A stretch of 63,862 bases of DNA, the filler included. It is 11 parts of 11 records of this genome, joined end to end, with 100 filler letters (N's around TTAATTAATTAA, not from the genome) between each part and the next. Parts side by side here need not be neighbours in the genome. Positions count along the whole stretch, not along the records: positions 45,435 to 50,940 come from SRR7504441_11612; 10 more parts are not named here. One strand, written 5' to 3'. Positions within the stretch are counted from its first letter, which is position 1; every line of letters starts with the position of its first letter. The notes beneath the pieces are model-generated. The model had not been told where the DNA came from and made no database searches. It was given only the letters and a program-made list of their open reading frames with translations. Made by a program: the position numbers and the translations under genes. Of this stretch, positions 1 to 63,862 are shown piece by piece.

Positions 1-262
1 CCCCCCCCCCCCCCCCCACACACACGACCGAGTACCTCCAAGCACCGCAAATTGAATGCAGTGTCTGGTAAAACATCGACCAAGAACAAAACCTCGGTCA
101 TTCTGGTGGCTACCCATCCATGGTAGCAGCCTGGGAAAGCCGCGCGGATATTCCTCATACACACCTGCTCACCTGATGCGTGGTCGCCCTATCACGTCGA
201 TCTCTCCCCCCCCCCTCACTTCAAGCCATCAACCTGATCCACACTGTAACGCCCAGCTGCAG

Positions 263-2696
263 GTAATGATCAAGCGGAAGAAGACGGCGCTCCACCTGTA
301 CCAACTGGTGGACAAGCGCAATCGGAAGCGCACCTGGAAGTGCAAGAACGTGGTGCTTGCGATCGGGCTCAGAGTACAGCGGCCACTAGTCGGGCCACTC
401 ACTGTATGCAGGAGGGGTACGAGCCTGATGCTCTCCGGCGGATCAGCAATGTCGTGGGGTACGAGCAGCTGTCCGAGGGCTCGCTCGAAGCGTACCGGGG
501 CAAGACCGTAGCGCTGGTGGGGGCCGGGCACGCTGCACTCGACCTGGCCTGGGCGCTGCTCCCTGTGGCTGCGAAGATCTTGCTACTCTCCCGGAGAGAG
601 ATCAGGTCAGTCCGGGCTGTGCGGGCTCCCATGACCACCCAGCAGCTCCGAGCGGCGTGGGCTGCACTCGACTTGGCTGGCCGCGGACGAACTGGAAGGG
701 TGCGGCTGTCGGGGCTCGGGAGCTGAGCTTCGGGGGCAGGCTGGTGGCGCAAGGAGTGCGGCTGGTCCACGGCCGAGAAAACCGCGGGATCGAGCGTGCC
801 GGGCCGGAGCAGGAGCCTATGGGACCCCGCGGGTTCTACCCTGGGATTGCCCAGGCGGGCGGGCGATACTTGATTGCGCCTCCCGGTACGGCCGGGCTCA
901 CAGAGGTGTGTGGTTTAGTCGAACAGGTGAGCGAGCGGTTTGGCGACAGGTCAACATCAAGCATTATGAAACCTGGCGCCAGCGGACGGCCGATCTTCGG
1001 GTGAAGGGCAAGACAAAGGCCGAGAAACAATTCGTTCAAATACACCCCGAGGTGAGGGCCTGATCTGGCCGATGAGGCGAGCTTGAACAGGTCGGGGCCG
1101 GCTATTTGGCCTGGCAGCAGGGCGGCCGATCTGGGGACTGGGGCTGGCTGGAAGCTGACGCCATCATCCGGTGGGTTGCTCCCCTTGCACTGTTAGCTCC
1201 GAGGGGATGGTTAACCACGACTGCCCGAGGGGCGATGAAGAGGAATTAATTCAGAATCGCTGCATGGTGCAGCCGATGCTGACCCTACGGGGTTGAATAG
1301 GGGTTCAAATCCCCTCCAAGTAAAAACCAGTGCAGCTCGCTACTGCCTGGCAGCCCCACCTCTGAGTTCTTCAAATGGTCTATACATCTGTATGACCCTC
1401 CATGTACATCTGTAGCCCCCTGGGGCCGAGTTGCTAGTGGACGGATTAGAGCGGGTTGCAAGTCCCTAACTAGTGATGCCCCAGGTGCTCGGGCTGGGGC
1501 ATCGACCAATCGATGTGGGAATCGGACCCGGAGCATCCTCTCACAGACGTGCTCCCGAGGTTTGCTCGTGAACTGTCATCCCCAACGGCTCACTTCGAGC
1601 AGGTTGGACGACGCCCACCAGTTCCCTACCCTCTCCCACGACTACTCGCTCATCTCCATGGCCGGAGGCAACTTGCAAAGGCACCGAGCCACCGGGGCCT
1701 TGCCGCTGAGCGCATGCACAGGCTGTTCGCAGCAGGGAGCCTCGCGCACGGGCATGACCGCCAGATCAGCAACGGCGGGCAATCGAGCTGGGTGGCGGCC
1801 TGTCTCACTCAATCTGGTCCAGGTCTGTCGAAGGATTCCGTTACACGATCCGCAGTCTGGACAAATATATGGCGCTGAGGAACAACGAAACCGGTTGGTT
1901 GAATCCCCAACGGTACATTGATTACCCTGGCAGCGCACTGGGCTGGGATGAAGCGCCTCCCGGCGATGGAGCCAATGGTGCTGGCCGATCGAATATTGCA
2001 GCGTCTCAGCGCACCGGAGGGTCTGCGGGCCATGCCTGGTTTCCTGACAGATGTGCTGATTTTTACTACCGCGGAGGACGGTGAAAGCATGCTGATTCAG
2101 TGGCATCACGAGATGCCCGTGATGATGGGGCTGGAAATGAGCAACGCGGAGTGCGCGGCCTCCCTGGGCCTGCGCTCACTGTGTGGCGAGGTTTGTACTC
2201 ACGATCGGGCTGGAACGGCATGACCAGCCGCGGCCCTGGGAGCCGTTGAACTTGCGGCCAACCAAGACTGCCCAGAACGTTCACTGGTCCGCTCCTCTCC
2301 AGCCGGTCATCCGTCACTACCCTCCTGGTGCGCCATCCTGACTGCCCCGCTGACGTGGGCTGCGTAGGATATCCGAATGCCACTCTAGGCTACGGGCCTG
2401 TCTCGATGCATCAAGTGGCGGTGCACGACCATCCTGCGAGTCTAGCCGAGTGGCGGCACCCAAAGCAAGCCTTGCCGCTGGCTGGCTGGCTGCGACCGCT
2501 GCTGGCCGATTTGAAAGAGAAAGTCGCGGCAAGGGTGAAGAAGCGCAAGCGTGTGATGCAGAAGAGGGCAGCGCAAGGGATCAGGAAAGGCGAGTTGAAG
2601 GGAGTGAGAATGCATGATTTGTTCGGCAACGACCCCAAGACTGGAAAGCCCCGGCAAATGAATGATATCATTGACCGGCTTTATGCAAAGTATTAG
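263..2696 (+). CDS. FOXRED2: FOXRED2/ERFAD-like FAD-dependent oxidoreductase, 5'-partial, about 12 introns
   Basis: Manual splicing gives KTVALVGAGHAALDLA (GxGxxA), EADAIIRCSGW, LFAAGSLAHGHDRQISNGGSVEGFRYTIRSL (cf. FOXRED2 SAGGFIHGFRY), LADRILQRL..GFLTDVL, WSAPLQPVIRHY and HPKQALPLAGWL in the FOXRED2 order. Introns include 1171-1484, 1681-1721, 1779-1822 and 2151-2190. Confidence 0.8.
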
Positions 2697-3048
2697 CACC
2701 CGCCAGCTACCTGACAGCCGCAATTCGGTGACCACCTATTAGCTCCAGCCCCGGTATTACACGCTGTACAAATGGCATGCATATGATTGTATGTACGAGT
2801 ATGATTGTACGAATAGTGCTACAGTATAAAGCTTTGATAATCACGCCATCGCATGCCATCGTTCCTCACTCGAGCAGTTCAGCCGCCCCTGCTCGCTGCT
2901 GCAGATGAGTTTGAGGCTGAGGGCAGTGAGGCTGAGGGCAGTAGGAGCTTACTCGATCGTTTGCATTAATTTTACTCGTAGATATATACAATGCTTAATG
3001 CTGAACCTTGCAAACGCAGTGACCAGACTTTAGTGCTGGTATGACGAG

Positions 3049-3770
3049 TCAGGCTGCTTTGAGCTCTCGCTGCACGCGCAAGATGCCGCCGATGAGCCGG
3101 TTTATCTGGCCGAGCCAAATCTGGTCCAAGGCTATGAGGAGCAGCGCGCCCACTAGGGAAGGCACTTTGACCCACGGCTGGAGTTGGTCATACATCGGCA
3201 CGGTATCCCGATCGCCCACCATGGACAGGCGCAGATCGTTGACAAGTATATAGATGAAGAACGGCCCCAGGGGGATGCGCACCAGGATTGTGAGCCACTT
3301 GCCCGTGCGTAGAGCCCACAGATTCAGCATACTGCACCCCTGCCCTTGTGCAGCAATACGTGGGTGAGCTGGTACGCAGGGCCTACAATCTCGCCCAAGA
3401 AGGTAAGGACACAGAGTGCCAGCGTGCGCTCGGAGCCATACAGAAAGTCTATACCATAACCGACGAAGGTCACCACATGGTGAAGCGCATTGGTCAGATC
3501 ATCCTGTTGCACCAGGTTCTTAATTAGATCCGGTATCTGCAGCAGCAAATACCCAAGCACCGCCTCTCGCGCATACGGCAGCTGCACCGGCTCCATCGAC
3601 GCCAATGCCAGCGCATACGGCAGCGCGCATACACCCAACAGCGCCAGCCAGCCCTTCCAGATTGCGAGCAGCACTGCCAGCGGCACCGCCAACCGGCCCA
3701 GCGCTGACGGCCTCCCCTTCAACTTGGCCGCCAGCTGCTCCACTGGCAACCTCCCATGCTCCGCCTGCAT
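3049..3770 (-). CDS. TLC (TRAM/LAG1/CLN8) domain membrane protein with an apparent frameshift near 3335
   Basis: Multiple TM segments with GYLL..D, LHHVV, GEI..P, LVRI and LDQIW motifs, split over two frames (ORFs 3324-3917 and 3049-3330). Confidence 0.65.
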
Positions 3771-3865
3771 CCCCCGCCCCCGTCGCAGCCGCTGTCCAGA
3801 ACGCCGGCAGTGACGGGCAGCAGTTGCCAGTTGGCGGAGGAGTCTGTTGAGATTGCCAAAGCAGC

Positions 3866-4793
3866 ATGGCGACTGACGTCGAGGTGGAGCTTGCCCGGGT
3901 GACGGCCGCGCTCGCAAAAGCCGAGCAGGAGACGGCCGCCATCGCAGCCGACGTGAGCGCTCGCACCGCGGCGGCCGATCAGCGGATCCAGCAGCACTCG
4001 GCCGCGGTGCATTTGCTCAACCACAGACTCCGGATGGCAAGCCAATCGGCCGCTAGCAAGCCGCAGGCCCCGCTACCCGTCGAGTTCCAGGCCGCCCGCG
4101 GGCTGGTGCCGCCCGCCGCTATGGCCAGCGCCCAGACCGGGCAGGTGGCCATGTGGCATAGGGCGGGGCGGGCAGCGGCGGCAGGCTGCCTGAAAAAGGT
4201 TTATGACCAGGCCGCGGCGGCGGGGGACGAGCGAGTGGTGGACGCCGTGGGGCCGTTCCACTGGCCGCAGCTGCGCCAGTGTGACGGGGTGCCCGTGGAG
4301 CCGGCGGCGCTCGAGCGGGCGATGGGAGGCTCGGAGGCCTTGGCGCGGTATGCTGCCATGTGCGAGCGAGAGCACGAGTGCTTCCAGATCGGTGGGCCGG
4401 TGGCCTGGCTGGTGCTGAGCTTGGGGCAGAGGTGCAGCTGGCGGCGGACAAGCTGCGGCACGAGCAAGAGCTCGAGGATCTGCTTGATCAGCTGTGGGCT
4501 GCAGACAGGGTGCTGAGGCCTTGGGCCGAGCGCTCAATGGCGGGGCAGCGGTTGCTGGAGGCGGCCGACGAGGAGAAGGGCGAGGCCGAGGACGAGCTCG
4601 ATCAGGATTCGGAGGGCGAACCGGACCCACCATGCGAGGATCCGGCGGCTGTGGAGCCGGAGCGGCCAGAGGTGATGGAAGCAAGAGAGGCGCTGCAGAA
4701 GGCGAAGGACGAGCTGGCTGCAACGTAAGCCGGCCGGCTGGGCTGACCGTCACATGGGAATGGCAGTGAAGAAGAAATCGCCTCGGGGGGGCA
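3866..4793 (+). CDS. Coiled-coil hypothetical protein, 3'-partial
   Basis: ATG at 3866; GT-AG introns 4392-4429 and 4725-4766 (CTGAG/CTGAC branch motifs) join the frames; open to the contig end. Confidence 0.6.
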
Positions 4794-4893
4794 NNNNNNN
4801 NNNNNNNNNNNNNNNNNNNNNNNNNNNNNNNNNNNNNTTAATTAATTAANNNNNNNNNNNNNNNNNNNNNNNNNNNNNNNNNNNNNNNNNNNN
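4794..4893. other. Artificial contig spacer
   Basis: 44 N + TTAATTAATTAA (stops in all six frames) + 44 N. Confidence 0.99.
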
Positions 4894-6906
4894 AAGGCTC
4901 AGAAGGAGAAGGAGAAAGCTGAAGAAACGCAACCAGGATATGCAAGCACATCTGCAGTTCAAGCAAGAATGACTGGAGGGGAGTCAAGGATACAGTCCAA
5001 GGCTGTGGCTCAGGGGACGGCAGCGGCTGTGGCCAAGGATAAGGCCGAGGCTACAGCGGAGCGAGAGAATACTAGAGGAAAGCGCAGTCGGCCGAGGGCA
5101 CTGCCCAAGGCGCCACCAGTGCGGGTGAAGCTAGTATTGGCAGCCCGACCAAGGAAGGGGCGATCTGGGCCAGTCAAGCGGCAGATGGAAAGCTTTGGTG
5201 AATGGCTGGACTCGGAGGATGGGCAGCAATTCGCAGAGTTGAAAGAGACTTGCCGGGAGTACTATACCAAAGAGAAGGGTGGCAGGAAACGGCGGGAGCA
5301 GGAGAAAAAGATCGAGCAATCATTGGCTGTGCCGGTGATGGAGATGATGATGGGTGAAGACCCCAAGGCGACTCAGGAGGAGAAGATGAAGAAGCGAGCG
5401 GAGGACACCCAGAAGAAGAATGCGTGTGTCAATTACCCGTCCAGGCAAGAGCTGCTCGAGCATTATGGCTGCCGCTGCGGACCGTTTCTGAATCAGCAGG
5501 GAGCAGGACAGACCAAAAAGAAGCCCAACAAGTGGGAGTACCCTAAGCACCCCGACAAGATGGATTGTGCCAAGTTTGTCCGCACAGGCAAGTGCGAGAA
5601 GTTTGAGCAATCGGGTTATTGTCCGTTCAACCACCCGTACAATGGCCCCGCAGCCCCGCTCTCTGGAAAGCTGGTGTGCTCAGCAGTGGCCGAGGACTAT
5701 TACCGTGTCTGGCTGGAGGCGGCCCGGTCTGGCGACAAGGAGCTGCTTGCAGGCATGATTGAGGGCGGGCCAGACCAGCCGGAGATCGACATCAACTGGG
5801 TGGCCGAGCCGGGCACTGGCGGGGTGCAGATGGACCTGCAGGGCAAGAGCGCAGCCTCGATGTGTGCCAAACTGGGACACTGCGACTGCCTCGAGCTACT
5901 GCTAAAGAGCGGCGCCTCTCGTAAGAAATCAAAGCACGAGATTCACTCTCTCCTCTTCTCAGCTGCTACCAACAACAAATCCAAGCACGTCAAGGGTGGC
6001 GCCAAGGATGTCCAAAAGACGCTGGAAATCTGCCTTGCCAACCGGATTCCTGTCACAGAGGTGGACAGCGAGACAGGCCAGACAGTGCTGCACTTTGTAA
6101 TTGACAAGATGAACTTTGGAATTATACCGTTCCTGATCAAACGTGGGGCCGATATTGACAGGCTGGATCAGGACGGCTTCTCACCGTTGCATAAGGCAGC
6201 GGCCAAGGGATCTCTGGAGACCTGCCAGATCCTGCTGACAGCCAAGGCAGAAGTTAATACGCAGGCAACCCAGAAGGATATGTTCCCTTGTCCTGGCTCC
6301 AGCCCGCTCGGCACTGCGTGCAAAAAGGGGGTCAAGTCAGTGGTGCAGTTGCTGCTCAGCCACAAGGCCGTGGTTGACGCCAACGCCGTGGTGAATACGC
6401 TCACACTAACCGACAAGGCCGGGTCCGAGGAGATAATGAAGCTGCTTGACCGGGCCAACACTTCCAAACGGCCGTTGATCATGTCAAAAAACAAGGACAG
6501 ATCGGGCGCGGTACATGTCGCCTGCGCAATAGCCAATGAGGAGAAGGGCCTGGCCGTGCTGACACAAGTGATGGAGCTCAGCGAAGCAGCTGGCAAGACC
6601 AGAGCAGAGACGGTCAACGCGCAGAACCTGCGGGGCGTGTGCGCATTGTCAGTGGCCTGCCGTACCGGGAACTTGGTCACTATCCGTTACCTGCTTACTG
6701 AGTGCGAGGCCAACGCCTGGCTGCAGGATGACCAGGGCAATACTGCACTGCATCATACCGAGAACCTGTTGGAGGGCAGCGACAAAGTGATCGAGCTGGT
6801 TTGCAAGAGGGGCGGTGGCGAGAAGCTGGTCGAGGTGACCAACAAGCTAGGCAACACCCCCATGCTTCCCTCAAAGATGAGCATGGAGGCTTGCAAGATG
6901 CAATGA
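4894..6906 (+). CDS. CCCH-like zinc finger + ankyrin-repeat protein with C-terminal CaaX, probably 5'-partial
   Basis: Frame open from the contig start. CAKFVRTGKCEKFEQSGYCPFNH; ankyrin repeats (GQTVLHF, GFSPLHKAA, GNTALHH); ends CKMQ*. Confidence 0.85.
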   Translation, partial: KAQKEKEKAEETQPGYASTSAVQARMTGGESRIQSKAVAQGTAAAVAKDKAEATAERENTRGKRSRPRALPKAPPVRVKLVLAARPRKGRSGPVKRQMESFGEWLDSEDGQQFAELKETCREYYTKEKGGRKRREQEKKIEQSLAVPVMEMMMGEDPKATQEEKMKKRAEDTQKKNACVNYPSRQELLEHYGCRCGPFLNQQGAGQTKKKPNKWEYPKHPDKMDCAKFVRTGKCEKFEQSGYCPFNHPYNGPAAPLSGKLVCSAVAEDYYRVWLEAARSGDKELLAGMIEGGPDQPEIDINWVAEPGTGGVQMDLQGKSAASMCAKLGHCDCLELLLKSGASRKKSKHEIHSLLFSAATNNKSKHVKGGAKDVQKTLEICLANRIPVTEVDSETGQTVLHFVIDKMNFGIIPFLIKRGADIDRLDQDGFSPLHKAAAKGSLETCQILLTAKAEVNTQATQKDMFPCPGSSPLGTACKKGVKSVVQLLLSHKAVVDANAVVNTLTLTDKAGSEEIMKLLDRANTSKRPLIMSKNKDRSGAVHVACAIANEEKGLAVLTQVMELSEAAGKTRAETVNAQNLRGVCALSVACRTGNLVTIRYLLTECEANAWLQDDQGNTALHHTENLLEGSDKVIELVCKRGGGEKLVEVTNKLGNTPMLPSKMSMEACKMQ

Positions 6907-7779
6907 TTGACTAATCTAGCGTCATGGGCCCATCATGATCATGATGACGCCCTCCCGATCTAGCATCAAAGTGACTACGATTGCTTGCTTTCTGATGGCT
7001 CCTAGTATTCACGGGCATTTAGTGTTACTAGTAATTATATGATATTAAACTACAAAAAGCTAATCAGTCTCGCTTGCCCATATTCCGAGCTAAAACCCAT
7101 GTTTCGAGCTAAAACCTATGTTTTGTATATGTTTTGCACTAGAACAGCCCCTTGCATGTTTTATCAGTCAAACAGGCCAGTTCACACCCATGCAGTGAAA
7201 ATGCGAAAAGCCTGGTGACACTGGACTGTATGCACGACCCATGGAGATCAGCAATGCAAGAGACGGATCGTGCTCGAAGCTGCCCCGGGGTGGGTGGTAT
7301 TAAGTAGCGCCGCTGCACTCGGAGGACGCAACTCGAAGGTGCGCAATTCGGGCTGCCCCGCGGGCCTCTCTGCCTGCTTCGTGGTGCCTTGAGTGGCCGT
7401 CTGGCTGCGGCCGCCCAGCGAGCGATCCCGCCGGCCTTGCCCCTGAGCTGGCGTGCTGATTTGCGCGAGCAAGCTGTGACGAGTGGGGCAGGGCTGACTG
7501 GCTGCTCAAATTCGCTCGAACCAGGTGCCCCCGCCCATCCCACTCAGTGCACCCTCCACGGGGGACGCGACACGTGCCTGTGCCCACGCTAAAGCTGCTC
7601 ACGGGCAGAACCACGGCCACCCTCTCGCCCTACGCGCTGATCTGCTGGCTGACTGACGCAACGGGGGCAGAGGCAAGCCGCACTCTCGAACTGCAGTGAA
7701 CTGCCTGCAGATTGCTTAGTGGAGAACACGCGTATTCACCCCATTTGCCCACGGTTCTGCCGATTCTTTCTCAGCGTGA

Positions 7780-8328
7780 TTGGTAGACCGTGGTCTCTTT
7801 GAGGAGCGAAGGGCGTCAATGCTGCAGGTGCAAAGAGTCTTTGCAAGATCTTTCGGGAGAGCAACCGAATCAGCCGACCGATATTCCGATATTCCATATT
7901 CCAGTCGGAATTTGTGTGTCTCAATCCTCGCAAGATTTTTCTGCAAGCCAGTGCACGAGGCAATGTACGCTGATGCAACGTCCGAACGCGAAGCCCTGGC
8001 TGCCTTAATGCGCAATCAAAACCTGATCGCTGCTCGAGTGACCAAAATGATGGGTGCGGGCATTGCTAGTTGGTTTGCTCAGGCACTTTGGTACTTGCTT
8101 AAGGGAGAAACCCTTAGGAATGCGAGTGGTTTGGTCACATTCCTCGTAGGCTTCGCTATATCAACCTGTGCCGGTATTATTGGCTGGTTACTCACACGGC
8201 AATTATTGCAATGTGGACGCGACGAGGCTGGGCAACATGTGCAATTGCAAGATCTAGAAGTCACTGGAATACAAATGGTGATAGAAACCACAATCGATAC
8301 TGCCGTAGAGATATGTGACAGCAATTAA
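7780..8328 (+). CDS. Hypothetical membrane protein (5' end unclear)
   Basis: 182-aa ORF with two hydrophobic segments, followed by an AT-rich stretch. Composition is atypical and I recognise no family. Confidence 0.3.
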   Translation: MVDRGLFEERRASMLQVQRVFARSFGRATESADRYSDIPYSSRNLCVSILARFFCKPVHEAMYADATSEREALAALMRNQNLIAARVTKMMGAGIASWFAQALWYLLKGETLRNASGLVTFLVGFAISTCAGIIGWLLTRQLLQCGRDEAGQHVQLQDLEVTGIQMVIETTIDTAVEICDSN

Positions 8329-8534
8329 GTACATGCGCGCACTTAAAAGTGTCAAAGTGGTGATCTAAATCTATCTTGTTATTTATTTTTTTAAAAGAGA
8401 GACTTGATCTGGACTACTTATCCTTGGGCAAGGATATATAATCATCTTAACGTAACACATACACACTTGCAAGACTTTAGTCATGGATTCACACTAGTTA
8501 AGTACTATTCAAGGCTATGCACGTGTCATGCAAG

Positions 8535-9595
8535 TCACCCAGAGCGCTGGGGCGGCACCACCGTCGGTGTCGCATTCGGTTGGGGCATGGCTTGCATTTG
8601 GACTGGCGTGTTGCTTGGTTGCGGCTCGCCCTGGACTTGAACCGACAGGCCCCGCGGGTTTGCTGCTAGCCCGGTTGGCTGTGCCGGGGTCATCGCTTGC
8701 TGTTGAGCTGGCGGCGTGATGACCGCCATTCCCGTGTTCGGCTTGCCTGCAGGCCCCTGCCTCAGCAACCCTGCGCGCCGGCACTTGCACTCACCAGCCG
8801 TCCGATTGGTGGCCGTCCGGCGGGCCTGCACTTGCCGCCGGGCAGCCGGATTGGCCTGTGCCGGTTTCTTCTTCCTGTGCATTAGCACCTCTGCCTCGAG
8901 TTGCTCTCGAGTCATGTAAACTATGTCATTCGGATCTGACGGGAACGTGACTGGTATCAGCGGGGCTGCCTCCTCCTCGATCATCAGGTTCCACTGTGGA
9001 GTGTGCGCCGCTACTTTGGCCAGTGAATCCTCCAGCGCTATCATCTTGTCCACTAACTTGTTAACCTCCTCCAGACCAGAATGGAACAAAAGCGAAGTCC
9101 GCGCATACACACTCGCCTGCACTCCCGTCAGCCCATACCCCGCCATCCGAGCGCCTGCCCTATAGTCCAATCATCGCTGTCTGTGTAGTTGCCGTCGTTA
9201 TACTTGTAAAACTCGGGAACCGAATTCACCTCGAATACAAGGTACGGCACTGCTGCGCCCTCCAACGCAGCCGTGCCACAGACCAGCTTGCAGATCGAAT
9301 CTAACGGGTAACGGACCACCTGCTCCGCCCGGTTGGACCAGTGGGCTGGGCTGGCGAGTCACCGCTGTCTTGCCTTTATGCTCTACTAATACCTCAAGCG
9401 CCACAACCTACCGACCGGCGCTGGCCGCAGCCCCGACCGAGGGTCGCCACCTCTTGATGTAGCCGCAGCCAGAGTTTCCACGCAAACGGCACCCGAGCCC
9501 GCCCGCCCTGCCCAGCCCTGATCGCTCGGGCTGTCGGGCGGCGGGCGAACCGACGCGCGGTACTCGGAGCCGATCTCGAGGAAGCGTAGGCTCAT
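8535..9595 (-). CDS. PH-like domain protein resembling the plant/fungal TRF2/HOY1-type family, 4 short introns
   Basis: Spliced product MSLRFLEIGSEYR...VVRYPLDSI...VPEFYK...DDWTIGQASVYARTSLLF resembles the LRIGSW..DFTxGQAS..R pattern, followed by a Q/P-rich tail. One intron (9117-9154) is GC-AG. Confidence 0.5.
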
Positions 9596-9780
9596 CCCGA
9601 GCGGCGGAGCCGACCGCTTCTTATCCACCTCGCGCTTGCTGGTCTGGGGTGGACGGCTCAGAAAGCCCGCGGTGGGGGCACACCTCTGCCGGTTGGCCGG
9701 GGGTTGGCGGTATGGCTGCGGCCGGTCAGACGCGGGGCGGTTGGCACGCACCGGCTGGCTGGGGCGGCCCGATACGGAAG

Positions 9781-10941
9781 ATGACAAGCTTGGACAGTTT
9801 CAGCTTGTCGATGTTCCGCGGGCTCGCCATAGACTGCCTCGGTGAGGCCTTGGGCTCCTCGCCAGCAGCCTGAGCCATCGCCGTTGCTCACACCGAGACG
9901 GCAGGGCAGCCGGCGGCACCCGGGCACGGCTGACAGCGGAGGCGGCGGCGATGGAGCGGGCCAAGCACGAGCACGAGACCGCGGTGCGCTGGCCGTCCGG
10001 CGGGCCTGACTCGTAACGAAGGACTGGCACATCCCGTACTCGAACGACGACACCGCCAGCTCGTTCAATCTGGTGCCGGCAGCAGCGGCGCCCGGGCTGC
10101 AGCTCCGGCCAGGACGCCAAGCTGAAGCGGCGGGCCGAGGCGCTGCCCACTGGCGCCAACAGATGGGCGGCGGCGGCCCAGCAGGCCGCCGCGAAGAAGC
10201 AGCGGGTGATAGACAAGGGCGAGGTGCGCAGCCCGCTGGTGGGCCGGAGCGGCGGTTCAGATATTCGTGTCCAACCTGCCGTTCGAGGCCACCGAGAACT
10301 CGATCGAGAGCTTCTTCAGCAGCTGCGGCTCGGTCCTCAAGGTCCGCGGCCCGCGCGGCTGCTGCTCAGGAATGGCAGGTTAAACTGCTCACCTGGCCCT
10401 CCGGCAAGCTGCAGGGCAAGTGCAACGGGAGAGCCTTTGTCAAGTTCGATGACTTCAGCTCGGTGCCCAAAGCAATGGTGCCCGCCCGCCAGGCTGGGTT
10501 GAGCCGATTCAGGATTTGGCCGGCCAAAACCTCGGCGGCCGCGAGATCGAGGTCAGTTGGCCCCGGGCCGGGCCCAGCTCGGGCTGCAGGTGGAAGGGAA
10601 TCTGGATCCAGACGCGCCGGAGCCGGGGGGGGCGGGCAAGGCGCCGGCTAGCTACGAGGAGAAGGTCAAGGTGGGTGCATTCCGGCCCGCAGCGGGTAAG
10701 CGGCGCGCAGGTGGGGGCAATTAGTTCGGTCTCGGCTGGTCTCAAGGCAGCAAAGAGGGAGGCCAAAAAGGCCAAGAGGGCAAGTGTCGACCAGGGCTGT
10801 GATGGCGAGGCCGCAGTCCCGGCCGACGAACAGGCACGTGAGCCCGCAGCGGCCGAGGCTGCCGCAGTAGCGCTAGATGCTGGTAAGGGTGTAGAGGAGC
10901 CATGCGAAGAAGACCTGCTCGGGTGTGACGATTTGTTCTAA
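9781..10941 (+). CDS. RRM RNA-binding protein, multi-intron
   Basis: IFVSNLPFEATENSIESFFSSCG (RNP2, after intron 10224-10260), GRAFVKF (RNP1) and LGGREIEV, then a basic/acidic tail. Exon boundaries are approximate. Confidence 0.75.
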
Positions 10942-11044
10942 CATAAAGCATTGCTCCATTAGACAGAATATCAGGCCTGCGCATGTAGTCTAGCGTGAGG
11001 GACCGTTAGTTGATTGAGTCGATCTTTTATTTAACATTGTAAAC

Positions 11045-11872
11045 TCATGAGCGTTTGGTGCCTTTGCTCACTGCAATTGCGGCCCCTTCTCTGATGCGGT
11101 TCTTGCCGAGGACTCCAACAAACTGGAAGAGCAACGTGACGTTGAATATCGTGTTGAAGGCCAACGCCTTCTCACCCTCGCACTCGGCCTGTGGTGGCCC
11201 AAACACCAGCCACATGTAGACACCTAGCGACAGGAGCGACACGCTGAATTGTAAGATCTGAAATTGGGTCACAAAGTGCTTCCACGGCGTCGGCAGCTTG
11301 AGCACGGAGCGGAAGTAATAATAGTACATGACTACATGTACCGCCGTATTGAAGACCAGCCCTCCCCACTGCAGCGTCTGGCAGTAGTGGCACCAGCCCC
11401 AAGCCATGAAGATGACCGTCGAATGGTGGTAAACGTGCAGGAAAAAGTGCGGCGGGGGGCGGCCTTTGAGCAGCTGCAGCACAGTGTCCAGCAGCTCGTA
11501 GTACTTGCTCAGGTAGTAGACGTAGCTCCAAAAGTACAGCGGCCCTCGGGCCACCGCCCCGCGCCTTTCGCAGAACATGAAGGTGGACGCCCCGAGCGCG
11601 CCGGCCTCAGGGGACTCGGCGGACCAGCGCCGGACCAGCTCCACGATCGTGCCGACTAGCATCACCAGCGATCCCAGGCAGAGTACAAGGTTGTGCGCCG
11701 CCTGGACCATGCGCATGCCCGGTCCCTGCACCCCAGCCCCGCCCCGGTGACGCTGCATGTACCAGTGTAGCCCGAGCACCACCAGCACGTAGCCGGCGGA
11801 GGCGCACACGGGCACATGGATCGACGAGAGAGGCGCGTCAGCGAAGGAAAACTCACTATACCCGACCGCCAT
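11045..11872 (-). CDS. ELO: ELO/GNS1/SUR4 fatty-acid elongase
   Basis: SKYYELLDT, FLHVYHH, NTAVHVVMYYYY and TQFQILQF motifs. Start taken at MAVGYSEF (11872) because the longer ORF overlaps the divergent gene's start. Confidence 0.95.
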   Translation of the reverse strand: MAVGYSEFSFADAPLSSIHVPVCASAGYVLVVLGLHWYMQRHRGGAGVQGPGMRMVQAAHNLVLCLGSLVMLVGTIVELVRRWSAESPEAGALGASTFMFCERRGAVARGPLYFWSYVYYLSKYYELLDTVLQLLKGRPPPHFFLHVYHHSTVIFMAWGWCHYCQTLQWGGLVFNTAVHVVMYYYYFRSVLKLPTPWKHFVTQFQILQFSVSLLSLGVYMWLVFGPPQAECEGEKALAFNTIFNVTLLFQFVGVLGKNRIREGAAIAVSKGTKRS

Positions 11873-11954
11873 CTCTCGGCCGGTGGTGTCGCACTCGGCG
11901 ACCCGGCGAGATCGAAAACTCCGGCCGCAGAGGACTGACCGACTCAAATCCATC

Positions 11955-13383
11955 ATGGGTGCGCGTAGTTGCGAGTAGTCGCATGGCGTGCTAGCTGGGA
12001 GTAGAGCGTCGGGCGGGTCTGAGCCGGGCGCAGACGACCCGGATCAGATCGCCCAGATGCGGGCTCGGGTGAAGGCGTTGCTCGAGTACGACAACACCGA
12101 GGGCTTCGACAAGCAGCGTGAATTCCTGCAGGGGTTGGTCGGCCTGCTCAACGACGGTCTTCCCGCCGCCCTGGCGCGACGCGAGCACCGGCCGGCAGAC
12201 ATGGACGTGTTCATGAAGAGCGGGGGGCTGCAGGCAGGGCCGTGCAAGGTCCAGTTCTGACCAGGGGTCAGATCCTGCTCCCGTTCCTGGACAGCAAGGA
12301 CGTCAAGGTGCAAGCCGCGGTGGCCACAGTGGTGGCCAAGCTCGCGGCCCGCGACGGTGCTGGCTGGACGGCTGCGCCGGCTGATCGGGCGCAGAGACTT
12401 ACAGCTGCGTGCTGATACAGCACGGGGCGGCCCAACGGATGGTGCTGCTTTGCTCGTCCAACGTGAAGCAGGCGGTCGGGCCAGGCGGCGGCCGGCTCAG
12501 GCGGGCCGCCAGGTGGTGCAGTCAGCGCTCGGGTGCCTGGCCAACATGTGCCGGGGGGACAACGCGCTGGAGCTTGCCAAGATCGAGTACTTGTTCGCCG
12601 CTATCTGTCACGTGCTGCTCGAGGTGAGTGACCCAGAGCTCAACAAAATGGCGGCCACTGTGCTGGCCAACTTCGGCTCCAACGGTAGGGCTGCCACCGC
12701 GGGCGAGGGCCGAGTGGGGTGTGCCAGTGGAGGTGCGTGAGTACATGAGAGAGGAGGGGGTAATGAGGGGACTGCTCGAGGCATCCCCACCCAGCAAACC
12801 GGGCGAGCGTGGCGGCAGGCAGCGACACTGCATAAGGAGGAGCAGGCAGTGCTGGCACAAGTGGCGCGCGGGTTGGCAGCGATGGCGATGGACAGTGCGC
12901 GGCCGGTCGTGAAGGGCCGTGACAGCGGGGGCAGCGGAGGCTCAGGTGGATATTATGCAAGCGCGGTCCATCAATAAAGTGAGCATAATGGCCAGACCCC
13001 GCCATGGCTAGCCTTGGCTGCGCGCTGTCCAGATGCACTGATCTCCGGAGCAGGTGTTGGGTCTTTATGAGAACGAATCGGAGGAGATTCGCGAGTTTGC
13101 TGCGATGGGTTTGCTCAACATCGCGCTCAACCGTGCCATCCATGAGCTGGCAGCTGAGTCGAGCCGTGGGGGCAGCTGAGAATAAGGACGCGGTGCTGAT
13201 GAACGAAAAGTACCTGTCAGCGATCAATCACATTGCTCAAAACGCCAGCCCGAACATGCGGTGAGATTGGGTCGAGAGGCAAGCAGGCTGATTGGATGCG
13301 TGCTGCACAGGAAAATGGCCGCGGGGGTGAGCATGCGTTTGAACGAGAAGGAAACTAGCAAAATGGACGACGATGTTGAGTGA
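11955..13383 (+). CDS. Armadillo/HEAT-repeat protein, multi-intron
   Basis: Spliced segments KSGGLQILLPFLDSKDVKVQAAVA, VVQSALGCLANMC and MAATVLANFG are ARM-like; ends MDDDVE*. Start is inferred via intron 11959-11994. Confidence 0.65.
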
Positions 13384-13636
13384 GGCAGACACAGCGTACA
13401 ATGACCTACCGACATCCTCAGTCGCCGACCTTGAGCATGCACGTGAGCTCCATCTAAGCTCCATCAAATTACTTCTCGAGAAAATCAAACGCATTAATTT
13501 TATACTCGACATTTACTCAACATTACTTTGTCGGATTCATGAGCACTTTATGCATGATCATTACTTATTTACGGCACTGGCAATCTTGTCCGCAGGCGGC
13601 CTCACCCAATGTTTCAAGAGTGCCTTGCCGTGCAAC

Positions 13637-13809
13637 AGCGCGAGCGCCAGCTAGAGGAGATTCGGGCGATGCGCCGGCTTAGTTGGGGCTTCGGCTCCAA
13701 GTCCCGTGAGGAATCGACTGCACTTCTATCGGCTGCCCCCGGGGCGACTGCTTCTCTTTGATGTTCCGCTGGAGCATCGCCCGAATCTCCTCAACCTGGC
13801 GCTCGCGCT
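13637..13809. repeat. 36-bp inverted repeat (arms 13637-13672 and 13774-13809)
   Basis: agcgcgagcgccagctagaggagattcgggcgatgc versus the reverse complement of the second arm, agcgcgagcgccaggttgaggagattcgggcgatgc: 34/36 identical. Confidence 0.9.
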
Positions 13810-14858
13810 CGGTCGGTTCGCCATGGCTGATTTGGTCCGGAACCTCTATCCCGTCCATGTACTGTGGCTGGTTGACTTGCTGCCTCCTAGGGCTCAGATC
13901 TGTGTACCCAGACCGCTGAATCGTGCCACCCAAGCCCGGCTCGGCGGCCGCCATCTTAGCTTCGAGCGCCCGCACCTGCCGGCGGTGGGCGACGGGCGGC
14001 TGGCGGGCACCTGGGCACTGTTCTGGTTAACTCTTTGTTCACACGCTTGAAGCACTTGCTGGTACCCACTCATCATGTTGTGCAGCTGGCTGATCTCGCG
14101 CTGGTTCTCGCCCTGCCCATTCGGTCCGCCCCGCCCCACCCGGCCAGCACCGGCAGCCGGTGCTCCGTCCCGGGCTGGGCCGCCCTCCCATCCAGCTCTC
14201 GCACCCTGGTCGAGTTGGCAGCTGCACTCCATCAGCCACCGCGCCCGGCGAGCCACCCACCGCTCTCGGCAGCCAGTGCGCTCATCTGGGCGGTCAGCTG
14301 CTGGACTGCCGCCTGGGCCTGGACCTGCTGCTGGACCATCTGCTGAATCTGGGCGGACTGCTCGGCCACCAACCGCTCGATCTCCAACGGCCGCCGCTCC
14401 AGCGCCTCCAGCCGATCGACCAGCCGTTGGAACTCGGCGTACGTCACCGGCTGCTCCGGCACCGGCACCGACTTGACCGAGTAGTCCGTTGGGCCGCGCC
14501 GGAGCTGGCCGATTAGCTCGTGCATCCTGCCCGCCGGTGCGCCGAGCCCGGGGAGCGGGCACCCGTCCTGGTAGACCTGTAGGTGGCAGTCCGCCCAGAT
14601 GGCGTGCACCCAGCGCAGGAACACCGGCTCGCTCACAGGGAAATCCGGCCCGCCCTGGGTGATGGCCTCGAAGCTTGCCGAGATCTTGTGGGTCGGGGTG
14701 CCCGGGTCCAGCCGGTGGCATGCCTCCGCGAACCGCGCGAGCTCTGGCCGCACCGGTCAGCCAGCCGGCGACTGCGGTGGCCGACCGAACGCGCCCGAGC
14801 TCGGGTGCTGGCAAGCAGCATACAGCGCCCTGGCCTGCGGCTCCCGGGCGGCCTCCAT
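13679..14858 (-). CDS. Hypothetical protein with helical N-terminus and coiled-coil/Q-rich body, multi-intron
   Basis: MEAAREPQARALY.. splices to ELARFAEACHRLDPG; later exons correspond to ORFs 14232-14753 and 13679-13975. Confidence 0.6.
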
Positions 14859-14927
14859 TGAGGCAGGTCCTCCAGGCACGCTCCAACCGACCAACGGCAC
14901 GCGTTGGATCCTTTGGAAGCAAGTGCC

Positions 14928-15957
14928 ATGCTGAGCAGCCTTGCCCAGCCGCACCCTCCTACCCGTGCCAGGTCCGGCAGGCCGCGCGCGGTTGTCGGGT
15001 TGCTTACGATCGCGGCGCTGCTTACGGTCCCCGGCCTAGCGCTTGTGCCCCCTTCGGACGCCCGGCGGGACGGCCCAGCCTGCCCGTGCACCGGATCGAC
15101 TGCCGACTGTGCGGGGCTGGCGGACCTGTATACGGCCACCCGGGGCGCCGGCTGGGCCGACAACACCGGCTGGTGCGACGGCGGATCGCCGTGCTCGTGG
15201 TTCGGGGTCAAATGCTCCGGCGGGGACTCTGCGGTCTCGAGGCTGTGAGCGCCCGCCCCGCCGTATGAATGAGCTGTGGCCTGGCAGTGTGCTCTATCGG
15301 AACGACCTGAAGGGCAGCCTGCCGAGCAGCATCACCAACATGACCCGGCTGGAGTATCTTTCTCTGTATGAGAACTCGTTTTCCGGGACTCTGCCCAGCA
15401 CCATTCACCGCTTGACCGCGCTGGAGACTTTGAGCTTAGCCTACAGCTCCTTGTCCGGGAGCCTGCCGAATGGCGTTGGTGACATGGCATCGCTTCAGGG
15501 CTTGTATCTGTCCAGGACTTTTCTCTCAGGGAGCCTGCCTTCGAGCGTCGGTGGCATGGCATCGCTTCAGCGGCTGAGCGTGCGCCAGACCGTGCTTTCA
15601 GGCACGCTGCCTAGCGTTGGCGGCATGGCCTCGCTGCAGTGGCTGATCCTGTACGAGACGTCCCTGTCTGGCAGCTTGCCGAATGATGTCACCAGCCTGA
15701 CCAAGCTGGAGAAGCTCGACTTGCACGAGACTGCACTGTCAGGTAGCCTCCCTCGCACAATCGGCAGCATTGCTGCGCGCCGCCGCCGCCGCAGCACTGG
15801 ACTGCAGCAGTTATCGCTGTCGCGGACCTCGCTATCTGGCACCCTGCCGCGCAGCATCAGCAGTCTGCTGAAGCTTGACCGGTTGCTTTTGTCACATACT
15901 TTACTGTCCGGGACCTTGCCGAGGAGCATGGGCAGCCTCACTAGGCTTACTTTACCG
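14928..15957 (+). CDS. Plant-type LRR receptor-like/secreted protein, 3'-partial
   Basis: Hydrophobic signal segment, LRRNT cap (LADLYTATRGAGW..W..PCSWFGVKC), intron from 15245, and 24-aa LxxLxLxxTxLSGSLP repeats. Confidence 0.9.
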
Positions 15958-16057
15958 NNNNNNNNNNNNNNNNNNNNNNNNNNNNNNNNNNNNNNNNNNN
16001 NTTAATTAATTAANNNNNNNNNNNNNNNNNNNNNNNNNNNNNNNNNNNNNNNNNNNN
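15958..16057. other. Artificial contig spacer
   Basis: N44-TTAATTAATTAA-N44. Confidence 0.99.
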
Positions 16058-17473
16058 AGTAGCCTCGATGCAGAGCGGCGAGCTGGCCCGGTTCACCTGC
16101 AAGCCCGAGGTGCCGAACGACCGGTGGCCCGGGCGAGCCGGGCGGCAGTACGCGTACGGGGAGGATGGGGCGCCGCCTGCGATCCCGCCCAACGCGACGC
16201 TCGACTTCGAGGTCGAGCTGCTCGGGTGGGAGAAGCCCAAGTGGAAGATGACCGTGGGCGAGAAGCTGGAGAAGGCGGCTGAGCTCAAGGCGTCCGGCAG
16301 CCAGGCGTTCAAGGCGGGCGACTGGGCCGAGGCCGAGCGGCTGTACAGCGAAGGGCTCGGCTGGGTGGACCAGCTGAGCAACGCCGACCCTCCGCAGAAG
16401 GCTGCGGCCGAGGAGCTCCAGACGGCACTCTGGCTCAATCAGAGCCTGTCGATGCAGAAGCTGGGCCGGTGGGGCGAGAGCATAGCCCCGTGCAATCATG
16501 TGCTCAAGCTGTGCCCTGACCACCCCAAGGCGTTGTTCCGGCGCGGCACGGCCGAGACTGAGTTTGGGATGCTGGACGAGTCCCGCGCGACGCTGCTCCG
16601 AGCGGCCAAGCTGGCCCCGCAGGACAAGCCGGTCCGGGCGGCGCTCGCCGAGGTGAAGCGGCGGCTTGCCAAGAGTCGTAAGGAGCAGATTGCGTCGTTC
16701 GGAGGCAACCTGTTCAAGCAAGGGATGTATGAAGATAAGAGCGACATGTTCAGCGTGCCGGAGCACCAGGGGCCTCTCCCGAGGGTCTGGATGGAGCTGA
16801 GCATCGGGGGGGAGCCGGCCGGCCGGCTGGTGTTCGAGCTGTTCTCTCACGTGGTGCCGCGGACTGCACACAACTTCAGGTGGCAAGCGCGTGAGTGCTA
16901 TGATCTGATCCGGTGGCAGGATGCTGTGCCTGGGGAGCGGGGGGCTGGGCAAGCAGACTAAGAAGCCGCTCAGCTACACAGGCTGCCCGGTCCACCGGGT
17001 AGTCAAGGACTTCATCTGGCAGGCTGGCGACTTCAGCAAGCACAACGGGAGCGGGGGCGAGAGCGTGTTCGGAGGCGAGTTCCCTGACGAGAGCTTTAGG
17101 ATGAGCCACGCGCGCAAGTTCACACTCTCGATGGCCAATTCGGGCCCGAGTGAGCCTCTGAGTCCCCTGCGGGCGGCTGACTGGCTGGGCAGATAAGAAC
17201 GGGTCTCAATTCTTTGTGACACTCAAGGAGGATCTGACCCACCTGGACAAGAAGCACGTAGCGTTCGGACGGCTGGTGGACGGACAAGAGCTCGCGGCAC
17301 GGGTGGGCGAGCTCGAGTCGGGTCCGGAGCAGGCGCCGGTGCTGCCAGTGCTGATCACCGGATCGGGCGAGGTACCCGAGCAAGAGTGGCAGGAGCCGGA
17401 GCCGTTGCCAGAGGAGGAGAACCCATTCGAGCTCTCGAATCCGGCCGCCGCCCCAGAGGAGGACACCCGCTGA
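16058..17473 (+). CDS. FCBP: Dual immunophilin FKBP-TPR-cyclophilin (FCBP architecture), 5'-partial
   Basis: FKBP C-half (YAYGEDG.PPAIPPNATLDFEVELL), three TPRs (KASGSQAFKAG, KALFRRG), then cyclophilin (VPRTAHNFR, HRVVKDF.WQAGD, SMANSGPNKNGSQFF, HLDKKHVAFG). Three short GT-AG introns. Confidence 0.92.
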
Positions 17474-17582
17474 GGCGTGGTTGGACGCCCTGCGCTTGCT
17501 CGACGCTGAGCAGGCCTACGTACGCCTTAATTAATAAAACAATGATGGGCCCCTAGCCCGAATTTATTGTTATGTAGGCGCC

Positions 17583-19165
17583 TCAAAGCCTTCGTTCGTT
17601 ATATAACAAGCCGGGCCGCACCGGGTTGGCTTCAGTCTGGTTTATCGCGACCGGATTCACGACCACGCTGATAGCGACCTGCGCAGGTGCGCACTTGTCG
17701 CCTGTTGCTTGCTGCCCGCCCGCTGGGTCCGGGACTGGCTTGTGTGATCCGCGCCACAAGTACCACCAGACCGCGAGCCCTGCTAGCACCAGGAGCACCA
17801 ACCCCCCGATGGCGATCCCCACGATCATCCCGAGCCCCGGCCCGCCCTCGCTCCCGCCCTCGCTGCTTGAGCCTGCACTCGCCGCCGTGGACTCAGCCGT
17901 GCCAGCCGCCGCCTCGGCGGTGCTAGCTGTTGGGGCGGCTGTCGGGGCGCTGGTGGGTCCATCGTACAGCAGCAGCAGCAGCGGACCAGGGGGCGGCGAG
18001 GGAGGCGTGGCACCGACAGCCCAGCCGCGGCCGGCGTTCACGAATGAGATGGCGTAAAGGCTGCCTGAGGCTGCGGTCAGCGTGTAGCTGCTCCAGCTGT
18101 CGCCACCGTCGGTGGTCTGCAGCACCACGCTCCCAGCACCGACTGCATACCCACTATTCGAGTCGGGCAAGGCCACCCCATACAGGTTGCCGGCCACAGG
18201 GCTCGCCTGGCTCCAGCTGGCGCCCCCGTCGCTCGTCTTGAGCACAATCCCGTTGTCGCCCACTGCCAGCCCGTCCGTCTCGCTGGAGAAGGATACGGCC
18301 CGGAGCGCGCTGCTCAGAGCCCAAGTGCTCCCTCCGGCTGCTGAGCTCCCGCTCCAGAGCACAGCCCAAGTGCTCCCGTCGGTTGTGCCCACCACTGTGC
18401 CGGTACAGCCCACAGCCCACCCGCGCGTGCTGCTCGCCATCGCCACTGCCTGCAGGTCCCCGGCGCCCTCGATCGGTGTGCTAGCACCGATCGAGTACGG
18501 TCCGGTGGTCGCGATGGCGCCGTCATTGCTGACGGTGACCAGCTCACTAATGCTCTGGGCAGTCCAGCTAAACCCACCGTCAGCGGTCATGAAGATCTGG
18601 CCGTCCCTGCCGACCGTCCAGCCCTGTGTCTCGCTCACGAAGCTCAGGCCATTCAGCCAGTATTGCGAGGGCAGCAAATCGTTCTCTGAACTAGATAAGT
18701 CCTGCACGTCGGGGCAGACGGCATCCACGCCAAAGCATGGGCCGTTCACGGGGTCGTCCACGGCAGTGCACCGGCAGTTGGTGGTGGCCGGTGGGGCACC
18801 GGTGCCGCACACTGTTGTGGACTCCTTAAGGCACGGGTTGTAGGTAGCTCCGCCATCGGTGGTGGAGAGCACCCAGCCGTAGTACCCAGTGACCCAGCCG
18901 TGTGTGGCGCTTACGAATGTGATCGCCCGGGCCCCGCCGAGCCATTGGAACCCGCTTCTGGTCCCGGCCGTGACCACATCAGCAACGAAACTGGTCTCGG
19001 TCCATGTTGAGCCCCCGTCGGTTGTCCGCAAGATCGTCGCCCTGAATGTCGCCGATTTGCCGGTGGCCCAGCAGCGGCTCGCGTCGATGCACGAGATAGA
19101 GTACAAGTCGTTTGTGTCCTCTGCGCCGACTCCGCCCGTCTGGTCGGTCCAGTAGCTGTCGCCCA
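17583..19165 (-). CDS. YCF48/BNR (Asp-box) beta-propeller type I membrane protein, 5'-partial
   Basis: Repeated GW.VG..G.I..T.DGG.SW units, a Ser/Thr/Ala stalk, one TM helix (GMIVGIAIGGLVLLVLAGLAVWWYLW) and a short tail. Confidence 0.85.
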
Positions 19166-19265
19166 NNNNNNNNNNNNNNNNNNNNNNNNNNNNNNNNNNN
19201 NNNNNNNNNTTAATTAATTAANNNNNNNNNNNNNNNNNNNNNNNNNNNNNNNNNNNNNNNNNNNN
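19166..19265. other. Artificial contig spacer
   Basis: N44-TTAATTAATTAA-N44. Confidence 0.99.
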
Positions 19266-19512
19266 GGTTACTGGGACACGATCGAGGTCAGGCCGGCCTC
19301 ATGCGCCGGCACCGTGGGTGAGCGCACAGCAGGTGGAAGACAGGCGTCAGCGGGGCCGGTGCGGGTCCACCAGCACGGATAGTACTGCACCAAGGTGATC
19401 ACAGCCGCGCCACCGGTCGGCTGTAGCGAACCAGCAGTTCGGCGGCAGCCGGGCTGACTCGAAAACAATAATAATAAAATCGAGTCGGTTGGAATATCCC
19501 TCAGCGAAAAAA

Positions 19513-22500
19513 ATGCGGCATCAGCAAAGCCCATTCGGGTTTTGCCTGACGATTTGGCTGGCGGTGGTGGCGGTATGGGCGCTGGACCCGGCCGAGGGGA
19601 TTCCGCTCGGCCTGGGGGACCAGCTGGCGCTGCTCTCCACCTCCGAGGGGAAGGGGCTTCAATCTGAGATCGACCGCGAGGTCCAGCAGGCCGAGGCGGA
19701 GGAGCGCAAGGAGATGGCCAACGCCCAGCCGGTCCAGGACCAGGTGGCCGAGGCCGAGGCCCACCGGCGCAAGGCGATCCGGGACGCCGACATGCTCAGC
19801 GAGCTCGGGCGGGAGAAGGCCCGGCGCGATCGGGTGGCGGCTGCGGTGGGCGAGAGCCGGGCGGTGACGCGCGAGGTGGACAAGGCGATCGCCGACGAGG
19901 AGCGGGTCGAGCTGGCCGAGCAGCCGGCCCGGACTGGGTTGGGCAAGCTGGAGAAGGAGCTCAAGGAGGCCAAGGCGGAGGAGGCGCAGGCCAAGGCCAA
20001 GGCCGACTCGGAGGTGTCTGTGGTCGAGCAAGAGAGGGCCAAGCGGCGGGCGGCCGCGCGCGCCGAGGCGGGCAAGCTGCAGGAGCAAGCCAAAGCTGAA
20101 GCGCAGGCCGCCCGCGCGGTATCGAAGCAGATGGGCCAGCTGCGCGCCGATGCGACCAACCAGGTGCGAAAGCCGCCCGACGACAGGCATTCTGAGCGGG
20201 CGCCACAGGACGCGCGGGCGCGCCAGGCCGAAGAGGATGCGGAGCGGGCCCGGTCTGCGCTGGAGGCGGCGCGGGGCAAGGCCAGTTCTAAAGTGGAGCT
20301 GCATCGGGGTCGTCTGGCAGAGTTGGAGGGTCAGATGGCCGAGGCCCAGCAGGTGCAGCCTCCCGATTGGTCGGTCGGTGAGCGCTGGTGCAGGTGCTGG
20401 CCGAGGCCACCAGGGCTGCCAAGGAGGCCAAACAGGAGGCGGCTGATCAGGCGAGCAAGCGAGCGGTGGCTCTGACAAAACAGAAGGCCAAGGCAGCACT
20501 CGAGGAGCAGCAAGCTCAGCTGTCTGAGGGAGGGCTGAAGAAGCAACTCGACCGCGCGGCCAAGACAGATGCGCGCGACCTTGCCCAGCTGCAGCAGGCG
20601 GAGCAGAAGGCGATAGCGGGCCGCGGCAAGGCGCAGATCGATGCGGGTGGCTTGTCGCAGCTTGAGACGGCGGAGGCGGAGGCCACTCGGCGGGCCAAGC
20701 GAGCCGGCGCCGGGCTGGCCAAGGATACGGCCGCGCTCGGCGAGCTCAAAAAGGCCCAAAGGCGCAACCAGGACGAGCTTCAGCAGGCCGACTCAGCGCT
20801 CGAAGAGAAACGGGCAGAGGTCCGTCTGGCGCAGGAGCGGGTGAGCAGTCAGTGGAATACCGAGGTCGAGCAGAAGCGGGCGGCGCTCAAAACCGCCGAG
20901 GCCGACGCCAAGGCTGCGGCCAGTAAGCGGAAGCGAGCAGAGGCCGGGCTAGTAGAAACAAGGAAGACAAACGCGCAGGCAATCACAGATCAGAACCAAG
21001 CAGTTGCCACAGCAGCGAGCGAAGTTAGCGCCGCCAAACAGAGCTCGGCCCAGGGCGAGAATGCGGTGATGCGACTCAAGGCGCAGCTGAAGCAGGCAAA
21101 GGAGCACGCAGCTGCAGCGCAGGCCAGTCCGGAGGAGCTCCCACCTGCTGTGCTCCAAGTGCGCGCTAAGCTCAAGGACGAGGAGCGCAAGCTGGCAGCA
21201 GCTAAGGAGACGGAGCAGCAGGCGGCGAGTCAACTGAAGAAGAGTGAGATGGACCATTCGGCACTCGTCAGTAAGGACGCGTCAGCTGTCCGCGAAGCGA
21301 TGCTTGCGGCCAACAGGGCCAAAGCTAACGCGGACTCGGTTGCGGCTGCAGCCAAGCGGAAGGAGGGCTCGGCAGGCAGGCTCGAGCGGGTGGTGGACAA
21401 GCTCGAGTCGGGGGATACTACCTCGCAGAAGCAGTCTTCCGCTGACGCCCAGAAGGTGCGCAAGGAGCTCGCAGCCAATCAAGTCAAAATCTCCACCTAC
21501 GAACAGACGGTCGCTACCGACTCTGCGAGCGAGGGCGCAGTGGCAGCTGCCGGCGAGCGCGAGCTGGCTTCAGCTTCGAAGGAGCTGGAGCAGGCAAGGT
21601 CAGCCATGCACAAGCTGAGGATGCAAAAGGCAATGGCCAGCCAAGTTGCAGACCTTGCAAAGCACACCGCGGCCCAACAGGAATCGGAGCTGAACACGAC
21701 ACTGGCCGAGGCTGTTCAGCTGCAGAAGCTTCGCGAGGTGTTGGACAAGAACAAAGACAAGGGCGAGCTGCTCCGTCGGCAGCTGAGCGCATTGCAGGAT
21801 CAGCTCATGAATGCCCGGGACCAGCTACCGCAGGCAAAGTACAACATTGACGTGGCTTCCCACGAGCTGCAGCAGCAGCGGGCGGCCTCAAAGAGGCTGC
21901 TAAATGGGCCTGGCGCCAAGCTGGAGCTTGTCAAGCGGAAAGAGAAGCTTGAAGCTATTGCTTTTCGGAACGTGAAGGACAAGATGAAGCTTGCGCAGAC
22001 CAACGCAGGAGCAGCGGAGAAGATGATCGCAGATCGGGTAGGACTTGACTGCCCTGGATGCACTAAACTCAAGGTCGACAAGGCCAGGCTCGAGTCAAAG
22101 CTTGAGGTTGAGCAAGATGAGGTCCGCAGAGTGAAGCGCCTGGCCCGAGACAACACCAAACAGGCCAACTGGAACATCAGTTCTGCCACAGCTACTGCCG
22201 CAACTGCAGATCAGAAGCTCAGCTCAGCAAAGGAGGAAGCCACGGAGGCTGCTGCTGAGTTGGAACTAAAGGAGCACTCCGTGGAAGCTGCTCAGAGCGC
22301 CAAGTCAGACGCAGCCGAGCCGCTGCGTCGACTGCATCACAAAATCAACACTTGGAAGGCTAGCAGGGCTTTGGTCAAGCTTAAGAGTGCAGCTCACGTC
22401 AAGGCAGAGCAAAATCAGCAGCTAATGCAGGCTTCAAAGGAAGCTGCGGCCGATGACCTCCTCAAGACGAAAGAAGAATCAGTCAATGCTCAGGCGAAAG

Positions 22501-24937
22501 CAAAGCGGGCTGTGCAGGAGGCACAGGAGCAGAAGAAGGCTTCCGAACTCAAGCTAGATAGCGCAAAGCAAGCCTTGGACAAGCTGAAGAGCCTGATCAA
22601 GGCTGAACGCAGCGCAGCCGCGCAATCTAAGGATAAAGCGATGACAGCCGAGGCCGAAAGTCTGGCAAAGGCTGACAAGCTGGCTGAGCAGACTGATGTT
22701 GCTATTCTGGCACAGAGAAACAATACTCGCAATGATGCTGATGAAACAGCCAAGGCCGATGAAAACAGGCTGCTCGAGGCCAAGAAAGCTGCAGACCAAG
22801 AGATTGAAGGTAAGCAGGCAGAGTTGGCTAAGGCCAGAACTGCTTTGGCACTTGCTGAGGAAAAGCTGAGCAAGGCCACGGCTGCATACGACTCTAAATC
22901 AGCAGACCTGAAGGCAGCGTCGGAGAAGATGCTGCAGTCTCAGTCCGAGATGGAAGACGAGGTGGATCAGGCCAGCCAGAGCTCGAAGAACTCACTCCAG
23001 TTAACCCAGAACAAGATTGCTCGGGTCACCAAGAGGGTCGAAGAGGTCAGGCACCGTGAGGACAAGCTGCAAGCAGAGCGGGAAAAGCTAATTAAGAATG
23101 TTACTGTTGCAGAGGAAGCAGTAGAGCAGGCGAAGGACGCTGCTCGCGCCGGTGAAACAGCAAACAATCTCAAAGTAGAGGCGAAGACTGCCAAGATTTC
23201 CAGCCTGCAGAGCGAGATACGCAGACTAGACGCTGTGAAACTGGACTCAAACACAGAGCGGATGATCAAACTCCAGAAGGAGCAGATGATTATGCAAAAG
23301 GATCTTGCAACCGCCCAAGCTAAAGCAAGCGCCCATAAGCTCAAAACACAGGCTGAGGTCAGCAAACTGCAAGAGCATGCAACAGTGATCAAGAAAGAGC
23401 TGACTCGGTTGGAGAAGGAGATTGCTTCGGCTGTTGCTGAGGGTAAGACTGCCACTGAGGAGTTGAACCAAGTGATTGCGCATGCAAATGATGCCGTGGA
23501 GCGAGAGCTGAGCCACCCTGCACGCGTGCACGAGCACAGGCTGTCGGTCAAAGAGAATAGGCAGGCGGTCCAAGAGGCTACACAGCAGGTGGACGAGGCA
23601 AGGCAAGCCCAAAAGAAGGCCAAAGCTGATGTTGACCAGCTCGTCAAGCAGGAGAAGGATGCCCTGCGCCACAAGCAGGAGGTAGAGGCTACGAGTGGCA
23701 AGCAGGTTGAACGCGTCCACGAGCAGACGCAGTCGTCCATCAAGAGTGCTCAGGAGGCACAAGACCGTGTTAAGAAGGCTGAGACATCGCTGGAGACAAA
23801 GAGAGAAGATCTTGCTAGAAAGACTGCTGCAAAGCTTGATACAATCCGCTCTCAGTTCGCAGACCGTGACGCTGCTGTCAAGGCGCAACACAGTGAAAAG
23901 CTAAAGCAGGTTACTGAGCAGTTTTCTAATGCCACAAAGATGGCTCAAGCTTCGAATCGTGACGTGAAAAAGGCTGCTCTGCGACTCACTGGCACGCTCA
24001 GCACCCAAAAGGATCTGGTGGACAAGGCTGAGTTGAAGTGGAAGGACGCCAGGGATCAAGAAGCTACGGCCATGAGAGACGTCTCCGAGACTGCTGCTGC
24101 AGTTCGCGAAGCCCGGATTGCTATGAGCGAGAAGGAAGCGAATATGCTCAAATTTGTGCACACGCAGGGGGCTGAAGACGCAGCAGAGGCCGAAGCAAGC
24201 TTGGAAAAGAAGCTGGATCAAGCCAAAGATGCAGTTGCAAAGAAGAAAGCTGCACGCGAAGCATATGAATCATTTGTTACTCGTGCAACCAAGCTGGTAA
24301 AAGAAGCGCTCAGTAGTAGAGAAGAGGCCAGCGCAGGGGTGGAACTAGCCCAGCAGGCAAGGCTCCAGCTCCTCGCAGCTGACAATGCTCGGATTCAAGC
24401 CTTAGACAAAGAGCTGCTGCGGACTAGAAAGGACATGGCGCCTGAGATATCTGCGCTCAAACAAGAACTTGATCAGAAGGAGCGAGTAGCAGCCAGTGTA
24501 GCCAAGAAGCAGATTGATAAGGAGCGAACCACTGTGACTCAAGAGTACAGCAAGACGAGTGCGATCTACCAAGATTTAGTCGCGCAAGTGTCAGCCGCGA
24601 AATCAGAACTGGATGAGGTGGAGAAGGACCGCAAGGGCCCTCTGGACATAGCCAGCAACCATCTCAACAAAACTCAGAGTGTGTATGCTGCACTGCAACA
24701 AAAGGTCAAGGAATACAAACGCAAGATGAAATCGCTTCAGACACAACTCGAGACCTCAAACCAGGCTACTGATGATGCAGAATTGGAGCTGAGGCAGGCA
24801 GTGCGCCGCAGCCGGGCTCGTATGTTTGACGACAAGTTGGGTAAACTGGAAGATCGGCTCCGCCAACGCAAATTGGAGCTGATCAAAGCTACAGCCAGCT
24901 CAAAGGAAGTGGGTCTCAAACTATTTGAGCGCAGGAA
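19513..24937 (+). CDS. Very long coiled-coil protein with signal peptide, 3'-partial (over 1750 aa)
   Basis: MRHQQSPFGFCLTIWLAVVAVWA signal followed by A/E/K/Q heptad-rich sequence. Introns near 20164, 20353 and probably 22038-22073. Confidence 0.8.
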
Positions 24938-25037
24938 NNNNNNNNNNNNNNNNNNNNNNNNNNNNNNNNNNNNNNNNNNNNTTAATTAATTAANNNNNNN
25001 NNNNNNNNNNNNNNNNNNNNNNNNNNNNNNNNNNNNN
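24938..25037. other. Artificial contig spacer
   Basis: N44-TTAATTAATTAA-N44. Confidence 0.99.
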
Positions 25038-25303
25038 GCGAATTCTTGTGGCATTTTCGTTTGCAGGCGCCCACGAGGCTTTGGCTGCCCAAGCTGGGCA
25101 CGGCAGCCAGGACGATTACGCAGAGAAGCAGCAGTAATGGTGCCCGAGGCATGTCTCTACCGTGCGATCAGGATGCCGGGCGCACCGCGGTGCCTGTCAC
25201 GCGCCGCCCGATCTGAGACCGATCTTGTGAAGCCACAAAGTTCTGCGATAAAATAATAAAAATCCAGCGTTGCTGCTTCAATTCGCTCAGCACCAGAGCT
25301 TTC

Positions 25304-27361
25304 ATGGGTTCGGCGCGGTGGGTGTCTCTCCTCGGGCTGGGGCTAGCGCTGGGCGCCCCGGGGGCTGGGCGGCCGCCGCTGGGGTACAGCAACTGGAACA
25401 GCTTCCACAATCGCATCAACAGCTCCCTCTTCCTGCAGACCGCACAGTTCATCAACCGATCTGGGCTGCTGGCCGCCGGCTACGACCTGCTCACCCTCGG
25501 CGGGATCGGCTACGCCAACGGGTCCACATACCCGGATGGACGGTCGGGATGGGGCCCGGCTGGTCCGGGCAACATCACCCGCAACTCCAGCGGGTTCCTG
25601 CAGGTGGATCCGGTCAGGTTCCCTGGTGGGAACGCGGGGATGCGAGAGCTGGCCGATGCAGTCCGGCGGCTCGGGTTTAGGTGGGGCAGCTACACCGAGT
25701 CGGGCACCACCGGCTGCAACGGCGCCCGGGGCAGCTCGGAGGGGTTTGAATGGCAGGATGCGGCGCTGTTCTTTCAGGAGTGGCGGTCCGAGTATCTGAT
25801 GGTGGACGCGTGCGGGCTGGAACCGCGCCCTCCTCCGCGTGGACCGCCAGCTGACTGGCCGGCTTGCCTGCACTGCAGCCCGGTTGCTGCGCAGGCGCGC
25901 TGGGAGATGACCCGATGGAGGCAGCTGATCGACCGCTATGTAGCTAACAAGACAGTGCCGGGTGTCGTCCTACATGACTGCCATAACGGCTGTGGCTCCC
26001 CGTTTGGCGGGCCAACCTTGGCCGTGGCGAGCTGTAATGTGAGCGATCCAGCCCAGCAGTGGTCACTCCCGCTGGACGGCAAGGCAGGCGGGCTGACCAA
26101 CGGCCTGAACGGCATGTGCGTGGGCTGCGCATCTTCGCCGGTGGCTGACTCGCAAGTCAACGGCACGGCATGTGCCAATGATGCAGAGATCCGCCGGGAG
26201 GGTGCGGGGCTCGGGCTGCAGGCTTGCTTGCTCGGGCCATCCAGCAACGGCCGGATGGACAGCAGACCTGTGCGCGCTTTTGGGATTGGGGCAGCCCAGC
26301 AACTTTGGAACTACTCCCACGGCAGAATTGCCCAGTCAGACTCTTGCCTTGCGCTGGCCAGCCAGGGCCTGGCCGTTGTCAAGACAAGCTCCGGTTGCTC
26401 TGCCAGCGCCGCCCGGTGGGTCGCCCAGCCAGTGGCCAGTGGGCTGCACCAGTTGAGATCGGCGGCCAAAGCAGGGATGTGCCTGAGCGCAGCCGGGCTT
26501 GAGGTGGTCCCGCCGGTGGACCCATGGTGCATTGGGAACAACAACATGTGGCGAAGCAACACTGATACCCTCCAGAGCTGGACTCGTGTGATGGTTGAGG
26601 TCGAGAGCATGGCCAACCAAGGGCACATCTCGAGGCCCGGCAGTTGGTCTTTCGCCGACTGCCTGGAGCTTGGAGTCCCAGGAAGCAACTCACTCACCTG
26701 GGAGGAGTCTAAAACCAACCTGGCCCTGTTTGCGGTCACCTCTAGCCCACTCATCCTCGGGAACGACCCTCGCGAGGGCCGGATGCAGCCCAGGCTGCTC
26801 TCTCTACTGACCAACCCAGATCTGCTCGCTGCTGACCAGTACTACAGCACTACACACGCCTTCGCCGGGGGCAGAATTGCCTCCTGGCCGGTCGGGCGTG
26901 AGCTGTGGGCTAAGCCTCTCGCTGACCACACTGCGGCGGTTGTGCTGTTTAACCGCGCGGGCACTGCGCTGGGTGAGCGAGTGGAGGCTGCGGGCCCGCT
27001 CCCGCCACACTGCGCTGATCCGAACTCGATGCTCGCCCCCTGCACTGGGTGCTTCCTGAGGGCTGACCAGCCTTGGACTGCCCCCTGCAACGACAATGTG
27101 ACTGCTTCGTCGGGTGCCCAGTGGCTGACTCTCACTCTGGACTGGCTGCCTCGTGCGTGGCTGATGCCAGATGGCACAGGGTCGTTTGATTGTGACGTGT
27201 TCGATATCTTCGCCAGTGCAGCTAGAGGTGCAGCGATAGGCCGGACTGTATCCGGTTCGTGGTCGGCTGTTGTGCCACCACATGGTGTGAGGTTTCTGAG
27301 ACTTTCCAATTGCTCAGGAGATCTGTCGGCTGGTACTAGTATTATAAAAAAACACTCGTAA
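25304..27361 (+). CDS. Secreted GH27 alpha-galactosidase-like enzyme with inserted ricin-B-like domain
   Basis: Signal peptide, PPLGYSNWN, DPVRFPGG, YTESGTTGC, YLMVD (nucleophile), MWRSNTD (acid/base), SPLILGND and C-terminal VPPHGVRFLRL. QQW ricin repeats at about 26014-26500. Confidence 0.9.
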   Translation: MGSARWVSLLGLGLALGAPGAGRPPLGYSNWNSFHNRINSSLFLQTAQFINRSGLLAAGYDLLTLGGIGYANGSTYPDGRSGWGPAGPGNITRNSSGFLQVDPVRFPGGNAGMRELADAVRRLGFRWGSYTESGTTGCNGARGSSEGFEWQDAALFFQEWRSEYLMVDACGLEPRPPPRGPPADWPACLHCSPVAAQARWEMTRWRQLIDRYVANKTVPGVVLHDCHNGCGSPFGGPTLAVASCNVSDPAQQWSLPLDGKAGGLTNGLNGMCVGCASSPVADSQVNGTACANDAEIRREGAGLGLQACLLGPSSNGRMDSRPVRAFGIGAAQQLWNYSHGRIAQSDSCLALASQGLAVVKTSSGCSASAARWVAQPVASGLHQLRSAAKAGMCLSAAGLEVVPPVDPWCIGNNNMWRSNTDTLQSWTRVMVEVESMANQGHISRPGSWSFADCLELGVPGSNSLTWEESKTNLALFAVTSSPLILGNDPREGRMQPRLLSLLTNPDLLAADQYYSTTHAFAGGRIASWPVGRELWAKPLADHTAAVVLFNRAGTALGERVEAAGPLPPHCADPNSMLAPCTGCFLRADQPWTAPCNDNVTASSGAQWLTLTLDWLPRAWLMPDGTGSFDCDVFDIFASAARGAAIGRTVSGSWSAVVPPHGVRFLRLSNCSGDLSAGTSIIKKHS

Positions 27362-27555
27362 TCTACTCAGATTCCCGACTAGCTCAAGGCACGCTACGAT
27401 TCAACTGACTTCTAACAGCTACGGGGTCGAATGATAGGCAATGAGTTAAACAACCACCGGGTACTCGTAAGTACTCTATTACTATGTATTTATAGCTTAG
27501 TATCGCCGCAGTTACGCCGTACTGTTACAATAGTTCAGCAGATTTCCGCAAAAAC

Positions 27556-28445
27556 TCATGGGCCCCGCTTTTTCAAGCTACTCAAACGGTCTTGACGGGC
27601 CACAAATCCATCTGCCACATGTGCAATCTTCGGCCCCGAAGGCTTTGGGGCCATATGAACCCCCACGATTGATTTGCAAATCCAATCATCCAACTCTTCG
27701 GTAATTCGCTCCACTCTGTGAGCCAGAGAATCAATCGGATCGCCATTTGCATCTTTCAGGAGCTGCGGTGAGAGTGGTGGCTTGCTTCCAATCGAGGATA
27801 GCCATTGAACTTCTCGGGGCGAGCCTGGGACTGCTTGCTGCTTCCGCGGAGAGCTGAGTTTGTGCGCAATCCGGGTTGACCTTATTGGCATCGAAAGGAG
27901 GAATTCATCTCTCTCCCCAGGGCTCATCACACTGAACATCTGAGCCTTGTAAGAGTAGTGCAGCTTCGCAAGTAGCTTGGGGTGATACTGCTGTTCAGTT
28001 GAGAGGAACACGTCGGCACACTCGCGCGGATGCAGCGATGCGACTATTGAGTTCAACTCTTCCTCCGGGAGCACAGAAAGCAGTCGGCCACGTGAGCTAT
28101 CTTGGAAGCTCAGGAAGAGCTCCGTGATCTCTTCAAACGAGAGCTGGGCCAGGAAAACCTCCCGTTCATCTGCCGACATCACTTCTATCATCTTATCGAG
28201 GGCCTCAGGTGACAGCATCCCGAGCATGTCATTCTGTCGCTCCTCGTCGAGTTGCATATATATTGACACAAGATCGATAGGGTGCAGAGCCCAGAAGAAA
28301 GATACTCGGTCCTCTTCGGCCATAGAGGTGAAAATCACTGCCTTGTCTGAAGGCGATAAGAACGAGACTAGTTCGTCCTGCAGATCTTCAGGCAATATCA
28401 TGAAGAGCTGCCCTCGCTGCTCTGTCGACAGCGACTGCAACAGGC
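27556..28445 (-). CDS. MgtE-N-like 12-residue helical repeat protein, 5'-partial
   Basis: Periodic L/M-x-P/E-E/D-x-x-x-x-L/F units (LPEDLQDELVSF, MAEEDRVSFF, LDEERQNDML, MSADEREVFL). Confidence 0.65.
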
Positions 28446-28545
28446 NNNNNNNNNNNNNNNNNNNNNNNNNNNNNNNNNNNNNNNNNNNNTTAATTAATTA
28501 ANNNNNNNNNNNNNNNNNNNNNNNNNNNNNNNNNNNNNNNNNNNN
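28446..28545. other. Artificial contig spacer
   Basis: N44-TTAATTAATTAA-N44. Confidence 0.99.
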
Positions 28546-31500
28546 GCAGCCCGCGAGCCACCCTCTGCAGCATCAGTGCGCTCGTCTGCCTGTGCTCTTC
28601 GATCTGTTCAGCTTGAATGGTCAGGGCAGCTAGTCGTGCAGTCCTCACAGCATATTGATTGAACAACTGATGCATCCACGCTGAGGCTTTAATCTGTTTG
28701 CTTTTACGGCTCAGCACATGCAATTTTAGCACCATGCGGTGCTGCCGGAAAGCCTGTGAGATCACTCCCACTGCAGCCCGCTGCTGTCGAACGTGCTGTC
28801 GTAGCTCAAAGCCTTCAAGCCCTGCCATCAGATAGACACCAGCCATCTTCCGTCGAGCAGCCTCAATCTTGGCAGCTTTGACTGCTGCCCGGCGGGCCTG
28901 TCGAATCTGGACCACCAACTTTTTGGCCTTCCATCCACGCAGCATCGATTGGATTGCCACTGCAGCCTGCCTGTGTTGCCAGAACAGTCTGTTGGCAGCC
29001 CGGCGACGCCAGTGGCTCTGAAGGGTGAGCGCTGGAGCAAGGAACACGTGGGCTAAGCGAACCAAATGGTGCTTCCGCCAGAGCTGCTGAATCATGGTGG
29101 CGGCTCGAGTCTCCTTGGACAGAGAGAGCAGTCGGTTGGACAGGAAGGAGAGGAACAACTGAATCACCTTGTCGTTGGGGATGGTACCTACCATATCAGC
29201 TGGGTGCAGCAGCGGGGGCACGTAGCCCAGCTCACGCACAGCTGCCGCCACGAGTGCAATGTTGGCCTTCTCGCCCTTCTGGGCATGTTCAAGCTTCTCA
29301 GTGCTCACTGCAACTGTGGCGTTGTACTTGCGGGACTTGGTAGGTGTGCTCACAAACTCTTTTGTGGTGGCTTGTACTTCGCTCCAGTCAAGCAGCTCTG
29401 GATGGTAAAAGTTGACAATTGCACACAGCGCTCGTCCATCCGCAAAGCATGAGCTGAAGTTGGTCACGTTCACCCTCTGCTGGGCACACACTGCCTGGCA
29501 CCAGAGCAGCAGCGGGTCCGCCTCCTGGTCTTGCTGTTCAATGGATCGCTTCCCCACTCGGGCAGCCTCGGTCCGGAGCTCCTTGGCGTCGATCAAGTCC
29601 GGCTGCTTGTAATGCCCGAGTATTGCCCAGAGCAGCTGCAGCGTCCGAGCAGCGTCGCCGTCCACAACTTGCTTTGGCGTGATCCGCTGGCCGCCAGCGT
29701 CGGTCGGGTTCACGCCCTGACTGGCCAGCCCGTCGAGCAGCACTTTGATGTTGTGTGCCCTGCGAGTGGAGTTCTCAGCTGGAGTCCGGAGCTTGCTCAT
29801 CAAGTCCAGCGCTCCCTCACTCAGCTCCTCCACCAGCCTGCCCACCAGTCAGTCAAGATCCTCCAGAGCAGCGCTGGTACTTGCACAGTCGCACTCCGCA
29901 GCGCAGGTCAGCGGCCAGATTGGTCACTCTGAAATCGAACTCATCGAGTGCTGTTTGCTTGAACGGAGTCTTGAAGCCAAGCAGTGACAGATGGCGTACG
30001 ATATTGCCCTCTCCGCTAAGGAAATCCTTGCACAGCTCGATCACAAGCTGGTTGCTCGATTTGACCTGAGCCCTATCAGCACAGAGGTCTCTGCTTTAGT
30101 CGGTACCTTGGCAGAATGATCAAACACGGGAGGGTCATCCGGGATCAGCCTGGCAGCCTTGGCCGAATCGATGAAGAGCACCAGCAGCAGAATCTTCTTG
30201 AGTGTGAACTTGGATTGTTCCAGTTGCCACTCGCGTGGCCGATCGCCCAGCACATCAAGCCCGTCGTACTGATTCATGAGCGCTTGGTTCCGAAGCAAAT
30301 TGTGATGCATGAACTTGGCCAGCACCTAAACCCAAGCACTCAGCCACATCAATTGACTCTGTTCGCCTGTCGGTCAGTTGCATTGGCCGACATGCCGGCT
30401 GGCCTGACAATCTCGCATCCGAGGATCTGTCCAGCCCACAGCTCAGTTGCGTGCCTCGCCTAGCCTCCACCGTCTCGAGCCCAAGCTTGAGCCAGGCGGC
30501 GTCGTAGCTCTGGAGCAGCTCGATCACACTTGAGCGCAGCCCAATGTCTTCGTGGATGTTCCGGTCGGCTCGTACCAGCAACAGCCCGGTGTCCACCTCG
30601 GCCTCCACCCGATACACCACAGCCGCCAACCTGTTGAAGTGCTCGAATCCACTGGCTCGCACCGTCAGCTGCTGCCGGATCCTAGAGAGCTCGGCCTGTG
30701 ACCGCCGCTCGGAGGCATTGGCGCTCAGAATCTGCTCAGTCTGTTGTCCGGTGAGCTCGTGGTTAAGCCATAGAGTCATGGCCCTCTCCTCCTTCAGTTG
30801 CCAGCCCTGGTCGTACAGTTGGTTCATCCCGGCATGCCGCAGCTGGCTGTTGGCCACGAACACCGACACCGGCTGAGCCGGCTTGCGCAGCACCAGCGTG
30901 CTTCGCTTTGGCTTGTTGGTGCGAACTGTCTTGTTCGGCTTGCTGACAGCAGCTGCGGCCGGCTTTGACTCTGGCTCCGGCTTCGGCTTGCTTGCCGCCT
31001 TTGGCTTGGGCTTGGTGACGGAGCGGGCTGGCTTTGGCTCAGGCTTGGGCTTGGCGGCTACCGCTGGAGCCGGTGGGTGGCTCACACCAAGGTAGTCCCT
31101 GCAGGCTCGCACCAATTCATAGCTCGAGATCCCGCCATCACGGTTCTCGTCATACTCGATCAGCCGGCCCTGCCCGATCCACTCGGTGAACGGATGGTCG
31201 CCCAGGAAGGTCTGCAGCTCGGTCACGCTGAGCACCCCGTTCTTGTTGTGTCTGTCGGCCTTCTTCATGATCCAGCCTGCGAGCTCCTCGGCGGTCGAGG
31301 GCTCCATCTCGATGGTCTGTACCCGAGAAGGCTCCTGGGCCGCCGGCTTGCTCGGTTGCAACGGCTTGGGCTTGCTAGCCGGTCGGGACTTGGCCGCGCC
31401 GCTCCGCCTGAACGGGACCACCGGGGCCTTTTTGGGCTTCGGGCCCGGCTTGGGCTGCTTGGCCGCCGCTTCAAACGGCACGAAGAATAGCCCAGGACCA

Positions 31501-31931
31501 TCCGGCGCGGCCCGGCCAGAGAGCTTGACCTGGGTCCGCAAGGGGCCGTATTTGAGCCCGAGGCTGGCCGGCAGCCGGTCGGCTTGGGTTGGGTCCCAAC
31601 GAACTGAGACTGTGCCGCTCGCCTGGCCCGCGTCCAGCTGCAGGCTGGTGGGGGTAATGACGAGCCCCGGGACAGCCCCGAACTCGACTGAGCCCGCGGC
31701 GGCCGCGTCAGGCCGCTCGACGAGCAGCTGAGCCGAGACGGGCTGGCTGGATTGGCCGAACTCAAGCACGGCCGTCGGGGCGAACGGCCGGAGCTCGACG
31801 GTAGCGGTGGGGGCAAGAGACGGCTTGACGATCGGGGGCGGGGTGGGGCACGGGGATAGGTTCGCGTGGTTCTCCTTGTCTATCTGGATCTCCCACACCT
31901 CGCCGCGTCGCCGCGCAGGAGGAGTGGCCAT
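28546..31931 (-). CDS. ASPM: Abnormal spindle (ASPM) homologue, 3'-partial
   Basis: N-terminal ASH-like Ig domain, WQLKEERAMTLWLN, DIGLR..YDAAWLKLGLETI, DFLSGEG, DEFDFRVTNLAADLRCGVRLC, two CH domains (NFSSCFADGRALCAIVNFYHP), then IQ motifs. Confidence 0.92.
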
Positions 31932-32102
31932 TGTCGAGCCAGATTATTTTTTGCAGCAAAATTGTGACGACGACGGTTATTTTTTTGTGAGAAAAAAATC
32001 GAGAGGGCTCAGTCAGTGGCTCAGGCTCAGGCTCAGAAACACGACGGAGAAACATAGGAACGTTAACTGCCAGCGAAGGCTTACCTGGTACACTGGAAAA
32101 CA

Positions 32103-32646
32103 ATGACAAAGACTGACTCGAGTTTAGGCACATATGGTGCAGACCAGGCTGCCGCGGTCGGGGCCAGAGAGAGCCAACTGGATGCCAGCTGGGTCGACCG
32201 AGTTTCAAAGCTGGTAAAGCAGATAGAAGGCCACTACCTGACCTCTTGGGCAGCTGGCGGTGGACCAAGAGGAGAACGAGGCAATTAATCCTGGATTACG
32301 CGACGGAGTGGTCGAACAGGCAATGAGCAAGCTCGACACAGTGGAACTGACCGGGGACATCGTCAAAGTGCTGCTGATGCAGCACCAGGCCAAAATAATT
32401 AGCATTGTGTCGCTGCTCAAGACTGCATTCACCACATTTGATAAGGATGGATCAGGCACCATCGATGAGGATGAGCTTAAGGTGGTAATGCGAACACTGG
32501 GGCAAAATACAATCACCAATTTCCCCTGCCTGGGCCAGCGAGGCGCGCAGCTCGGCGGACAGCTCTGGAGACCGCTGCCGCATTCTGCTGCTGCTAGCTG
32601 GCACTCCCGCCAAGCAGCATTGAGCTCTGCCGCGCAGTCCTCTTAA
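32103..32646 (+). CDS. EF-hand (calmodulin-like fragment) protein
   Basis: After the intron starting near 32213: LKTAFTTFDKDGSGTIDEDELKVVMRTLGQN. Similarity stops after one EF-hand. Confidence 0.55.
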
Positions 32647-32944
32647 AGCGTCAAGATCTCAACGGAACGCGACTGAGCGGGATTCAGTCATGTCATGATG
32701 CGTCCTTTGCGACATGTGCTTACCATGTGCTCACAAGAGCTAGGCTCACATCATCACAAGTTGCAGCCTTGCTTACGATCAAAGTCGCTTGATGAGTACG
32801 TTCACTTGACTTTATTAATTAAATTAAGCTGAAGTCTACCCTCTAGGATGCAAATATTAAAGTCCGTGTATGATGCACCTCGCCATGACTTGCATCGGTT
32901 GAATTGATTGAGTACAGTACACACAATCACTGCGACGAGTAGCC

Positions 32945-34197
32945 CTAGTCTCGCCCCCGCTTCTTGTCACCGCCCAACGGCACCTCGAACCCAATCGCCA
33001 CAGTATACTGAAGCTTGACTCGCTGGTGCAAGTTGCTCCCGAGCTTAATCGCCGGCTTCACCGCCGTAGAGTCCACGACAGCCCTCATAAACCCGGGGCT
33101 CAGCTCGAGCAGGTTGAGCGAGCTTGTCTTATCCAGGCTCTCGAGCCCGGTCACCCAGTCAATCTGGTGGCAGGCCTCCACTTGCAGGCTTTTCAAGAAG
33201 TGGAGCCCGGTGACGTCTGTGAGGAAAGCCTGGTCCTTCAGTTCTAGGTGGTGCAGCAGGGGCACGCTGCTCAGCGGCTTGAGGTCAGTCAGCCGGAGAC
33301 AGGCCTCGATCTCGAGCGCTTGGAGCCTCTGGCAGCCGGCCAGCGGGCTCAGATCAGTCAGCTTGTGGCATTCATGCAGCCGCAGATTCTCGATTGGGCA
33401 CTGGGCCAACGGAGAGAGGGAATCGAGCAGCCGGCAGTAGGAGAGGCTGAGCGACCGGAGCTGATGCCCGGCCGACACAAGCATGCCCAGCTCCGGTCGC
33501 GAGAACGCGTCGCCGACGGCCTCAGCTGCCCTAATAGCAAAGCGGCCTCTAGCACCAAAGGAGGCCTGGCCATGCCAGCGGGTGTGGTACTGAGACTTGA
33601 CTGCCACCGGCAGCTGGAGCGACCACATGGTCTGGCAGCACGAGAGGAACTGGAGCATCTTCTTGGCGTTCTTGCTCGGCGGGAGCTCCATCACCCCGCT
33701 CCGGCCAAGAGCGACCAGCAACAAAAGCTCGTCGTCCAGCGCCAGAAGCCCTTGCTGAGGTCGCTCCCGGGCGCCCTTGCGCATTAACCCGGCAAGCGGC
33801 GTCGGCGGGTTGAGCTCGATCGCGCCCTCGGCCGGGGTCGGCTCGGCTTCCCAGAGAGCATGCTCTTCCTCGTCGTCGGAGTGACTAGACTCTTCGGCCT
33901 TGTGCATCCAGCCCACCTCGCTGGCCTCCGGGGTCGCGCGTGCCCGCTTCTTTCGGATCGACGGGCCGGTCGATCCGCGGGCGCACCGGCGGCGGGTCGG
34001 TCGGAGCTGGTTGGCCCTCGGAGGCGGCGGCACAATCGAATCATCAGTCTTGCACGACCGGCCTGGGTTGCGCCGGGGCTGGGGATCCGAGGAGGCCGGC
34101 AGCCCGGCAACCCAAGCCGGAGTGGCGTTCTTGCCCGACGGCGGCGGGGCCTGCCGGCCGCCGGGCTGCTGGGAGGAACGTCCGGAACGTCTGGTCT
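32945..34197 (-). CDS. F-box-like + LRR protein, probably 5'-partial
   Basis: GLLALDDELLLLV...LSCCQTMW F-box-like segment, followed by LxxLxLxxCxxLTDLSPL repeats. Confidence 0.7.
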
Positions 34198-34297
34198 NNN
34201 NNNNNNNNNNNNNNNNNNNNNNNNNNNNNNNNNNNNNNNNNTTAATTAATTAANNNNNNNNNNNNNNNNNNNNNNNNNNNNNNNNNNNNNNNNNNNN
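34198..34297. other. Artificial contig spacer
   Basis: N44-TTAATTAATTAA-N44. Confidence 0.99.
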
Positions 34298-34548
34298 ACC
34301 TGCCTCTGAAGCTGCTCCACTCTGCCGTTGGCCATGCTCAGCTGACCCGAGATCGCGCTCACGGCGCTGTTGAGCTCGGCCACCCGCTTGTCCTGCTTTT
34401 CCTGCTCGGCTCTCCGGCGCTGCGTGGCCAGCTTGCGCTTCCGCCGCTCCTGCGCAGAGACCAAAGGCTCCGACTGCCGGAGCAGTGCCGAGCTCCCGGA
34501 GCAGTACCGCACCACCTCGCTGGCGCGGCAGCTCGACTCGTCCTCCAT
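34298..34548 (-). CDS. Coiled-coil protein N-terminus, 3'-partial
   Basis: MEDESSCRAS...ERRKRKLATQRRRAEQEKQDKR; divergent from the LRR gene. Confidence 0.45.
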
Positions 34549-34648
34549 CTTGAACCCGGCCGAGTGGCTCGGCAGCGCGACGGCCGCTCCAACGGATGAA
34601 GAGCCGGATCGATGAACCCGGCCTGAACCGAAGGCGCCGCCACCCTCG

Positions 34649-36337
34649 ATGATTCGCAGCGGCACAGAGCCGAGTTCAGGGACAGCACCCATGCCTCCGC
34701 TGCTGCAGGAGCTGTGCGCCGACGCGGTGGCCGGGCTGCATCGGGCGCTGGCGCCGTGCTCGCTGGCCCGGCTACCGGCGCACAGCCTGCTCCGGATCCT
34801 GGGGCACTGGCTGGCGGCCGGGCCTACCGCGGCCCAACTCCGGCTACTCCACGGGTCGGACCAGCTGGCCGCGCTCAGCCTGACCCGGGTGCCCCCGCCC
34901 AACCTGGCCGGCATCCTATTCGCACTCAGCGCCCCGGCCTTTCCCGGGCTCCGCAGGCTGGAACTGTCGCAGCTGGGCCGGGTGGGTCCCACCGGGCTCT
35001 CGCAGCTCCGTTGCCCGGGGCTCGCCGCCCTGAGCATCAGCCAGGCCCAACTAGCCCCGGCCGGGCTGCGGGCGGTCTGCTGCCACCTGAGTCTGCGCGA
35101 GCTCCGGCTTCAGGACGCTGGGCTGGCGCTGGGCCCGGCGGAGGCTGGGCTGCTCCCGGCCGGGCTCACCGAGCTGGACCTCTCCGGGAACCAGCTGACC
35201 GACCAGACCGTGTGGGCGCTGGCAGATCGGTGCCCGGGGCTGGTCAGGCTCGGGCTGGGCTGCTCGACGGTCGGGTCGGAGGCCGCGTGGGGGCTGTGCA
35301 GGCTGGCGCTCCAACAGCTCGACCTGTCGCTCTCGCAGTTTGGCAGGGAGGGGCTGCTGGCGCTCAGTCGGGCCGCTGAACGGCTGACCGAGCTCCGGCT
35401 GGTGGGCACCCCGGCGGCGGCATGCTTTGAGGCGGCGGCCGGGATGGAGCGGCTGGAGAGTCTAACTCTCGGGCACAGCGGCGCCAACGACCAGACCCTC
35501 TCCCTGCTGGGCAGGCACCCGAGGCTCACAGCGATAGACCTGTCACAGACAGCGGCCCAATCGCCGGCCCAGCTGCCGCCCGGGCTGCGATCGATCAGGG
35601 CCGGGTTCAGCGGGATGGGCGACGCGCTCTGCTTCCGGCTGGCCGAGCTGAGCTCAAATCCTGAGCTGGCGCCCCTCACAGAGCTCGACCTCTCTGGGAG
35701 CAAGCTAACCGCCGCTGGGCTCCCCGCGCTGGCCCAGTGCCGGGGACTCGAGCAGCTCGGACTGGGCCAGCTATCCTGGCTGTCAGATCAGTCTCTGGGC
35801 GAGCTGCTGGCTGAGCTGCCCAGGCTGACGGAGCTGCAGCTGAGTGGCTGCACCAAACTGACCAACCTCCGGCCAATCGGCCGGCTGGAAAGGCTAGAAA
35901 GGCTGCTCTGCGCTGACACCGGGCTGGAGGCCACGCAGCTGAGCTGGCTGCACAACTCGCTCACGCTGAAGCGGCTGGAGCTAAGGGGCTGCGCTGGCAG
36001 GTTTGACTGGTCGACTGCGGAGCGGGCGCTGCTGGCCAGGCTGCCGGAGATCGAAATAATCGGGGCCGACGGCCAGCTGAGGGCCAACCAGCAGGCGGTC
36101 AACAGCTGCGAGCTTGGACCCGTGGCGCCGAGTCAGCCATCGCCAAAGCCCAGCGGGAGGCGAGCCAAACGTGTGTACAGTCCGGGGGTGCTACGGCAGC
36201 TGAGGGTGGCGACATCTACCCGGCCCGAGGGCTTGGCTAACTTGGAGTGCGTTCGGCCTCTCTGGACTGTGACAGATGTGGGCCTCAATCCATATGTAGC
36301 GCCATTCACTCCTCGATCGACTTTACCATCAAGCTGA
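34649..36337 (+). CDS. RNI-like LRR protein with C-terminal eIF4E-binding-like and PAM2-like motifs
   Basis: Many LxxLDLSxxxLT repeats; the tail contains KRVYSPGVLRQLR and GLNPYVAPFTP. Confidence 0.85.
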   Translation: MIRSGTEPSSGTAPMPPLLQELCADAVAGLHRALAPCSLARLPAHSLLRILGHWLAAGPTAAQLRLLHGSDQLAALSLTRVPPPNLAGILFALSAPAFPGLRRLELSQLGRVGPTGLSQLRCPGLAALSISQAQLAPAGLRAVCCHLSLRELRLQDAGLALGPAEAGLLPAGLTELDLSGNQLTDQTVWALADRCPGLVRLGLGCSTVGSEAAWGLCRLALQQLDLSLSQFGREGLLALSRAAERLTELRLVGTPAAACFEAAAGMERLESLTLGHSGANDQTLSLLGRHPRLTAIDLSQTAAQSPAQLPPGLRSIRAGFSGMGDALCFRLAELSSNPELAPLTELDLSGSKLTAAGLPALAQCRGLEQLGLGQLSWLSDQSLGELLAELPRLTELQLSGCTKLTNLRPIGRLERLERLLCADTGLEATQLSWLHNSLTLKRLELRGCAGRFDWSTAERALLARLPEIEIIGADGQLRANQQAVNSCELGPVAPSQPSPKPSGRRAKRVYSPGVLRQLRVATSTRPEGLANLECVRPLWTVTDVGLNPYVAPFTPRSTLPSS

Positions 36338-36535
36338 AAGCTTCTACTGAAATATTAATACTTGTACGAGTATAGCACAAGACTATAACAAGCCTACTAG
36401 TACTACAAGTATAGTTTAGGTACTTAATTAACTAAAAACCTCAGGCACAAGCTACGCAGGACTTCATCGCATTCTAATTGATTCAGCAATGGTAATCTCA
36501 TCGGCCTGCACAATCATGTAAGATGCTAGCTTTGC

Positions 36536-37876
36536 TTATTTAGGCAGCAGCTCGCCATGCCACGCATTGCAATCCATCCGCACACGGTAGTGTGACCACT
36601 CTCGCTCGAAGACGCCCTGGCTGACCTCCTGACACGCCCCCCGCGGCTCTCCCACGTCAAGATCGAGCTGGGCCGGCAGCACAAAGTGGCCGTCCTCGGG
36701 CGGGGCGGGGCTGGCCGGCTGGCTGCCGTGAGTGCACCCAAGCCACTGTGTGCCCAACCAGGCGTACTCGCCGCGCACCAGCAGGAACATAGCAATATCC
36801 TGCTCGGCCGCCCGAAACGGAAAGGCCGGCCGCGCGTGGTGGCTCGTAGTGCCAGTCCATTCGTAGAACAGCGGCGCCCGGCGAATGGGTGCATCGGGCG
36901 TACAGGCCTGGCGCAGGAAGCTCTGGCAGCTGGAGCGGGCCCCAGAGAGCCCTGTTCTGTTGCGCCCAAACTGAACAGTGGAGGCCATCATCTGCCAGCT
37001 GTACCCGCCCCGCTCGACTAGCTTCTGGGACAGGCTGTCGACGGTCAGCTGCCACTCCGCAGTGAGCGCGCGCACATCGGCCGGCTGCAGGCCTGTATCT
37101 TGAATGCAGTGGTAGTCCAACTCAGTCGGCCCGCCTGTCTTGAACATTTGGCACTGTTTGGTGTAGTCCGGTGCCCCCGGCGGCGACGGGGTTGGCTTGA
37201 TCTGCCATCCGTCGTCCAGGAAGAACCCATCGACTTCCGGACTGCCCAGCCCAGTCGGCCCTAGCACGTACTGCTCAATCAGAAAATTGCGGAGCATCGA
37301 CCCGTTCCGGTGGTCCCAAAGGTACTCGCCGCACGGCAGCCGGCCGCAGTCGCACGAGCCGCCGCACGACTGCCACGGATCCACTCCTGGCCCGGGCGGC
37401 TGCGGGGTGGTGGCGTTCTGATCGTGGTAGAGCTCAGAGCACCTGGCCGGCTCGTAGTGCTGGTCGCATGCGGGCACGTGCCACGGGCGGCGGGAGGGGT
37501 CGAATCGGATGAAGAAGCCGCTGTAGGCCGGGTCCTCCAGCTTGGGCCGGACGGAGCTCATCCAAGGCAGGGCCTTGACTAAGTTCTTGTAGATCCAGAC
37601 CTTGGTCCGCGGGTCCCAACGCTTGGTCCGGCGAGCCTGCTCGAGCAGCCGCTCCTCGCAGTCCATCGGCTTCTGGCTGGCCCACTGCTGCTTGGCGTTG
37701 GACCAGTCGAACGACACCACCCCGAACCGGGCGCTGAACGAGGGGTCGAAGTAGCCGGAGTAGTTGCACGGCTGGAGCATGCTCGACCGGTTGAGCTGCC
37801 ATGTCGGGGCCCAGCGAGGCAGCGGGTGCTGAGCCCCGGCCAGCCCGACCAGCAGCATCACAGCCGGCAGCACCAT
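36536..37876 (-). CDS. Secreted putative glycoside hydrolase (uncharacterised protist family)
   Basis: Signal peptide MVLPAVMLLVGLAGA; PCNYSG, SFDWSN, VDGFFLDD, FLLVRGEYAWLG and FEREWS motifs. Function is inferred. Confidence 0.65.
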   Translation of the reverse strand: MVLPAVMLLVGLAGAQHPLPRWAPTWQLNRSSMLQPCNYSGYFDPSFSARFGVVSFDWSNAKQQWASQKPMDCEERLLEQARRTKRWDPRTKVWIYKNLVKALPWMSSVRPKLEDPAYSGFFIRFDPSRRPWHVPACDQHYEPARCSELYHDQNATTPQPPGPGVDPWQSCGGSCDCGRLPCGEYLWDHRNGSMLRNFLIEQYVLGPTGLGSPEVDGFFLDDGWQIKPTPSPPGAPDYTKQCQMFKTGGPTELDYHCIQDTGLQPADVRALTAEWQLTVDSLSQKLVERGGYSWQMMASTVQFGRNRTGLSGARSSCQSFLRQACTPDAPIRRAPLFYEWTGTTSHHARPAFPFRAAEQDIAMFLLVRGEYAWLGTQWLGCTHGSQPASPAPPEDGHFVLPAQLDLDVGEPRGACQEVSQGVFEREWSHYRVRMDCNAWHGELLPK

Positions 37877-37938
37877 GGCTTGGCAGATTGTCCGTTGCGG
37901 CAGCTGAGTCCTGTCAGCTGCAGCCAGCCCCTGATAAG

Positions 37939-38824
37939 ATGACTCGCGCCACCAGGGGTGCCGGCAGGTGGTGGGCGCGGGGCGATTGAGGGGCCGGGGC
38001 GAGTCGAGCCTGGTGGGCTCCAGGAGGTGAGCGCGGAGGTCCTTCAGTGCGATGGCTGGAGCTGGAGGCAGGATGACGCGGATGCGCTGGCCCGAGGTGC
38101 TGGTGTTGGCGGGACTCTTGTACAATCCAGCGTCTAAACCACATTTCAGCGTTGTCACAATAGTCCGGATTGTTGCGTGTGCAACGAGCATGCTTCAAAG
38201 CGACGTCGCATCTAATGGTCCTTGAGTCCAGAATTACCATCATTTCTGTCGATGATGATGGACGTCGGAGCAGTGCTGCAGATGTTTCATTCACTGTCGA
38301 CGCCGAGACTGCAGACGAGTCAGATGACACTGAATCGAATCTTTCCAACCTCCAGGCTGACACGAGCACGTTGAATACTGATCTTCGCCAGCAACATGAC
38401 GGTTGGAGTGCATCAGAGTCAGTACCAGAACCCTGCACATTTCAAAGTAGCCCACTTGGCTGCCATGCCAGCGCCAAATATCCCAGACATAAATCAGCTT
38501 GAGGATGGACAGGAAGACTTAGTGGAGCTGACCAGAGTTACGCAATCTCATCATTTCTTGGAAGAAAGCGCAACTAAGCGACGAGCAGGCATGCAAGATA
38601 GGCTCGATGCTCGCAGAGAAGAAATCCGGGGACGCCATGAGCTTCTCAGTGTCCCTGCCAGTCCAGGCTTTGTTGCGGTCATGGAAGACACCAAGATCAC
38701 CACTAATAGATTGCGAGCTCCCGCCACCCTTGAGGATCTTCCGCCTCCCCCACCTTTAGACTCGCCAAGATCGCCTGCGAAAATGGAGGATTCGCCTTCG
38801 AACAGACACTACTCTGACATGTAA
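37939..38824 (+). CDS. Hypothetical low-complexity protein (5' exons uncertain)
   Basis: ORFs 38170-38502 and 38396-38824 are joinable by intron 38402-38447. Confidence 0.35.
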
Positions 38825-38849
38825 TTTAACAAATGTAGAGCTTCTTTTT

Positions 38850-38949
38850 NNNNNNNNNNNNNNNNNNNNNNNNNNNNNNNNNNNNNNNNNNNNTTAATTA
38901 ATTAANNNNNNNNNNNNNNNNNNNNNNNNNNNNNNNNNNNNNNNNNNNN
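38850..38949. other. Artificial contig spacer
   Basis: N44-TTAATTAATTAA-N44. Confidence 0.99.
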
Positions 38950-41900
38950 GCTGATCTTCGGTTAGGTTCGTCGGGTTTACGATCATCTTCCTGCTGGCGC
39001 ACCAGGTCAAGTCTATTGTGGCTGAGAAGCAGCTTCGTATAAAAGAAGGTCAGCAGCGCTCGGCCGGCCGGTCGCTCACAGGTTGGGCAGGCATGCTCAT
39101 GATGGGACTCAAGAGCAGCGTGTGGTGGATGAGCTGGTTCGCAATCTACTTCGCCATATACGCGCTGGTCTCCCTGCTGGTCACCGCCGCCGCGTACGCG
39201 ATGCTGTTTCGTGAGGCGAACTTCCTGATCGTGTGGGGGTTCATCTTCACGTTCTTGATCTCCGTAATGGCGCTTGGAATGATGATTTCGGCCGTCTTCC
39301 TGGACCCCGGCACTGGCGCCATAACGGCCATATTCGTCTACCTGCTCGGCATATTCGCCCCATCGGCTCTTATCGGGCTCCAAACCACAGGCAAACTAGT
39401 GCTCTGTGTGCTTGTGTCGCCATTCGCGTTCTATTGGGGTCTGGCCATCTTAGGGAGCTACGAGGGTGCGGCACAGCCGATCGATTTCGACACGCTCGAG
39501 GCGGTTGAGGAGGTCGGCCGTGAGGATCCGATCAAGCTCACGACCTACTGGCTTGTGCTGCTGATAGATGTCGTGTTCTACATGCTGCTCGCTATCTATT
39601 TCGACCAGGTGCGCTATATTTAGACCAAGCTTGACACCGGTGCAGGTGGTACCCGGCGAGTTCGGCCCAAAGCGGCCGGCCTGGTTCCTCTGCCTTCCGT
39701 CGTACTGGCGAAGCTGCTGCTGCTCAGATGAGCCTCAGGAGGAGCCTGATGAGGGCACCGCGGGCGAGGAGCGACCTCTGTTGGGACACGCGCAGGCTGG
39801 GTTCGACCCGAAGCTGTTCCAGCCGGTGGATGAGACCAAGCTGGGCAGCCCCGCGATCAAAGTGAGGGGGCTGCGGAAGGAGTTCAGATCGCTTGGATTG
39901 ACCAAGGTAGCGGTTGAGGATTTCAGTTTGGACGTGTATGAGGGCCAGACGACCGCGCTGCTCGGGCATAATGGGGCGGGCAAGAGCACTACCTTCAACA
40001 TGCTCTCGGGGCTGATCCCGCCCACCCAGGGCGACGCGCTAGTTTATGGCAAGTCAATCACCCGCGATCTGGCGAGCGTTCGCTCGAATCTGGGGACTTG
40101 TCCGCAGGTGCGGCGGCCCGGCGGTTGCCGGGGCTGATGGTTGGGACAGCATGATGTGTTGTGGGACATGCTCACTGTGATCGAGCATTTGAAGTTGTTT
40201 GCGGGCCTCAAAGGCGTCCCAGACTCGATGCTTGACGCTATGTGCGATGAGACGATCACAGCAGTCGGGCTCTGGGAGAAACGGGACCAGTTCAGCGCAA
40301 CGCTCTCGGGAGGGCAGAAGCGCAAGCTGAGTATAGGCATGGCGATGGTAGGCAACTCACGGGTTTTATTTTTGGACGAGCCCACCTCTGGGATGGATCC
40401 TTACTCTCGCCGGGCGGCCTGGAGTGTGATCAGTCAGCACAAGCAAGGACACGGTGCGGCCTGCTGGCGGCGCTGGCTCTGAGGTGTGGATGGGCAGTTG
40501 TGATCTTCACCACTCATTTCATGGACGAAGCAGGTGACTGGCTGCTCATGTGAGTTGTGCTGAGGGGCTGGCTGTGCAGATCTACTGGGCGACTGCATCG
40601 CAATCATGTCGGAGGGCCGGCTGCGGTGCTGCGGCGACTCACTGTTCCTCAAGAAATATTGGGGAAGCGGGTATTTACTGACAATCAGCAAGAAAGTGGG
40701 TGTCAGCGCAGATCAAGAGAGTGAGCTCTCTGAGCAGCTTAGGAGTGCAGTGAAACGTCACGTGCCACTAGTGAACCTGAGCAAGGACTGTGTCGAAGCA
40801 GGGGCTGAGATGAGAATCAAGCTCCCCAAGGGCGGCACCCCGCAAGAGGAGGAGGAGCTCACCAAGCGACTGTTGGAGCTTTTTGTCGAGCTTGATCAGC
40901 TCAAGCAGGACTCTGCGATGGACTCGTGGGGCGTGTCGATGACCACCCTTGAGGAAGTATTCCTAGCCCTTGCAGAGAGCGAACGGACCATTCCAGAGAA
41001 GCAAAAGATCACATCTGGAGCCGGGCAAGTGGGCGAGCGCGAGCATGCAGCGTTTGGCGACCACTTCTGGGCCATTTTTGTGAAGCGGTTCAGGTCGGCT
41101 ACAAGGAATCAGTTTAATGCTTTGATGCAGATTGTGGTGCCACTTATTTTCATTCTCTTTGGATGCGTTGCGGTCAAATATGGGATTGCTTCAAACGACA
41201 ACAACATTGATCTGAACGCTAGCCAGTTCAACAGTCCTCTGTATATCCCATATTCTTGCACATCCTCTGCCGGTGGAGGAACCACGAGTAGCACGACAGC
41301 CAATTGTCCAGCTGATCAAGTCAGCACTCTGTCTTCTGGGGACACCAGCACTTTTGGTACAGACATTGCTAGCATGTCTCCTAGTACTCAGTTCACATGC
41401 AGCAGCAGCTATCGAGACACCGATCGAGTGGCTTACAACTGGGCCTTTGCAGACAAACCACACCTCACTGTGAGAGATCAGCGTGGCATCTATGCTGGAG
41501 GAAGTACAGGAGATCCTCAGGCTGTGGCTGGCGTGCTCACGGGCTCTTGCGTCCAGGACAACACATGCACTGGCTCGACGGTGGGGCTGTCGACAGGCGA
41601 GAGCGTCTCAATCCCAAACTTATATCAGTGCAACTCAGATACGAGCGATGTGGTCAAGATGTCCAACTACCTGTACCAGCAACGCTCGAGTGGCCAGGAC
41701 GGCAAATCCAAGTATGGGTCTCTACAGTTCAATTTCGACACCACCGCTGCCCAGCCTGTGCAGGCTTACAGCTATCTAGTGCAGTCGAACGGCTCAGCTA
41801 CGTTTGGTTCCGTCACTTATGCAAACATGGCCAATAATTTGCTTCTGAGGAAGCTCACAGGGTTGAGCACAGCTAGTATATCGTTGTCCATGCAAGCAGG

Positions 41901-44607
41901 CCCTGAGACTCATGCTGAAAAGGGCGTGGCAAAGCAGACAGTGGCACTCGTAATGTCCTTTTTCCTGATTATTGCATTCTCTATGGTGGCTGCCACGTTC
42001 ATATATGACTTGGTGATCGAGGTCCGAGTCAAGTCTAAGCACTTGCAGATGATCTCAGGATGCAGCCCTCTGGCATACTGGCTGGCAACGTACCTGTTTG
42101 ACTTAATCTACTACAGCGCAGCCGTGTGGGGAACAATTCTTATGGTGATTATCTTTGAGCAAGAGCAATTCTACAAAGAGAGCCAGTTCGCGCCCTTCTT
42201 AATTGTGTTTGTTGCCTATGGGCTTGCATGCATTCAAGTGACGTACGCACTCGTTTTTGCCTTCAAGGACGAGAACAATGCATTGGTATTTGGCATATTC
42301 TTTTATGTGTTTTGCGGGTTTCTGCTTTGCCTTCTGTCGTGGATGTTGAAGGGCATTGATCATAGCACGCGCGATGCCAACGAAGTAGTTCAGTATGTGC
42401 TTTACCTCTCTCCCCAGTATGCAATGGCAACGGGCATTTTGAATCTTCAGGAATACTACTACGACAAAGCGTTCGATGCACCTTCGTGCAAATGCAGTTA
42501 TAGCAGCCCATGGGATTTTGGCGTGACCGGCACTGCCATCACATATCTGCTATTGGAAGCAGTTTTCTTCTTTCTTGTAGTGCTCTGGGTCCAGAAATCC
42601 TCCACCAGCTTTGGTGGCTACATTACTTCGAGTCCGCATCCCCCGACTGAGCCCGAGATCGAGGTCGACATCGATGTGAGAGCAGAAGCCGTGGAACTCG
42701 ACGCCCTGGGCGATTTGAACCAGCTACCGGCTCATGTGTTTGACGAAAATCCGATTATAGTCAGGCATCTCCGTAAGGTATACCCGGCCCGAGGGAATTT
42801 CGCCTCGAAGGTTGCTGTCAAGGACGTCTCTTTCAAGGTTCCGGCTGGGAATGTGTTTGCCTACTTGGGTGTGAATGGGGCGGGTAAGACAACTTCCCTG
42901 TCGATCTTGTCGGGAGAGTTGCCTCCAACCAGTGGCGAGGGGCGGCTCGGAGGGATGGACATGCTCACGGAACGGGAATCGATCAACAAGATCATGGGCT
43001 ATTGCCCTCAGTTTGACGCGCTGTTCCCGTTACTCACAGGCAAGGAGCACCTGTACATGTATGCCAGGATCAAAGGAATTCCGAGTGAGGCCGAGGACGA
43101 AGTAGTCGAGAACATGATCAAGCTGATGGACCTGACTGACCACTGCGAACGACAAGCAGGCGGTTACTCTGGTGGCAACAAGCGCAAGCTGTCTGTCGCA
43201 ATTGCGCTGATGGGCAACCCGAAGATTGTCTTCCTTGATGGTAAGCTTACCTGCCTTTTGAAATGTGTAGCTGACACCGTGCTTGCTGCAGAGCCGTCCA
43301 CTGGAATGGATCCAGAAGTGAAACGCTACATGTGGCGGGTGATTTCTAGCACAATGGCTGGGCGCTCTGTCATCCTGACTACGCACTCCATGGAGGAGGC
43401 AGAGGCGCTGGCTCAGATCATAGGGATCATGTCTGCTGGTAATCTGCGGTGCATCGGATCCAACCAGCACTTGAAGGTCCCGCCTGCTTACCTGCCTGCT
43501 GTATGACTCCTGGCGCTGCAGGCTAGATTTGGGAAAGGGTATACTTTAGAGATTCGATGCGAGGAGGAGGCCAATCAAGGGATTCAGCAGTGGATGACTC
43601 AAACCTTCCCCAAGACAGACGCGAACAACGGAGCCAGGCTCGAGGAAGACTTAGATACCCAGCTCAAGTATCACATCCCCACCGATGGGCTATCACTGTC
43701 ACATGCCTGGGCTCTGGTAGAGCAGGGCAAACACGAGCACGGGGTGAGTGAGTATGTCATCACTCAAACTTCACTCGAACAGCTCTTCCTCAAGTTCGCT
43801 CCTGACCAGGAGGAGCCAGACCTGGATAATGCAGCGCTGGTCGCAGCATCTAGACATCCAGTGCCTAACTGCATCGACATGTTACTGTGCCGACCCGAGA
43901 GAGTCTACGAGTGGCATGTGACAGTCGAGAGCGAGGAGCAGCCGCTGCTGGTCAGGGTCGAGTTTGCTAGCGGGGCATGCCCCTGGTGCGACACCTGCGA
44001 CAACCGTGCGGTGGTCACAGTGAATGGTTCGCCTGTAATGCGGCTCGACGAGGAGGGCAGAGAGACAGACGAGGAGCTCGAGTTGAGTGGAATCGCCAAC
44101 CCTGGATGTGGCCTGAGCAGCTGCTGCGGTTGTACCAGCTGCTGTGGTTGTCAACGGATGGTGTGCTGTCGAGACGACCGGAACTGCTTCAGGCACTCGG
44201 GCAAACTATTCGAGCTCATCGACTACAATGAAATCCCATGCAGCACGCGCGCCCGACCAGTGTGGCTAATGGTTGACGGCAAAGAGGCCGATTCAGGCGT
44301 CTCGCGCAGATCATTCATGGCAAGTGTGTTTGAGCTGGCTGGGCAGAAATATTGCTGCCTGGTTGGAGTCCCACTCACCCTGGTGCTCATTCTAGGAATC
44401 TTGTGCATCACGAAGGGGGGTTGGTTGCTGGCGCTCCCAGCACTGAGCTGCCTGGTGCTATCTGGGATATATTGCATCTGTGGCAACTATTATGGTCGGC
44501 CGGCTCACTACCGAAACAGCTCGGACCTGCTCGAAGTGGCTGTCGATGTGCCTCCAGTACCGCCTCCAGGAGGCATGCTAATGCCCCCTTATGTTGACCC
44601 GGCGTGA
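38950..44607 (+). CDS. ABCA: ABCA-subfamily full transporter, 5'-partial, with extra C-terminal module
   Basis: TMD1-NBD1 (GHNGAGKST, LSGGQKRKL, LDEPTSGMDP) and TMD2-NBD2 (GVNGAGKTT, YSGGNKRKL, TTHSMEEAE). Introns 39049-39090, 39609-39645, 40108-40149, 40454-40497, 40534-40579, 43241-43291 and 43477-43521 restore the consensus motifs. Confidence 0.97.
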
Positions 44608-44860
44608 CATCTAGAACGAAGATGAACACAACATAGAATAGAAGGATTGAATTATTAAAATTCCAACCATACTCCTATAATACTCCTACACGCCTAAGTC
44701 ATTTGACTTACATGTGACCTCGTTGCACTTAATTAAGTCTCGTCTTAATTCTACATAGTCTAATTACATGGATGTCTCACATGATTGTATGGATTAGCAA
44801 TCATAACTTACGACCGGGCAATTATGGATTCAAAATTTGTGCTCCTATTTCACCACAAGT

Positions 44861-45334
44861 CTAGCTACGCGCCGCCTGTCGAAGAGTCATTATTTCCGTC
44901 TGGTACTCCTGGATTGTTCGTTCCATATATTCCTCCATGTTACTCAGCTTGACAGTTGCCATGGTCAGTTGCATCTTCAGTTCGGCCCTACCCGTCCGTC
45001 AGTGACACGACTGCAGCCCAGCCCACCGCTCTTTCTCAAGCTCCTTTTGTTTAGTCAAAGTGAACTCTCGCATCTCAAGCCGCAAAGAGGAGCTCCCGCT
45101 GTCGTCCTCACCTCGCTCTTTAAGTTTATTCTGCAGCTGTGGTGGCAAGTCAATGGCTGCCAGGCTATCAGTGGACACCTGCACGACCATGTCTGATAGC
45201 CGCTGTCGGGTGTTGTCGCCCGCAGTGATCACTTCGATTTGCTTGGCTAGGTGGTCCTGCGGCCATTCTCAGCCACAATCGATCCAACTCGGGCATTATC
45301 AGCCACAAACACCCACCCGCTCGAGCCGGACCCG
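44861..45334 (-). CDS. CCDC78: CCDC78-like coiled-coil C-terminus, 5'-partial
   Basis: Spliced MREFTLTKQKELEKERAELKMQLTMATVKLSNMEEYMERTIQEYQTEIMTLRQ resembles the CCDC78 C-terminus (recalled, not searched). Confidence 0.5.
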
Positions 45335-45434
45335 NNNNNNNNNNNNNNNNNNNNNNNNNNNNNNNNNNNNNNNNNNNNTTAATTAATTAANNNNNNNNNN
45401 NNNNNNNNNNNNNNNNNNNNNNNNNNNNNNNNNN
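45335..45434. other. Artificial contig spacer
   Basis: N44-TTAATTAATTAA-N44. Confidence 0.99.
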
Positions 45435-46862
45435 AGCAGCCAGGAGGGCGGCGCGAGAAGAGGCCAGGCAGGCTGCGGAAGCAGAGGTGGTCAGGAGGGC
45501 GGCGCAAGAAGAGGCAGCTAGGAGGGCCGAGGAGGAGGAGGTAACTGCCAGATGGGCCGCAGAGCAGGCAGCCGAAGCCCGCCGATCGAGGATGGCGGCG
45601 ATCGAGGATGTCGAACAAGAACTAGCCGCTCTTCAGGCGCTGGATAGGCAACAGAACGCCCAACGTGAGGCCCACAAAGAGCGGGCTGAGAGCGAACGCC
45701 GAAAATCGAAATTGACCCTGGCCGAGCGGGCACCCCAACCGCCGCCCGTGGTAACGGCAATGGAGAGTCCCCAAGACCATTTGATGGACCAGGAGCTCTC
45801 CAGGCTGCGGGCCGAGCTGGCCACTGAGGGCTTGCTGGCGGCCGATATAGGCCCGCTCAGCGGCGAAGCGCTGGTGGGCGCGGCCGAGAGGAACGCGGCC
45901 ATGCTCCACCAAGCCGCCCTGGCCGCCCGGCAAGCCGCCGACGAGGCTGTTGGGAGCAAGCAGCACAGGACTGCAGAGCAGGCGGCCGCTGCGGCCACCA
46001 CACGAGCGCGCCGGGCGGGTAACGCGGCAGCGCTGGCTCGGGCGGCGTGGGAGCGGCGGCCGGCCGACGATCCGGTCGAGCTGTCGCCGCCGTCGAACGA
46101 GGAGCGGGCGGGGTGGCTTCTGCCGGTGAGCCTACCCTAACCCTAAAGGTGGGCTGGCCTTACGGGCGTGGCAGGTCTGGATCTGCGCGGTGGACACAGT
46201 GGCGCGCCGGGCGATGGGGATGCGCTGGGCGGTCCGGAACTTCCGGCTCAACTGCATGCGGTTCTGGCGCTGCCAGGTCTCAAGGGAGGAGGCCGACCTC
46301 GCGTTCAGTGAGCTGCACCGCTCGATCTCGCCGCGCTCCACCCCCGAGCTGCCCCGGGCTCAGCACCCGCCGCCCCCGGTAGTCGAGTTCGATCTCCCGC
46401 ACGCGTGCCACTCGCCGGATGACGACTCGAGCAGGCACTCCGGCCAGCTTGCGAGGATCCGGCACAAGATTCGACACATCCAGGTGCCCCGGGCCCAGCC
46501 GGCGGCCGACCAACCAGCAGGCGCACCGGCAGAGTCCGCCGGATCCCGGGCGGCCTGTGCGGGTCCAGCTGCTCCGTCACAAGCTCAAGCTCAAGGAGAG
46601 CGAGCTGCCCGAGCAAGCACTGTGGGCCAACCGGCCCAACCCGACGCTGCTCGAGGCGGCTCGCCAGAGCACCACTGTGGCCGAGCTGGAGCGGCTTCGG
46701 CAGCGGCTGGTGGAGAGGGACGAGGCCGAGGCCCCGGAGGAGCTGCGCGAGGCTTTGTGGTGCGAGGCGCAGGCGGATGCGAGGGAGCGGATGGAATCGG
46801 CGCGGCGGAGGTTCGACCAAAGAGCCGAGCAGGCCGGGGTACTGCTCGAGCCTGGCTACTGA
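45435..46862 (+). CDS. Hypothetical coiled-coil protein, 5'-partial
   Basis: ORFs 45487-46140, 46190- and 46419-46862 are joined by short GT-AG introns. Confidence 0.55.
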
Positions 46863-47066
46863 GCATGGGTATAGATATATATCCTAAACCGAGCTTAGTT
46901 GCTCGCTTTTTGTACATTATTGTGTTATTGTATACATACTTAATTACGAGTATTCATATGAATGTGAAATCAAGCTTGAAATTGTAAAACGACTAAGTCT
47001 TGTAGGCGCGTACGTATGATGTACATACATCTCAGGTGGACAGGTCTGACCGTCCGACTGGATGGA

Positions 47067-47840
47067 TCAGGCCTCGTACGGCCAGTAGAGCACGCCCTCG
47101 CTGCCCTGCAGTTTGGTCTCGAGCAGCCACTTGAGGTTTTGCTCGTCGATTGTGCCGTTGCCGTCGACCAGCCTACGGAACTTGTAGTGGTGGAACATTG
47201 TTTCCGGCGTCCTCACCAGCAGCTCGCCCTCGTTCGCATCGTTCAGCGCCAGGTTTTTCCAGGGCGGCAGGATCCAGGTGTCCCGGTGCCACTCGCGCCC
47301 GGCCTGCTCCTTGTATATCCGCAGCTTGGCCCCCAGCCGGCCCTCGATGTCCAGCCAGTACGGCAGCCCGGTGCTCGAGCCGACCACCCGGCAGCCGGCT
47401 CCGTCCTCCAGCGGCTTGTTCCGCCCGCCGGGGCAGATGAACCTGTTTCTGTACCGGGCCAGCTTGACCATCTTGGCCAGCACGTATCCGTCCCCGTACG
47501 GACTGCCCGGTTCGGCCGGGTCGCCAGGGCCGGACTGGAAGGTGAGGTCCCACATGTCGCTATCGAACTGGATCTGGGTGCCGGCCTCGTTCTCGACCAG
47601 GTTGTAGCACCGGGACGAGTCCACCCAGAGCGCCGGCTTGAGCCCGTCGAACGCGAACACGCCCTTCATCGGAAAGTCAGCCCAGTCCGGGTGCTCGGCC
47701 AGCGGGCCGCGCATGCTCTCGCTCTCGAGGAACTGCCTGATCTCCGTATGCGGCATCAGCTCAGGCTGCGGCATCCGAGCGAACAGCACAGACACCCCGC
47801 ACGCCAGCGCGGCAACGCCCAGCCCGATCGAGAGTAACAT
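47067..47840 (-). CDS. Hypothetical secreted/type II membrane protein
   Basis: MLLSIGLGVAALACGVSVLFA followed by a globular-looking domain; intronless, with high GC at third codon positions. Confidence 0.7.
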   Translation of the reverse strand: MLLSIGLGVAALACGVSVLFARMPQPELMPHTEIRQFLESESMRGPLAEHPDWADFPMKGVFAFDGLKPALWVDSSRCYNLVENEAGTQIQFDSDMWDLTFQSGPGDPAEPGSPYGDGYVLAKMVKLARYRNRFICPGGRNKPLEDGAGCRVVGSSTGLPYWLDIEGRLGAKLRIYKEQAGREWHRDTWILPPWKNLALNDANEGELLVRTPETMFHHYKFRRLVDGNGTIDEQNLKWLLETKLQGSEGVLYWPYEA

Positions 47841-47894
47841 CCGGCCGCGCTGTCGGCCGCGCAAAACGCGGCTGCGGTCCGCAGCTGCAGCTCG

Positions 47895-49358
47895 ATGGAC
47901 CGGCACTCGCTGCGCCAAGTGCTGCTGCTGATCCCGGCGCACAGCAGGGTGGCCGGCCGCCGGGGCGGGATGTTCGCGGTCTGCGCGCTGGTCTGCCGCG
48001 CCTGGCGGGAGGGTTGCGCAAGGCTGGCCGAGGATTGGCCGGTCCCGGCCGGCTTCTGTCCGGGCCCTCAGAGGGAGGTGGTCACGGTGCAGCTCGGGCA
48101 GGCCGGGAACCGGGTAGGGGCCCAGTTCTGGCGGGCGATAGGCCTGGAGCACCGGCTGGACCCGGAGAGCGGGGCGAGCGGGGACGGGGACTGCGAGCAG
48201 CTAGCGGTTTACTACCAGGAGGACGGCCGGGGCCGGTACCTGCCCCGGGCCGTGCTGGCCGATCTGGACCCCGCGGGGCTCGACCGGCACCGGGGGCAGC
48301 TGTACAGGAGGGACGGCCTGGTCACCGGGGCCGGCGGCGCGGCCAACAACTGGGCCAAAGCCCGATACGGCGACGGGGTGACAGAGCAGGTACTCGACTG
48401 CGTCAGGCGGGAGGCCGAGCGGTGCGACAGCCTGCAGGGCTTCCAGCTGTGCCACGGGCTCGGAGGCGGCACCGGGAGCGGGCTCGGGGCCCGGCTGCTG
48501 GCCGGGCTGCGCGACGAGTTTGGGTCCAGGATAACTCTCAGCTTCCCGGTGCTGCCCTCGCCGACCGTATCGGACTGCGTGGTCGAGCCGTACAATGCGG
48601 TGCTGTCGATGCCCAGCTTGATTGGGTCGGCCGACGGGTGCGTGCCGCTGGACAACCAGGCCCTGCACCAGCTGTGCCGGTCCTGGCTGCCCGACCCAGC
48701 CATGGGCGACCTGAACAGGTTGGCAGCTCGGGCAATGGCCGAGGCCACCTGCTCGATCAGGTTCCGGTGCGGGCTCTCGCCGGACCTGCGCAAGCTGGCC
48801 GCCAACCTCTGCCCGTTCGCGCGGGGGCACTTCCTCTCGTGCTCGCTCGCCCCGCTCACAGCGCAGGCTGTTCCACCGCACACGATCGAGATGCGAGCTC
48901 AGCTGTTCAACCGCAGCCACTTTGTGTCGGGGATAGACCCCAGGCACGGCCGGTTCCTGGCGCTGCAGACCATGGACAGAGGTCAAGTGTCGTTTGAAGA
49001 GCTGGCGACCAGGCTCCTCTCGCGAAACTCATCGCTGTTCGTCGAGTGGATCCCAAACTTGACCAAAAGCGCCTACTGCCGCGTGCCGCCGCCGGGGCTC
49101 CAGAAATCCGTTAGCCTGCTGGGCAACTCAACTGCCATCCAGGAGGTGCTCAGGCGGCTCGCTGCCCAGTTTAGCGCTTTGCACAACCGTAGGGCGTTTC
49201 TGCACTGGTACACCGCAGAAGGGATGGACGAGCTTGAGTTTGCCGTTGCGGAGAGCGAGCTCGCCAGCCTGATGGATGAGTACCAGGTCTGGCAGGACGC
49301 CACAGCAGACGACACCGACGACGAATCGTGGTTATCTGATTCATCTTTCGATTACTGA
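47895..49358 (+). CDS. TUBB: F-box-like motif fused to a divergent beta-tubulin
   Basis: aa 1-45 SLRQVLLLIP..AVCALVCRAWRE. From 48072: REVVTVQLGQAGN, NNWAK, GGGTGSG, VVEPYN, DLRKLAANL, DPRHGR, FVEWIPN and AFLHWYTAEGMDELEF..EYQ..QDAT (beta-type). Confidence 0.92.
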   Translation: MDRHSLRQVLLLIPAHSRVAGRRGGMFAVCALVCRAWREGCARLAEDWPVPAGFCPGPQREVVTVQLGQAGNRVGAQFWRAIGLEHRLDPESGASGDGDCEQLAVYYQEDGRGRYLPRAVLADLDPAGLDRHRGQLYRRDGLVTGAGGAANNWAKARYGDGVTEQVLDCVRREAERCDSLQGFQLCHGLGGGTGSGLGARLLAGLRDEFGSRITLSFPVLPSPTVSDCVVEPYNAVLSMPSLIGSADGCVPLDNQALHQLCRSWLPDPAMGDLNRLAARAMAEATCSIRFRCGLSPDLRKLAANLCPFARGHFLSCSLAPLTAQAVPPHTIEMRAQLFNRSHFVSGIDPRHGRFLALQTMDRGQVSFEELATRLLSRNSSLFVEWIPNLTKSAYCRVPPPGLQKSVSLLGNSTAIQEVLRRLAAQFSALHNRRAFLHWYTAEGMDELEFAVAESELASLMDEYQVWQDATADDTDDESWLSDSSFDY

Positions 49359-49618
49359 TACTCCATTTTACGAGTAGATACCCGATCGAGTACTTGTGGG
49401 GTAAGATTCCTAAGTCTCGTCAACAGAATTAAGGCATCGGCTACTAATCAGTTACTAATCGGCTGTATATTATTAATCAGGTCGCACGTTAGTTACAGGA
49501 GAGTGTCGGGAGCGCGGGAGTTCGCACAAAAACCGCGTCAACGAAGAAGGAGAGCCTCAACTGACTGCAACGGAATACCGTTCGGAGCCGAGCGGATCTT
49601 CACACGTCCCGCCAAGAG

Positions 49619-50940
49619 ATGGAGGAGAACCTGCTGAGCGAGGTCGAGATGCAGCAGGCGGGCGGGGTTGAGCCGAGCTCTTCGGGCGCCGGCTCCGGGC
49701 TCTCCCAATGGAGCTGGATCGGCAAGCTGGGGCTCGGGCTCGGGTTGGTCGGGCTCTCGGTCGGGCTGGTGGTGGCTGCAGCCACCCGAGACCAGCCGAG
49801 CCGCTCGCCGGCTACATATGACCCTGAGCTGCTCCAGGGGCTGGTACTCTGGCAGCTGAGCAATATGTTCTATCCAACCCAGATGTATGACGCCCCGCCG
49901 GTTGGCCCCGCGACGACTGGCACCCCAGGGGGGGGAGGGAAGGGCGGGATGTATAACGCGCCGGGGGTCGCTCGGTACGAAAAGGTCAAGAACCAAGCCG
50001 CCCCAATTTTGGCCAGAGGCGGGCACGACGCGCTGGGCTCGGCGGGCTTGAGCTCGCTCATTGTGGACCAATCCGCTGATGGGCCGCGCTGGGCGGTGAT
50101 CGACCTCGACTCCGACGCCGGGCGCATGGTCATATTCCGAGGAAGCACCACGGCGGCGGATGCCGCCATCGACAACAGCAAGACAGTTCTTCCTGCGGCT
50201 GGGGGGCTGCCGGCATTACACCTGGCCGCCAACGATCGGCTCATGCAGGCCCAGCCGCTGTGGGACGCTCTCAGCCGGGGCAGAACGTCCAAACTGTACG
50301 TGGCTGGCCATTCTCTTGGCGGCGAGCTTGCTATGATCCTGTACGTCCAACTCAAGATCGGGCAAAGCGCTCAGGCCAAGCAGGTGCTCGCAGCCGTGCG
50401 CGGCCCGATAGAGGTGACTGTATTTGGCGCCTCCCCGCCGTTCCGCTCGAAGCCAACCGGTCGAGTGGCCGATGTGCTCAAACTGGTGCGCTTGTATGTG
50501 AACAACTATGACTTCGTTCCTCGGATGGGCCAGACTTTTGGGCCGCTTGTGAGCCCTGGGACCACCTCTAAGGTTGTGCTAGCTCTTGAAAATTACTCAC
50601 ACGAAAATGGGGGAGACTACGACCCGTGGTACGGCCCAGTGGATGTCTGGTGGATGCAAGGCAGGGGGCCAGTCGGCGGTGGACAGGTCAAGCTGCACCG
50701 CTCGTATCAGCACCAGCTTCACTACTCGTCGCCAGCCGAGATGGGCCTGACTGCAGCCGACCCCCCACCGCCCAAATGCCCGCCTCGCGCCAAATGGAAG
50801 CCAGATCAACTGGCCTGGGTGGCAAGGAGTGAAGAAGAGTGCCTGCCGGAAGGCACCTCCGTATTCGCCAAATCCATAGCTGAGATACTGATATACACGC
50901 TGAAGAAAGTGTACAACTACGACGCGGACCCCAAACTGAT
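49619..50940 (+). CDS. Class 3 lipase with N-terminal TM anchor, 3'-partial
   Basis: VIFRGS, YVAGHSLGG, VFGASP and NNYDFVPR motifs. Confidence 0.9.
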
Positions 50941-51040
50941 NNNNNNNNNNNNNNNNNNNNNNNNNNNNNNNNNNNNNNNNNNNNTTAATTAATTAANNNN
51001 NNNNNNNNNNNNNNNNNNNNNNNNNNNNNNNNNNNNNNNN
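50941..51040. other. Artificial contig spacer
   Basis: N44-TTAATTAATTAA-N44. Confidence 0.99.
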
Positions 51041-51720
51041 GCTCGAGCAGAGCAGAGCGCACCAGTGGGTGAAGAGCATGGGCAACCTGTTCGAGAACGA
51101 CTTTGTGTTCATCCCAGTGCACCAGAACCTGCACTGGAGCCTGGCTGTGGTCGGCCGGCTGTCTTGCAGCTACTCACTCGGGGTTGAAGGTGTGCTACCC
51201 TGGCAACGTGACTCGAGTGCCGGAGGACGGCGAGGACGCCACGCAGTGCCGGATCATATATATGGACTCTCTCGGCCGGCGGGGCACGGAGGTGGGTGGC
51301 TGGCCGGGCGCGGCTGAGCTCAGGGCAGGTGATGAAGCGAGTGCGAAGGTTTCTCAGCCTCGAGTGGCTGCACCAGCATCCGAAACAGACGACCAATGCC
51401 TTCACTGCTGTCACGTGCAAGGGCGTCTGCCCCAAGGCAGCCCCACAGGGGAGCGGTGGCTGAGTGGCAGACAGGTGCCGGTGCAGAGCAACGACTGGGA
51501 CTGCGGGCTGTTTGTGCTGGAATACGCCGAGCGGTTTGCATCCGACCCAGGGACCGTGATCAGTAGGATCGTGGCGGCTGATGCCAAGGGCAAGGGGACG
51601 GCCAACCTGATTGACTGGTTCGACGGGGGCGAGGTGCAGAGGGACAAGAGGACGCACATCATCCACCTGCTCGATGAGTTGGCCAACGGCCATCAAGAGG
51701 ACGCAGAGGCCCTCAATTAA
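51041..51720 (+). CDS. Ulp1/SENP (peptidase C48) C-terminal part, 5'-partial
   Basis: FVFIPVHQNLHWSLAV, IIYMDSL and VPVQSNDWDCGLFVLEY (His-Asp-Gln-Cys). Confidence 0.9.
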
Positions 51721-51945
51721 TGCTCAGCTCGTGATTTACCGGCCGGGTGGCCATATACTCGAGTTGCCGATAATAAACTTCGTTCGTTCTACCACGTATT
51801 GTCACTAGCACGTTCGGCGCAGATAGATCGAAGATCTAGAACTGTATACTCTATTGTCTATCAATTGTCTACAGCTACTCTAATACAAGTTTGTACTCAT
51901 GATCACGCGTACGTATGAGTATTCGCAGATCTCTCGATCTTGAAA

Positions 51946-52638
51946 TCATAATCGCGAGGCCACCACTTGGCTCGCACTGGCATTCCACTTCGGGGGCGAC
52001 AGCGAGTCCTCCTCCACTGTGAATATGCCCAGGATCTTGTCCCCGATAAACTGGTTGTTCTTGTCGAACAGCGGCCAAACCGCCGACAGCCCAGCCGTCA
52101 CCCCCAGGAAAAAATTGCGGACGACCAGGACATTGAATAGATACTTGAGCACCCCGAGTGGCTCCCAGTGTCGGGATCCGTCCAGCCGCTCGTTGATCAC
52201 GATCTGCCGGATTCCCATAAGCCATTTGCCCAGGCTCGCCCCCCGTGCTATGAAGAAGAGCGTGGCCGCCGCGTTCGCAAGCACCCACGCCCAGGCCCCC
52301 CGCCGCGCCCCGCCCACCAGCCCCGGCAACCAGCTGGCGTATACCACGGCCCCGTCCGCCCCGAAGGCCATGATTCGCTTCCATAATGGAGCGAGCACCG
52401 GTACTCCCTGGCTCTGCTGGATCGCTATGCAGGCGGCCGGCTCCAGGCCTGGCCCGCGCCAGGGAAGCTTGCGGCTGTAGTCTCGGGAGGGCCGCTGGCC
52501 TCCGCGCAGGCACTCGCGCAGCTGGAGCGCGAAGTCAGGCCCAGTCGCGCTTGCAGGCATGGCGCAGTCGCGCTTGCAGGTCGCAGCAACCGACCTGGCG
52601 GTCCAATTTGCTAAGCCACAACGGACATCTGAAGCCAT
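51946..52638 (-). CDS. RDD-family membrane protein
   Basis: APLWKRIMAFGAD, GASLGKWLMGIR and DKNNQFIGDKILG. Start is uncertain. Confidence 0.85.
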   Translation of the reverse strand: MASDVRCGLANWTARSVAATCKRDCAMPASATGPDFALQLRECLRGGQRPSRDYSRKLPWRGPGLEPAACIAIQQSQGVPVLAPLWKRIMAFGADGAVVYASWLPGLVGGARRGAWAWVLANAAATLFFIARGASLGKWLMGIRQIVINERLDGSRHWEPLGVLKYLFNVLVVRNFFLGVTAGLSAVWPLFDKNNQFIGDKILGIFTVEEDSLSPPKWNASASQVVASRL

Positions 52639-52676
52639 TTCTGGCAGTGGCGGGAACACGTCGGCGGGTGGCCGTG

Positions 52677-53981
52677 ATGCCGGCGCAAACCCGGCGCAAG
52701 TTCCTGCCGACGCTGGAGCAGCGGCGGGCGACCCATCCTCACAGCAAGCTGGTCCGCCGCCCGCTGCTACCCGGCGAGCTTTGCCAGATGCCTCGAGGAA
52801 TTCGGAGCCACATCTGGCCGCCGATCGAGCCCCGGATACAGGCGCCACCAGCGCCCCCTGGCTGATCTGATCGGCCGCAGCTGCCCAGGTTTCGGGACCC
52901 GGCGGCTGGCGTGTTCGATGAGGTCAAGTTCCGCGACCTGCACAACTATATCCAGCACAAGCTCAGGCGAGGCGGCTGCTGCCGGGAGCCCCAATCGCCT
53001 GCAGGGAGGCGCTCAACCTGGCGGCCGACACTGGCGGCGAGCTGGAGGAGCTGCTGCCAAGCTCAGCGCTGACGGCGACGGCCTGCCACTGTTTGCAGGT
53101 CGGTTGCTGCTCAGGGCGGCCAAGCGAGCTGGTGCAGGTGCTCAGCAAAGACGGGAGCCCGCAGCTGGCGGGGCAGCTCAAAGTGATTCTCGACCTGCTG
53201 ATTCCAGGTGGCCCAACTCGCATCGAATCCAGCCGATCACCGTGGGGCAGCGCTGTACCCGCACGCGGATGGGATTGGCGCTGCACGGGGGAAAGTTGCC
53301 TTCGAGCAGCTGGACACGTTCTTCGTGGAATGCCGACGGGTGAGCGGCAGCCCAGGGTCAGTTCAACCGGTCGGGGCAGCTCAAGGAGGCAGCTTCACGG
53401 GCTAGTGTCGAGTCTGAGAGCACTATACATCAGCTGCGTCAGGAGAACGAGCTGCTCACACTGCAGGTGCAGCGCTGTTGGGCACAGCCGGTGACAGTCT
53501 GGTAGGTGAAACAGATGGAACGCCAGCTCGAGACTGAAACGATCCAGCGACAGCTAGTCTCTCAAGACATTTTACACCATCGCCAGTCAAGATCGAGACA
53601 ATATTTGAGCAATGGTTGCTAATCGAGAGCGAACTATTGGAAGAAGAGGCTGTTCGAGTCACTGCTGTGCTTGCCGATGTCAGATCAATCACAGGTTTGC
53701 TGGCGTGGGGCTAGCGCTGATGTTTCTTTGTAGGTCACGAGCCACTCATTGGTGCCAAGCGCCCGCCAGAGGACTATCGACTAATGCCACGTTCCGAGTG
53801 CTCAGAGTTTACGAAACGGCTGGCGCCTTTTGTGCTCCTTGGTCCACTTTCAAGTGTGCTGGGGGCACTACCGGATCCTAGCGACTACCCGTCATTGATT
53901 AAGGTGTGGACGGAGCAAGAGATTTTGCACGACAACGAAGCTAGTGCGCACGACGAATTAGCGAATTTCACTAACAAATAA
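52677..53981 (+). CDS. Hypothetical multi-intron protein
   Basis: MPAQTRRKFLPTLEQ.. joined via GC-AG introns 52842-52880 and 52967-53004; last exon is ORF 53784-53981. Middle exons are uncertain. Confidence 0.5.
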
Positions 53982-54079
53982 TGGATATAGAGTTGTACTT
54001 AGAACGTGATCAAAACACATAGGTAAGGCAGGCCGTGGATGGCATACTCGAGTGAAATGTCATGCGTATGGGCTGTGAA

Positions 54080-54739
54080 CTATCGGTGGGCCGTGCACTT
54101 CCGTGCGCTCGGTGCTTGGGACCAAGACGGCTCGCCCTCGGCCCGCACACCCTGTGTGTCGATGAACAGTGCGGTCCCGTCGTTGTGACGCACCGCGCCG
54201 TCTAGCGACCGCACCTCGAATGATAGCCAGCTCCTTCTTCCCTCCACCCGCTCCACTGATGCCTCCACGCAGACTGTGCTCCCTGCGGGCACCAGCTTCC
54301 TGTAATTGACGCTCAAGTTGGCTGTCACTATGTACTTTCTGGCGGCCCTGTACGCCACCCAGCCCATGAAAGCATCCACTACAGTTGCCGTGCATCCTCC
54401 ATGCACCGCGCGGGGCGGGCCTTCGGTGTCGGCCCCATACCTTACAAGCGCGCGCCCTGTCCGGCTGGGCTGGTGCCAGGCGTACTGCCGGGTGACCCTA
54501 CGCGGCTGGTTCGGGCCCAACCAGTTGCGGCAAGGCGGAGCTGCCTGGACAAGTTCGTACCCCTCCGCGGCCCAGCTGTCGAGCAGCCGTCGCTCGGCAG
54601 AATCCCAGCCGTCGCGCGACCAGCCGGGGCGCTCAGGTCCGAACCAGATAGGCAGCCGGCCGGTGAGCACCCCGAGCACGTAGCAGCCAGCCGCCCCGAG
54701 CAGCAGCCCGGCAACACCGGCAGCTATCAGCTCCAGCAT
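54080..54739 (-). CDS. Hotdog-fold (PaaI/THEM4-like) acyl-CoA thioesterase with N-terminal TM
   Basis: EGPPRAVHGGCTATVVD and TANLSVNYRKLVP. Confidence 0.9.
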   Translation of the reverse strand: MLELIAAGVAGLLLGAAGCYVLGVLTGRLPIWFGPERPGWSRDGWDSAERRLLDSWAAEGYELVQAAPPCRNWLGPNQPRRVTRQYAWHQPSRTGRALVRYGADTEGPPRAVHGGCTATVVDAFMGWVAYRAARKYIVTANLSVNYRKLVPAGSTVCVEASVERVEGRRSWLSFEVRSLDGAVRHNDGTALFIDTQGVRAEGEPSWSQAPSARKCTAHR

Positions 54740-55020
54740 CGAGCACAGCAGTGTTGGGTGATGACGTTTGCAGTTCCGCGCAGCTGCAGAGATAAGCGCG
54801 ATGTCGTGATGTAAATCATGCAAGCAGGCCTTAATGCAAGCTTGGTCGAGATGCTATATAGAGCGCTGTTGCAGTAGATCTGTACGTAGCTACTTGGGTT
54901 TACTTGCGCTATACTCACGCTATACTCTGGAAAATACTCTGGATTAAATTGGACGCCACTAGCTCGGCACTTTTGCTGTGAGCATCCGTGCAGCCCGAGC
55001 AAGCCGCCGCTACTCGGTGT

Positions 55021-56358
55021 TTACTTCTGGCCAGCAGCTTCAGATTTTGCGTACGGTTTCTGGTGGCCGCTACCTTCGGCCTTTTGCATGTCCTCAGCTG
55101 TCAAGAAGATCTCAACCAGCGGCCCAAAGCTCACTTCTGGCGCCAAGTCGTGCGAGAGCAGCTCGTGCGCGTCGTCTGCAAAATCCTTGGGGAGGTAGGC
55201 GTCGGAGCAGCGCGACCCAAGCCTCCATCCTGCCTTGTACATCAGTACTGCGGCCAGCTCGGAGCAGAAGAGGCTGTCCTCCGCGGCTTGCTTCTGCTCC
55301 TCTGTTCTCGAATCGCCCGCCTGCGAGAGCTTGCAGCAGCACGGGCAGGCGGCATTCCAGCAGTCCGAATCCTGGTGGGTAGCAGCCCCGATAATGGTCC
55401 CAGCGTCCTCCTCGTATGACCGGCCAATGAACTTGACACACTCTTGATTCCACTCCTCAAAGTTCAGAGGCTTTCGGAGCTGCCGGCATTTGACCGGTTC
55501 ATCCTTAATCTCGCCCACGCAGGCGCAGCTTGAGTTCCTGTTCACCATGTGCTCAAGCTCCACCTCGACAACATCTTTTCGCTTTGCCTCATACGCCTCC
55601 ATCTTACTGCTGCTTGGCTCGAGCAAGTCGTACACAATCTTCTTCTTCTTCTCGCCGTTCTTGGTAGCATACCACTGCCGCGGGTAGTAGTCCCGCGTCA
55701 GCTGGCGCGAGTAACTCCCATCGTCGTTCTTCCTCCGCTGCACGGTCGGGATCGGAGCGGGCAGCGTGGTGCCTGTTTTGGGGTCAAACTCAGTGGGCTC
55801 CCCCTCCATCGGAGGCCGGTTGAGCCGGCGATAGAACAGCGACCCGCCGCTCCGGAGCACGTCCCGGACCACGACCAGCAGCGGGTCGCAGATCACGTGC
55901 GGAGAGAGCGCTTCGAGGAGGTGCGGGCCCTCGAGGTCGATGTCCAGTTTGTACGGCGGGGTCTTCTGCTTGGCCGGCTGCTGGGTGGCCGTGTGGCAGA
56001 CGATCCCGACGTGGTCAAAGTCGGACCGGGTGCAGCACCGGATGCAGCAGGTCCCGATCGAGCACGGGTTGGCGAACAAGATCAGGTCCCCGCACCGCAC
56101 CTCCTGGAGCAGCTGCGCCATGGTTATCTTGTTAAAGTACCGGCAGGTGTTGCACTTGGAGCAGCACCCGAAGCAACAGTCGGCCTTGCCCCCCGGCTTG
56201 CCGTCGTGGTAGTGAAAGATATCTGGCTCCTCGTCTCGAACAGTCGGCCCGCTCCCCACATGCTGCAACTCGACCTGGCTTGGGGCGGCCCCCTCCGGAT
56301 GGGTTTCCTCTCCGCCCGGAGGGCCCACCCCCGAGTCAGGTCCAGTTGCAGCAGACAT
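55021..56358 (-). CDS. Permuted papain-like NlpC/P60 (YiiX/YebB-type) protein
   Basis: GDLILF, SDFDHVGIV (His), GRSYE, LFCSELAA (Cys) and YLPKDF, with Cys-rich stretches. Confidence 0.85.
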   Translation of the reverse strand: MSAATGPDSGVGPPGGEETHPEGAAPSQVELQHVGSGPTVRDEEPDIFHYHDGKPGGKADCCFGCCSKCNTCRYFNKITMAQLLQEVRCGDLILFANPCSIGTCCIRCCTRSDFDHVGIVCHTATQQPAKQKTPPYKLDIDLEGPHLLEALSPHVICDPLLVVVRDVLRSGGSLFYRRLNRPPMEGEPTEFDPKTGTTLPAPIPTVQRRKNDDGSYSRQLTRDYYPRQWYATKNGEKKKKIVYDLLEPSSSKMEAYEAKRKDVVEVELEHMVNRNSSCACVGEIKDEPVKCRQLRKPLNFEEWNQECVKFIGRSYEEDAGTIIGAATHQDSDCWNAACPCCCKLSQAGDSRTEEQKQAAEDSLFCSELAAVLMYKAGWRLGSRCSDAYLPKDFADDAHELLSHDLAPEVSFGPLVEIFLTAEDMQKAEGSGHQKPYAKSEAAGQK

Positions 56359-56472
56359 CCCTTGCAACACCAGCCCGCACGATGCGATGAGCTGTCCAAC
56401 CGACAAAATCCAGCTGCAGAGGGCCTCCGGTGCTGTGGGATAAGGCAACCAGCCGGAAGCGCTGCCAGGGAG

Positions 56473-57637
56473 ATGGAGGGCGCCCTGGTGGAGATGGGTT
56501 TCCCGGCAGAGCGCTCGCGGAGGGCCCTGGCGCAGACCGGTGGCGACCTGAACGCCGCGATGGAGGTGCTTGGTGGGAGCGCAGCTGGTGCTGAGCCGGT
56601 GCGGCCAGTTGATGCTGGCCAACGCGGACGGGGGCGAGGCCCCGGCCCCGGCCAAGCCGAGCAACCCTGGGCCGCCTCCAGGCCTTCCGCCGGGCTGGGA
56701 GGTCGGGCGCACCCCTGACGGCCAGACCTACTACATCGACCACAACACGTCCACCACACACTGGGACCTGCCGGGAGCCACCCCGCCGGCTGCATCGCCC
56801 GCAGCCCAGCCGGCGGCCCAGCCCACGGCGCAGTCGGCGCAGGAGGGCAATCCACTGGTGCTGGCTCATCTGAACTCCGGGATCCAGGCAAGCCGCGGGC
56901 CACAGGCCGGGGGCCAGCTGCGGGGGCAGTTGAGCTGCCGAATCGAGCCAGCGAAGCACGGCTATGTGGTCCGCATTGAGGGCACGCGCGGGGGCAACCT
57001 CAGGCAGCACCCGACCGGCGAGGTGGACACCCGCGGCGGCAAAGGCGGCCTGGCTCAGATCCAGGCTCCGTCCAGGGCTGCGCGCGCGCTTACGGGCCGG
57101 CAGATGATCGCAGCAGAGCCGAATGGCGCCGTGCGGATGCGCAGCTTTGGCGCCCGGGGGCAGGACAGGTCTGGAGGCTGGCGCGCTGTGCCTGACCGGG
57201 TTGGCAGATATATCTCGGTCCAGCTGTCAGGCGGAGGGGAGATTCAGTGCGTACCGATCGGTGCTGGCGGGGAACCGGACCCAAGCCTGTGGATGGCGCT
57301 GAGTGCTGACGGGTGCGCGATGGAAGGCGGTGAGGACTGAGCTGTGCGCAGGTCCGGGCAGCGGCCTGGATGGTTGGAGCTGGCACCGGAGCCGTCAGAG
57401 CAGGTGCCGCTGTGCTGCGTGGTGTCATATCCCCGGGGGCAGCACGGAAAGGGTAAAGGCAAGGGCAAGGGAGGCGGCAAGGGCAGACCGAGGGAGCAGG
57501 CTCAGGTGCACTGCCGTGTGAGCTGTGTGAGCCTTGCGCAGCCGCTCGATCAGTTCTTTGCTATCGAGAGTCCGGTCCAGCTTGCGCAACCGGTGATGCC
57601 CTGCTGCCGGACCGGGCCAGCCTGGCCACCAGGCTGA
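56473..57637 (+). CDS. UBA + WW domain protein, multi-intron
   Basis: [27 protein letters not shown] (UBA), an intron, then [27 protein letters not shown] (WW) and a beta-rich region. 3' end is uncertain. Confidence 0.75.
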
Positions 57638-58091
57638 TGCTACGCTGCAAATCCGCGGCAAGAACGGCGAGTGCTACACTGGCACGGTGCCGTCTAGGCC
57701 GGGCGTGAGCGAGCAGCGGGCAGTTGTCGGGGGTCCCGATGAGTGAGCTGAGCCGCCGGATAGACCAGGCAAGCTCCGCTGCCCGGGCTAGCTCACCCGG
57801 AGCCAGGGCCTCTGGGGTCAGGCCCACGTGCCCCAGAATAACCAGCCACCGGCCAACAGGCACTTGCACGGATGGCCTGGCTCAGCCGGGCGGGCAGTGG
57901 AGCGGATCAGCCGGGTCAGCCGGGGGAGGATCGAGCCGGTGCTGGCCAGCACGGGCTGGCTAGTGTGCCGCCACAGCCTGGTCGGCCGATCAGCGGGCCT
58001 GCGGAGAAACCTCCGGACAATCGGTGGCGAAAGTGGGGTGCTGAGTTGACCGGAAGCAGGCGACCGAATGATCGGTTTGGACCACGGCAGA

Positions 58092-59246
58092 AACCGGAAG
58101 TGGAGACAGTGATGAGACCTTCAGTCAAAGTTCTTAAATGCCCGCCAGACCCTCACGCAAATGCAGGTCAACGAAGGTGGTGCTGGTAAGAATGCGCCCG
58201 TGCACCCGAGCAGCAAGGAGCGGATGTTCTCGCTGGATGGATACGAGGACTTTGTGTATATTGACCCAGAGCGCAAAATTGATCACGGCCAGGTCGACTG
58301 GAGCAGAGCGCGGCCGGACCACGGCGGACAGGTGGGTGTTGACTGGAGCAACACCAAGGTAGAAGATATGGTGACAGAGGCCAAGTCGGCCTCCGGGGGC
58401 AAAGAGGCGCTTGATCTGTTCGAGAATGCAGCTATTGGCACCAAGCTACGCAACACGCACAAGGCAGCCCCAGGGGTGCGGTTGAGAGCAAGCGCAGTGC
58501 GCAGGTGGGCGGCGAGAGATTCAAGGAGATGGATCACTTTGTAGCTGTGGTAAAGACGCCCAAGATCACCGTGAGCATGCCCACTATCAAGTATCCGTCC
58601 CGGCTCCATGTGCGAACTGAGCCGGCCTTCAGGTCTCTGCTGTCTCCGTCTGCGACCGGCGACGCGGCGCAGCTGGTGCAGTTTGACGCGGATGGTGTGC
58701 CGCTGTATGTGCACCGGCGGTACTTGGACGCTGCGAACCAGGTCGACCAGCCTGGAGCGAGGCTGCTCACTCTGGGCAGATTGGCAAGCCAGCGGTGCTT
58801 CAGTATGCGGTACTGTTCAAGCGGTTGCTCCAAGTCATCTTCGGCAAGATTCTCGAGCAGGACTTTGGGCGAGTCCGGCTGTGCTACATGACCACCATGC
58901 GGCACAACGACAGCGTCGCCCACTTGGAGGGCCAAGAAATGCACTTCAATGTGTTGGCGTTCGAGCAGCAGGCGTGCTGCGACCTGGACTCCCAGCGGAT
59001 CACAGGCGGTGGCTGGTCGACGCTGAGCGTGATCTAAACGGGCTGATTGTCAGGCAAGAGGCCGTGGGTGTATTGGTTGCAGCGGGCGGCCACTCTATTC
59101 GACTTGGAGCCGACAGGCCTATATAATCCAGGTGTGCCACCGCCATGTGGCTAGGGGGCGCTGAGCAAAGTCTTGTTGGGACAGCGATCCGGCAACGGTT
59201 TCAGGCATACCTTGAGGCAAACGGCACAGAAGACATAGTTTTGTAG
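58092..59246 (+). CDS. Hypothetical multi-intron protein
   Basis: ORFs 58161-, 58505- and 58795- are joinable by short introns; probable end EANGTEDIVL*. Start is approximate. Confidence 0.45.
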
Positions 59247-59666
59247 AGCCATAAGTACTCAAGGTTTATCGTTGCGCCACCCGGCTATCAATTGATAAAC
59301 CGTGAACAATAATATCTAGACTCAAACCTATAGCGCAAGTCACCATAATTATACCTAGGCTGGTGCTGACAATGCACAAAATCGGGCAAGATAATAGCTT
59401 AATTAACCAATAGCACAGGCATGAAATTTATTTCATCTCGTCACCTTTCAGGTTTATCAAAAGTTCAAACATATCGGGCAGCGGTCGAACAAACCTAGGC
59501 ATGCTCGTTCGCTCAGTTGCGTTGCCGCTTGGGACAATTGGATGCTGTAGGATCCGCGCACCGGACTGGATTGGTAAGGTTGCCCACCTTCTCCAGGCTG
59601 ACAGTCATTGTGTCGCCATGCTTGACATCTCCCAGTCCAGTGCCGGGCGGGGTGCCAGTGGCGATC

Positions 59667-59766
59667 NNNNNNNNNNNNNNNNNNNNNNNNNNNNNNNNNN
59701 NNNNNNNNNNTTAATTAATTAANNNNNNNNNNNNNNNNNNNNNNNNNNNNNNNNNNNNNNNNNNNN
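59667..59766. other. Artificial contig spacer
   Basis: N44-TTAATTAATTAA-N44. Confidence 0.99.
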
Positions 59767-59814
59767 GGGTCGATCAAACCTGCCATCGCTCAGCGGTGGA
59801 AGGGACATGGGTGT

Positions 59815-60903
59815 ATGAGTTTGTGCACCATGTCCGTCCATCCGCATTTCCAGTCCAAGTCCATGCCGACCGAGATCTCTTCGTTTAATGCTAACCCGCC
59901 CTCCCAGACCGTCGCGGGCATCGTGTCCGACCCCCATTGGAGCGGCAGGACCTTCAACATCCCCGATTGCCCCGCCAGCCAAACGGCGGGCACCTTAAAG
60001 GAATGGTACACCCGCAACATATGCCCGACCGCGCAACTCTCGCAAATCAGCATAGTAAACCAGAACGGGGCCGTGGTGGATGACAAGTGCCCCTTCTGGC
60101 AACTGACCGAGGCCGAGGGCATGTTTCAAGTAAGCGTGGTACACATGATGACCCCGAGCCAACCGGGCCCGGCCCGGGTAAAACCGATGCCGGCCGGCGG
60201 CTCGATAACGCTCTACGTTGAGCATGACATCACTGGCATGTCCACTCCGATCCAGCTCCCGGTACATTCAACCTTGCTTCAGCTCAAGATCGCCGCCTTC
60301 GAACAACTCGGGCTGGGCGATGCGGTCTCGGCGGCCGGGCCCAACGTTGGGATAACCTTCAAGGGCGCCACCATCGACAACGAATCCACGATCGCGGCCG
60401 CTAACCTGAACCATGGCGACCATGTCTATGTAGGAGAGAGGAGGCTTGCCACCCCCCAAGACTCCCCGGCCCTGGCTGGCGTCAAGGAGCCGGCCCTCCG
60501 GCCCTCCAACGGAAACGCCTCCGCCGCCGGCGGGTTCGGGTCGATCGCCTCAATCTGGGCAAGCACCGAGGCTCCTCAAGACGCGATGCAATCCATCACG
60601 AGCGGGCTAGATCGGCTGATGGATGACGAACCGCGGCGGCCAAGATCAAGGAACCAAGAGGGCAAGCAGAAGCCGGCCCGACGCAAGCCGAACGACATCG
60701 AGCGGATGAAGGCCAGCTACCGGACCAAGATGTGCCGTGCCGGGCTGGCTGACTGCAAGTACGGGCACAGCTGCTGGTTTGCTCACACGCCAGAAGAACT
60801 GAGGAAGCCAAGCGATCCGTTGCCGGCCTCATGCCCTGGCGTGAACAAGCTGGAGAAGTACGCCCGGCGGCAGGACGGCAGCTCGATCTATAAAGACCAG
60901 TAA
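59815..60903 (+). CDS. Ubiquitin-like domain(s) + CCCH zinc finger protein
   Basis: STLLQLK..ITFKGATIDNESTIAAANLNHGDHVYV (Ubl); a possible second Ubl at the N-terminus; YRTKMCRAGLADCKYGHSCWFAHTPEELR (TIS11-like CCCH). Confidence 0.8.
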   Translation: MSLCTMSVHPHFQSKSMPTEISSFNANPPSQTVAGIVSDPHWSGRTFNIPDCPASQTAGTLKEWYTRNICPTAQLSQISIVNQNGAVVDDKCPFWQLTEAEGMFQVSVVHMMTPSQPGPARVKPMPAGGSITLYVEHDITGMSTPIQLPVHSTLLQLKIAAFEQLGLGDAVSAAGPNVGITFKGATIDNESTIAAANLNHGDHVYVGERRLATPQDSPALAGVKEPALRPSNGNASAAGGFGSIASIWASTEAPQDAMQSITSGLDRLMDDEPRRPRSRNQEGKQKPARRKPNDIERMKASYRTKMCRAGLADCKYGHSCWFAHTPEELRKPSDPLPASCPGVNKLEKYARRQDGSSIYKDQ

Positions 60904-61382
60904 TCAAGAGATCAAGTAACGGCAATCCAAAGGCGTTCAGCAGCGATGGATAGCCGCATCAAGAATCAAAGCACAGCCGCTCAAGCCCGGCTGTGCAACC
61001 AAAAAAAGTGAAACATCACGCCCGCAGATTAAGCAATGGATAAGCAATGGACAATGGTCCGTGACTACTTAAGACATATGGGAGATGCTCAAGACCCATC
61101 TGCATTTTTCTAGTCTAATGTGACACATGATGTGATAATGCTGCTCCTTGAGAGTAAGCATAAGTAATTTAAAGCAACAGTAATTTAACAAATACAGCGC
61201 GAAGGAGTGTGAGATTATATGCAAACTCTTTATAGATTGTTCGAATCTCGACCATGGTCAACGAATTCGACCGACAATCATGACTATTCAACATTCAATG
61301 ATCTCGCGAGCGTCGAGCCAGCCGGACGATTCATACATTATCGGACGGTTTGGCCGTTTTACTCTAGAATTAATCAACAGCG

Positions 61383-62227
61383 TCACGCACTATGCATGCC
61401 CGTCCATAGCTTCTTCTTACTGCCGACACTACTGCTGAGCGTATCACCCAGCGAGCGAATCTCGGCTATGCTCAAGTCTAGTATCGGATCCATCGCCAGG
61501 CTGAGCGTGTCCCGGCCCTCGCCTCGCGGACTGCCTCTGTCGTCACCGTCGACCATATCCTCCGCCCGGCCATCCTCGTTATCGTTGAACCCAAACCTCA
61601 CCAGCGCCAGATAGTTCACCACCCCCACAAACAGAGTAGACAGCCCAAACCCGACTCGCGCGTTTATCCGGAGACCCTGCACCAGACTCGCCACCCGCCG
61701 CCGCCGCCGCGGCCACCTCAATCAGAACTGCGTTAAGCATCGCGCTGAGAACCAGCGAGACTAAATAGATGAGCGCCACCCGCTCCTGCCCCGGCTGGAC
61801 AGCCAGAGCCGGCCAGCGCACCAGGCTAGTCCAGTACGGCTGACTGGTGCCAAACACTAAGGTGCGGTGCTGCCCGGCCAGGTCACTCGGCCAGCCGAGC
61901 GGCTGACCAGAAGGTGCTGCCAGAGCACCGAGACCGCGTAGGCGACGCACCATGAAGCAGTCGCCCCGTGCCTGCCTCCGGTCGGCTGGTGCCGGGCTGG
62001 GAATGGACCTGGCGCCGCGGAGGACCCATGAGATCTCGGCCCAGGCCATGTAGAACATGATCATCCCGATCCCGCCGGAGATCTGGAAGAGCACGAACCG
62101 GTTGGGCTTGCAAGAGCTGCCCGGGGCGCACAGGTAGTGCCTGCCCCCGCTGGCCAGCAGTCCCAGGGGGAGACTGGCACCGGCAGTGCGCCTGCAGCTC
62201 GTGCAGCGCCAGGTTCGAACCCTCCAT
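61383..62227 (-). CDS. GtrA-like membrane protein, multi-intron
   Basis: Spliced RFVLFQISGGIG..ASWCVAYAVSVLWQHLLHRTLVFG..VVNYLALVRFGF fits the GtrA pattern. Confidence 0.6.
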
Positions 62228-62278
62228 CGGCCCCAGCCGGGCGATTGCCGGCGCCGCACGCGACAACGGCCGGTGCTG

Positions 62279-63862
62279 ATGGGACCTGCACGGAGCTGGC
62301 TGTCGGTCCTCCGGTCCCCGGTGTCGGTACTCGTCCTGCTGCTGCCTGGGTGGGGCTCAGCAGCCGAGGACGGCGCGGCTCGGACCCCGCCGATGGGCTG
62401 GCGCAGCTGGAACTACTTCGCGTGCGAGATCGACCAGTCGACCTTCCAGCGGCAGGTGACCGCCCTGGTGGACCGCTCGCGGGGCAACACCAGCCTAGCC
62501 GACCTCGGGTACCGGACCGTCGGGATCGACGACTGCTGGCAAGACTGCCTGCACCCTCTCTCGCTCAATGGTAGCTACCACAGCGCCGAGGGCGCGCCGC
62601 TGGTCGACCAGCAGCGATTCCCTCAGGGGCTGGGCTGGCTGAGTGGGTGGGCCGGGGCCCGCGGGATTGGACTTGGGTGGTACGGCAACAACTGTCCCGA
62701 GACCTCGGGCCCCGGGCGCGGCCCCCGATACTGCGGCGAGCATGATAAACTCACGCCCAACTGGCCGGCCGCGCTGCGAGGTGACGTCCGGGCGCTGGTG
62801 GCGGCCAATTTCTCTGGAATCAAGCTGGACAACCCAGACTGCGGCGCGAATTCGGACCTGCAGGCCTATTACAGCGCGGTGCGAGCGGCAACTGACCGAG
62901 CGGTGGTGATCGAGAACTGCCACTACAATACGGATTTCCCGCGCTGGCTGGACAAACCTGGCGGCGAGCTGGCCTGCCCGATGCATTTGTATCGCGTGAG
63001 TGGCGATATTAAGGCGAACTGGGAAAGCGTGATGGGGAACGCAATGGCGACCGTCCCGTTTGCCGACTCGCTGCATCCGATGTCGCGGCCTGGCTGCTGG
63101 AGCTATCCCGGTGACTCAACACGCCACCCGTTGCCTGACCGCTGTACCGTGCCAGATATGCTAGAGGTCGGCGTGGATGGCCAGAATGGTAGGAGTGAGG
63201 GCGGGCTGTCCCTCGCGGAGCAACGGAGTCACTTCGGACTCTGGTTTGCTCCGTCTTGCGGCGGGCACTGACTGGCACTCTGACAGGTGTGTGATCTCAT
63301 CACCGCTCACGCTCTCGTTTGATCTAGCCAACGGCACAGTGATGGATAGAGTCTGGCCGATCATCAGCAACAGCGAAGCGCTGGCCGTATCGCAGTCGTG
63401 GTTTGGTCATCCTGGCAGTCTGCACTCTCAGGACACGGACACAGCCGGACGCACATGGCAGTTCTGGTCCAAGCCCCAGGCGGCCGGCGGAGTGGCGGTG
63501 ATCGGCTTAAGCCGGGCGCTCGAGTTTGACGCGGCAGCGGGGCGCGTGGATCTGGAGCTGCGAGTGAGCGACTTTGTGGACACGTCACACGGGCTTGCCC
63601 ATGTGCGGGATCTGTGGGCTCACAAGGATTTGGCGCCAGCGAGTGGGCTGCTGCGATTCCCTGGGGTTGCAGCCCATGATAGCGTGTTCCTCCTACTCAC
63701 GCCCGCCCGCGCCGCGCCGCCCGCAACCGATGAGGACAACAGTGGCGACAAGGACTATCTGTTCGAGTTTGCGCCGGCGGCCCTGCCAGCGGACCAGGCG
63801 TTGAACATTGTCAACTCTAGCCTGCCTCAACCATTCGGAAGCGCCACAACCTGGGGCGGATC
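62279..63862 (+). CDS. Secreted GH27 alpha-galactosidase, multi-intron, apparently running off the window
   Basis: RTPPMGWRSWN, GIDDCWQ, GIKLD, YRVSGDI, PDMLEVG, QRSHFGLW and VRDLW. Confidence 0.92.

Follow-up and report, generated by a model that had tools for sequence, protein, structure and literature searches.

A divergent beta-like tubulin gene with an N-terminal leader of partial F-box likeness in an uncultured, GC-rich marine alga

Few eukaryotic proteins are as conserved as the tubulins, in which the N-terminus normally does not vary. The F-box is the module by which SCF substrate receptors dock on Skp1, and a literature search returned no F-box protein that carries a tubulin domain. 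Divergent beta-tubulin paralogues have been described in Tetrahymena thermophila, in which BLT1-6, according to the abstract of their description, carry substitutions in the GTP-binding sites, interaction surfaces, and microtubule-targeting motifs and serve a subset of microtubule arrays, not all of them (Pucciarelli et al. 2012, PMC3382179). The gene that we describe here resembles BLT1-6 in the kind of role that it may have, as far as that abstract (PMC3382179) goes, but it comes from another lineage, it is not an orthologue (its relatives reach at most 55% identity), and the abstract reports no N-terminal leader.

The window, that is, the whole stretch of DNA analysed (63,862 nucleotides), consists of separate contigs chained by N44-TTAATTAATTAA-N44 spacers (n = 10). 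Since the tubulin gene sits on the 5.5-kb contig at 45435-50940, its proven neighbours are 47067-47840 and 49619-50940 only. The DNA comes from an uncultured marine alga with a GC-rich, intron-poor genome, the paucity of introns being indicated by the long ORFs that run unbroken throughout the window. If the bin is sound, the organism has a plastid, since another contig of the window encodes a photosystem II assembly factor domain. The lipase-domain neighbour protein had no relative at E ≤ 0.001 among 8000 scored candidates. We found an intact ORF of 487 aa by ORF calling and translation, and the features of the locus are arranged as follows.

47067-47840, minus strand: divergent neighbour gene of 257 aa with a hydrophobic N-terminus and no Pfam family (ORF and Pfam search)
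47841-47894, no strand: head-to-head spacer, 54 nt, 78% GC (sequence and population comparison)
47895-49358, plus strand: whole ORF, a divergent beta-like tubulin with an N-terminal leader (487 codons and TGA)
47895-48071, plus strand: N-terminal leader M1-Q59, 59 residues, no relative (codon statistics, homology searches)
47910-47933, plus strand: LRQVLLLI, residues 6-13, which could stand for F-box helix 1, with Leu-Arg for Leu-Pro (sequence)
47970-47972, plus strand: downstream in-frame ATG (M26), where an alternative start would keep only half of the F-box-like stretch (sequence)
47979-48011, plus strand: VCALVCRAWRE, residues 29-39, the sole stretch aligned by Pfam to F-box-like (profile positions 23-33 of 47)
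48039-48071, plus strand: Pro/Gly-rich linker PVPAGFCPGPQ (sequence)
48072-49295, plus strand: tubulin body R60-Q467 (Pfam, PDB alignment, AF2)
48075-48677, plus strand: Pfam Tubulin, residues 61-261 (E 1.2e-48, 166.3 bits, cutoff 33)
48462-48482, plus strand: GGGTGSG, the T4 loop tubulin signature, residues 190-196 (sequence)
48822-49160, plus strand: Pfam Tubulin_C, residues 310-422 (E 1.5e-17, 64.3 bits, cutoff 26.6)
49296-49355, plus strand: acidic C-terminal tail DATADDTDDESWLSDSSFDY, last residue Tyr (sequence; pLDDT about 60)
49359-49437, plus strand: beginning of the 3' untranslated region, covered by RNA-library contigs (records 27-28, run X9)

The protein is a member of the tubulin superfamily and belongs to the beta-tubulin clade. 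All 60 listed matches of the PDB search are beta-tubulin chains, and the top match, 6u0h_B (E 1.7e-132), aligns query residues 60-474 with chain residues 2-433, so that R60 corresponds to R2 and Q59 (CAG, 48069-48071) stands in the place of Met1. The best identity among 8000 candidates scored for the tubulin was about 50%, to beta-tubulins, versus 35% for the one alpha-named match. The full-length AF2 model (63-row alignment) has a mean pLDDT of 89.2 and a pTM of 0.85, with block means of 85-98 over the body and a single dip to 71 at residues 371-380. A preliminary description of this DNA had reported a leader placed before a complete beta-type tubulin that begins with QREVV, 54 nt from the ATG of a divergent neighbour; the ORF, the Pfam and PDB alignments, and the confident AF2 body bear out the former, and the spacer at 47841-47894 the latter.

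Compared with canonical beta-tubulins (6u0h_B, 6u42_1, and 1jff-type chains), the body shares the full-length collinear alignment, both Pfam domains, and the confident AF2 fold, together with the GGGTGSG and NNWAK motifs, helices 11/12, and the acidic tail, but it differs in its identity of about 50%, in 85 of 246 changed invariants, in six in-frame deletions, in the lack of Met1, and in the 59-residue leader. The N-terminus of canonical isotypes, Met-Arg-Glu-Ile/Val without extension, is absent, and Gln59-Arg-Glu-Val-Val follows 58 residues instead. Of the 246 invariant positions, which were derived from 12 canonical beta-tubulins, 161 are kept, so that the core, interface, and nucleotide-contact positions do not show the near-invariance of canonical isotypes; the changes include C12A, Q15R, E205Q, Y222M, PGQ243-245RCG, N247S, E410V, and D417S. 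The deletions fall at beta positions 79, 110-111, 215-216, and 286, and all indels are in frame. The GTP pocket is mostly kept (GGGTGSG, NNWAK, Asn204, and Asn226), as are helices 11/12 and the acidic tail, with two helix-12 positions altered. In-frame deletions and substitutions fall in the H1-S2 loop, the H3 start, and the M-loop, which we take to be the elements that make lateral lattice contacts, and four invariant positions are changed in the T7 loop, presumably the face that meets alpha-tubulin.

The sequence is an orphan in the collections searched. In a search of 1.84 billion representatives, the 150 best of the 12749 matches had identities of no more than 55%, and the terminal branch of the query in a quick tree is 0.79, versus 0-0.2 for canonical beta-tubulins of distant eukaryotes. 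No orthologue was found in any collection searched (protein sets, metagenomes, and viral contigs): a metagenome scan with residues 1-152 gave 369 pattern matches, of which none was confirmed, a scan with the whole protein gave 34 pattern matches, of which the four confirmed are all MREI-start tubulins of other organisms with 39-44% identity, and the viral contigs gave no pattern match. The possible sister is an environmental divergent tubulin (P0272/P0145, 494/463 aa), which is GC-rich, has 44% identity over query residues 61-477, and has derived strings in common with the query, such as LADLDPAGL, ADGCV, and NLCPF. It groups with the query in the quick tree with an SH-aLRT of 89, under the 95 mark, and this grouping may be a composition artefact because the amino-acid make-up of both rows was flagged as unusual. 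P0272 starts with Met-Gly-Ala-Gly-Glu-Val-Val, its Met standing two residues before Glu-Val-Val, and the F-box-like stretch is absent from it. Two further beta-like bodies, P0150 (468 aa, 40% identity) and P0182 (438 aa, 37% identity), also lack Met at the canonical position and carry leaders of 33 and 13 aa, respectively, whose sequences are unrelated to the query leader; the C-terminal residue of P0150 is Tyr, as in the query.

The gene looks live, is selectively maintained, and is probably transcribed. Other runs show seven differences in the ORF, of which six are synonymous and one changes Ala to Thr. RNA-library contigs from three libraries of two studies match 48397-48547, 48537-48800, 48579-48726, 49132-49282, and 49275-49429 with 0-3 mismatches; none lies on 46900-48396, so the 5' end and the neighbour gene are outside their coverage and the contigs are uninformative there. 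It is highly improbable that the gene is an artefact, whether a decaying pseudogene or a chimeric metagenome contig in which a tubulin fragment is fused to unrelated DNA. A chimera is suggested by the position of the gene on a 5.5-kb metagenome contig within a concatenated bin, and at the 48071/48072 joint by the fact that no contig of the other DNA run spans it with 31 letters on either side: record 2 of run X1 stops 20 nt past the joint, and record 3 begins 1 nt before it. However, record 2 runs in one piece from the start of the neighbour through the spacer and the full leader to 20 nt into the tubulin, and it represents another population because it has 14 differences from the window. The frame, the codon periodicity, and GC3 are continuous across the joint as well. 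As to decay, the predominance of synonymous variants (6/7), the in-frame nature of all indels relative to canonical beta-tubulin, and the body pLDDT of 85-98 apart from the one dip to 71 speak against a pseudogene.

We tentatively read the locus as a live gene for a highly divergent beta-tubulin paralogue, with the leader as a lineage-specific appendage and the body as a specialised tubulin outside the standard lattice, and our confidence in this reading falls a little short of even. The canonical Met1 codon would have changed to CAG; with CAG now in its place, translation must start further upstream, most probably at the ATG at 47895. The protein would carry a 59-residue leader made of two predicted helices and a Pro/Gly linker, which probably arose through loss of the old start and readthrough of the sequence upstream of it. 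The body would still adopt the tubulin fold and keep most of the GTP pocket while its lattice-contact elements are altered; it may be a specialised beta-like tubulin that is no longer a standard lattice subunit, of a kind comparable to the ciliate non-canonical beta-like tubulins. The leader is treated here as a putative docking or regulatory handle, its partner being unproven.

An in-frame TAA lies at 47835-47837, and the only ATGs between it and the tubulin body are 47895 (ATGGAC) and 47970 (ATGTTC). Neither is followed by GT, in agreement with the earlier claim that no ATG/GT donor could produce a plain MREVV start. The difference GC3-GC2 is 0.44 in codons 1-25 (GC3 0.96 versus GC2 0.52) and 0.21 in codons 26-59; its mean over in-frame windows of the body is 0.37, and none of 805 off-frame windows attains 0.20. 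Because this codon periodicity is of the coding type, the leader is probably translated, as judged from codon statistics only. Its sole variant, 48020 A>C, is synonymous. A search for leader homologues (residues 1-62, proteins of 267-853 aa) gave 64 candidates, none at E ≤ 10, and the evidence so far makes the leader a lineage-specific appendage. AF2 places helices at residues 3-19 and 25-47 in the full-length model, with a pLDDT of 51-69, and at residues 3-10 and 24-47 when the leader is modelled alone from a single sequence, with a pLDDT of 64.3.

The leader may be absent from the mature protein or present only in part, which we regard as unlikely. The last codon of the linker, CAG (Q59), which replaces Met1, can also be read as part of a candidate splice acceptor, cctcag/AGG; an in-frame intron could run from GT at 47919, 47949, 47979, 47991, or 48042 to this acceptor at 48071, or translation could start at ATG 47970 (M26), and in these cases only a short N-terminal stub would precede the tubulin, and the F-box-like stretch would be gone or halved. 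The CAG/AGG-GAG-GTG string sets a textbook-looking acceptor directly before tubulin codon 2, and the five GT sites give lengths divisible by 3 (153, 123, 93, 81, and 30 nt), but the candidate donors (GTGCTG, GTGGCC, and GTCTGC) are weak. No splice joint was seen in the RNA contigs, which cover parts of the locus from 48397 onwards and are silent on this stretch. Introns at the 5' end tend to persist in intron-poor genomes, which lends this reading some support, although the genome looks intron-poor from its long uninterrupted ORFs. For a start at M26, there is a purine at position -3 of ATG 47970, where ATG 47895 has T. With 54 nt at 78% GC, the spacer that separates the two start codons offers very little room for a pair of promoters and a pair of leaders, and the coding signal is weaker in codons 26-59 (0.21). 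Against a short form of either type, GC3 far exceeds GC2 in codons 1-25, and codons 26-59 lie above every off-frame window.

The F-box-like signature claimed for the leader stands in its letters, with a profile match below threshold. The leader matches Pfam F-box-like (PF12937) with E 0.17 and 12.1 bits versus a cutoff of 24.3, residues 29-39 being aligned, and F-box (PF00646) with E 0.41 and 11.1 bits versus a cutoff of 20.5. These are its only two Pfam matches; the alignments cover 11-13 residues, and the scores, about half of the Pfam cutoffs, do not reach the gathering score, so the profile check proposed in the preliminary description gave a sub-threshold result. The match does not extend over the whole domain of roughly 45 residues, and LRQVLLLI (residues 6-13) lies outside the Pfam alignment. 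The letters comprise L-x-x-x-L-L-L-I, then V-C-R-A-W-R-E (residues 33-39), and a second Trp 11 residues on. The presumed hallmark of the F-box is a helix 1 with Leu-Pro, in the place of which the leader has L6-R7. None of 447 composition-matched 59-aa controls from other window ORFs matched either F-box model at E ≤ 1, and the control sets matched 52, 42, and 34 Pfam families in all, genuine ones included. The chance of such a match per model is therefore far under the library-wide E-value, and the similarity of the leader exceeds what the composition of the window yields by chance.

A language-model comparison with a protein atlas points the same way. The named neighbours shown for residues 1-59 are F-box clusters at ranks 6, 13, 16, and 25 of 30, with scores of 0.77-0.82, and for residues 1-32, from which VCRAWRE is left out, the top three are F-box and nine of the ten best named neighbours fall in one clan at 0.78-0.79; all these scores lie under the trust level of 0.9 and are leads only, a third of shuffled proteins obtaining a first match of at least 0.8. 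The two helices of the AF2 leader are of low confidence, and a three-helix box is not seen with confidence; a Foldseek search of this low-confidence model against the PDB gave no match at E ≤ 0.001 and a single match at E 8.8. Altogether, the leader resembles F-box and F-box-like domains (PF00646 and PF12937) in its N-terminal position before a globular domain, its span of about 43 residues (L6-W48), and its V-C-[KR]-x-W-type motif, and departs from them in its half-cutoff scores, its 11-13 aligned residues, and its lack of Leu-Pro and of a confident three-helix fold.

A true fusion of an F-box with a tubulin is a possible but rather unlikely explanation. It would make residues of about 6-48 a degenerate F-box that docks on Skp1, and the tubulin-fold body would recognise substrates for an SCF ubiquitin ligase, with alpha-tubulin, tubulin cofactors, or tubulin-binding proteins as predicted targets; alternatively, the box would tether this tubulin to a Skp1 complex. 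The two sole Pfam matches with their empty controls, the F-box clusters near the leader, whether taken whole or as its first half alone, and the letters with the second Trp argue for it, the order of N-terminal box, Pro/Gly linker, and globular domain fits, and the body lacks lattice and motor-surface invariants, as expected for a protein that does not build microtubules. On the other side, profile positions 23-33 alone align, at about half of the cutoffs, Leu-Arg replaces Leu-Pro, a Pro falls inside the candidate helix 1, and the two halves fit the F-box pattern only if an Arg/Gly insertion is allowed. The helices at pLDDT 51-69, the Foldseek result, and the atlas scores below 0.9 count against the box, as does the lack of a leader homologue in the proteins and metagenomes searched; an F-box was found in 0 of 20 other N-extended tubulins checked, and P0272, the possible sister, begins plainly with Met-Gly-Ala-Gly-Glu-Val-Val. 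Capture of alpha-tubulin is not assured, because the four changed invariant positions of the T7 loop lie at the alpha-facing surface.

Several further observations concern the F-box question. The F-box similarity is more specific than a lineage-specific appendage predicts (top two Pfam matches, 0/447 controls, and atlas neighbours), and the position of the leader and its span of about 43 residues are as an F-box protein would show, which counts against the appendage reading. Skp1 is not among the 25 of 34 Pfam families listed for 100 ORFs of the window. By inspection, the N-terminus of the LRR protein at 34616-36334, considered as an F-box-LRR protein of the same bin, has no F-box pattern. The string F-P-x-E-I-I-x-L-I-L in the leader of P0150 resembles an F-box helix 1 to the eye, but the P0150 leader alone matches no F-box in Pfam at E ≤ 10, and its sole Pfam match, DnaB_2 (E 0.011), is of the chance type.

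It is very unlikely that the leader is a cleavable targeting peptide (a presequence for mitochondria or plastids, or else a weak signal peptide) by which the tubulin-fold protein enters an organelle. The leader holds 8 Arg+Lys versus 4 Asp+Glu, with one acidic residue only in the first 38 positions, and a hydrophobic VLLLI run near the N-terminus, and, provided that the bin is sound, the photosystem II assembly factor domain leads one to expect a plastid. However, richness in Arg, Ala, and Leu is the norm for translations of the window DNA (A 12.9%, R 9.8%, and L 9.8% in the controls), and the acidic tail and the conserved helix 11/12 look cytosolic. Organelles use FtsZ, and we know of no organellar beta-tubulin, which likewise argues against import.

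Under the preferred reading of a divergent paralogue with an appended leader, an orphan beta-tubulin copy that lacks Met1, carries a leader, has a third of its invariants changed, and is under purifying selection would represent a tubulin re-used beyond standard microtubules, and its host is an abundant, uncultured marine alga. Should the leader prove to be something other than an F-box, the gene is a modest addition to the divergent beta-like tubulins. If it is a true F-box, the protein would be the first SCF substrate receptor with a tubulin recognition domain, a beta-tubulin copy that no longer builds the lattice and whose tubulin surfaces serve as bait; free alpha-tubulin, microtubule-binding proteins, or the cofactors of tubulin folding could be brought to Skp1-Cul1 in this way and ubiquitinated. 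Such a protein would be a direct connection between the tubulin fold and the SCF ubiquitin system. Tubulin balance would then also be controlled at the level of the protein, in addition to the known autoregulation of the mRNA, and homeostasis by targeted degradation would be directly testable.

The sequences that flank the ORF vary among populations as well. The neighbour gene at 47067-47840 has a GC content by codon position of 0.63/0.43/0.91 (codons 23-257), and three of its four variants in other runs are synonymous, the remaining one being Met to Leu. In the spacer, the patch at 47865-47886 is replaced in another population by 10 substitutions and three 1-nt deletions. Downstream of the ORF, a 4-nt deletion at 49383 is common to RNA records 27-28 (run X9) and DNA run X1.

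The tubulin ORF lies on a 5.5-kb contig that also carries a divergent neighbor gene and a truncated lipase-domain ORF:

45435-50940, tubulin gene contig
47067..47840, minus strand, divergent neighbor ORF of 257 aa, starting 54 nt upstream of the tubulin ORF
47895..49358, plus strand, tubulin ORF, open over 487 codons
49619-50940, plus strand, Pfam class-3 lipase domain (E 1.2e-05) in an ORF truncated by the contig end, first half Gly/Ala-rich

In Pfam, residues 61-261 match the tubulin GTPase domain (E 1.2e-48) and residues 310-422 the tubulin C-terminal domain (E 1.5e-17), and all 60 best matches listed in a search against all PDB chains are beta-tubulin. In the top match, 6u0h_B (E 1.7e-132), query residues 60-474 align with chain residues 2-433; thus, R60 is the counterpart of Arg2, and Gln59 (CAG, 48069-48071) occupies the position of Met1, at the end of a 59-residue leader. 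From the upstream in-frame stop TAA at 47835-47837 to the tubulin body, ATG occurs twice (47895 and 47970), in neither case followed by GT. The preliminary description had reported Gln in place of Met1 ahead of a complete beta-type tubulin, a divergent neighbor ATG 54 nt upstream, and the absence of an ATG/GT donor; the ORF positions, Pfam, the 6u0h_B alignment, and the ATG count bear out every factual part of that observation.

The window contains ten identical 100-nt spacers of the form N44-TTAATTAATTAA-N44, which we take to be all-frame stop linkers of the type that joins contigs in a draft or binned assembly:

4794-4893, 15958-16057, 19166-19265, 24938-25037, 28446-28545, 34198-34297, 38850-38949, 45335-45434, 50941-51040, 59667-59766, spacers

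The window is hence 11 separate contigs rather than one chromosome piece, so that gene neighborhood is valid only inside one contig and ORFs reaching a spacer are truncated. The neighbor gene shows a clear coding signature, with three of four variants synonymous, and a hydrophobic N-terminus; no Pfam family matched it. Since the neighbor and the tubulin gene use a tiny common head-to-head spacer of 54 nt with 78% GC, they may be co-regulated. In X1, another DNA run representing another population, a 22-nt patch of this spacer (47865-47886) is replaced, with 10 substitutions and three 1-nt deletions, and the flanking coding DNA is nearly unchanged. Long antisense stop-free frames, 47070-48200 (minus strand) and 47016-47837 (plus strand), lie over the tubulin 5' end and the neighbor gene; they are shadow ORFs of the kind usual in GC-rich DNA, and their codon-position signal is weaker than that of the sense frames. 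No homologue of the lipase-domain ORF at E <= 0.001 was found among 8000 scored candidates.

The best identity of the tubulin ORF protein was about 50% among 8000 scored word-sharing candidates, and an HMMER search run exhaustively over 1.84 billion cluster representatives gave no identity >55% among the best 150 of 12749 matches; the protein itself was absent from the collections of both searches. When 12 beta-tubulins from distant eukaryotes were used as the reference, 161 of the 246 canonical-invariant positions were kept and 85 were changed. For the changed and deleted positions tabulated below, textbook assignments would point to sites of GTP contact and lateral contact and to the alpha-facing and motor-binding surfaces.

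Selected changes relative to canonical beta-tubulin
T1 loop: C12A, Q15R
Near the nucleotide base: E205Q, Y222M
T7 loop: P243R, G244C, Q245G, N247S
Helix 12: E410V, D417S
Deletions (beta positions): 79, 110-111, 215-216, 286

The H1-S2 loop and the region following helix 10 hold additional gaps, and every indel against canonical beta-tubulin preserves the frame. The AlphaFold2 model, built with a 63-row alignment, has a mean pLDDT of 89.2, with body block means of 85-98 and a dip to 71 at residues 371-380. We infer that the product folds, that it probably binds nucleotide, and that it has lost the role of a standard lattice subunit. A quick tree with 65 rows (the 63 of the alignment plus P0272 and P0184) shows the ORF protein as one among many long-branched beta-like lineages, paired with the environmental protein P0272/P0145 at an SH-aLRT of 89, below the 95 mark, both being flagged for unusual composition. 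The tail (49296-49355) is acidic and has Tyr last; the Glu-rich run found in canonical beta tails is missing. Alpha-tubulins likewise end in Tyr, and the terminal Tyr is common to the ORF protein and P0150, a divergent beta-like tubulin ending in Asp-Tyr.

Inside the ORF, seven positions distinguish the window from contigs of X1 and three RNA libraries: six are synonymous third-position changes, and the remaining one is Ala203Thr. Contigs of the RNA libraries, two oligo-dT libraries from one study and one rRNA-depleted library from another, match with 0-3 mismatches at 48397-48547, 48537-48800, 48579-48726, 49132-49282, and 49275-49429, the last extending 71 nt beyond the stop codon; as assembled contigs, they show presence, and transcription is not thereby proven. 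They fit the divergent gene and not ordinary tubulins, the latter yielding only 31-42-nt pieces on the GGGTGSG region.

Translation of the leader was judged from sequence statistics, with zero RNA contigs over 47895-48396. The GC contents of the three codon positions are 0.80/0.52/0.96 in codons 1-25, 0.71/0.65/0.85 in codons 26-59, and 0.67/0.49/0.86 in the body. GC3 minus GC2 is 0.44 and 0.21 in the two leader parts, compared with a mean of 0.37 in the in-frame 25-codon body windows; 97.5% of these 403 windows reach at least 0.20, and 0 of 805 off-frame windows do. One X1 contig (47832-48091) runs from the neighbor start through the spacer and the entire leader to nt 20 of the tubulin body, and differs from the window by the replaced patch and one synonymous leader change (48020). 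Under the tool's bridging rule, which asks for 31 letters on each side, this contig falls short at 48071/48072; its successor begins at 48071, and the joint is hence supported, though not strictly bridged. We consider it extremely improbable that the leader-tubulin gene is an artefact. A start at M26 or an in-frame intron would shorten or remove the leader, and the two together strike us as rather improbable. M26 has a purine at -3, where the ATG at 47895 has T, and cctcag/AGG-GAG-GTG forms a good-looking acceptor exactly ahead of tubulin codon 2, with GT at 47919, 47949, 47979, 47991, and 48042 giving candidate introns of 153, 123, 93, 81, and 30 nt; however, the candidate donors are weak and the genome is intron-poor by appearance.

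The preliminary description took the leader for F-box-like and the protein for a candidate SCF adaptor, which would be a striking finding if true. This is the strongest rival reading, and we regard the prediction of a functional F-box as doubtful. The likeness is specific: Pfam matches the leader to nothing but the two F-box models, and 0 of 447 control segments matched either at E <= 1. The controls were three sets of 149 random 59-aa segments (447 of 454 available) from other parts of the window, in frames free of stops over 120 aa or more, with the same Ala/Arg/Leu-rich make-up; the scanned sets, with the leader as the first member of each, matched 52, 42, and 34 families in all. In the profile check, however, both scores fell under the Pfam cutoffs (F-box-like 12.1 bits against 24.3, E 0.17; F-box 11.1 bits against 20.5, E 0.41), and only residues 29-39 or 27-39 align, against the profile middle. 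The E of 0.17 is a library-wide value; the empirical chance for F-box alone is below about 0.7%, and the chance for F-box, the single family making architectural sense, is much smaller than 0.17. In the protein atlas, the named neighbors shown for residues 1-59 are F-box clusters (ranks 6, 13, 16, and 25 of 30; 0.77-0.82), and for residues 1-32, without VCRAWRE, the top three named clusters are F-box (0.78-0.79) and nine of the ten best named matches fall in one clan, atlas scores <0.9 being leads only, with no calibration for protein parts. Compared with the F-box pattern of Leu-Pro and helix 1 register, the leader has Leu-Arg where the hallmark Leu-Pro should start helix 1, a Pro falls within the would-be helix, and LRQVLLLI and VCRAWRE come into register only via an Arg/Gly-rich insertion. 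AlphaFold2 gave two low-confidence helices both for the leader alone (3-10 and 24-47, pLDDT 64.3) and for the leader within the whole protein (3-19 and 25-47, pLDDT 51-69); a Foldseek search returned a single match (E 8.8), and no leader homologue was found in the collections searched. F-box membership is not established, but a likeness by pure composition alone seems unlikely. That the leader is a targeting peptide seems to us very improbable.

The most likely reading, favored with a little less than even confidence, is a specialized, non-standard beta-like tubulin in which the original start codon has disappeared and translation takes in a lineage-specific leader, a putative partner-binding part. 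Among 150 listed representatives, we chose 20 N-extended proteins with a tubulin match starting at least 27 residues in; none had an F-box (10 checked at E <= 0.01, 10 at E <= 1), and their recognizable added domains (GPCR, CAP, transposase, reverse transcriptase, Ig/Sushi, and pseudouridine synthase) are typical of merged gene models. The divergent beta-like P0150 and P0182 have leaders of 33 and 13 residues and lack the canonical Met; leaders thus recur on divergent tubulins. The P0150 leader (protein of 468 aa) contains F-P-x-E-I-I-x-L-I-L, by eye an F-box first helix, and Ser-Lys-Glu-Ile-Ile replaces the usual start; Pfam gave no F-box match for it. The literature searched holds no description of an F-box-tubulin protein. 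Among described concepts, the non-canonical beta-like tubulins of Tetrahymena come closest; they serve in nuclear and spindle arrays, not in cilia (PMC3382179). Three metagenome tubulins (L002, L003, and L004) show 39-40% identity, L002 with in-frame stops within conserved motifs and the other two with Lys/Asn-rich upstream sequence; their hosts look like organisms with reassigned stop codons, e.g., ciliates.

The word matches of the window trace to metagenomes and metatranscriptomes of marine, seawater, or aquatic origin (20 rows from 15 studies, with small shares throughout, the best 0.25). Elsewhere in the window, long uninterrupted ORFs carry eukaryotic domains (ankyrin, CH+IQ, EF-hand, LRR, ABCA-type transporter, and ELO). 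Provided that the bin can be trusted, the host is a marine alga with high GC content and few introns. One of 100 scanned ORFs, on another contig of the window, has a photosystem II assembly factor (YCF48-type) domain (E 1.2e-24), which suggests that the bin is a photosynthetic eukaryote; cyclophilin, MgtE_N, Ulp1-protease, WW, and ELO domains are likewise present among these 100 ORFs.

Follow-up and report, generated by a model that had tools for sequence, protein, structure and literature searches.

The window, by which we mean the whole 63,862-nucleotide stretch of DNA analysed, carries an open reading frame at 47895-49358 (487 codons and a TGA stop) that encodes a divergent beta-type tubulin, P0001. 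Profile searches and structure prediction identify P0001 as a tubulin-fold, beta-derived protein, and we give about an even chance to its being a functional, fast-evolving and lineage-restricted beta-like tubulin, akin to the noncanonical beta isotypes. All features of the gene described below lie on the plus strand.

The window is formed of 11 pieces joined by N44-TTAATTAATTAA-N44 spacers and is not one continuous stretch of genome; the tubulin gene sits on a 5.5-kb piece (45435-50940). Pfam, NCBIfam and Atlas searches with the neighbouring ORF at 47070-47840 (minus strand) gave no match, nor did Pfam with the coiled-coil ORFs at 45436-46859, Rfam and tRNA scans of the window, or an NCBIfam scan. 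The 3' flank up to the next ORF (49359-49618, plus strand) has a GC content of 0.49 and no codon periodicity. For an ABCA gene located on a different piece, the best-matching relatives reach 44% and 40% (Diphylleia rotans), which does not indicate a close lineage, and since the window is concatenated, a lineage based on ABCA need not apply to the tubulin contig.

Assignment to the beta-tubulin family

Using Pfam, P0001 matched both Tubulin (PF00091; E 1.2e-48, 166.3 bits, cut-off 33) and Tubulin_C (PF03953; E 1.5e-17, 64.3 bits, cut-off 26.6), and HMMER against the PDB returned 171 sequences at E <= 1e-10, the best 60 of which were all beta-tubulin (top E 1.7e-132); with these E-values the match is not due to chance. 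Scores against beta-tubulins were about 437-445 bits at 50% identity, compared with about 255 bits and 36% for alpha-tubulins, and identity to canonical beta-tubulin was 51% over 407 aligned positions. Of 122 positions diagnostic for alpha or beta, P0001 matches beta at 52 and alpha at 8, with some other residue at the remaining 62. Likewise, in a tree in which gamma, delta, epsilon and zeta were not included by name, P0001 fell on the beta side of the alpha/beta split with a support of 100, on an end branch of 0.86 against 0.05-0.2 in canonical rows. Its H8 sequence, LRKLAAN, contains the equivalent of Lys252 and is of beta type, while alpha-tubulin has its catalytic Glu at this position, and the alpha-type S9-S10 insertion, present in the alpha row P0176, is absent.

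Furthermore, the AF2 model of P0001 (98-row alignment) had a pLDDT of 89.4, with blocks of the tubulin body mostly >90 and a minimum of 71 at residues 371-380. The best 50 Foldseek matches were tubulin-complex entries with TM 0.92-0.94 on target length, and the chains sampled were beta-tubulin when compared with the PDB using HMMER. P0001 is thus predicted to have its fold in common with canonical beta-tubulin (e.g. PDB 6u0h_B, 6u42 and 1jff-type; TM 0.94 on target length), as it does GGGTGSG, NNWAK, VVEPYN and Lys252. However, it scored 473.5 bits against a canonical-beta profile, about half of the roughly 950-990 bits of canonical beta-tubulins (alpha, about 435), and it differs by the absence of the MREI N-terminus, by C12A, G98A, Y222M, E410V and D417S, by FRCGLSP in T7 and by an Asp/Ser tail; its M-loop, H2-S3, H1-S2, H3 start, H6-H7 and H10 are all shorter. 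P0001 therefore lacks the profile level, MREI, full M-loop, H1-S2 and H2-S3, and Glu-rich EGEF tail of a canonical lattice-forming or axonemal subunit, and has instead the features of a noncanonical beta-like tubulin: beta derivation, a long branch, substitutions in the GTP pocket and on contact surfaces, and a tail free of modification motifs.

Coding signal and constraint

The tubulin body (residues 60-467, aligned to beta 2-426 by Pfam, HMMER against the PDB and hmmalign) spans 48072-49295, and its first residue, R60, falls at the start given in the first-pass annotation of this DNA. Alignment with MAFFT, and with hmmalign to the canonical-beta profile, showed zero insertions relative to beta-tubulin and an unbroken reading frame.

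A duplicated beta-tubulin under relaxed constraint, drifting to loss with its frame still open, perhaps transcribed and without a function of its own, would explain the halved profile score and the changes at 41/146 pan-tubulin positions, among which P87R, L150R, H190P, G244C and E410V are non-conservative. It would also be consistent with the lack of an orthologue among the matches listed and with substitutions that follow GC pressure: 61 of 199 are towards G/A/R/P and 17 away from them, with 64 away from F/Y/M/I/N/K and 11 towards. Long open frames come easily in 65% GC DNA (the wrong frames here are open for 223-327 aa), and some intact tubulin ORFs with improbable substitutions were classed as pseudogenes by Findeisen et al. 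2014 (PMC4202323). None of this accounts for a retention that tracks constraint, however, with 105/146 pan-tubulin (72%), 76/169 beta-only (45%) and 27/109 variable positions (25%) kept (Fisher p 1.5e-6), nor for full or near-full conservation of T4 (8/8), S2 (5/5) and H8 (6/7). All deletion sites (six or seven) are multiples of three and the 487 codons are free of stops. In addition, GC1/2/3 is 0.67/0.49/0.86, so that a high GC3 persists where local non-coding GC is about 0.49, and codon usage correlates with that of neighbouring genes at 0.75 in frame as opposed to 0.27 and 0.46 out of frame. We consider drift to loss improbable.

Six pieces of 137-151 nt from environmental RNA libraries (four marine runs from four studies) matched the gene with 0-2 mismatches, and three of the four differences were synonymous (P 0.049), which again argues against drift. 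These pieces extend as far as 49429 and leave a gap of 4 bases at 49383; their strand is not shown and DNA can be present in such libraries, hence they do not prove transcription, and stretches lacking cover in the four runs (e.g. 48051-48396 and 48727-49118) are uninformative. Shorter pieces (33-40 nt, 3-4 mismatches) at 48410-48475 and 49193-49240 were rejected as conserved tubulin words of other organisms. Shares of 0.05-0.10 in seven RNA runs denote presence in marine samples only and are not evidence of habitat. Taken together, the retention pattern, codon signal and synonymous differences support a gene that is intact, real and constrained rather than simply decaying, as had been argued earlier from the in-frame indels, and we infer from this one sequence that P0001 is under selection.

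Nucleotide site, longitudinal faces and predicted pairing with alpha-tubulin

The nucleotide loops are the best-kept part of the protein, with 36/47 conserved positions retained compared with 145/268 elsewhere (p 0.004), and on this ground one may fairly infer, as was proposed before, that P0001 binds GTP. The T4 motif GGGTGSG (48462-48482) is intact, as are the T5 core VVEPYN (48579-48596; T5 8/10) and the T3 core NNWAK (48345-48359), the latter within a full loop of GGAANNWAKA that carries G98A and G104A (7/9 conserved positions kept). These motifs, along with AFLHWY in the H11-H12 loop (49194-49211; 13/16), had been listed as retained and are so; GQAGN in the T1 loop (48096-48110, hmmalign), listed with them, is present, but beta-tubulin has GQCGN, making this a C12 to Ala change. 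At the start of H7 (MGDLN, 48702-48716, hmmalign) Asn226 is kept, although Tyr/Phe222, whose role in base stacking is described in PMC3382179, is replaced by Met. G98A, G104A and this Met had not been noted in the first-pass annotation.

Conservation was also compared between faces of the protein. For this, residues were assigned to faces using the secondary-structure ranges of the published beta-tubulin structure and not computed coordinates. On this basis 32/47 conserved positions are kept in the plus face (p 0.15), 21/33 in the minus face (p 0.58) and 15/28 in the outer face (p 0.69). Within the face expected to bind alpha-tubulin, T7 ranks among the most altered elements: it reads RFRCGLSPD, as first reported, with 3/7 positions kept, and is followed by H8 with LRKLAAN (48759-48806, hmmalign). 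The H10-S9 loop contains EWIPNL (49044-49061; 10/13 over the whole loop). H12 (FAVAESELASLMDEYQVW, 49239-49292) retains E421 but has E410V and D417S (8/15 kept), and the C-terminal tail (DATADDTDDESWLSDSSFDY, 49296-49355) is Asp/Ser-rich with one Glu and a final Tyr, and without EGEF, which PMC3382179 defines as the axoneme motif.

When modelled as a complex with alpha-tubulin, P0001 scored 0.81, against 0.00 for the best of three controls, with runs agreeing in at least 90% of contacts and a partner pLDDT of at least 85. The mark used for this score is passed by 51/78 solved complexes and 2/108 mismatched pairs (39/65 and 2/126 in eukaryotes). The alpha-tubulin was a stand-in from another organism and the supplied alignments were not used by the predictor, and the pass may reflect memory of the many solved alpha/beta dimers. 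In the model, T3, T5 and H11-H12 of alpha-tubulin contact P0001 residues 293-309 and 384-391, which is the intradimer geometry; P0001 would thus pair with alpha-tubulin as the beta subunit, through T7/H8 and the H10-S9 loop. Docking on alpha-tubulin had been anticipated in the first-pass annotation and is favoured by this model, but the plus-end face to which it was ascribed is not the one predicted, which is the minus-end, intradimer face.

Shortened lateral loops

Compared with beta-tubulin, P0001 lacks 17 residues, and the same gaps were placed by HMMER against the PDB, MAFFT with 14 canonical betas, and hmmalign. These include the five shortenings first noted by eye, all at the sizes then estimated: 2 aa in the H1-S2 loop (beta 43-44; GDGDC^EQL, 48180-48203), 4 aa at the end of H2 and in the H2-S3 loop (beta 78-81; DRHR^GQLY, 48282-48305), 2 aa in the H6-H7 loop (beta 214-215; CRSWLPDP, 48675-48698), 4 aa in the M-loop and 3 aa at the end of H10 (beta 332-334; TRLL^SRNSS, 49008-49034), the last being the pLDDT minimum of the AF2 body. 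A sixth site, absent from that list, removes 2 aa at the start of H3 (beta 110-111; GDG^VTEQ, 48369-48389). The end of S7 and the M-loop (APLTAQAVPPHTIEM, 48849-48893) have two Pro, no Tyr/Phe281 and 3/8 conserved positions; the M-loop deletion covers beta 281-283 and 285, with Tyr281 lost, or His in the MAFFT alignment. Indels in such a fold are possible in surface loops only.

Lateral elements take 12 of the 17 deleted residues. Substitutions, however, are not concentrated there: lateral elements keep 23/50 conserved positions and the rest of the protein 158/265 (p 0.087), which comes close to the even spread that the first-pass annotation itself named as counting against its reading; only the indels concentrate laterally. 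We compared these losses with 50 other divergent beta-like tubulins drawn from the best 150 representatives listed. Within this set the M-loop is shortened in 22/50 and Tyr/Phe281 retained in only 15/50, while H2-S3 is shortened in only 3/50 and both loops together in only 2/50. P0001 has lost 17 loop residues against a median of 7 (51 rows, P0001 included), and with a loss above that of its peers, loss of lateral bonding is possible.

The N-terminal extension

Upstream of the tubulin body is a 59-aa extension (47895-48071), in which codon 26 (47970) is another in-frame Met. No Met precedes R60, where canonical tubulins begin, which means that 34 or more additional residues must be present. 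The extension looks to be coding, and 34-59 residues of it would be translated: its GC1/2/3 is 0.75/0.59/0.90 and its codon-usage correlation is 0.78 in frame compared with 0.37 and 0.29 in the other frames. A piece from the RNA libraries spans 47900-48050 unspliced with one synonymous difference. We considered a 5' intron, given several GT...CAG pairs that would splice in frame into 48072, and rejected it on thin evidence, as the RNA-library piece is colinear with the DNA over 47900-48050 and GC3 is 0.90.

Faint similarities raise the idea that the extension is a degenerate F-box. F-box-like and F-box were two of four faint Pfam matches on it (E 0.13 and 0.4), the match reached E 0.04 and 14.1 bits when the first 66 residues were scanned alone, and in a language-model search the named-family sets among the 30 nearest clusters were F-box in five of five cases (scores 0.75-0.81). 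Fused to the tubulin body, such a domain would make P0001 a receptor of an SCF ubiquitin ligase, in which the GTP site and intradimer face of the tubulin fold grip free alpha-tubulin, or another tubulin partner such as a chaperone, and the trimmed lateral loops keep it out of the lattice. If true, this would couple the turnover of tubulin directly to its pairing, and a coding-like, predicted helical extension is in keeping with it. However, 14.1 bits is below the Pfam cut-off of 24.3 bits, Atlas scores under 0.9 are a lead only (shuffled proteins reach 0.8 a third of the time), and the Pfam match is carried by only 11 residues, LVCRAWREGCA. Although LVCRAWRE resembles the VCKRW core of the third helix in F-box proteins (PF00646 / PF12937), the extension is below every threshold and lacks the LP start, which makes it a lead and not a member. 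AF2 modelled two long helices of low confidence (3-17 and 25-47, pLDDT 50-69) and not the three-helix F-box, phmmer with the extension found no F-box protein in the PDB, and a full-text literature search found no F-box/tubulin fusion among the matches listed. We therefore hold the ligase reading to be very doubtful. The extension of P0150, another beta-like tubulin (FPTEIINLIL...), appeared F-box-like by eye and had no Pfam F-box match.

Its composition (8 Arg, 8 Ala and only 4 acidic residues, net charge +4), predicted helices of amphipathic length and a hydrophobic stretch at codons 27-34 (FAVCALVC) might instead suggest an organelle-targeting presequence or signal-like leader, with P0001 acting outside the cytosolic microtubule system. 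We regard this as highly improbable, as the argument is one of composition and none of the relatives has the same leader.

Relatives and expected role

The exact P0001 sequence, from either Met, was absent from a collection of 15 billion sequences. Orthologues were sought with phmmer through a word index (8000 candidates scored, 120 best matches listed), with a full HMMER scan of representatives at 50% identity (150 best matches listed) and with a profile built from P0001 and P0271. Among the matches listed none exceeded 51% identity and only P0145 rose above canonical background, in a representative library that may hide relatives clustering with canonical beta. The nearest relative found is therefore P0145/P0271, a divergent beta-like tubulin from a public assembly that is only 44-45% identical to P0001 and groups as its sister with a support of 93 in one tree and 90 in the other (neither starred). 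Both are GC-biased, and the pairing may partly be due to shared composition. They share LADLDPAGL, AANN in T3, ADGCV, NLCPF and SLAPL, and P0145/P0271 has a 3-aa gap at the site of the H1-S2 deletion in P0001. Unlike P0001, it has a full-length M-loop with Tyr and an unshortened H2-S3, its S9-S10 region carries 4 inserted aa, and a Met lies two residues upstream of its tubulin body.

Of known systems, P0001 is by sequence most similar to the "beta-like" tubulins of protists. To our knowledge, divergent tubulins of this kind are numerous in protists and metagenomes and almost none have been studied.

Two that are documented are BLT1 and BLT4 of Tetrahymena thermophila. Like P0001, they are beta-derived and far from canonical, and almost all of their M-loop is substituted (Pucciarelli et al. 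2012, PMC3382179). In common with P0001 they have C12A, altered residues at G98, Y222, Q245 and S248, substitutions in both longitudinal faces, and neither the axoneme motif nor a poly-Glu tail. They build microtubules of the nuclear spindle and the macronucleus and lack tail modification motifs (PMC3382179, PMC9294176). The changes listed for them in PMC3382179 are substitutions and one Ser insertion, in contrast to the 17 residues deleted from six loops and the N-terminal extension of P0001, and their assembly has been demonstrated, whereas P0001 is known from sequence and models.

These examples bear on the proposal that P0001 has lost lateral bonding and is a non-polymerising, GTP-binding tubulin that sits on alpha-tubulin or a microtubule end as a cap, sequestering partner or lattice poison. 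Truncation on both sides of the lateral bond, the lateral bias and above-median extent of the deletions, the changed E410 and D417 of H12, a tail that is not Glu-rich, the conserved nucleotide loops and, with the caveat of memory, the modelled binding of alpha-tubulin would all suit such a protein. But substitutions show no lateral concentration, M-loop erosion is common in beta-like tubulins (best 150 listed), and BLTs with such loops polymerise (PMC3382179). T7, which belongs to the alpha-binding face, is also heavily altered. A terminal cap would also have no need, beyond GTP binding, of a well-kept plus-end face, and the alpha contact predicted is the intradimer one and not that first proposed. 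The claim of a non-polymerising cap is thus unsupported, and we consider this reading unlikely.

We favour instead the functional beta-like isotype. The well-kept plus-end face (T3, T5 and H11-H12 loop) suggests that P0001 would still make longitudinal contacts, while both partners in the lateral bond are shortened, one in its M-loop and the other in H1-S2, H2-S3 and the H3 start, and the motor-binding H12 and acidic tail have changed as well. From the trimmed lateral loops and altered H12 and tail we would expect P0001 to serve a specialised polymer or lattice that is not axonemal and whose side bonds differ, by analogy with BLT1 and BLT4, and to be neither a subunit of the lattice in general nor a dedicated cap. 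We put much of the divergence down to relaxed constraint under GC pressure and not to targeted remodelling.

We take P0001 to be an ordinary noncanonical isotype with unusual details, and it offers no evidence of a new mechanism of capping. It is extreme for its kind: it is 51% identical to canonical beta, is shortened on either side of the lateral bond and carries an N-terminal extension that is obligatory. Should P0001 still pair with alpha-tubulin, it would be a natural experiment on how far lateral contacts can shrink, and would show what role a tubulin plays when its GTP site and longitudinal faces are intact but its lateral contacts are gone.

Identity and relatives of the divergent tubulin

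The ORF at 47895–49358 (+) encodes 487 residues, with Pfam matches to Tubulin at residues 61–261 (E 1.2e-48) and to Tubulin_C at residues 310–422 (E 1.5e-17). Searching all PDB chains returned 171 distinct sequences at E ≤ 1e-10, and all 60 of the matches listed were beta-tubulins, the top one (E 1.7e-132) aligning residues 60–474 with beta 2–433. Gaps relative to beta-tubulin were identical in a HMMER pairwise alignment, a MAFFT alignment with 14 canonical beta-tubulins, and an hmmalign alignment to a canonical profile (445 positions, equal to sequential beta numbering), and comprised two residues in H1-S2, four in H2/H2-S3, two at the start of H3, two in H6-H7, four in the M-loop with loss of Tyr281, and three at the end of H10, a sum of 17 residues with no insertions. 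All but the H3 gap had been listed in the first-pass annotation and were borne out, as were the altered T7 (RFRCGLSPD) and the GQAGN, NNWAK, GGGTGSG, VVEPYN and AFLHWY motifs, each located in the protein. Additional substitutions seen with hmmalign include C12A, G98A, G104A, Y222M, E410V and D417S, while Lys252 is retained.

Of 122 positions at which the conserved residues of alpha- and beta-tubulin differ, 52 carry the beta residue in this protein, eight the alpha residue and 62 neither. Its canonical-beta profile score is 473.5 bits, compared with roughly 950–990 for canonical rows and about 435 for canonical alpha, and it is identical to the canonical consensus at 208/407 positions (51%). 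FastTree analysis of 93 rows (13 hand-kept from 101 canonical rows, and all 80 divergent rows including this protein) placed it on the beta side. Likewise, an IQ-TREE quick search (LG+C20) with 45 of these rows supported the alpha/beta split at 100 and placed the protein among divergent beta-like tubulins, in a bush without resolved branching order, with a branch length of 0.86 versus 0.05–0.2 for canonical rows.

A word-index search scored 8000 candidates, 4901 of them at E ≤ 0.001, and none of the best 120 of these exceeded 51% identity; the top ranks of the matches listed were two-domain gene-model fusions of canonical beta. An exhaustive scan of 1.84 billion representatives gave 12749 matches, and among the best 150 the full-length rows were at most 51% identical, with the few at 53–55% being fragments of 278–414 aa that matched the protein in part; in a 50% representative library, relatives that cluster with canonical beta may be concealed. 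A 15-billion collection contains neither the full 487-aa protein nor a version starting at Met26, and the gene is therefore an orphan within the databases searched. The nearest relative is a divergent beta-like tubulin from a public assembly (P0145/P0271), 44–45% identical, which has the H1-S2 gap and a number of derived motifs in common with our protein but retains a full M-loop with its Tyr and a full H2-S3. A profile built from the two singled out only that relative (959 bits versus about 600 for canonical single-domain rows), and the two proteins were sisters in each of the two trees, with unstarred support of 93 and 90; this pairing is tentative because both rows were flagged for odd composition.

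Evidence for a constrained gene

Conservation was referenced to 71 canonical beta domains (>900 bits and spanning profile positions 2–428). Of 315 positions with ≥90% conservation in beta, the protein keeps 181. Retention tracks constraint, at 105/146 for residues common to beta and 17 alpha-tubulins and 76/169 at beta-only positions (Fisher p 1.5e-6 between these two classes), falling to 27/109 at variable positions. GC1/2/3 of the ORF is 0.67/0.49/0.86, and the 258 bases 3' of the stop have a GC of 0.49 without periodicity. Codon usage correlates with that of other ORFs of the window at 0.75 in frame, versus 0.27 and 0.46 out of frame.

Seven RNA runs from four studies, all marine/seawater metatranscriptomes, contain 5–10% of the sampled words. 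Alignment of one run per study (four runs) yielded six pieces of 137–151 nt with 0–2 mismatches (47900–48050, 48397–48547, 48579–48726, 49119–49255, 49132–49282 and 49275–49429), which span 687 of the 1461 coding bases. They are contigs from RNA libraries and indicate presence rather than strand, with DNA carry-over possible. No joints were seen in the six pieces from these four runs. Three of four differences inside the ORF leave the amino acid unchanged (P 0.049 for three or more of the four), and the sole indel, of four bases at 49383, lies 3' of the stop. Findeisen et al. (2014; PMC4202323) note that a tubulin ORF with improbable substitutions may be a pseudogene even when intact; taken together, the retention pattern, GC periodicity, codon usage and RNA-library pieces make neutral decay unlikely here. 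Wrong-frame or antisense ORFs of 223–327 aa also cover the gene, at 48014–48997 (+), 48201–48986 (-) and 48212–48883 (-); these are a consequence of the 65% GC, with a GC peak at codon position 1 or one that coincides with the third position of the tubulin frame.

Genomic surroundings

Ten identical spacers (44 N, TTAATTAATTAA, 44 N) at 4794–4893, 15958–16057, 19166–19265, 24938–25037, 28446–28545, 34198–34297, 38850–38949, 45335–45434, 50941–51040 and 59667–59766 cut the window into 11 separate pieces with GC of 0.53–0.68; the window is not contiguous, and its order does not imply neighbourhood for genes on different pieces. The tubulin piece (45435–50940) also carries two coiled-coil-like ORFs without a Pfam match (45436–46859, +), a class-3 lipase ORF truncated at the piece end (49619–50940), and an orphan 257-aa ORF (47070–47840, -) with a hydrophobic N-terminal anchor (MLLSIGLGVAALACGVSVLFA), a GC3 of 0.91, strong codon periodicity, and no match in Pfam, NCBIfam or ESM Atlas. 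The last and the tubulin gene are arranged head to head, their ATGs 54 bp apart. Nothing ties these neighbours on the tubulin piece to tubulin function.

The source organism, a marine eukaryote, has GC-rich DNA and short introns, and no close relative was found in the databases searched. On a different piece, an ABCA-type transporter ORF at 40564–43506 resumes in the same frame at 43522 (+). The 45 bases at 43477–43521 (+) begin GTCCCG, end GCTGCAG, contain an in-frame TGA and are probably an intron; tblastn with a Diphylleia ABCA protein gave a single match, 41728–43800, running through it. Another frame change near 39611–39643 suggests one more short intron. Elsewhere, an open frame of 1535 codons at 20382–24986 (+) has a GC3 (0.63) not above GC1 (0.65) and no Pfam family (best E 0.094), and an ORF at 25217–27358 (+) couples an alpha-galactosidase (Melibiase_2, E 1e-20) to a ricin-B lectin domain (E 1.4e-5).

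The N-terminal extension

The canonical tubulin start lacks its Met (…GPQ-REVV…). The reading frame, open from 47838, has its in-frame Mets at codons 1 and 26. Over the 177 bases of the extension GC1/2/3 is 0.75/0.59/0.90, codon usage matches neighbouring genes in the tubulin frame only (0.78 versus 0.37 and 0.29), and the opposite-strand frame peaks in GC at position 1, mirroring the + frame. The RNA-library piece at 47900–48050 is colinear with the DNA, with one synonymous change. We take the extension to be translated because of this codon signature and colinear piece.

Pfam gave faint F-box-like and F-box matches (E 0.04–0.4; 14.1 bits, below the cut-off of 24.3) resting on LVCRAWREGCA. 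In a language-model search all five named-family sets among the 30 nearest clusters were F-box, at 0.75–0.81, where scores <0.9 do not count, and PDB phmmer found no F-box chain for the extension. AF2 modelled helices at 3–17 and 25–47 with pLDDT of 50–69. The segment is rich in Arg and Ala and carries a net charge of +4, which makes a targeting leader another possibility. Another protein, the 468-aa divergent beta-like tubulin P0150 from a public contig, has a 33-aa N-terminal extension (…FPTEIINLILCYC…), without an F-box by Pfam, and a 4-aa M-loop deletion in the same place, but is not near our protein in the trees.

At 47880–47894 (+), CGCAGCTGCAG stops 4 bases 5' of the tubulin ATG, and GCTGCAG, present here, also terminates the inferred ABCA intron. 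This could be an acceptor site, either for a 5'-UTR intron or for trans-splicing, and the tight 54 bp between the tubulin gene and its divergent neighbour would then be less of a constraint.

Distribution of divergence and the lateral loops

Beta positions were assigned to elements using the published beta-tubulin secondary structure, shifted to sequential numbering rather than derived from coordinates. Conserved positions are well kept in T4 (8/8), S2 (5/5), H8 (6/7), the H11-H12 loop (13/16), T5 (8/10), T3 (7/9) and H10-S9 (10/13), and poorly kept in S3 (1/5), H4-S5 (1/4), H9 (2/7), H10 (2/6), S7 (2/6), H4 (4/11), T6/H6 (4/11), the M-loop (3/8), T7 (3/7), H1-S2 (8/18) and H3 (9/18). Compared with the rest of the protein in each case, retention is 36/47 versus 145/268 for the nucleotide loops (p 0.004), 32/47 versus 149/268 for the plus-end face (p 0.15), 21/33 versus 160/282 for the minus-end face (p 0.58), 23/50 versus 158/265 for the lateral elements (p 0.087), and 15/28 versus 166/287 for H11 and H12 (p 0.69). 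Substitutions are therefore near-even over the surfaces, and the GTP pocket alone stands out as protected. The 199 substitutions also follow composition, with 61 to and 17 away from G/A/R/P, and 64 away from and 11 to F/Y/M/I/N/K; GARP content is 34% versus 24% in the consensus.

The first-pass annotation had read the shortened lateral loops as a tubulin that does not polymerise but is able to dock on or cap alpha-tubulin, with divergence spread evenly over all surfaces counting against it. The substitutions are nearly even, while 12 of the 17 deleted residues fall in lateral elements. Neither the distribution of changes, nor the base rate in similar proteins, nor the one studied analogue supports loss of polymerisation or capping; that reading is unlikely but keeps some probability because both lateral partners are cut back unusually far. 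The base rate was taken from 50 divergent rows, left after removing from the 93 tree rows our protein, 14 canonical-clade rows and the 28 rows, a few of them beta-like, that fall on the alpha side of the midpoint root. At least two gaps occur in the M-loop of 22/50, in H1-S2 of 11, H10 of eight, H6-H7 of five, and H2-S3 and the H3 start of three each; Tyr/Phe281 is retained in 15/50 and Lys252 in 32/50. M-loop erosion is therefore the rule among divergent beta-like tubulins. Its extent here is above average, with a gap sum of 17 versus a median of seven (51 rows, our protein included), and a short M-loop together with a short H2-S3 occurs in 2/50. The analogue is the Tetrahymena thermophila pair BLT1/BLT4, for which Pucciarelli et al. 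(2012; PMC3382179) describe C12A, G98E, Y222L, Q245L, S248A, Y281F/C and extensive changes in H3, a BLT1 M-loop 'almost completely substituted', and tails without modification motifs. Both localise to micronuclear spindles and macronuclear microtubules, as a review (PMC9294176) repeats.

Predicted pairing with alpha-tubulin

We modelled residues 60–475 with a canonical alpha-tubulin retrieved in the searches (P0215, residues 1–437), the predictor running without our own alignments. The complex score was 0.81, versus 0.00 for the best of three controls, and passed a mark reached by 51/78 solved complexes and 2/108 mismatched pairs (39/65 and 2/126, respectively, on eukaryotes). Three runs shared at least 90% of contacts, with partner pLDDT of at least 85. 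Confident contacts involve 96–102, 175–184 and 394–407 of alpha (T3, T5 and the H11-H12 loop) and 293–309 (T7/H8), 355–356, 384–391 (H10-S9 loop) and 466–473 of our protein; as modelled, this is the ordinary intradimer arrangement with our protein in the beta place. Few complexes have been solved as often as alpha/beta tubulin dimers, and the pass may reflect structures memorised by the predictor; the model shows likeness rather than binding.

The gene is thus real and constrained, and encodes an orphan beta-like tubulin extended at its N-terminus, which can reasonably be expected to bind GTP and to pair with alpha-tubulin as its beta subunit.
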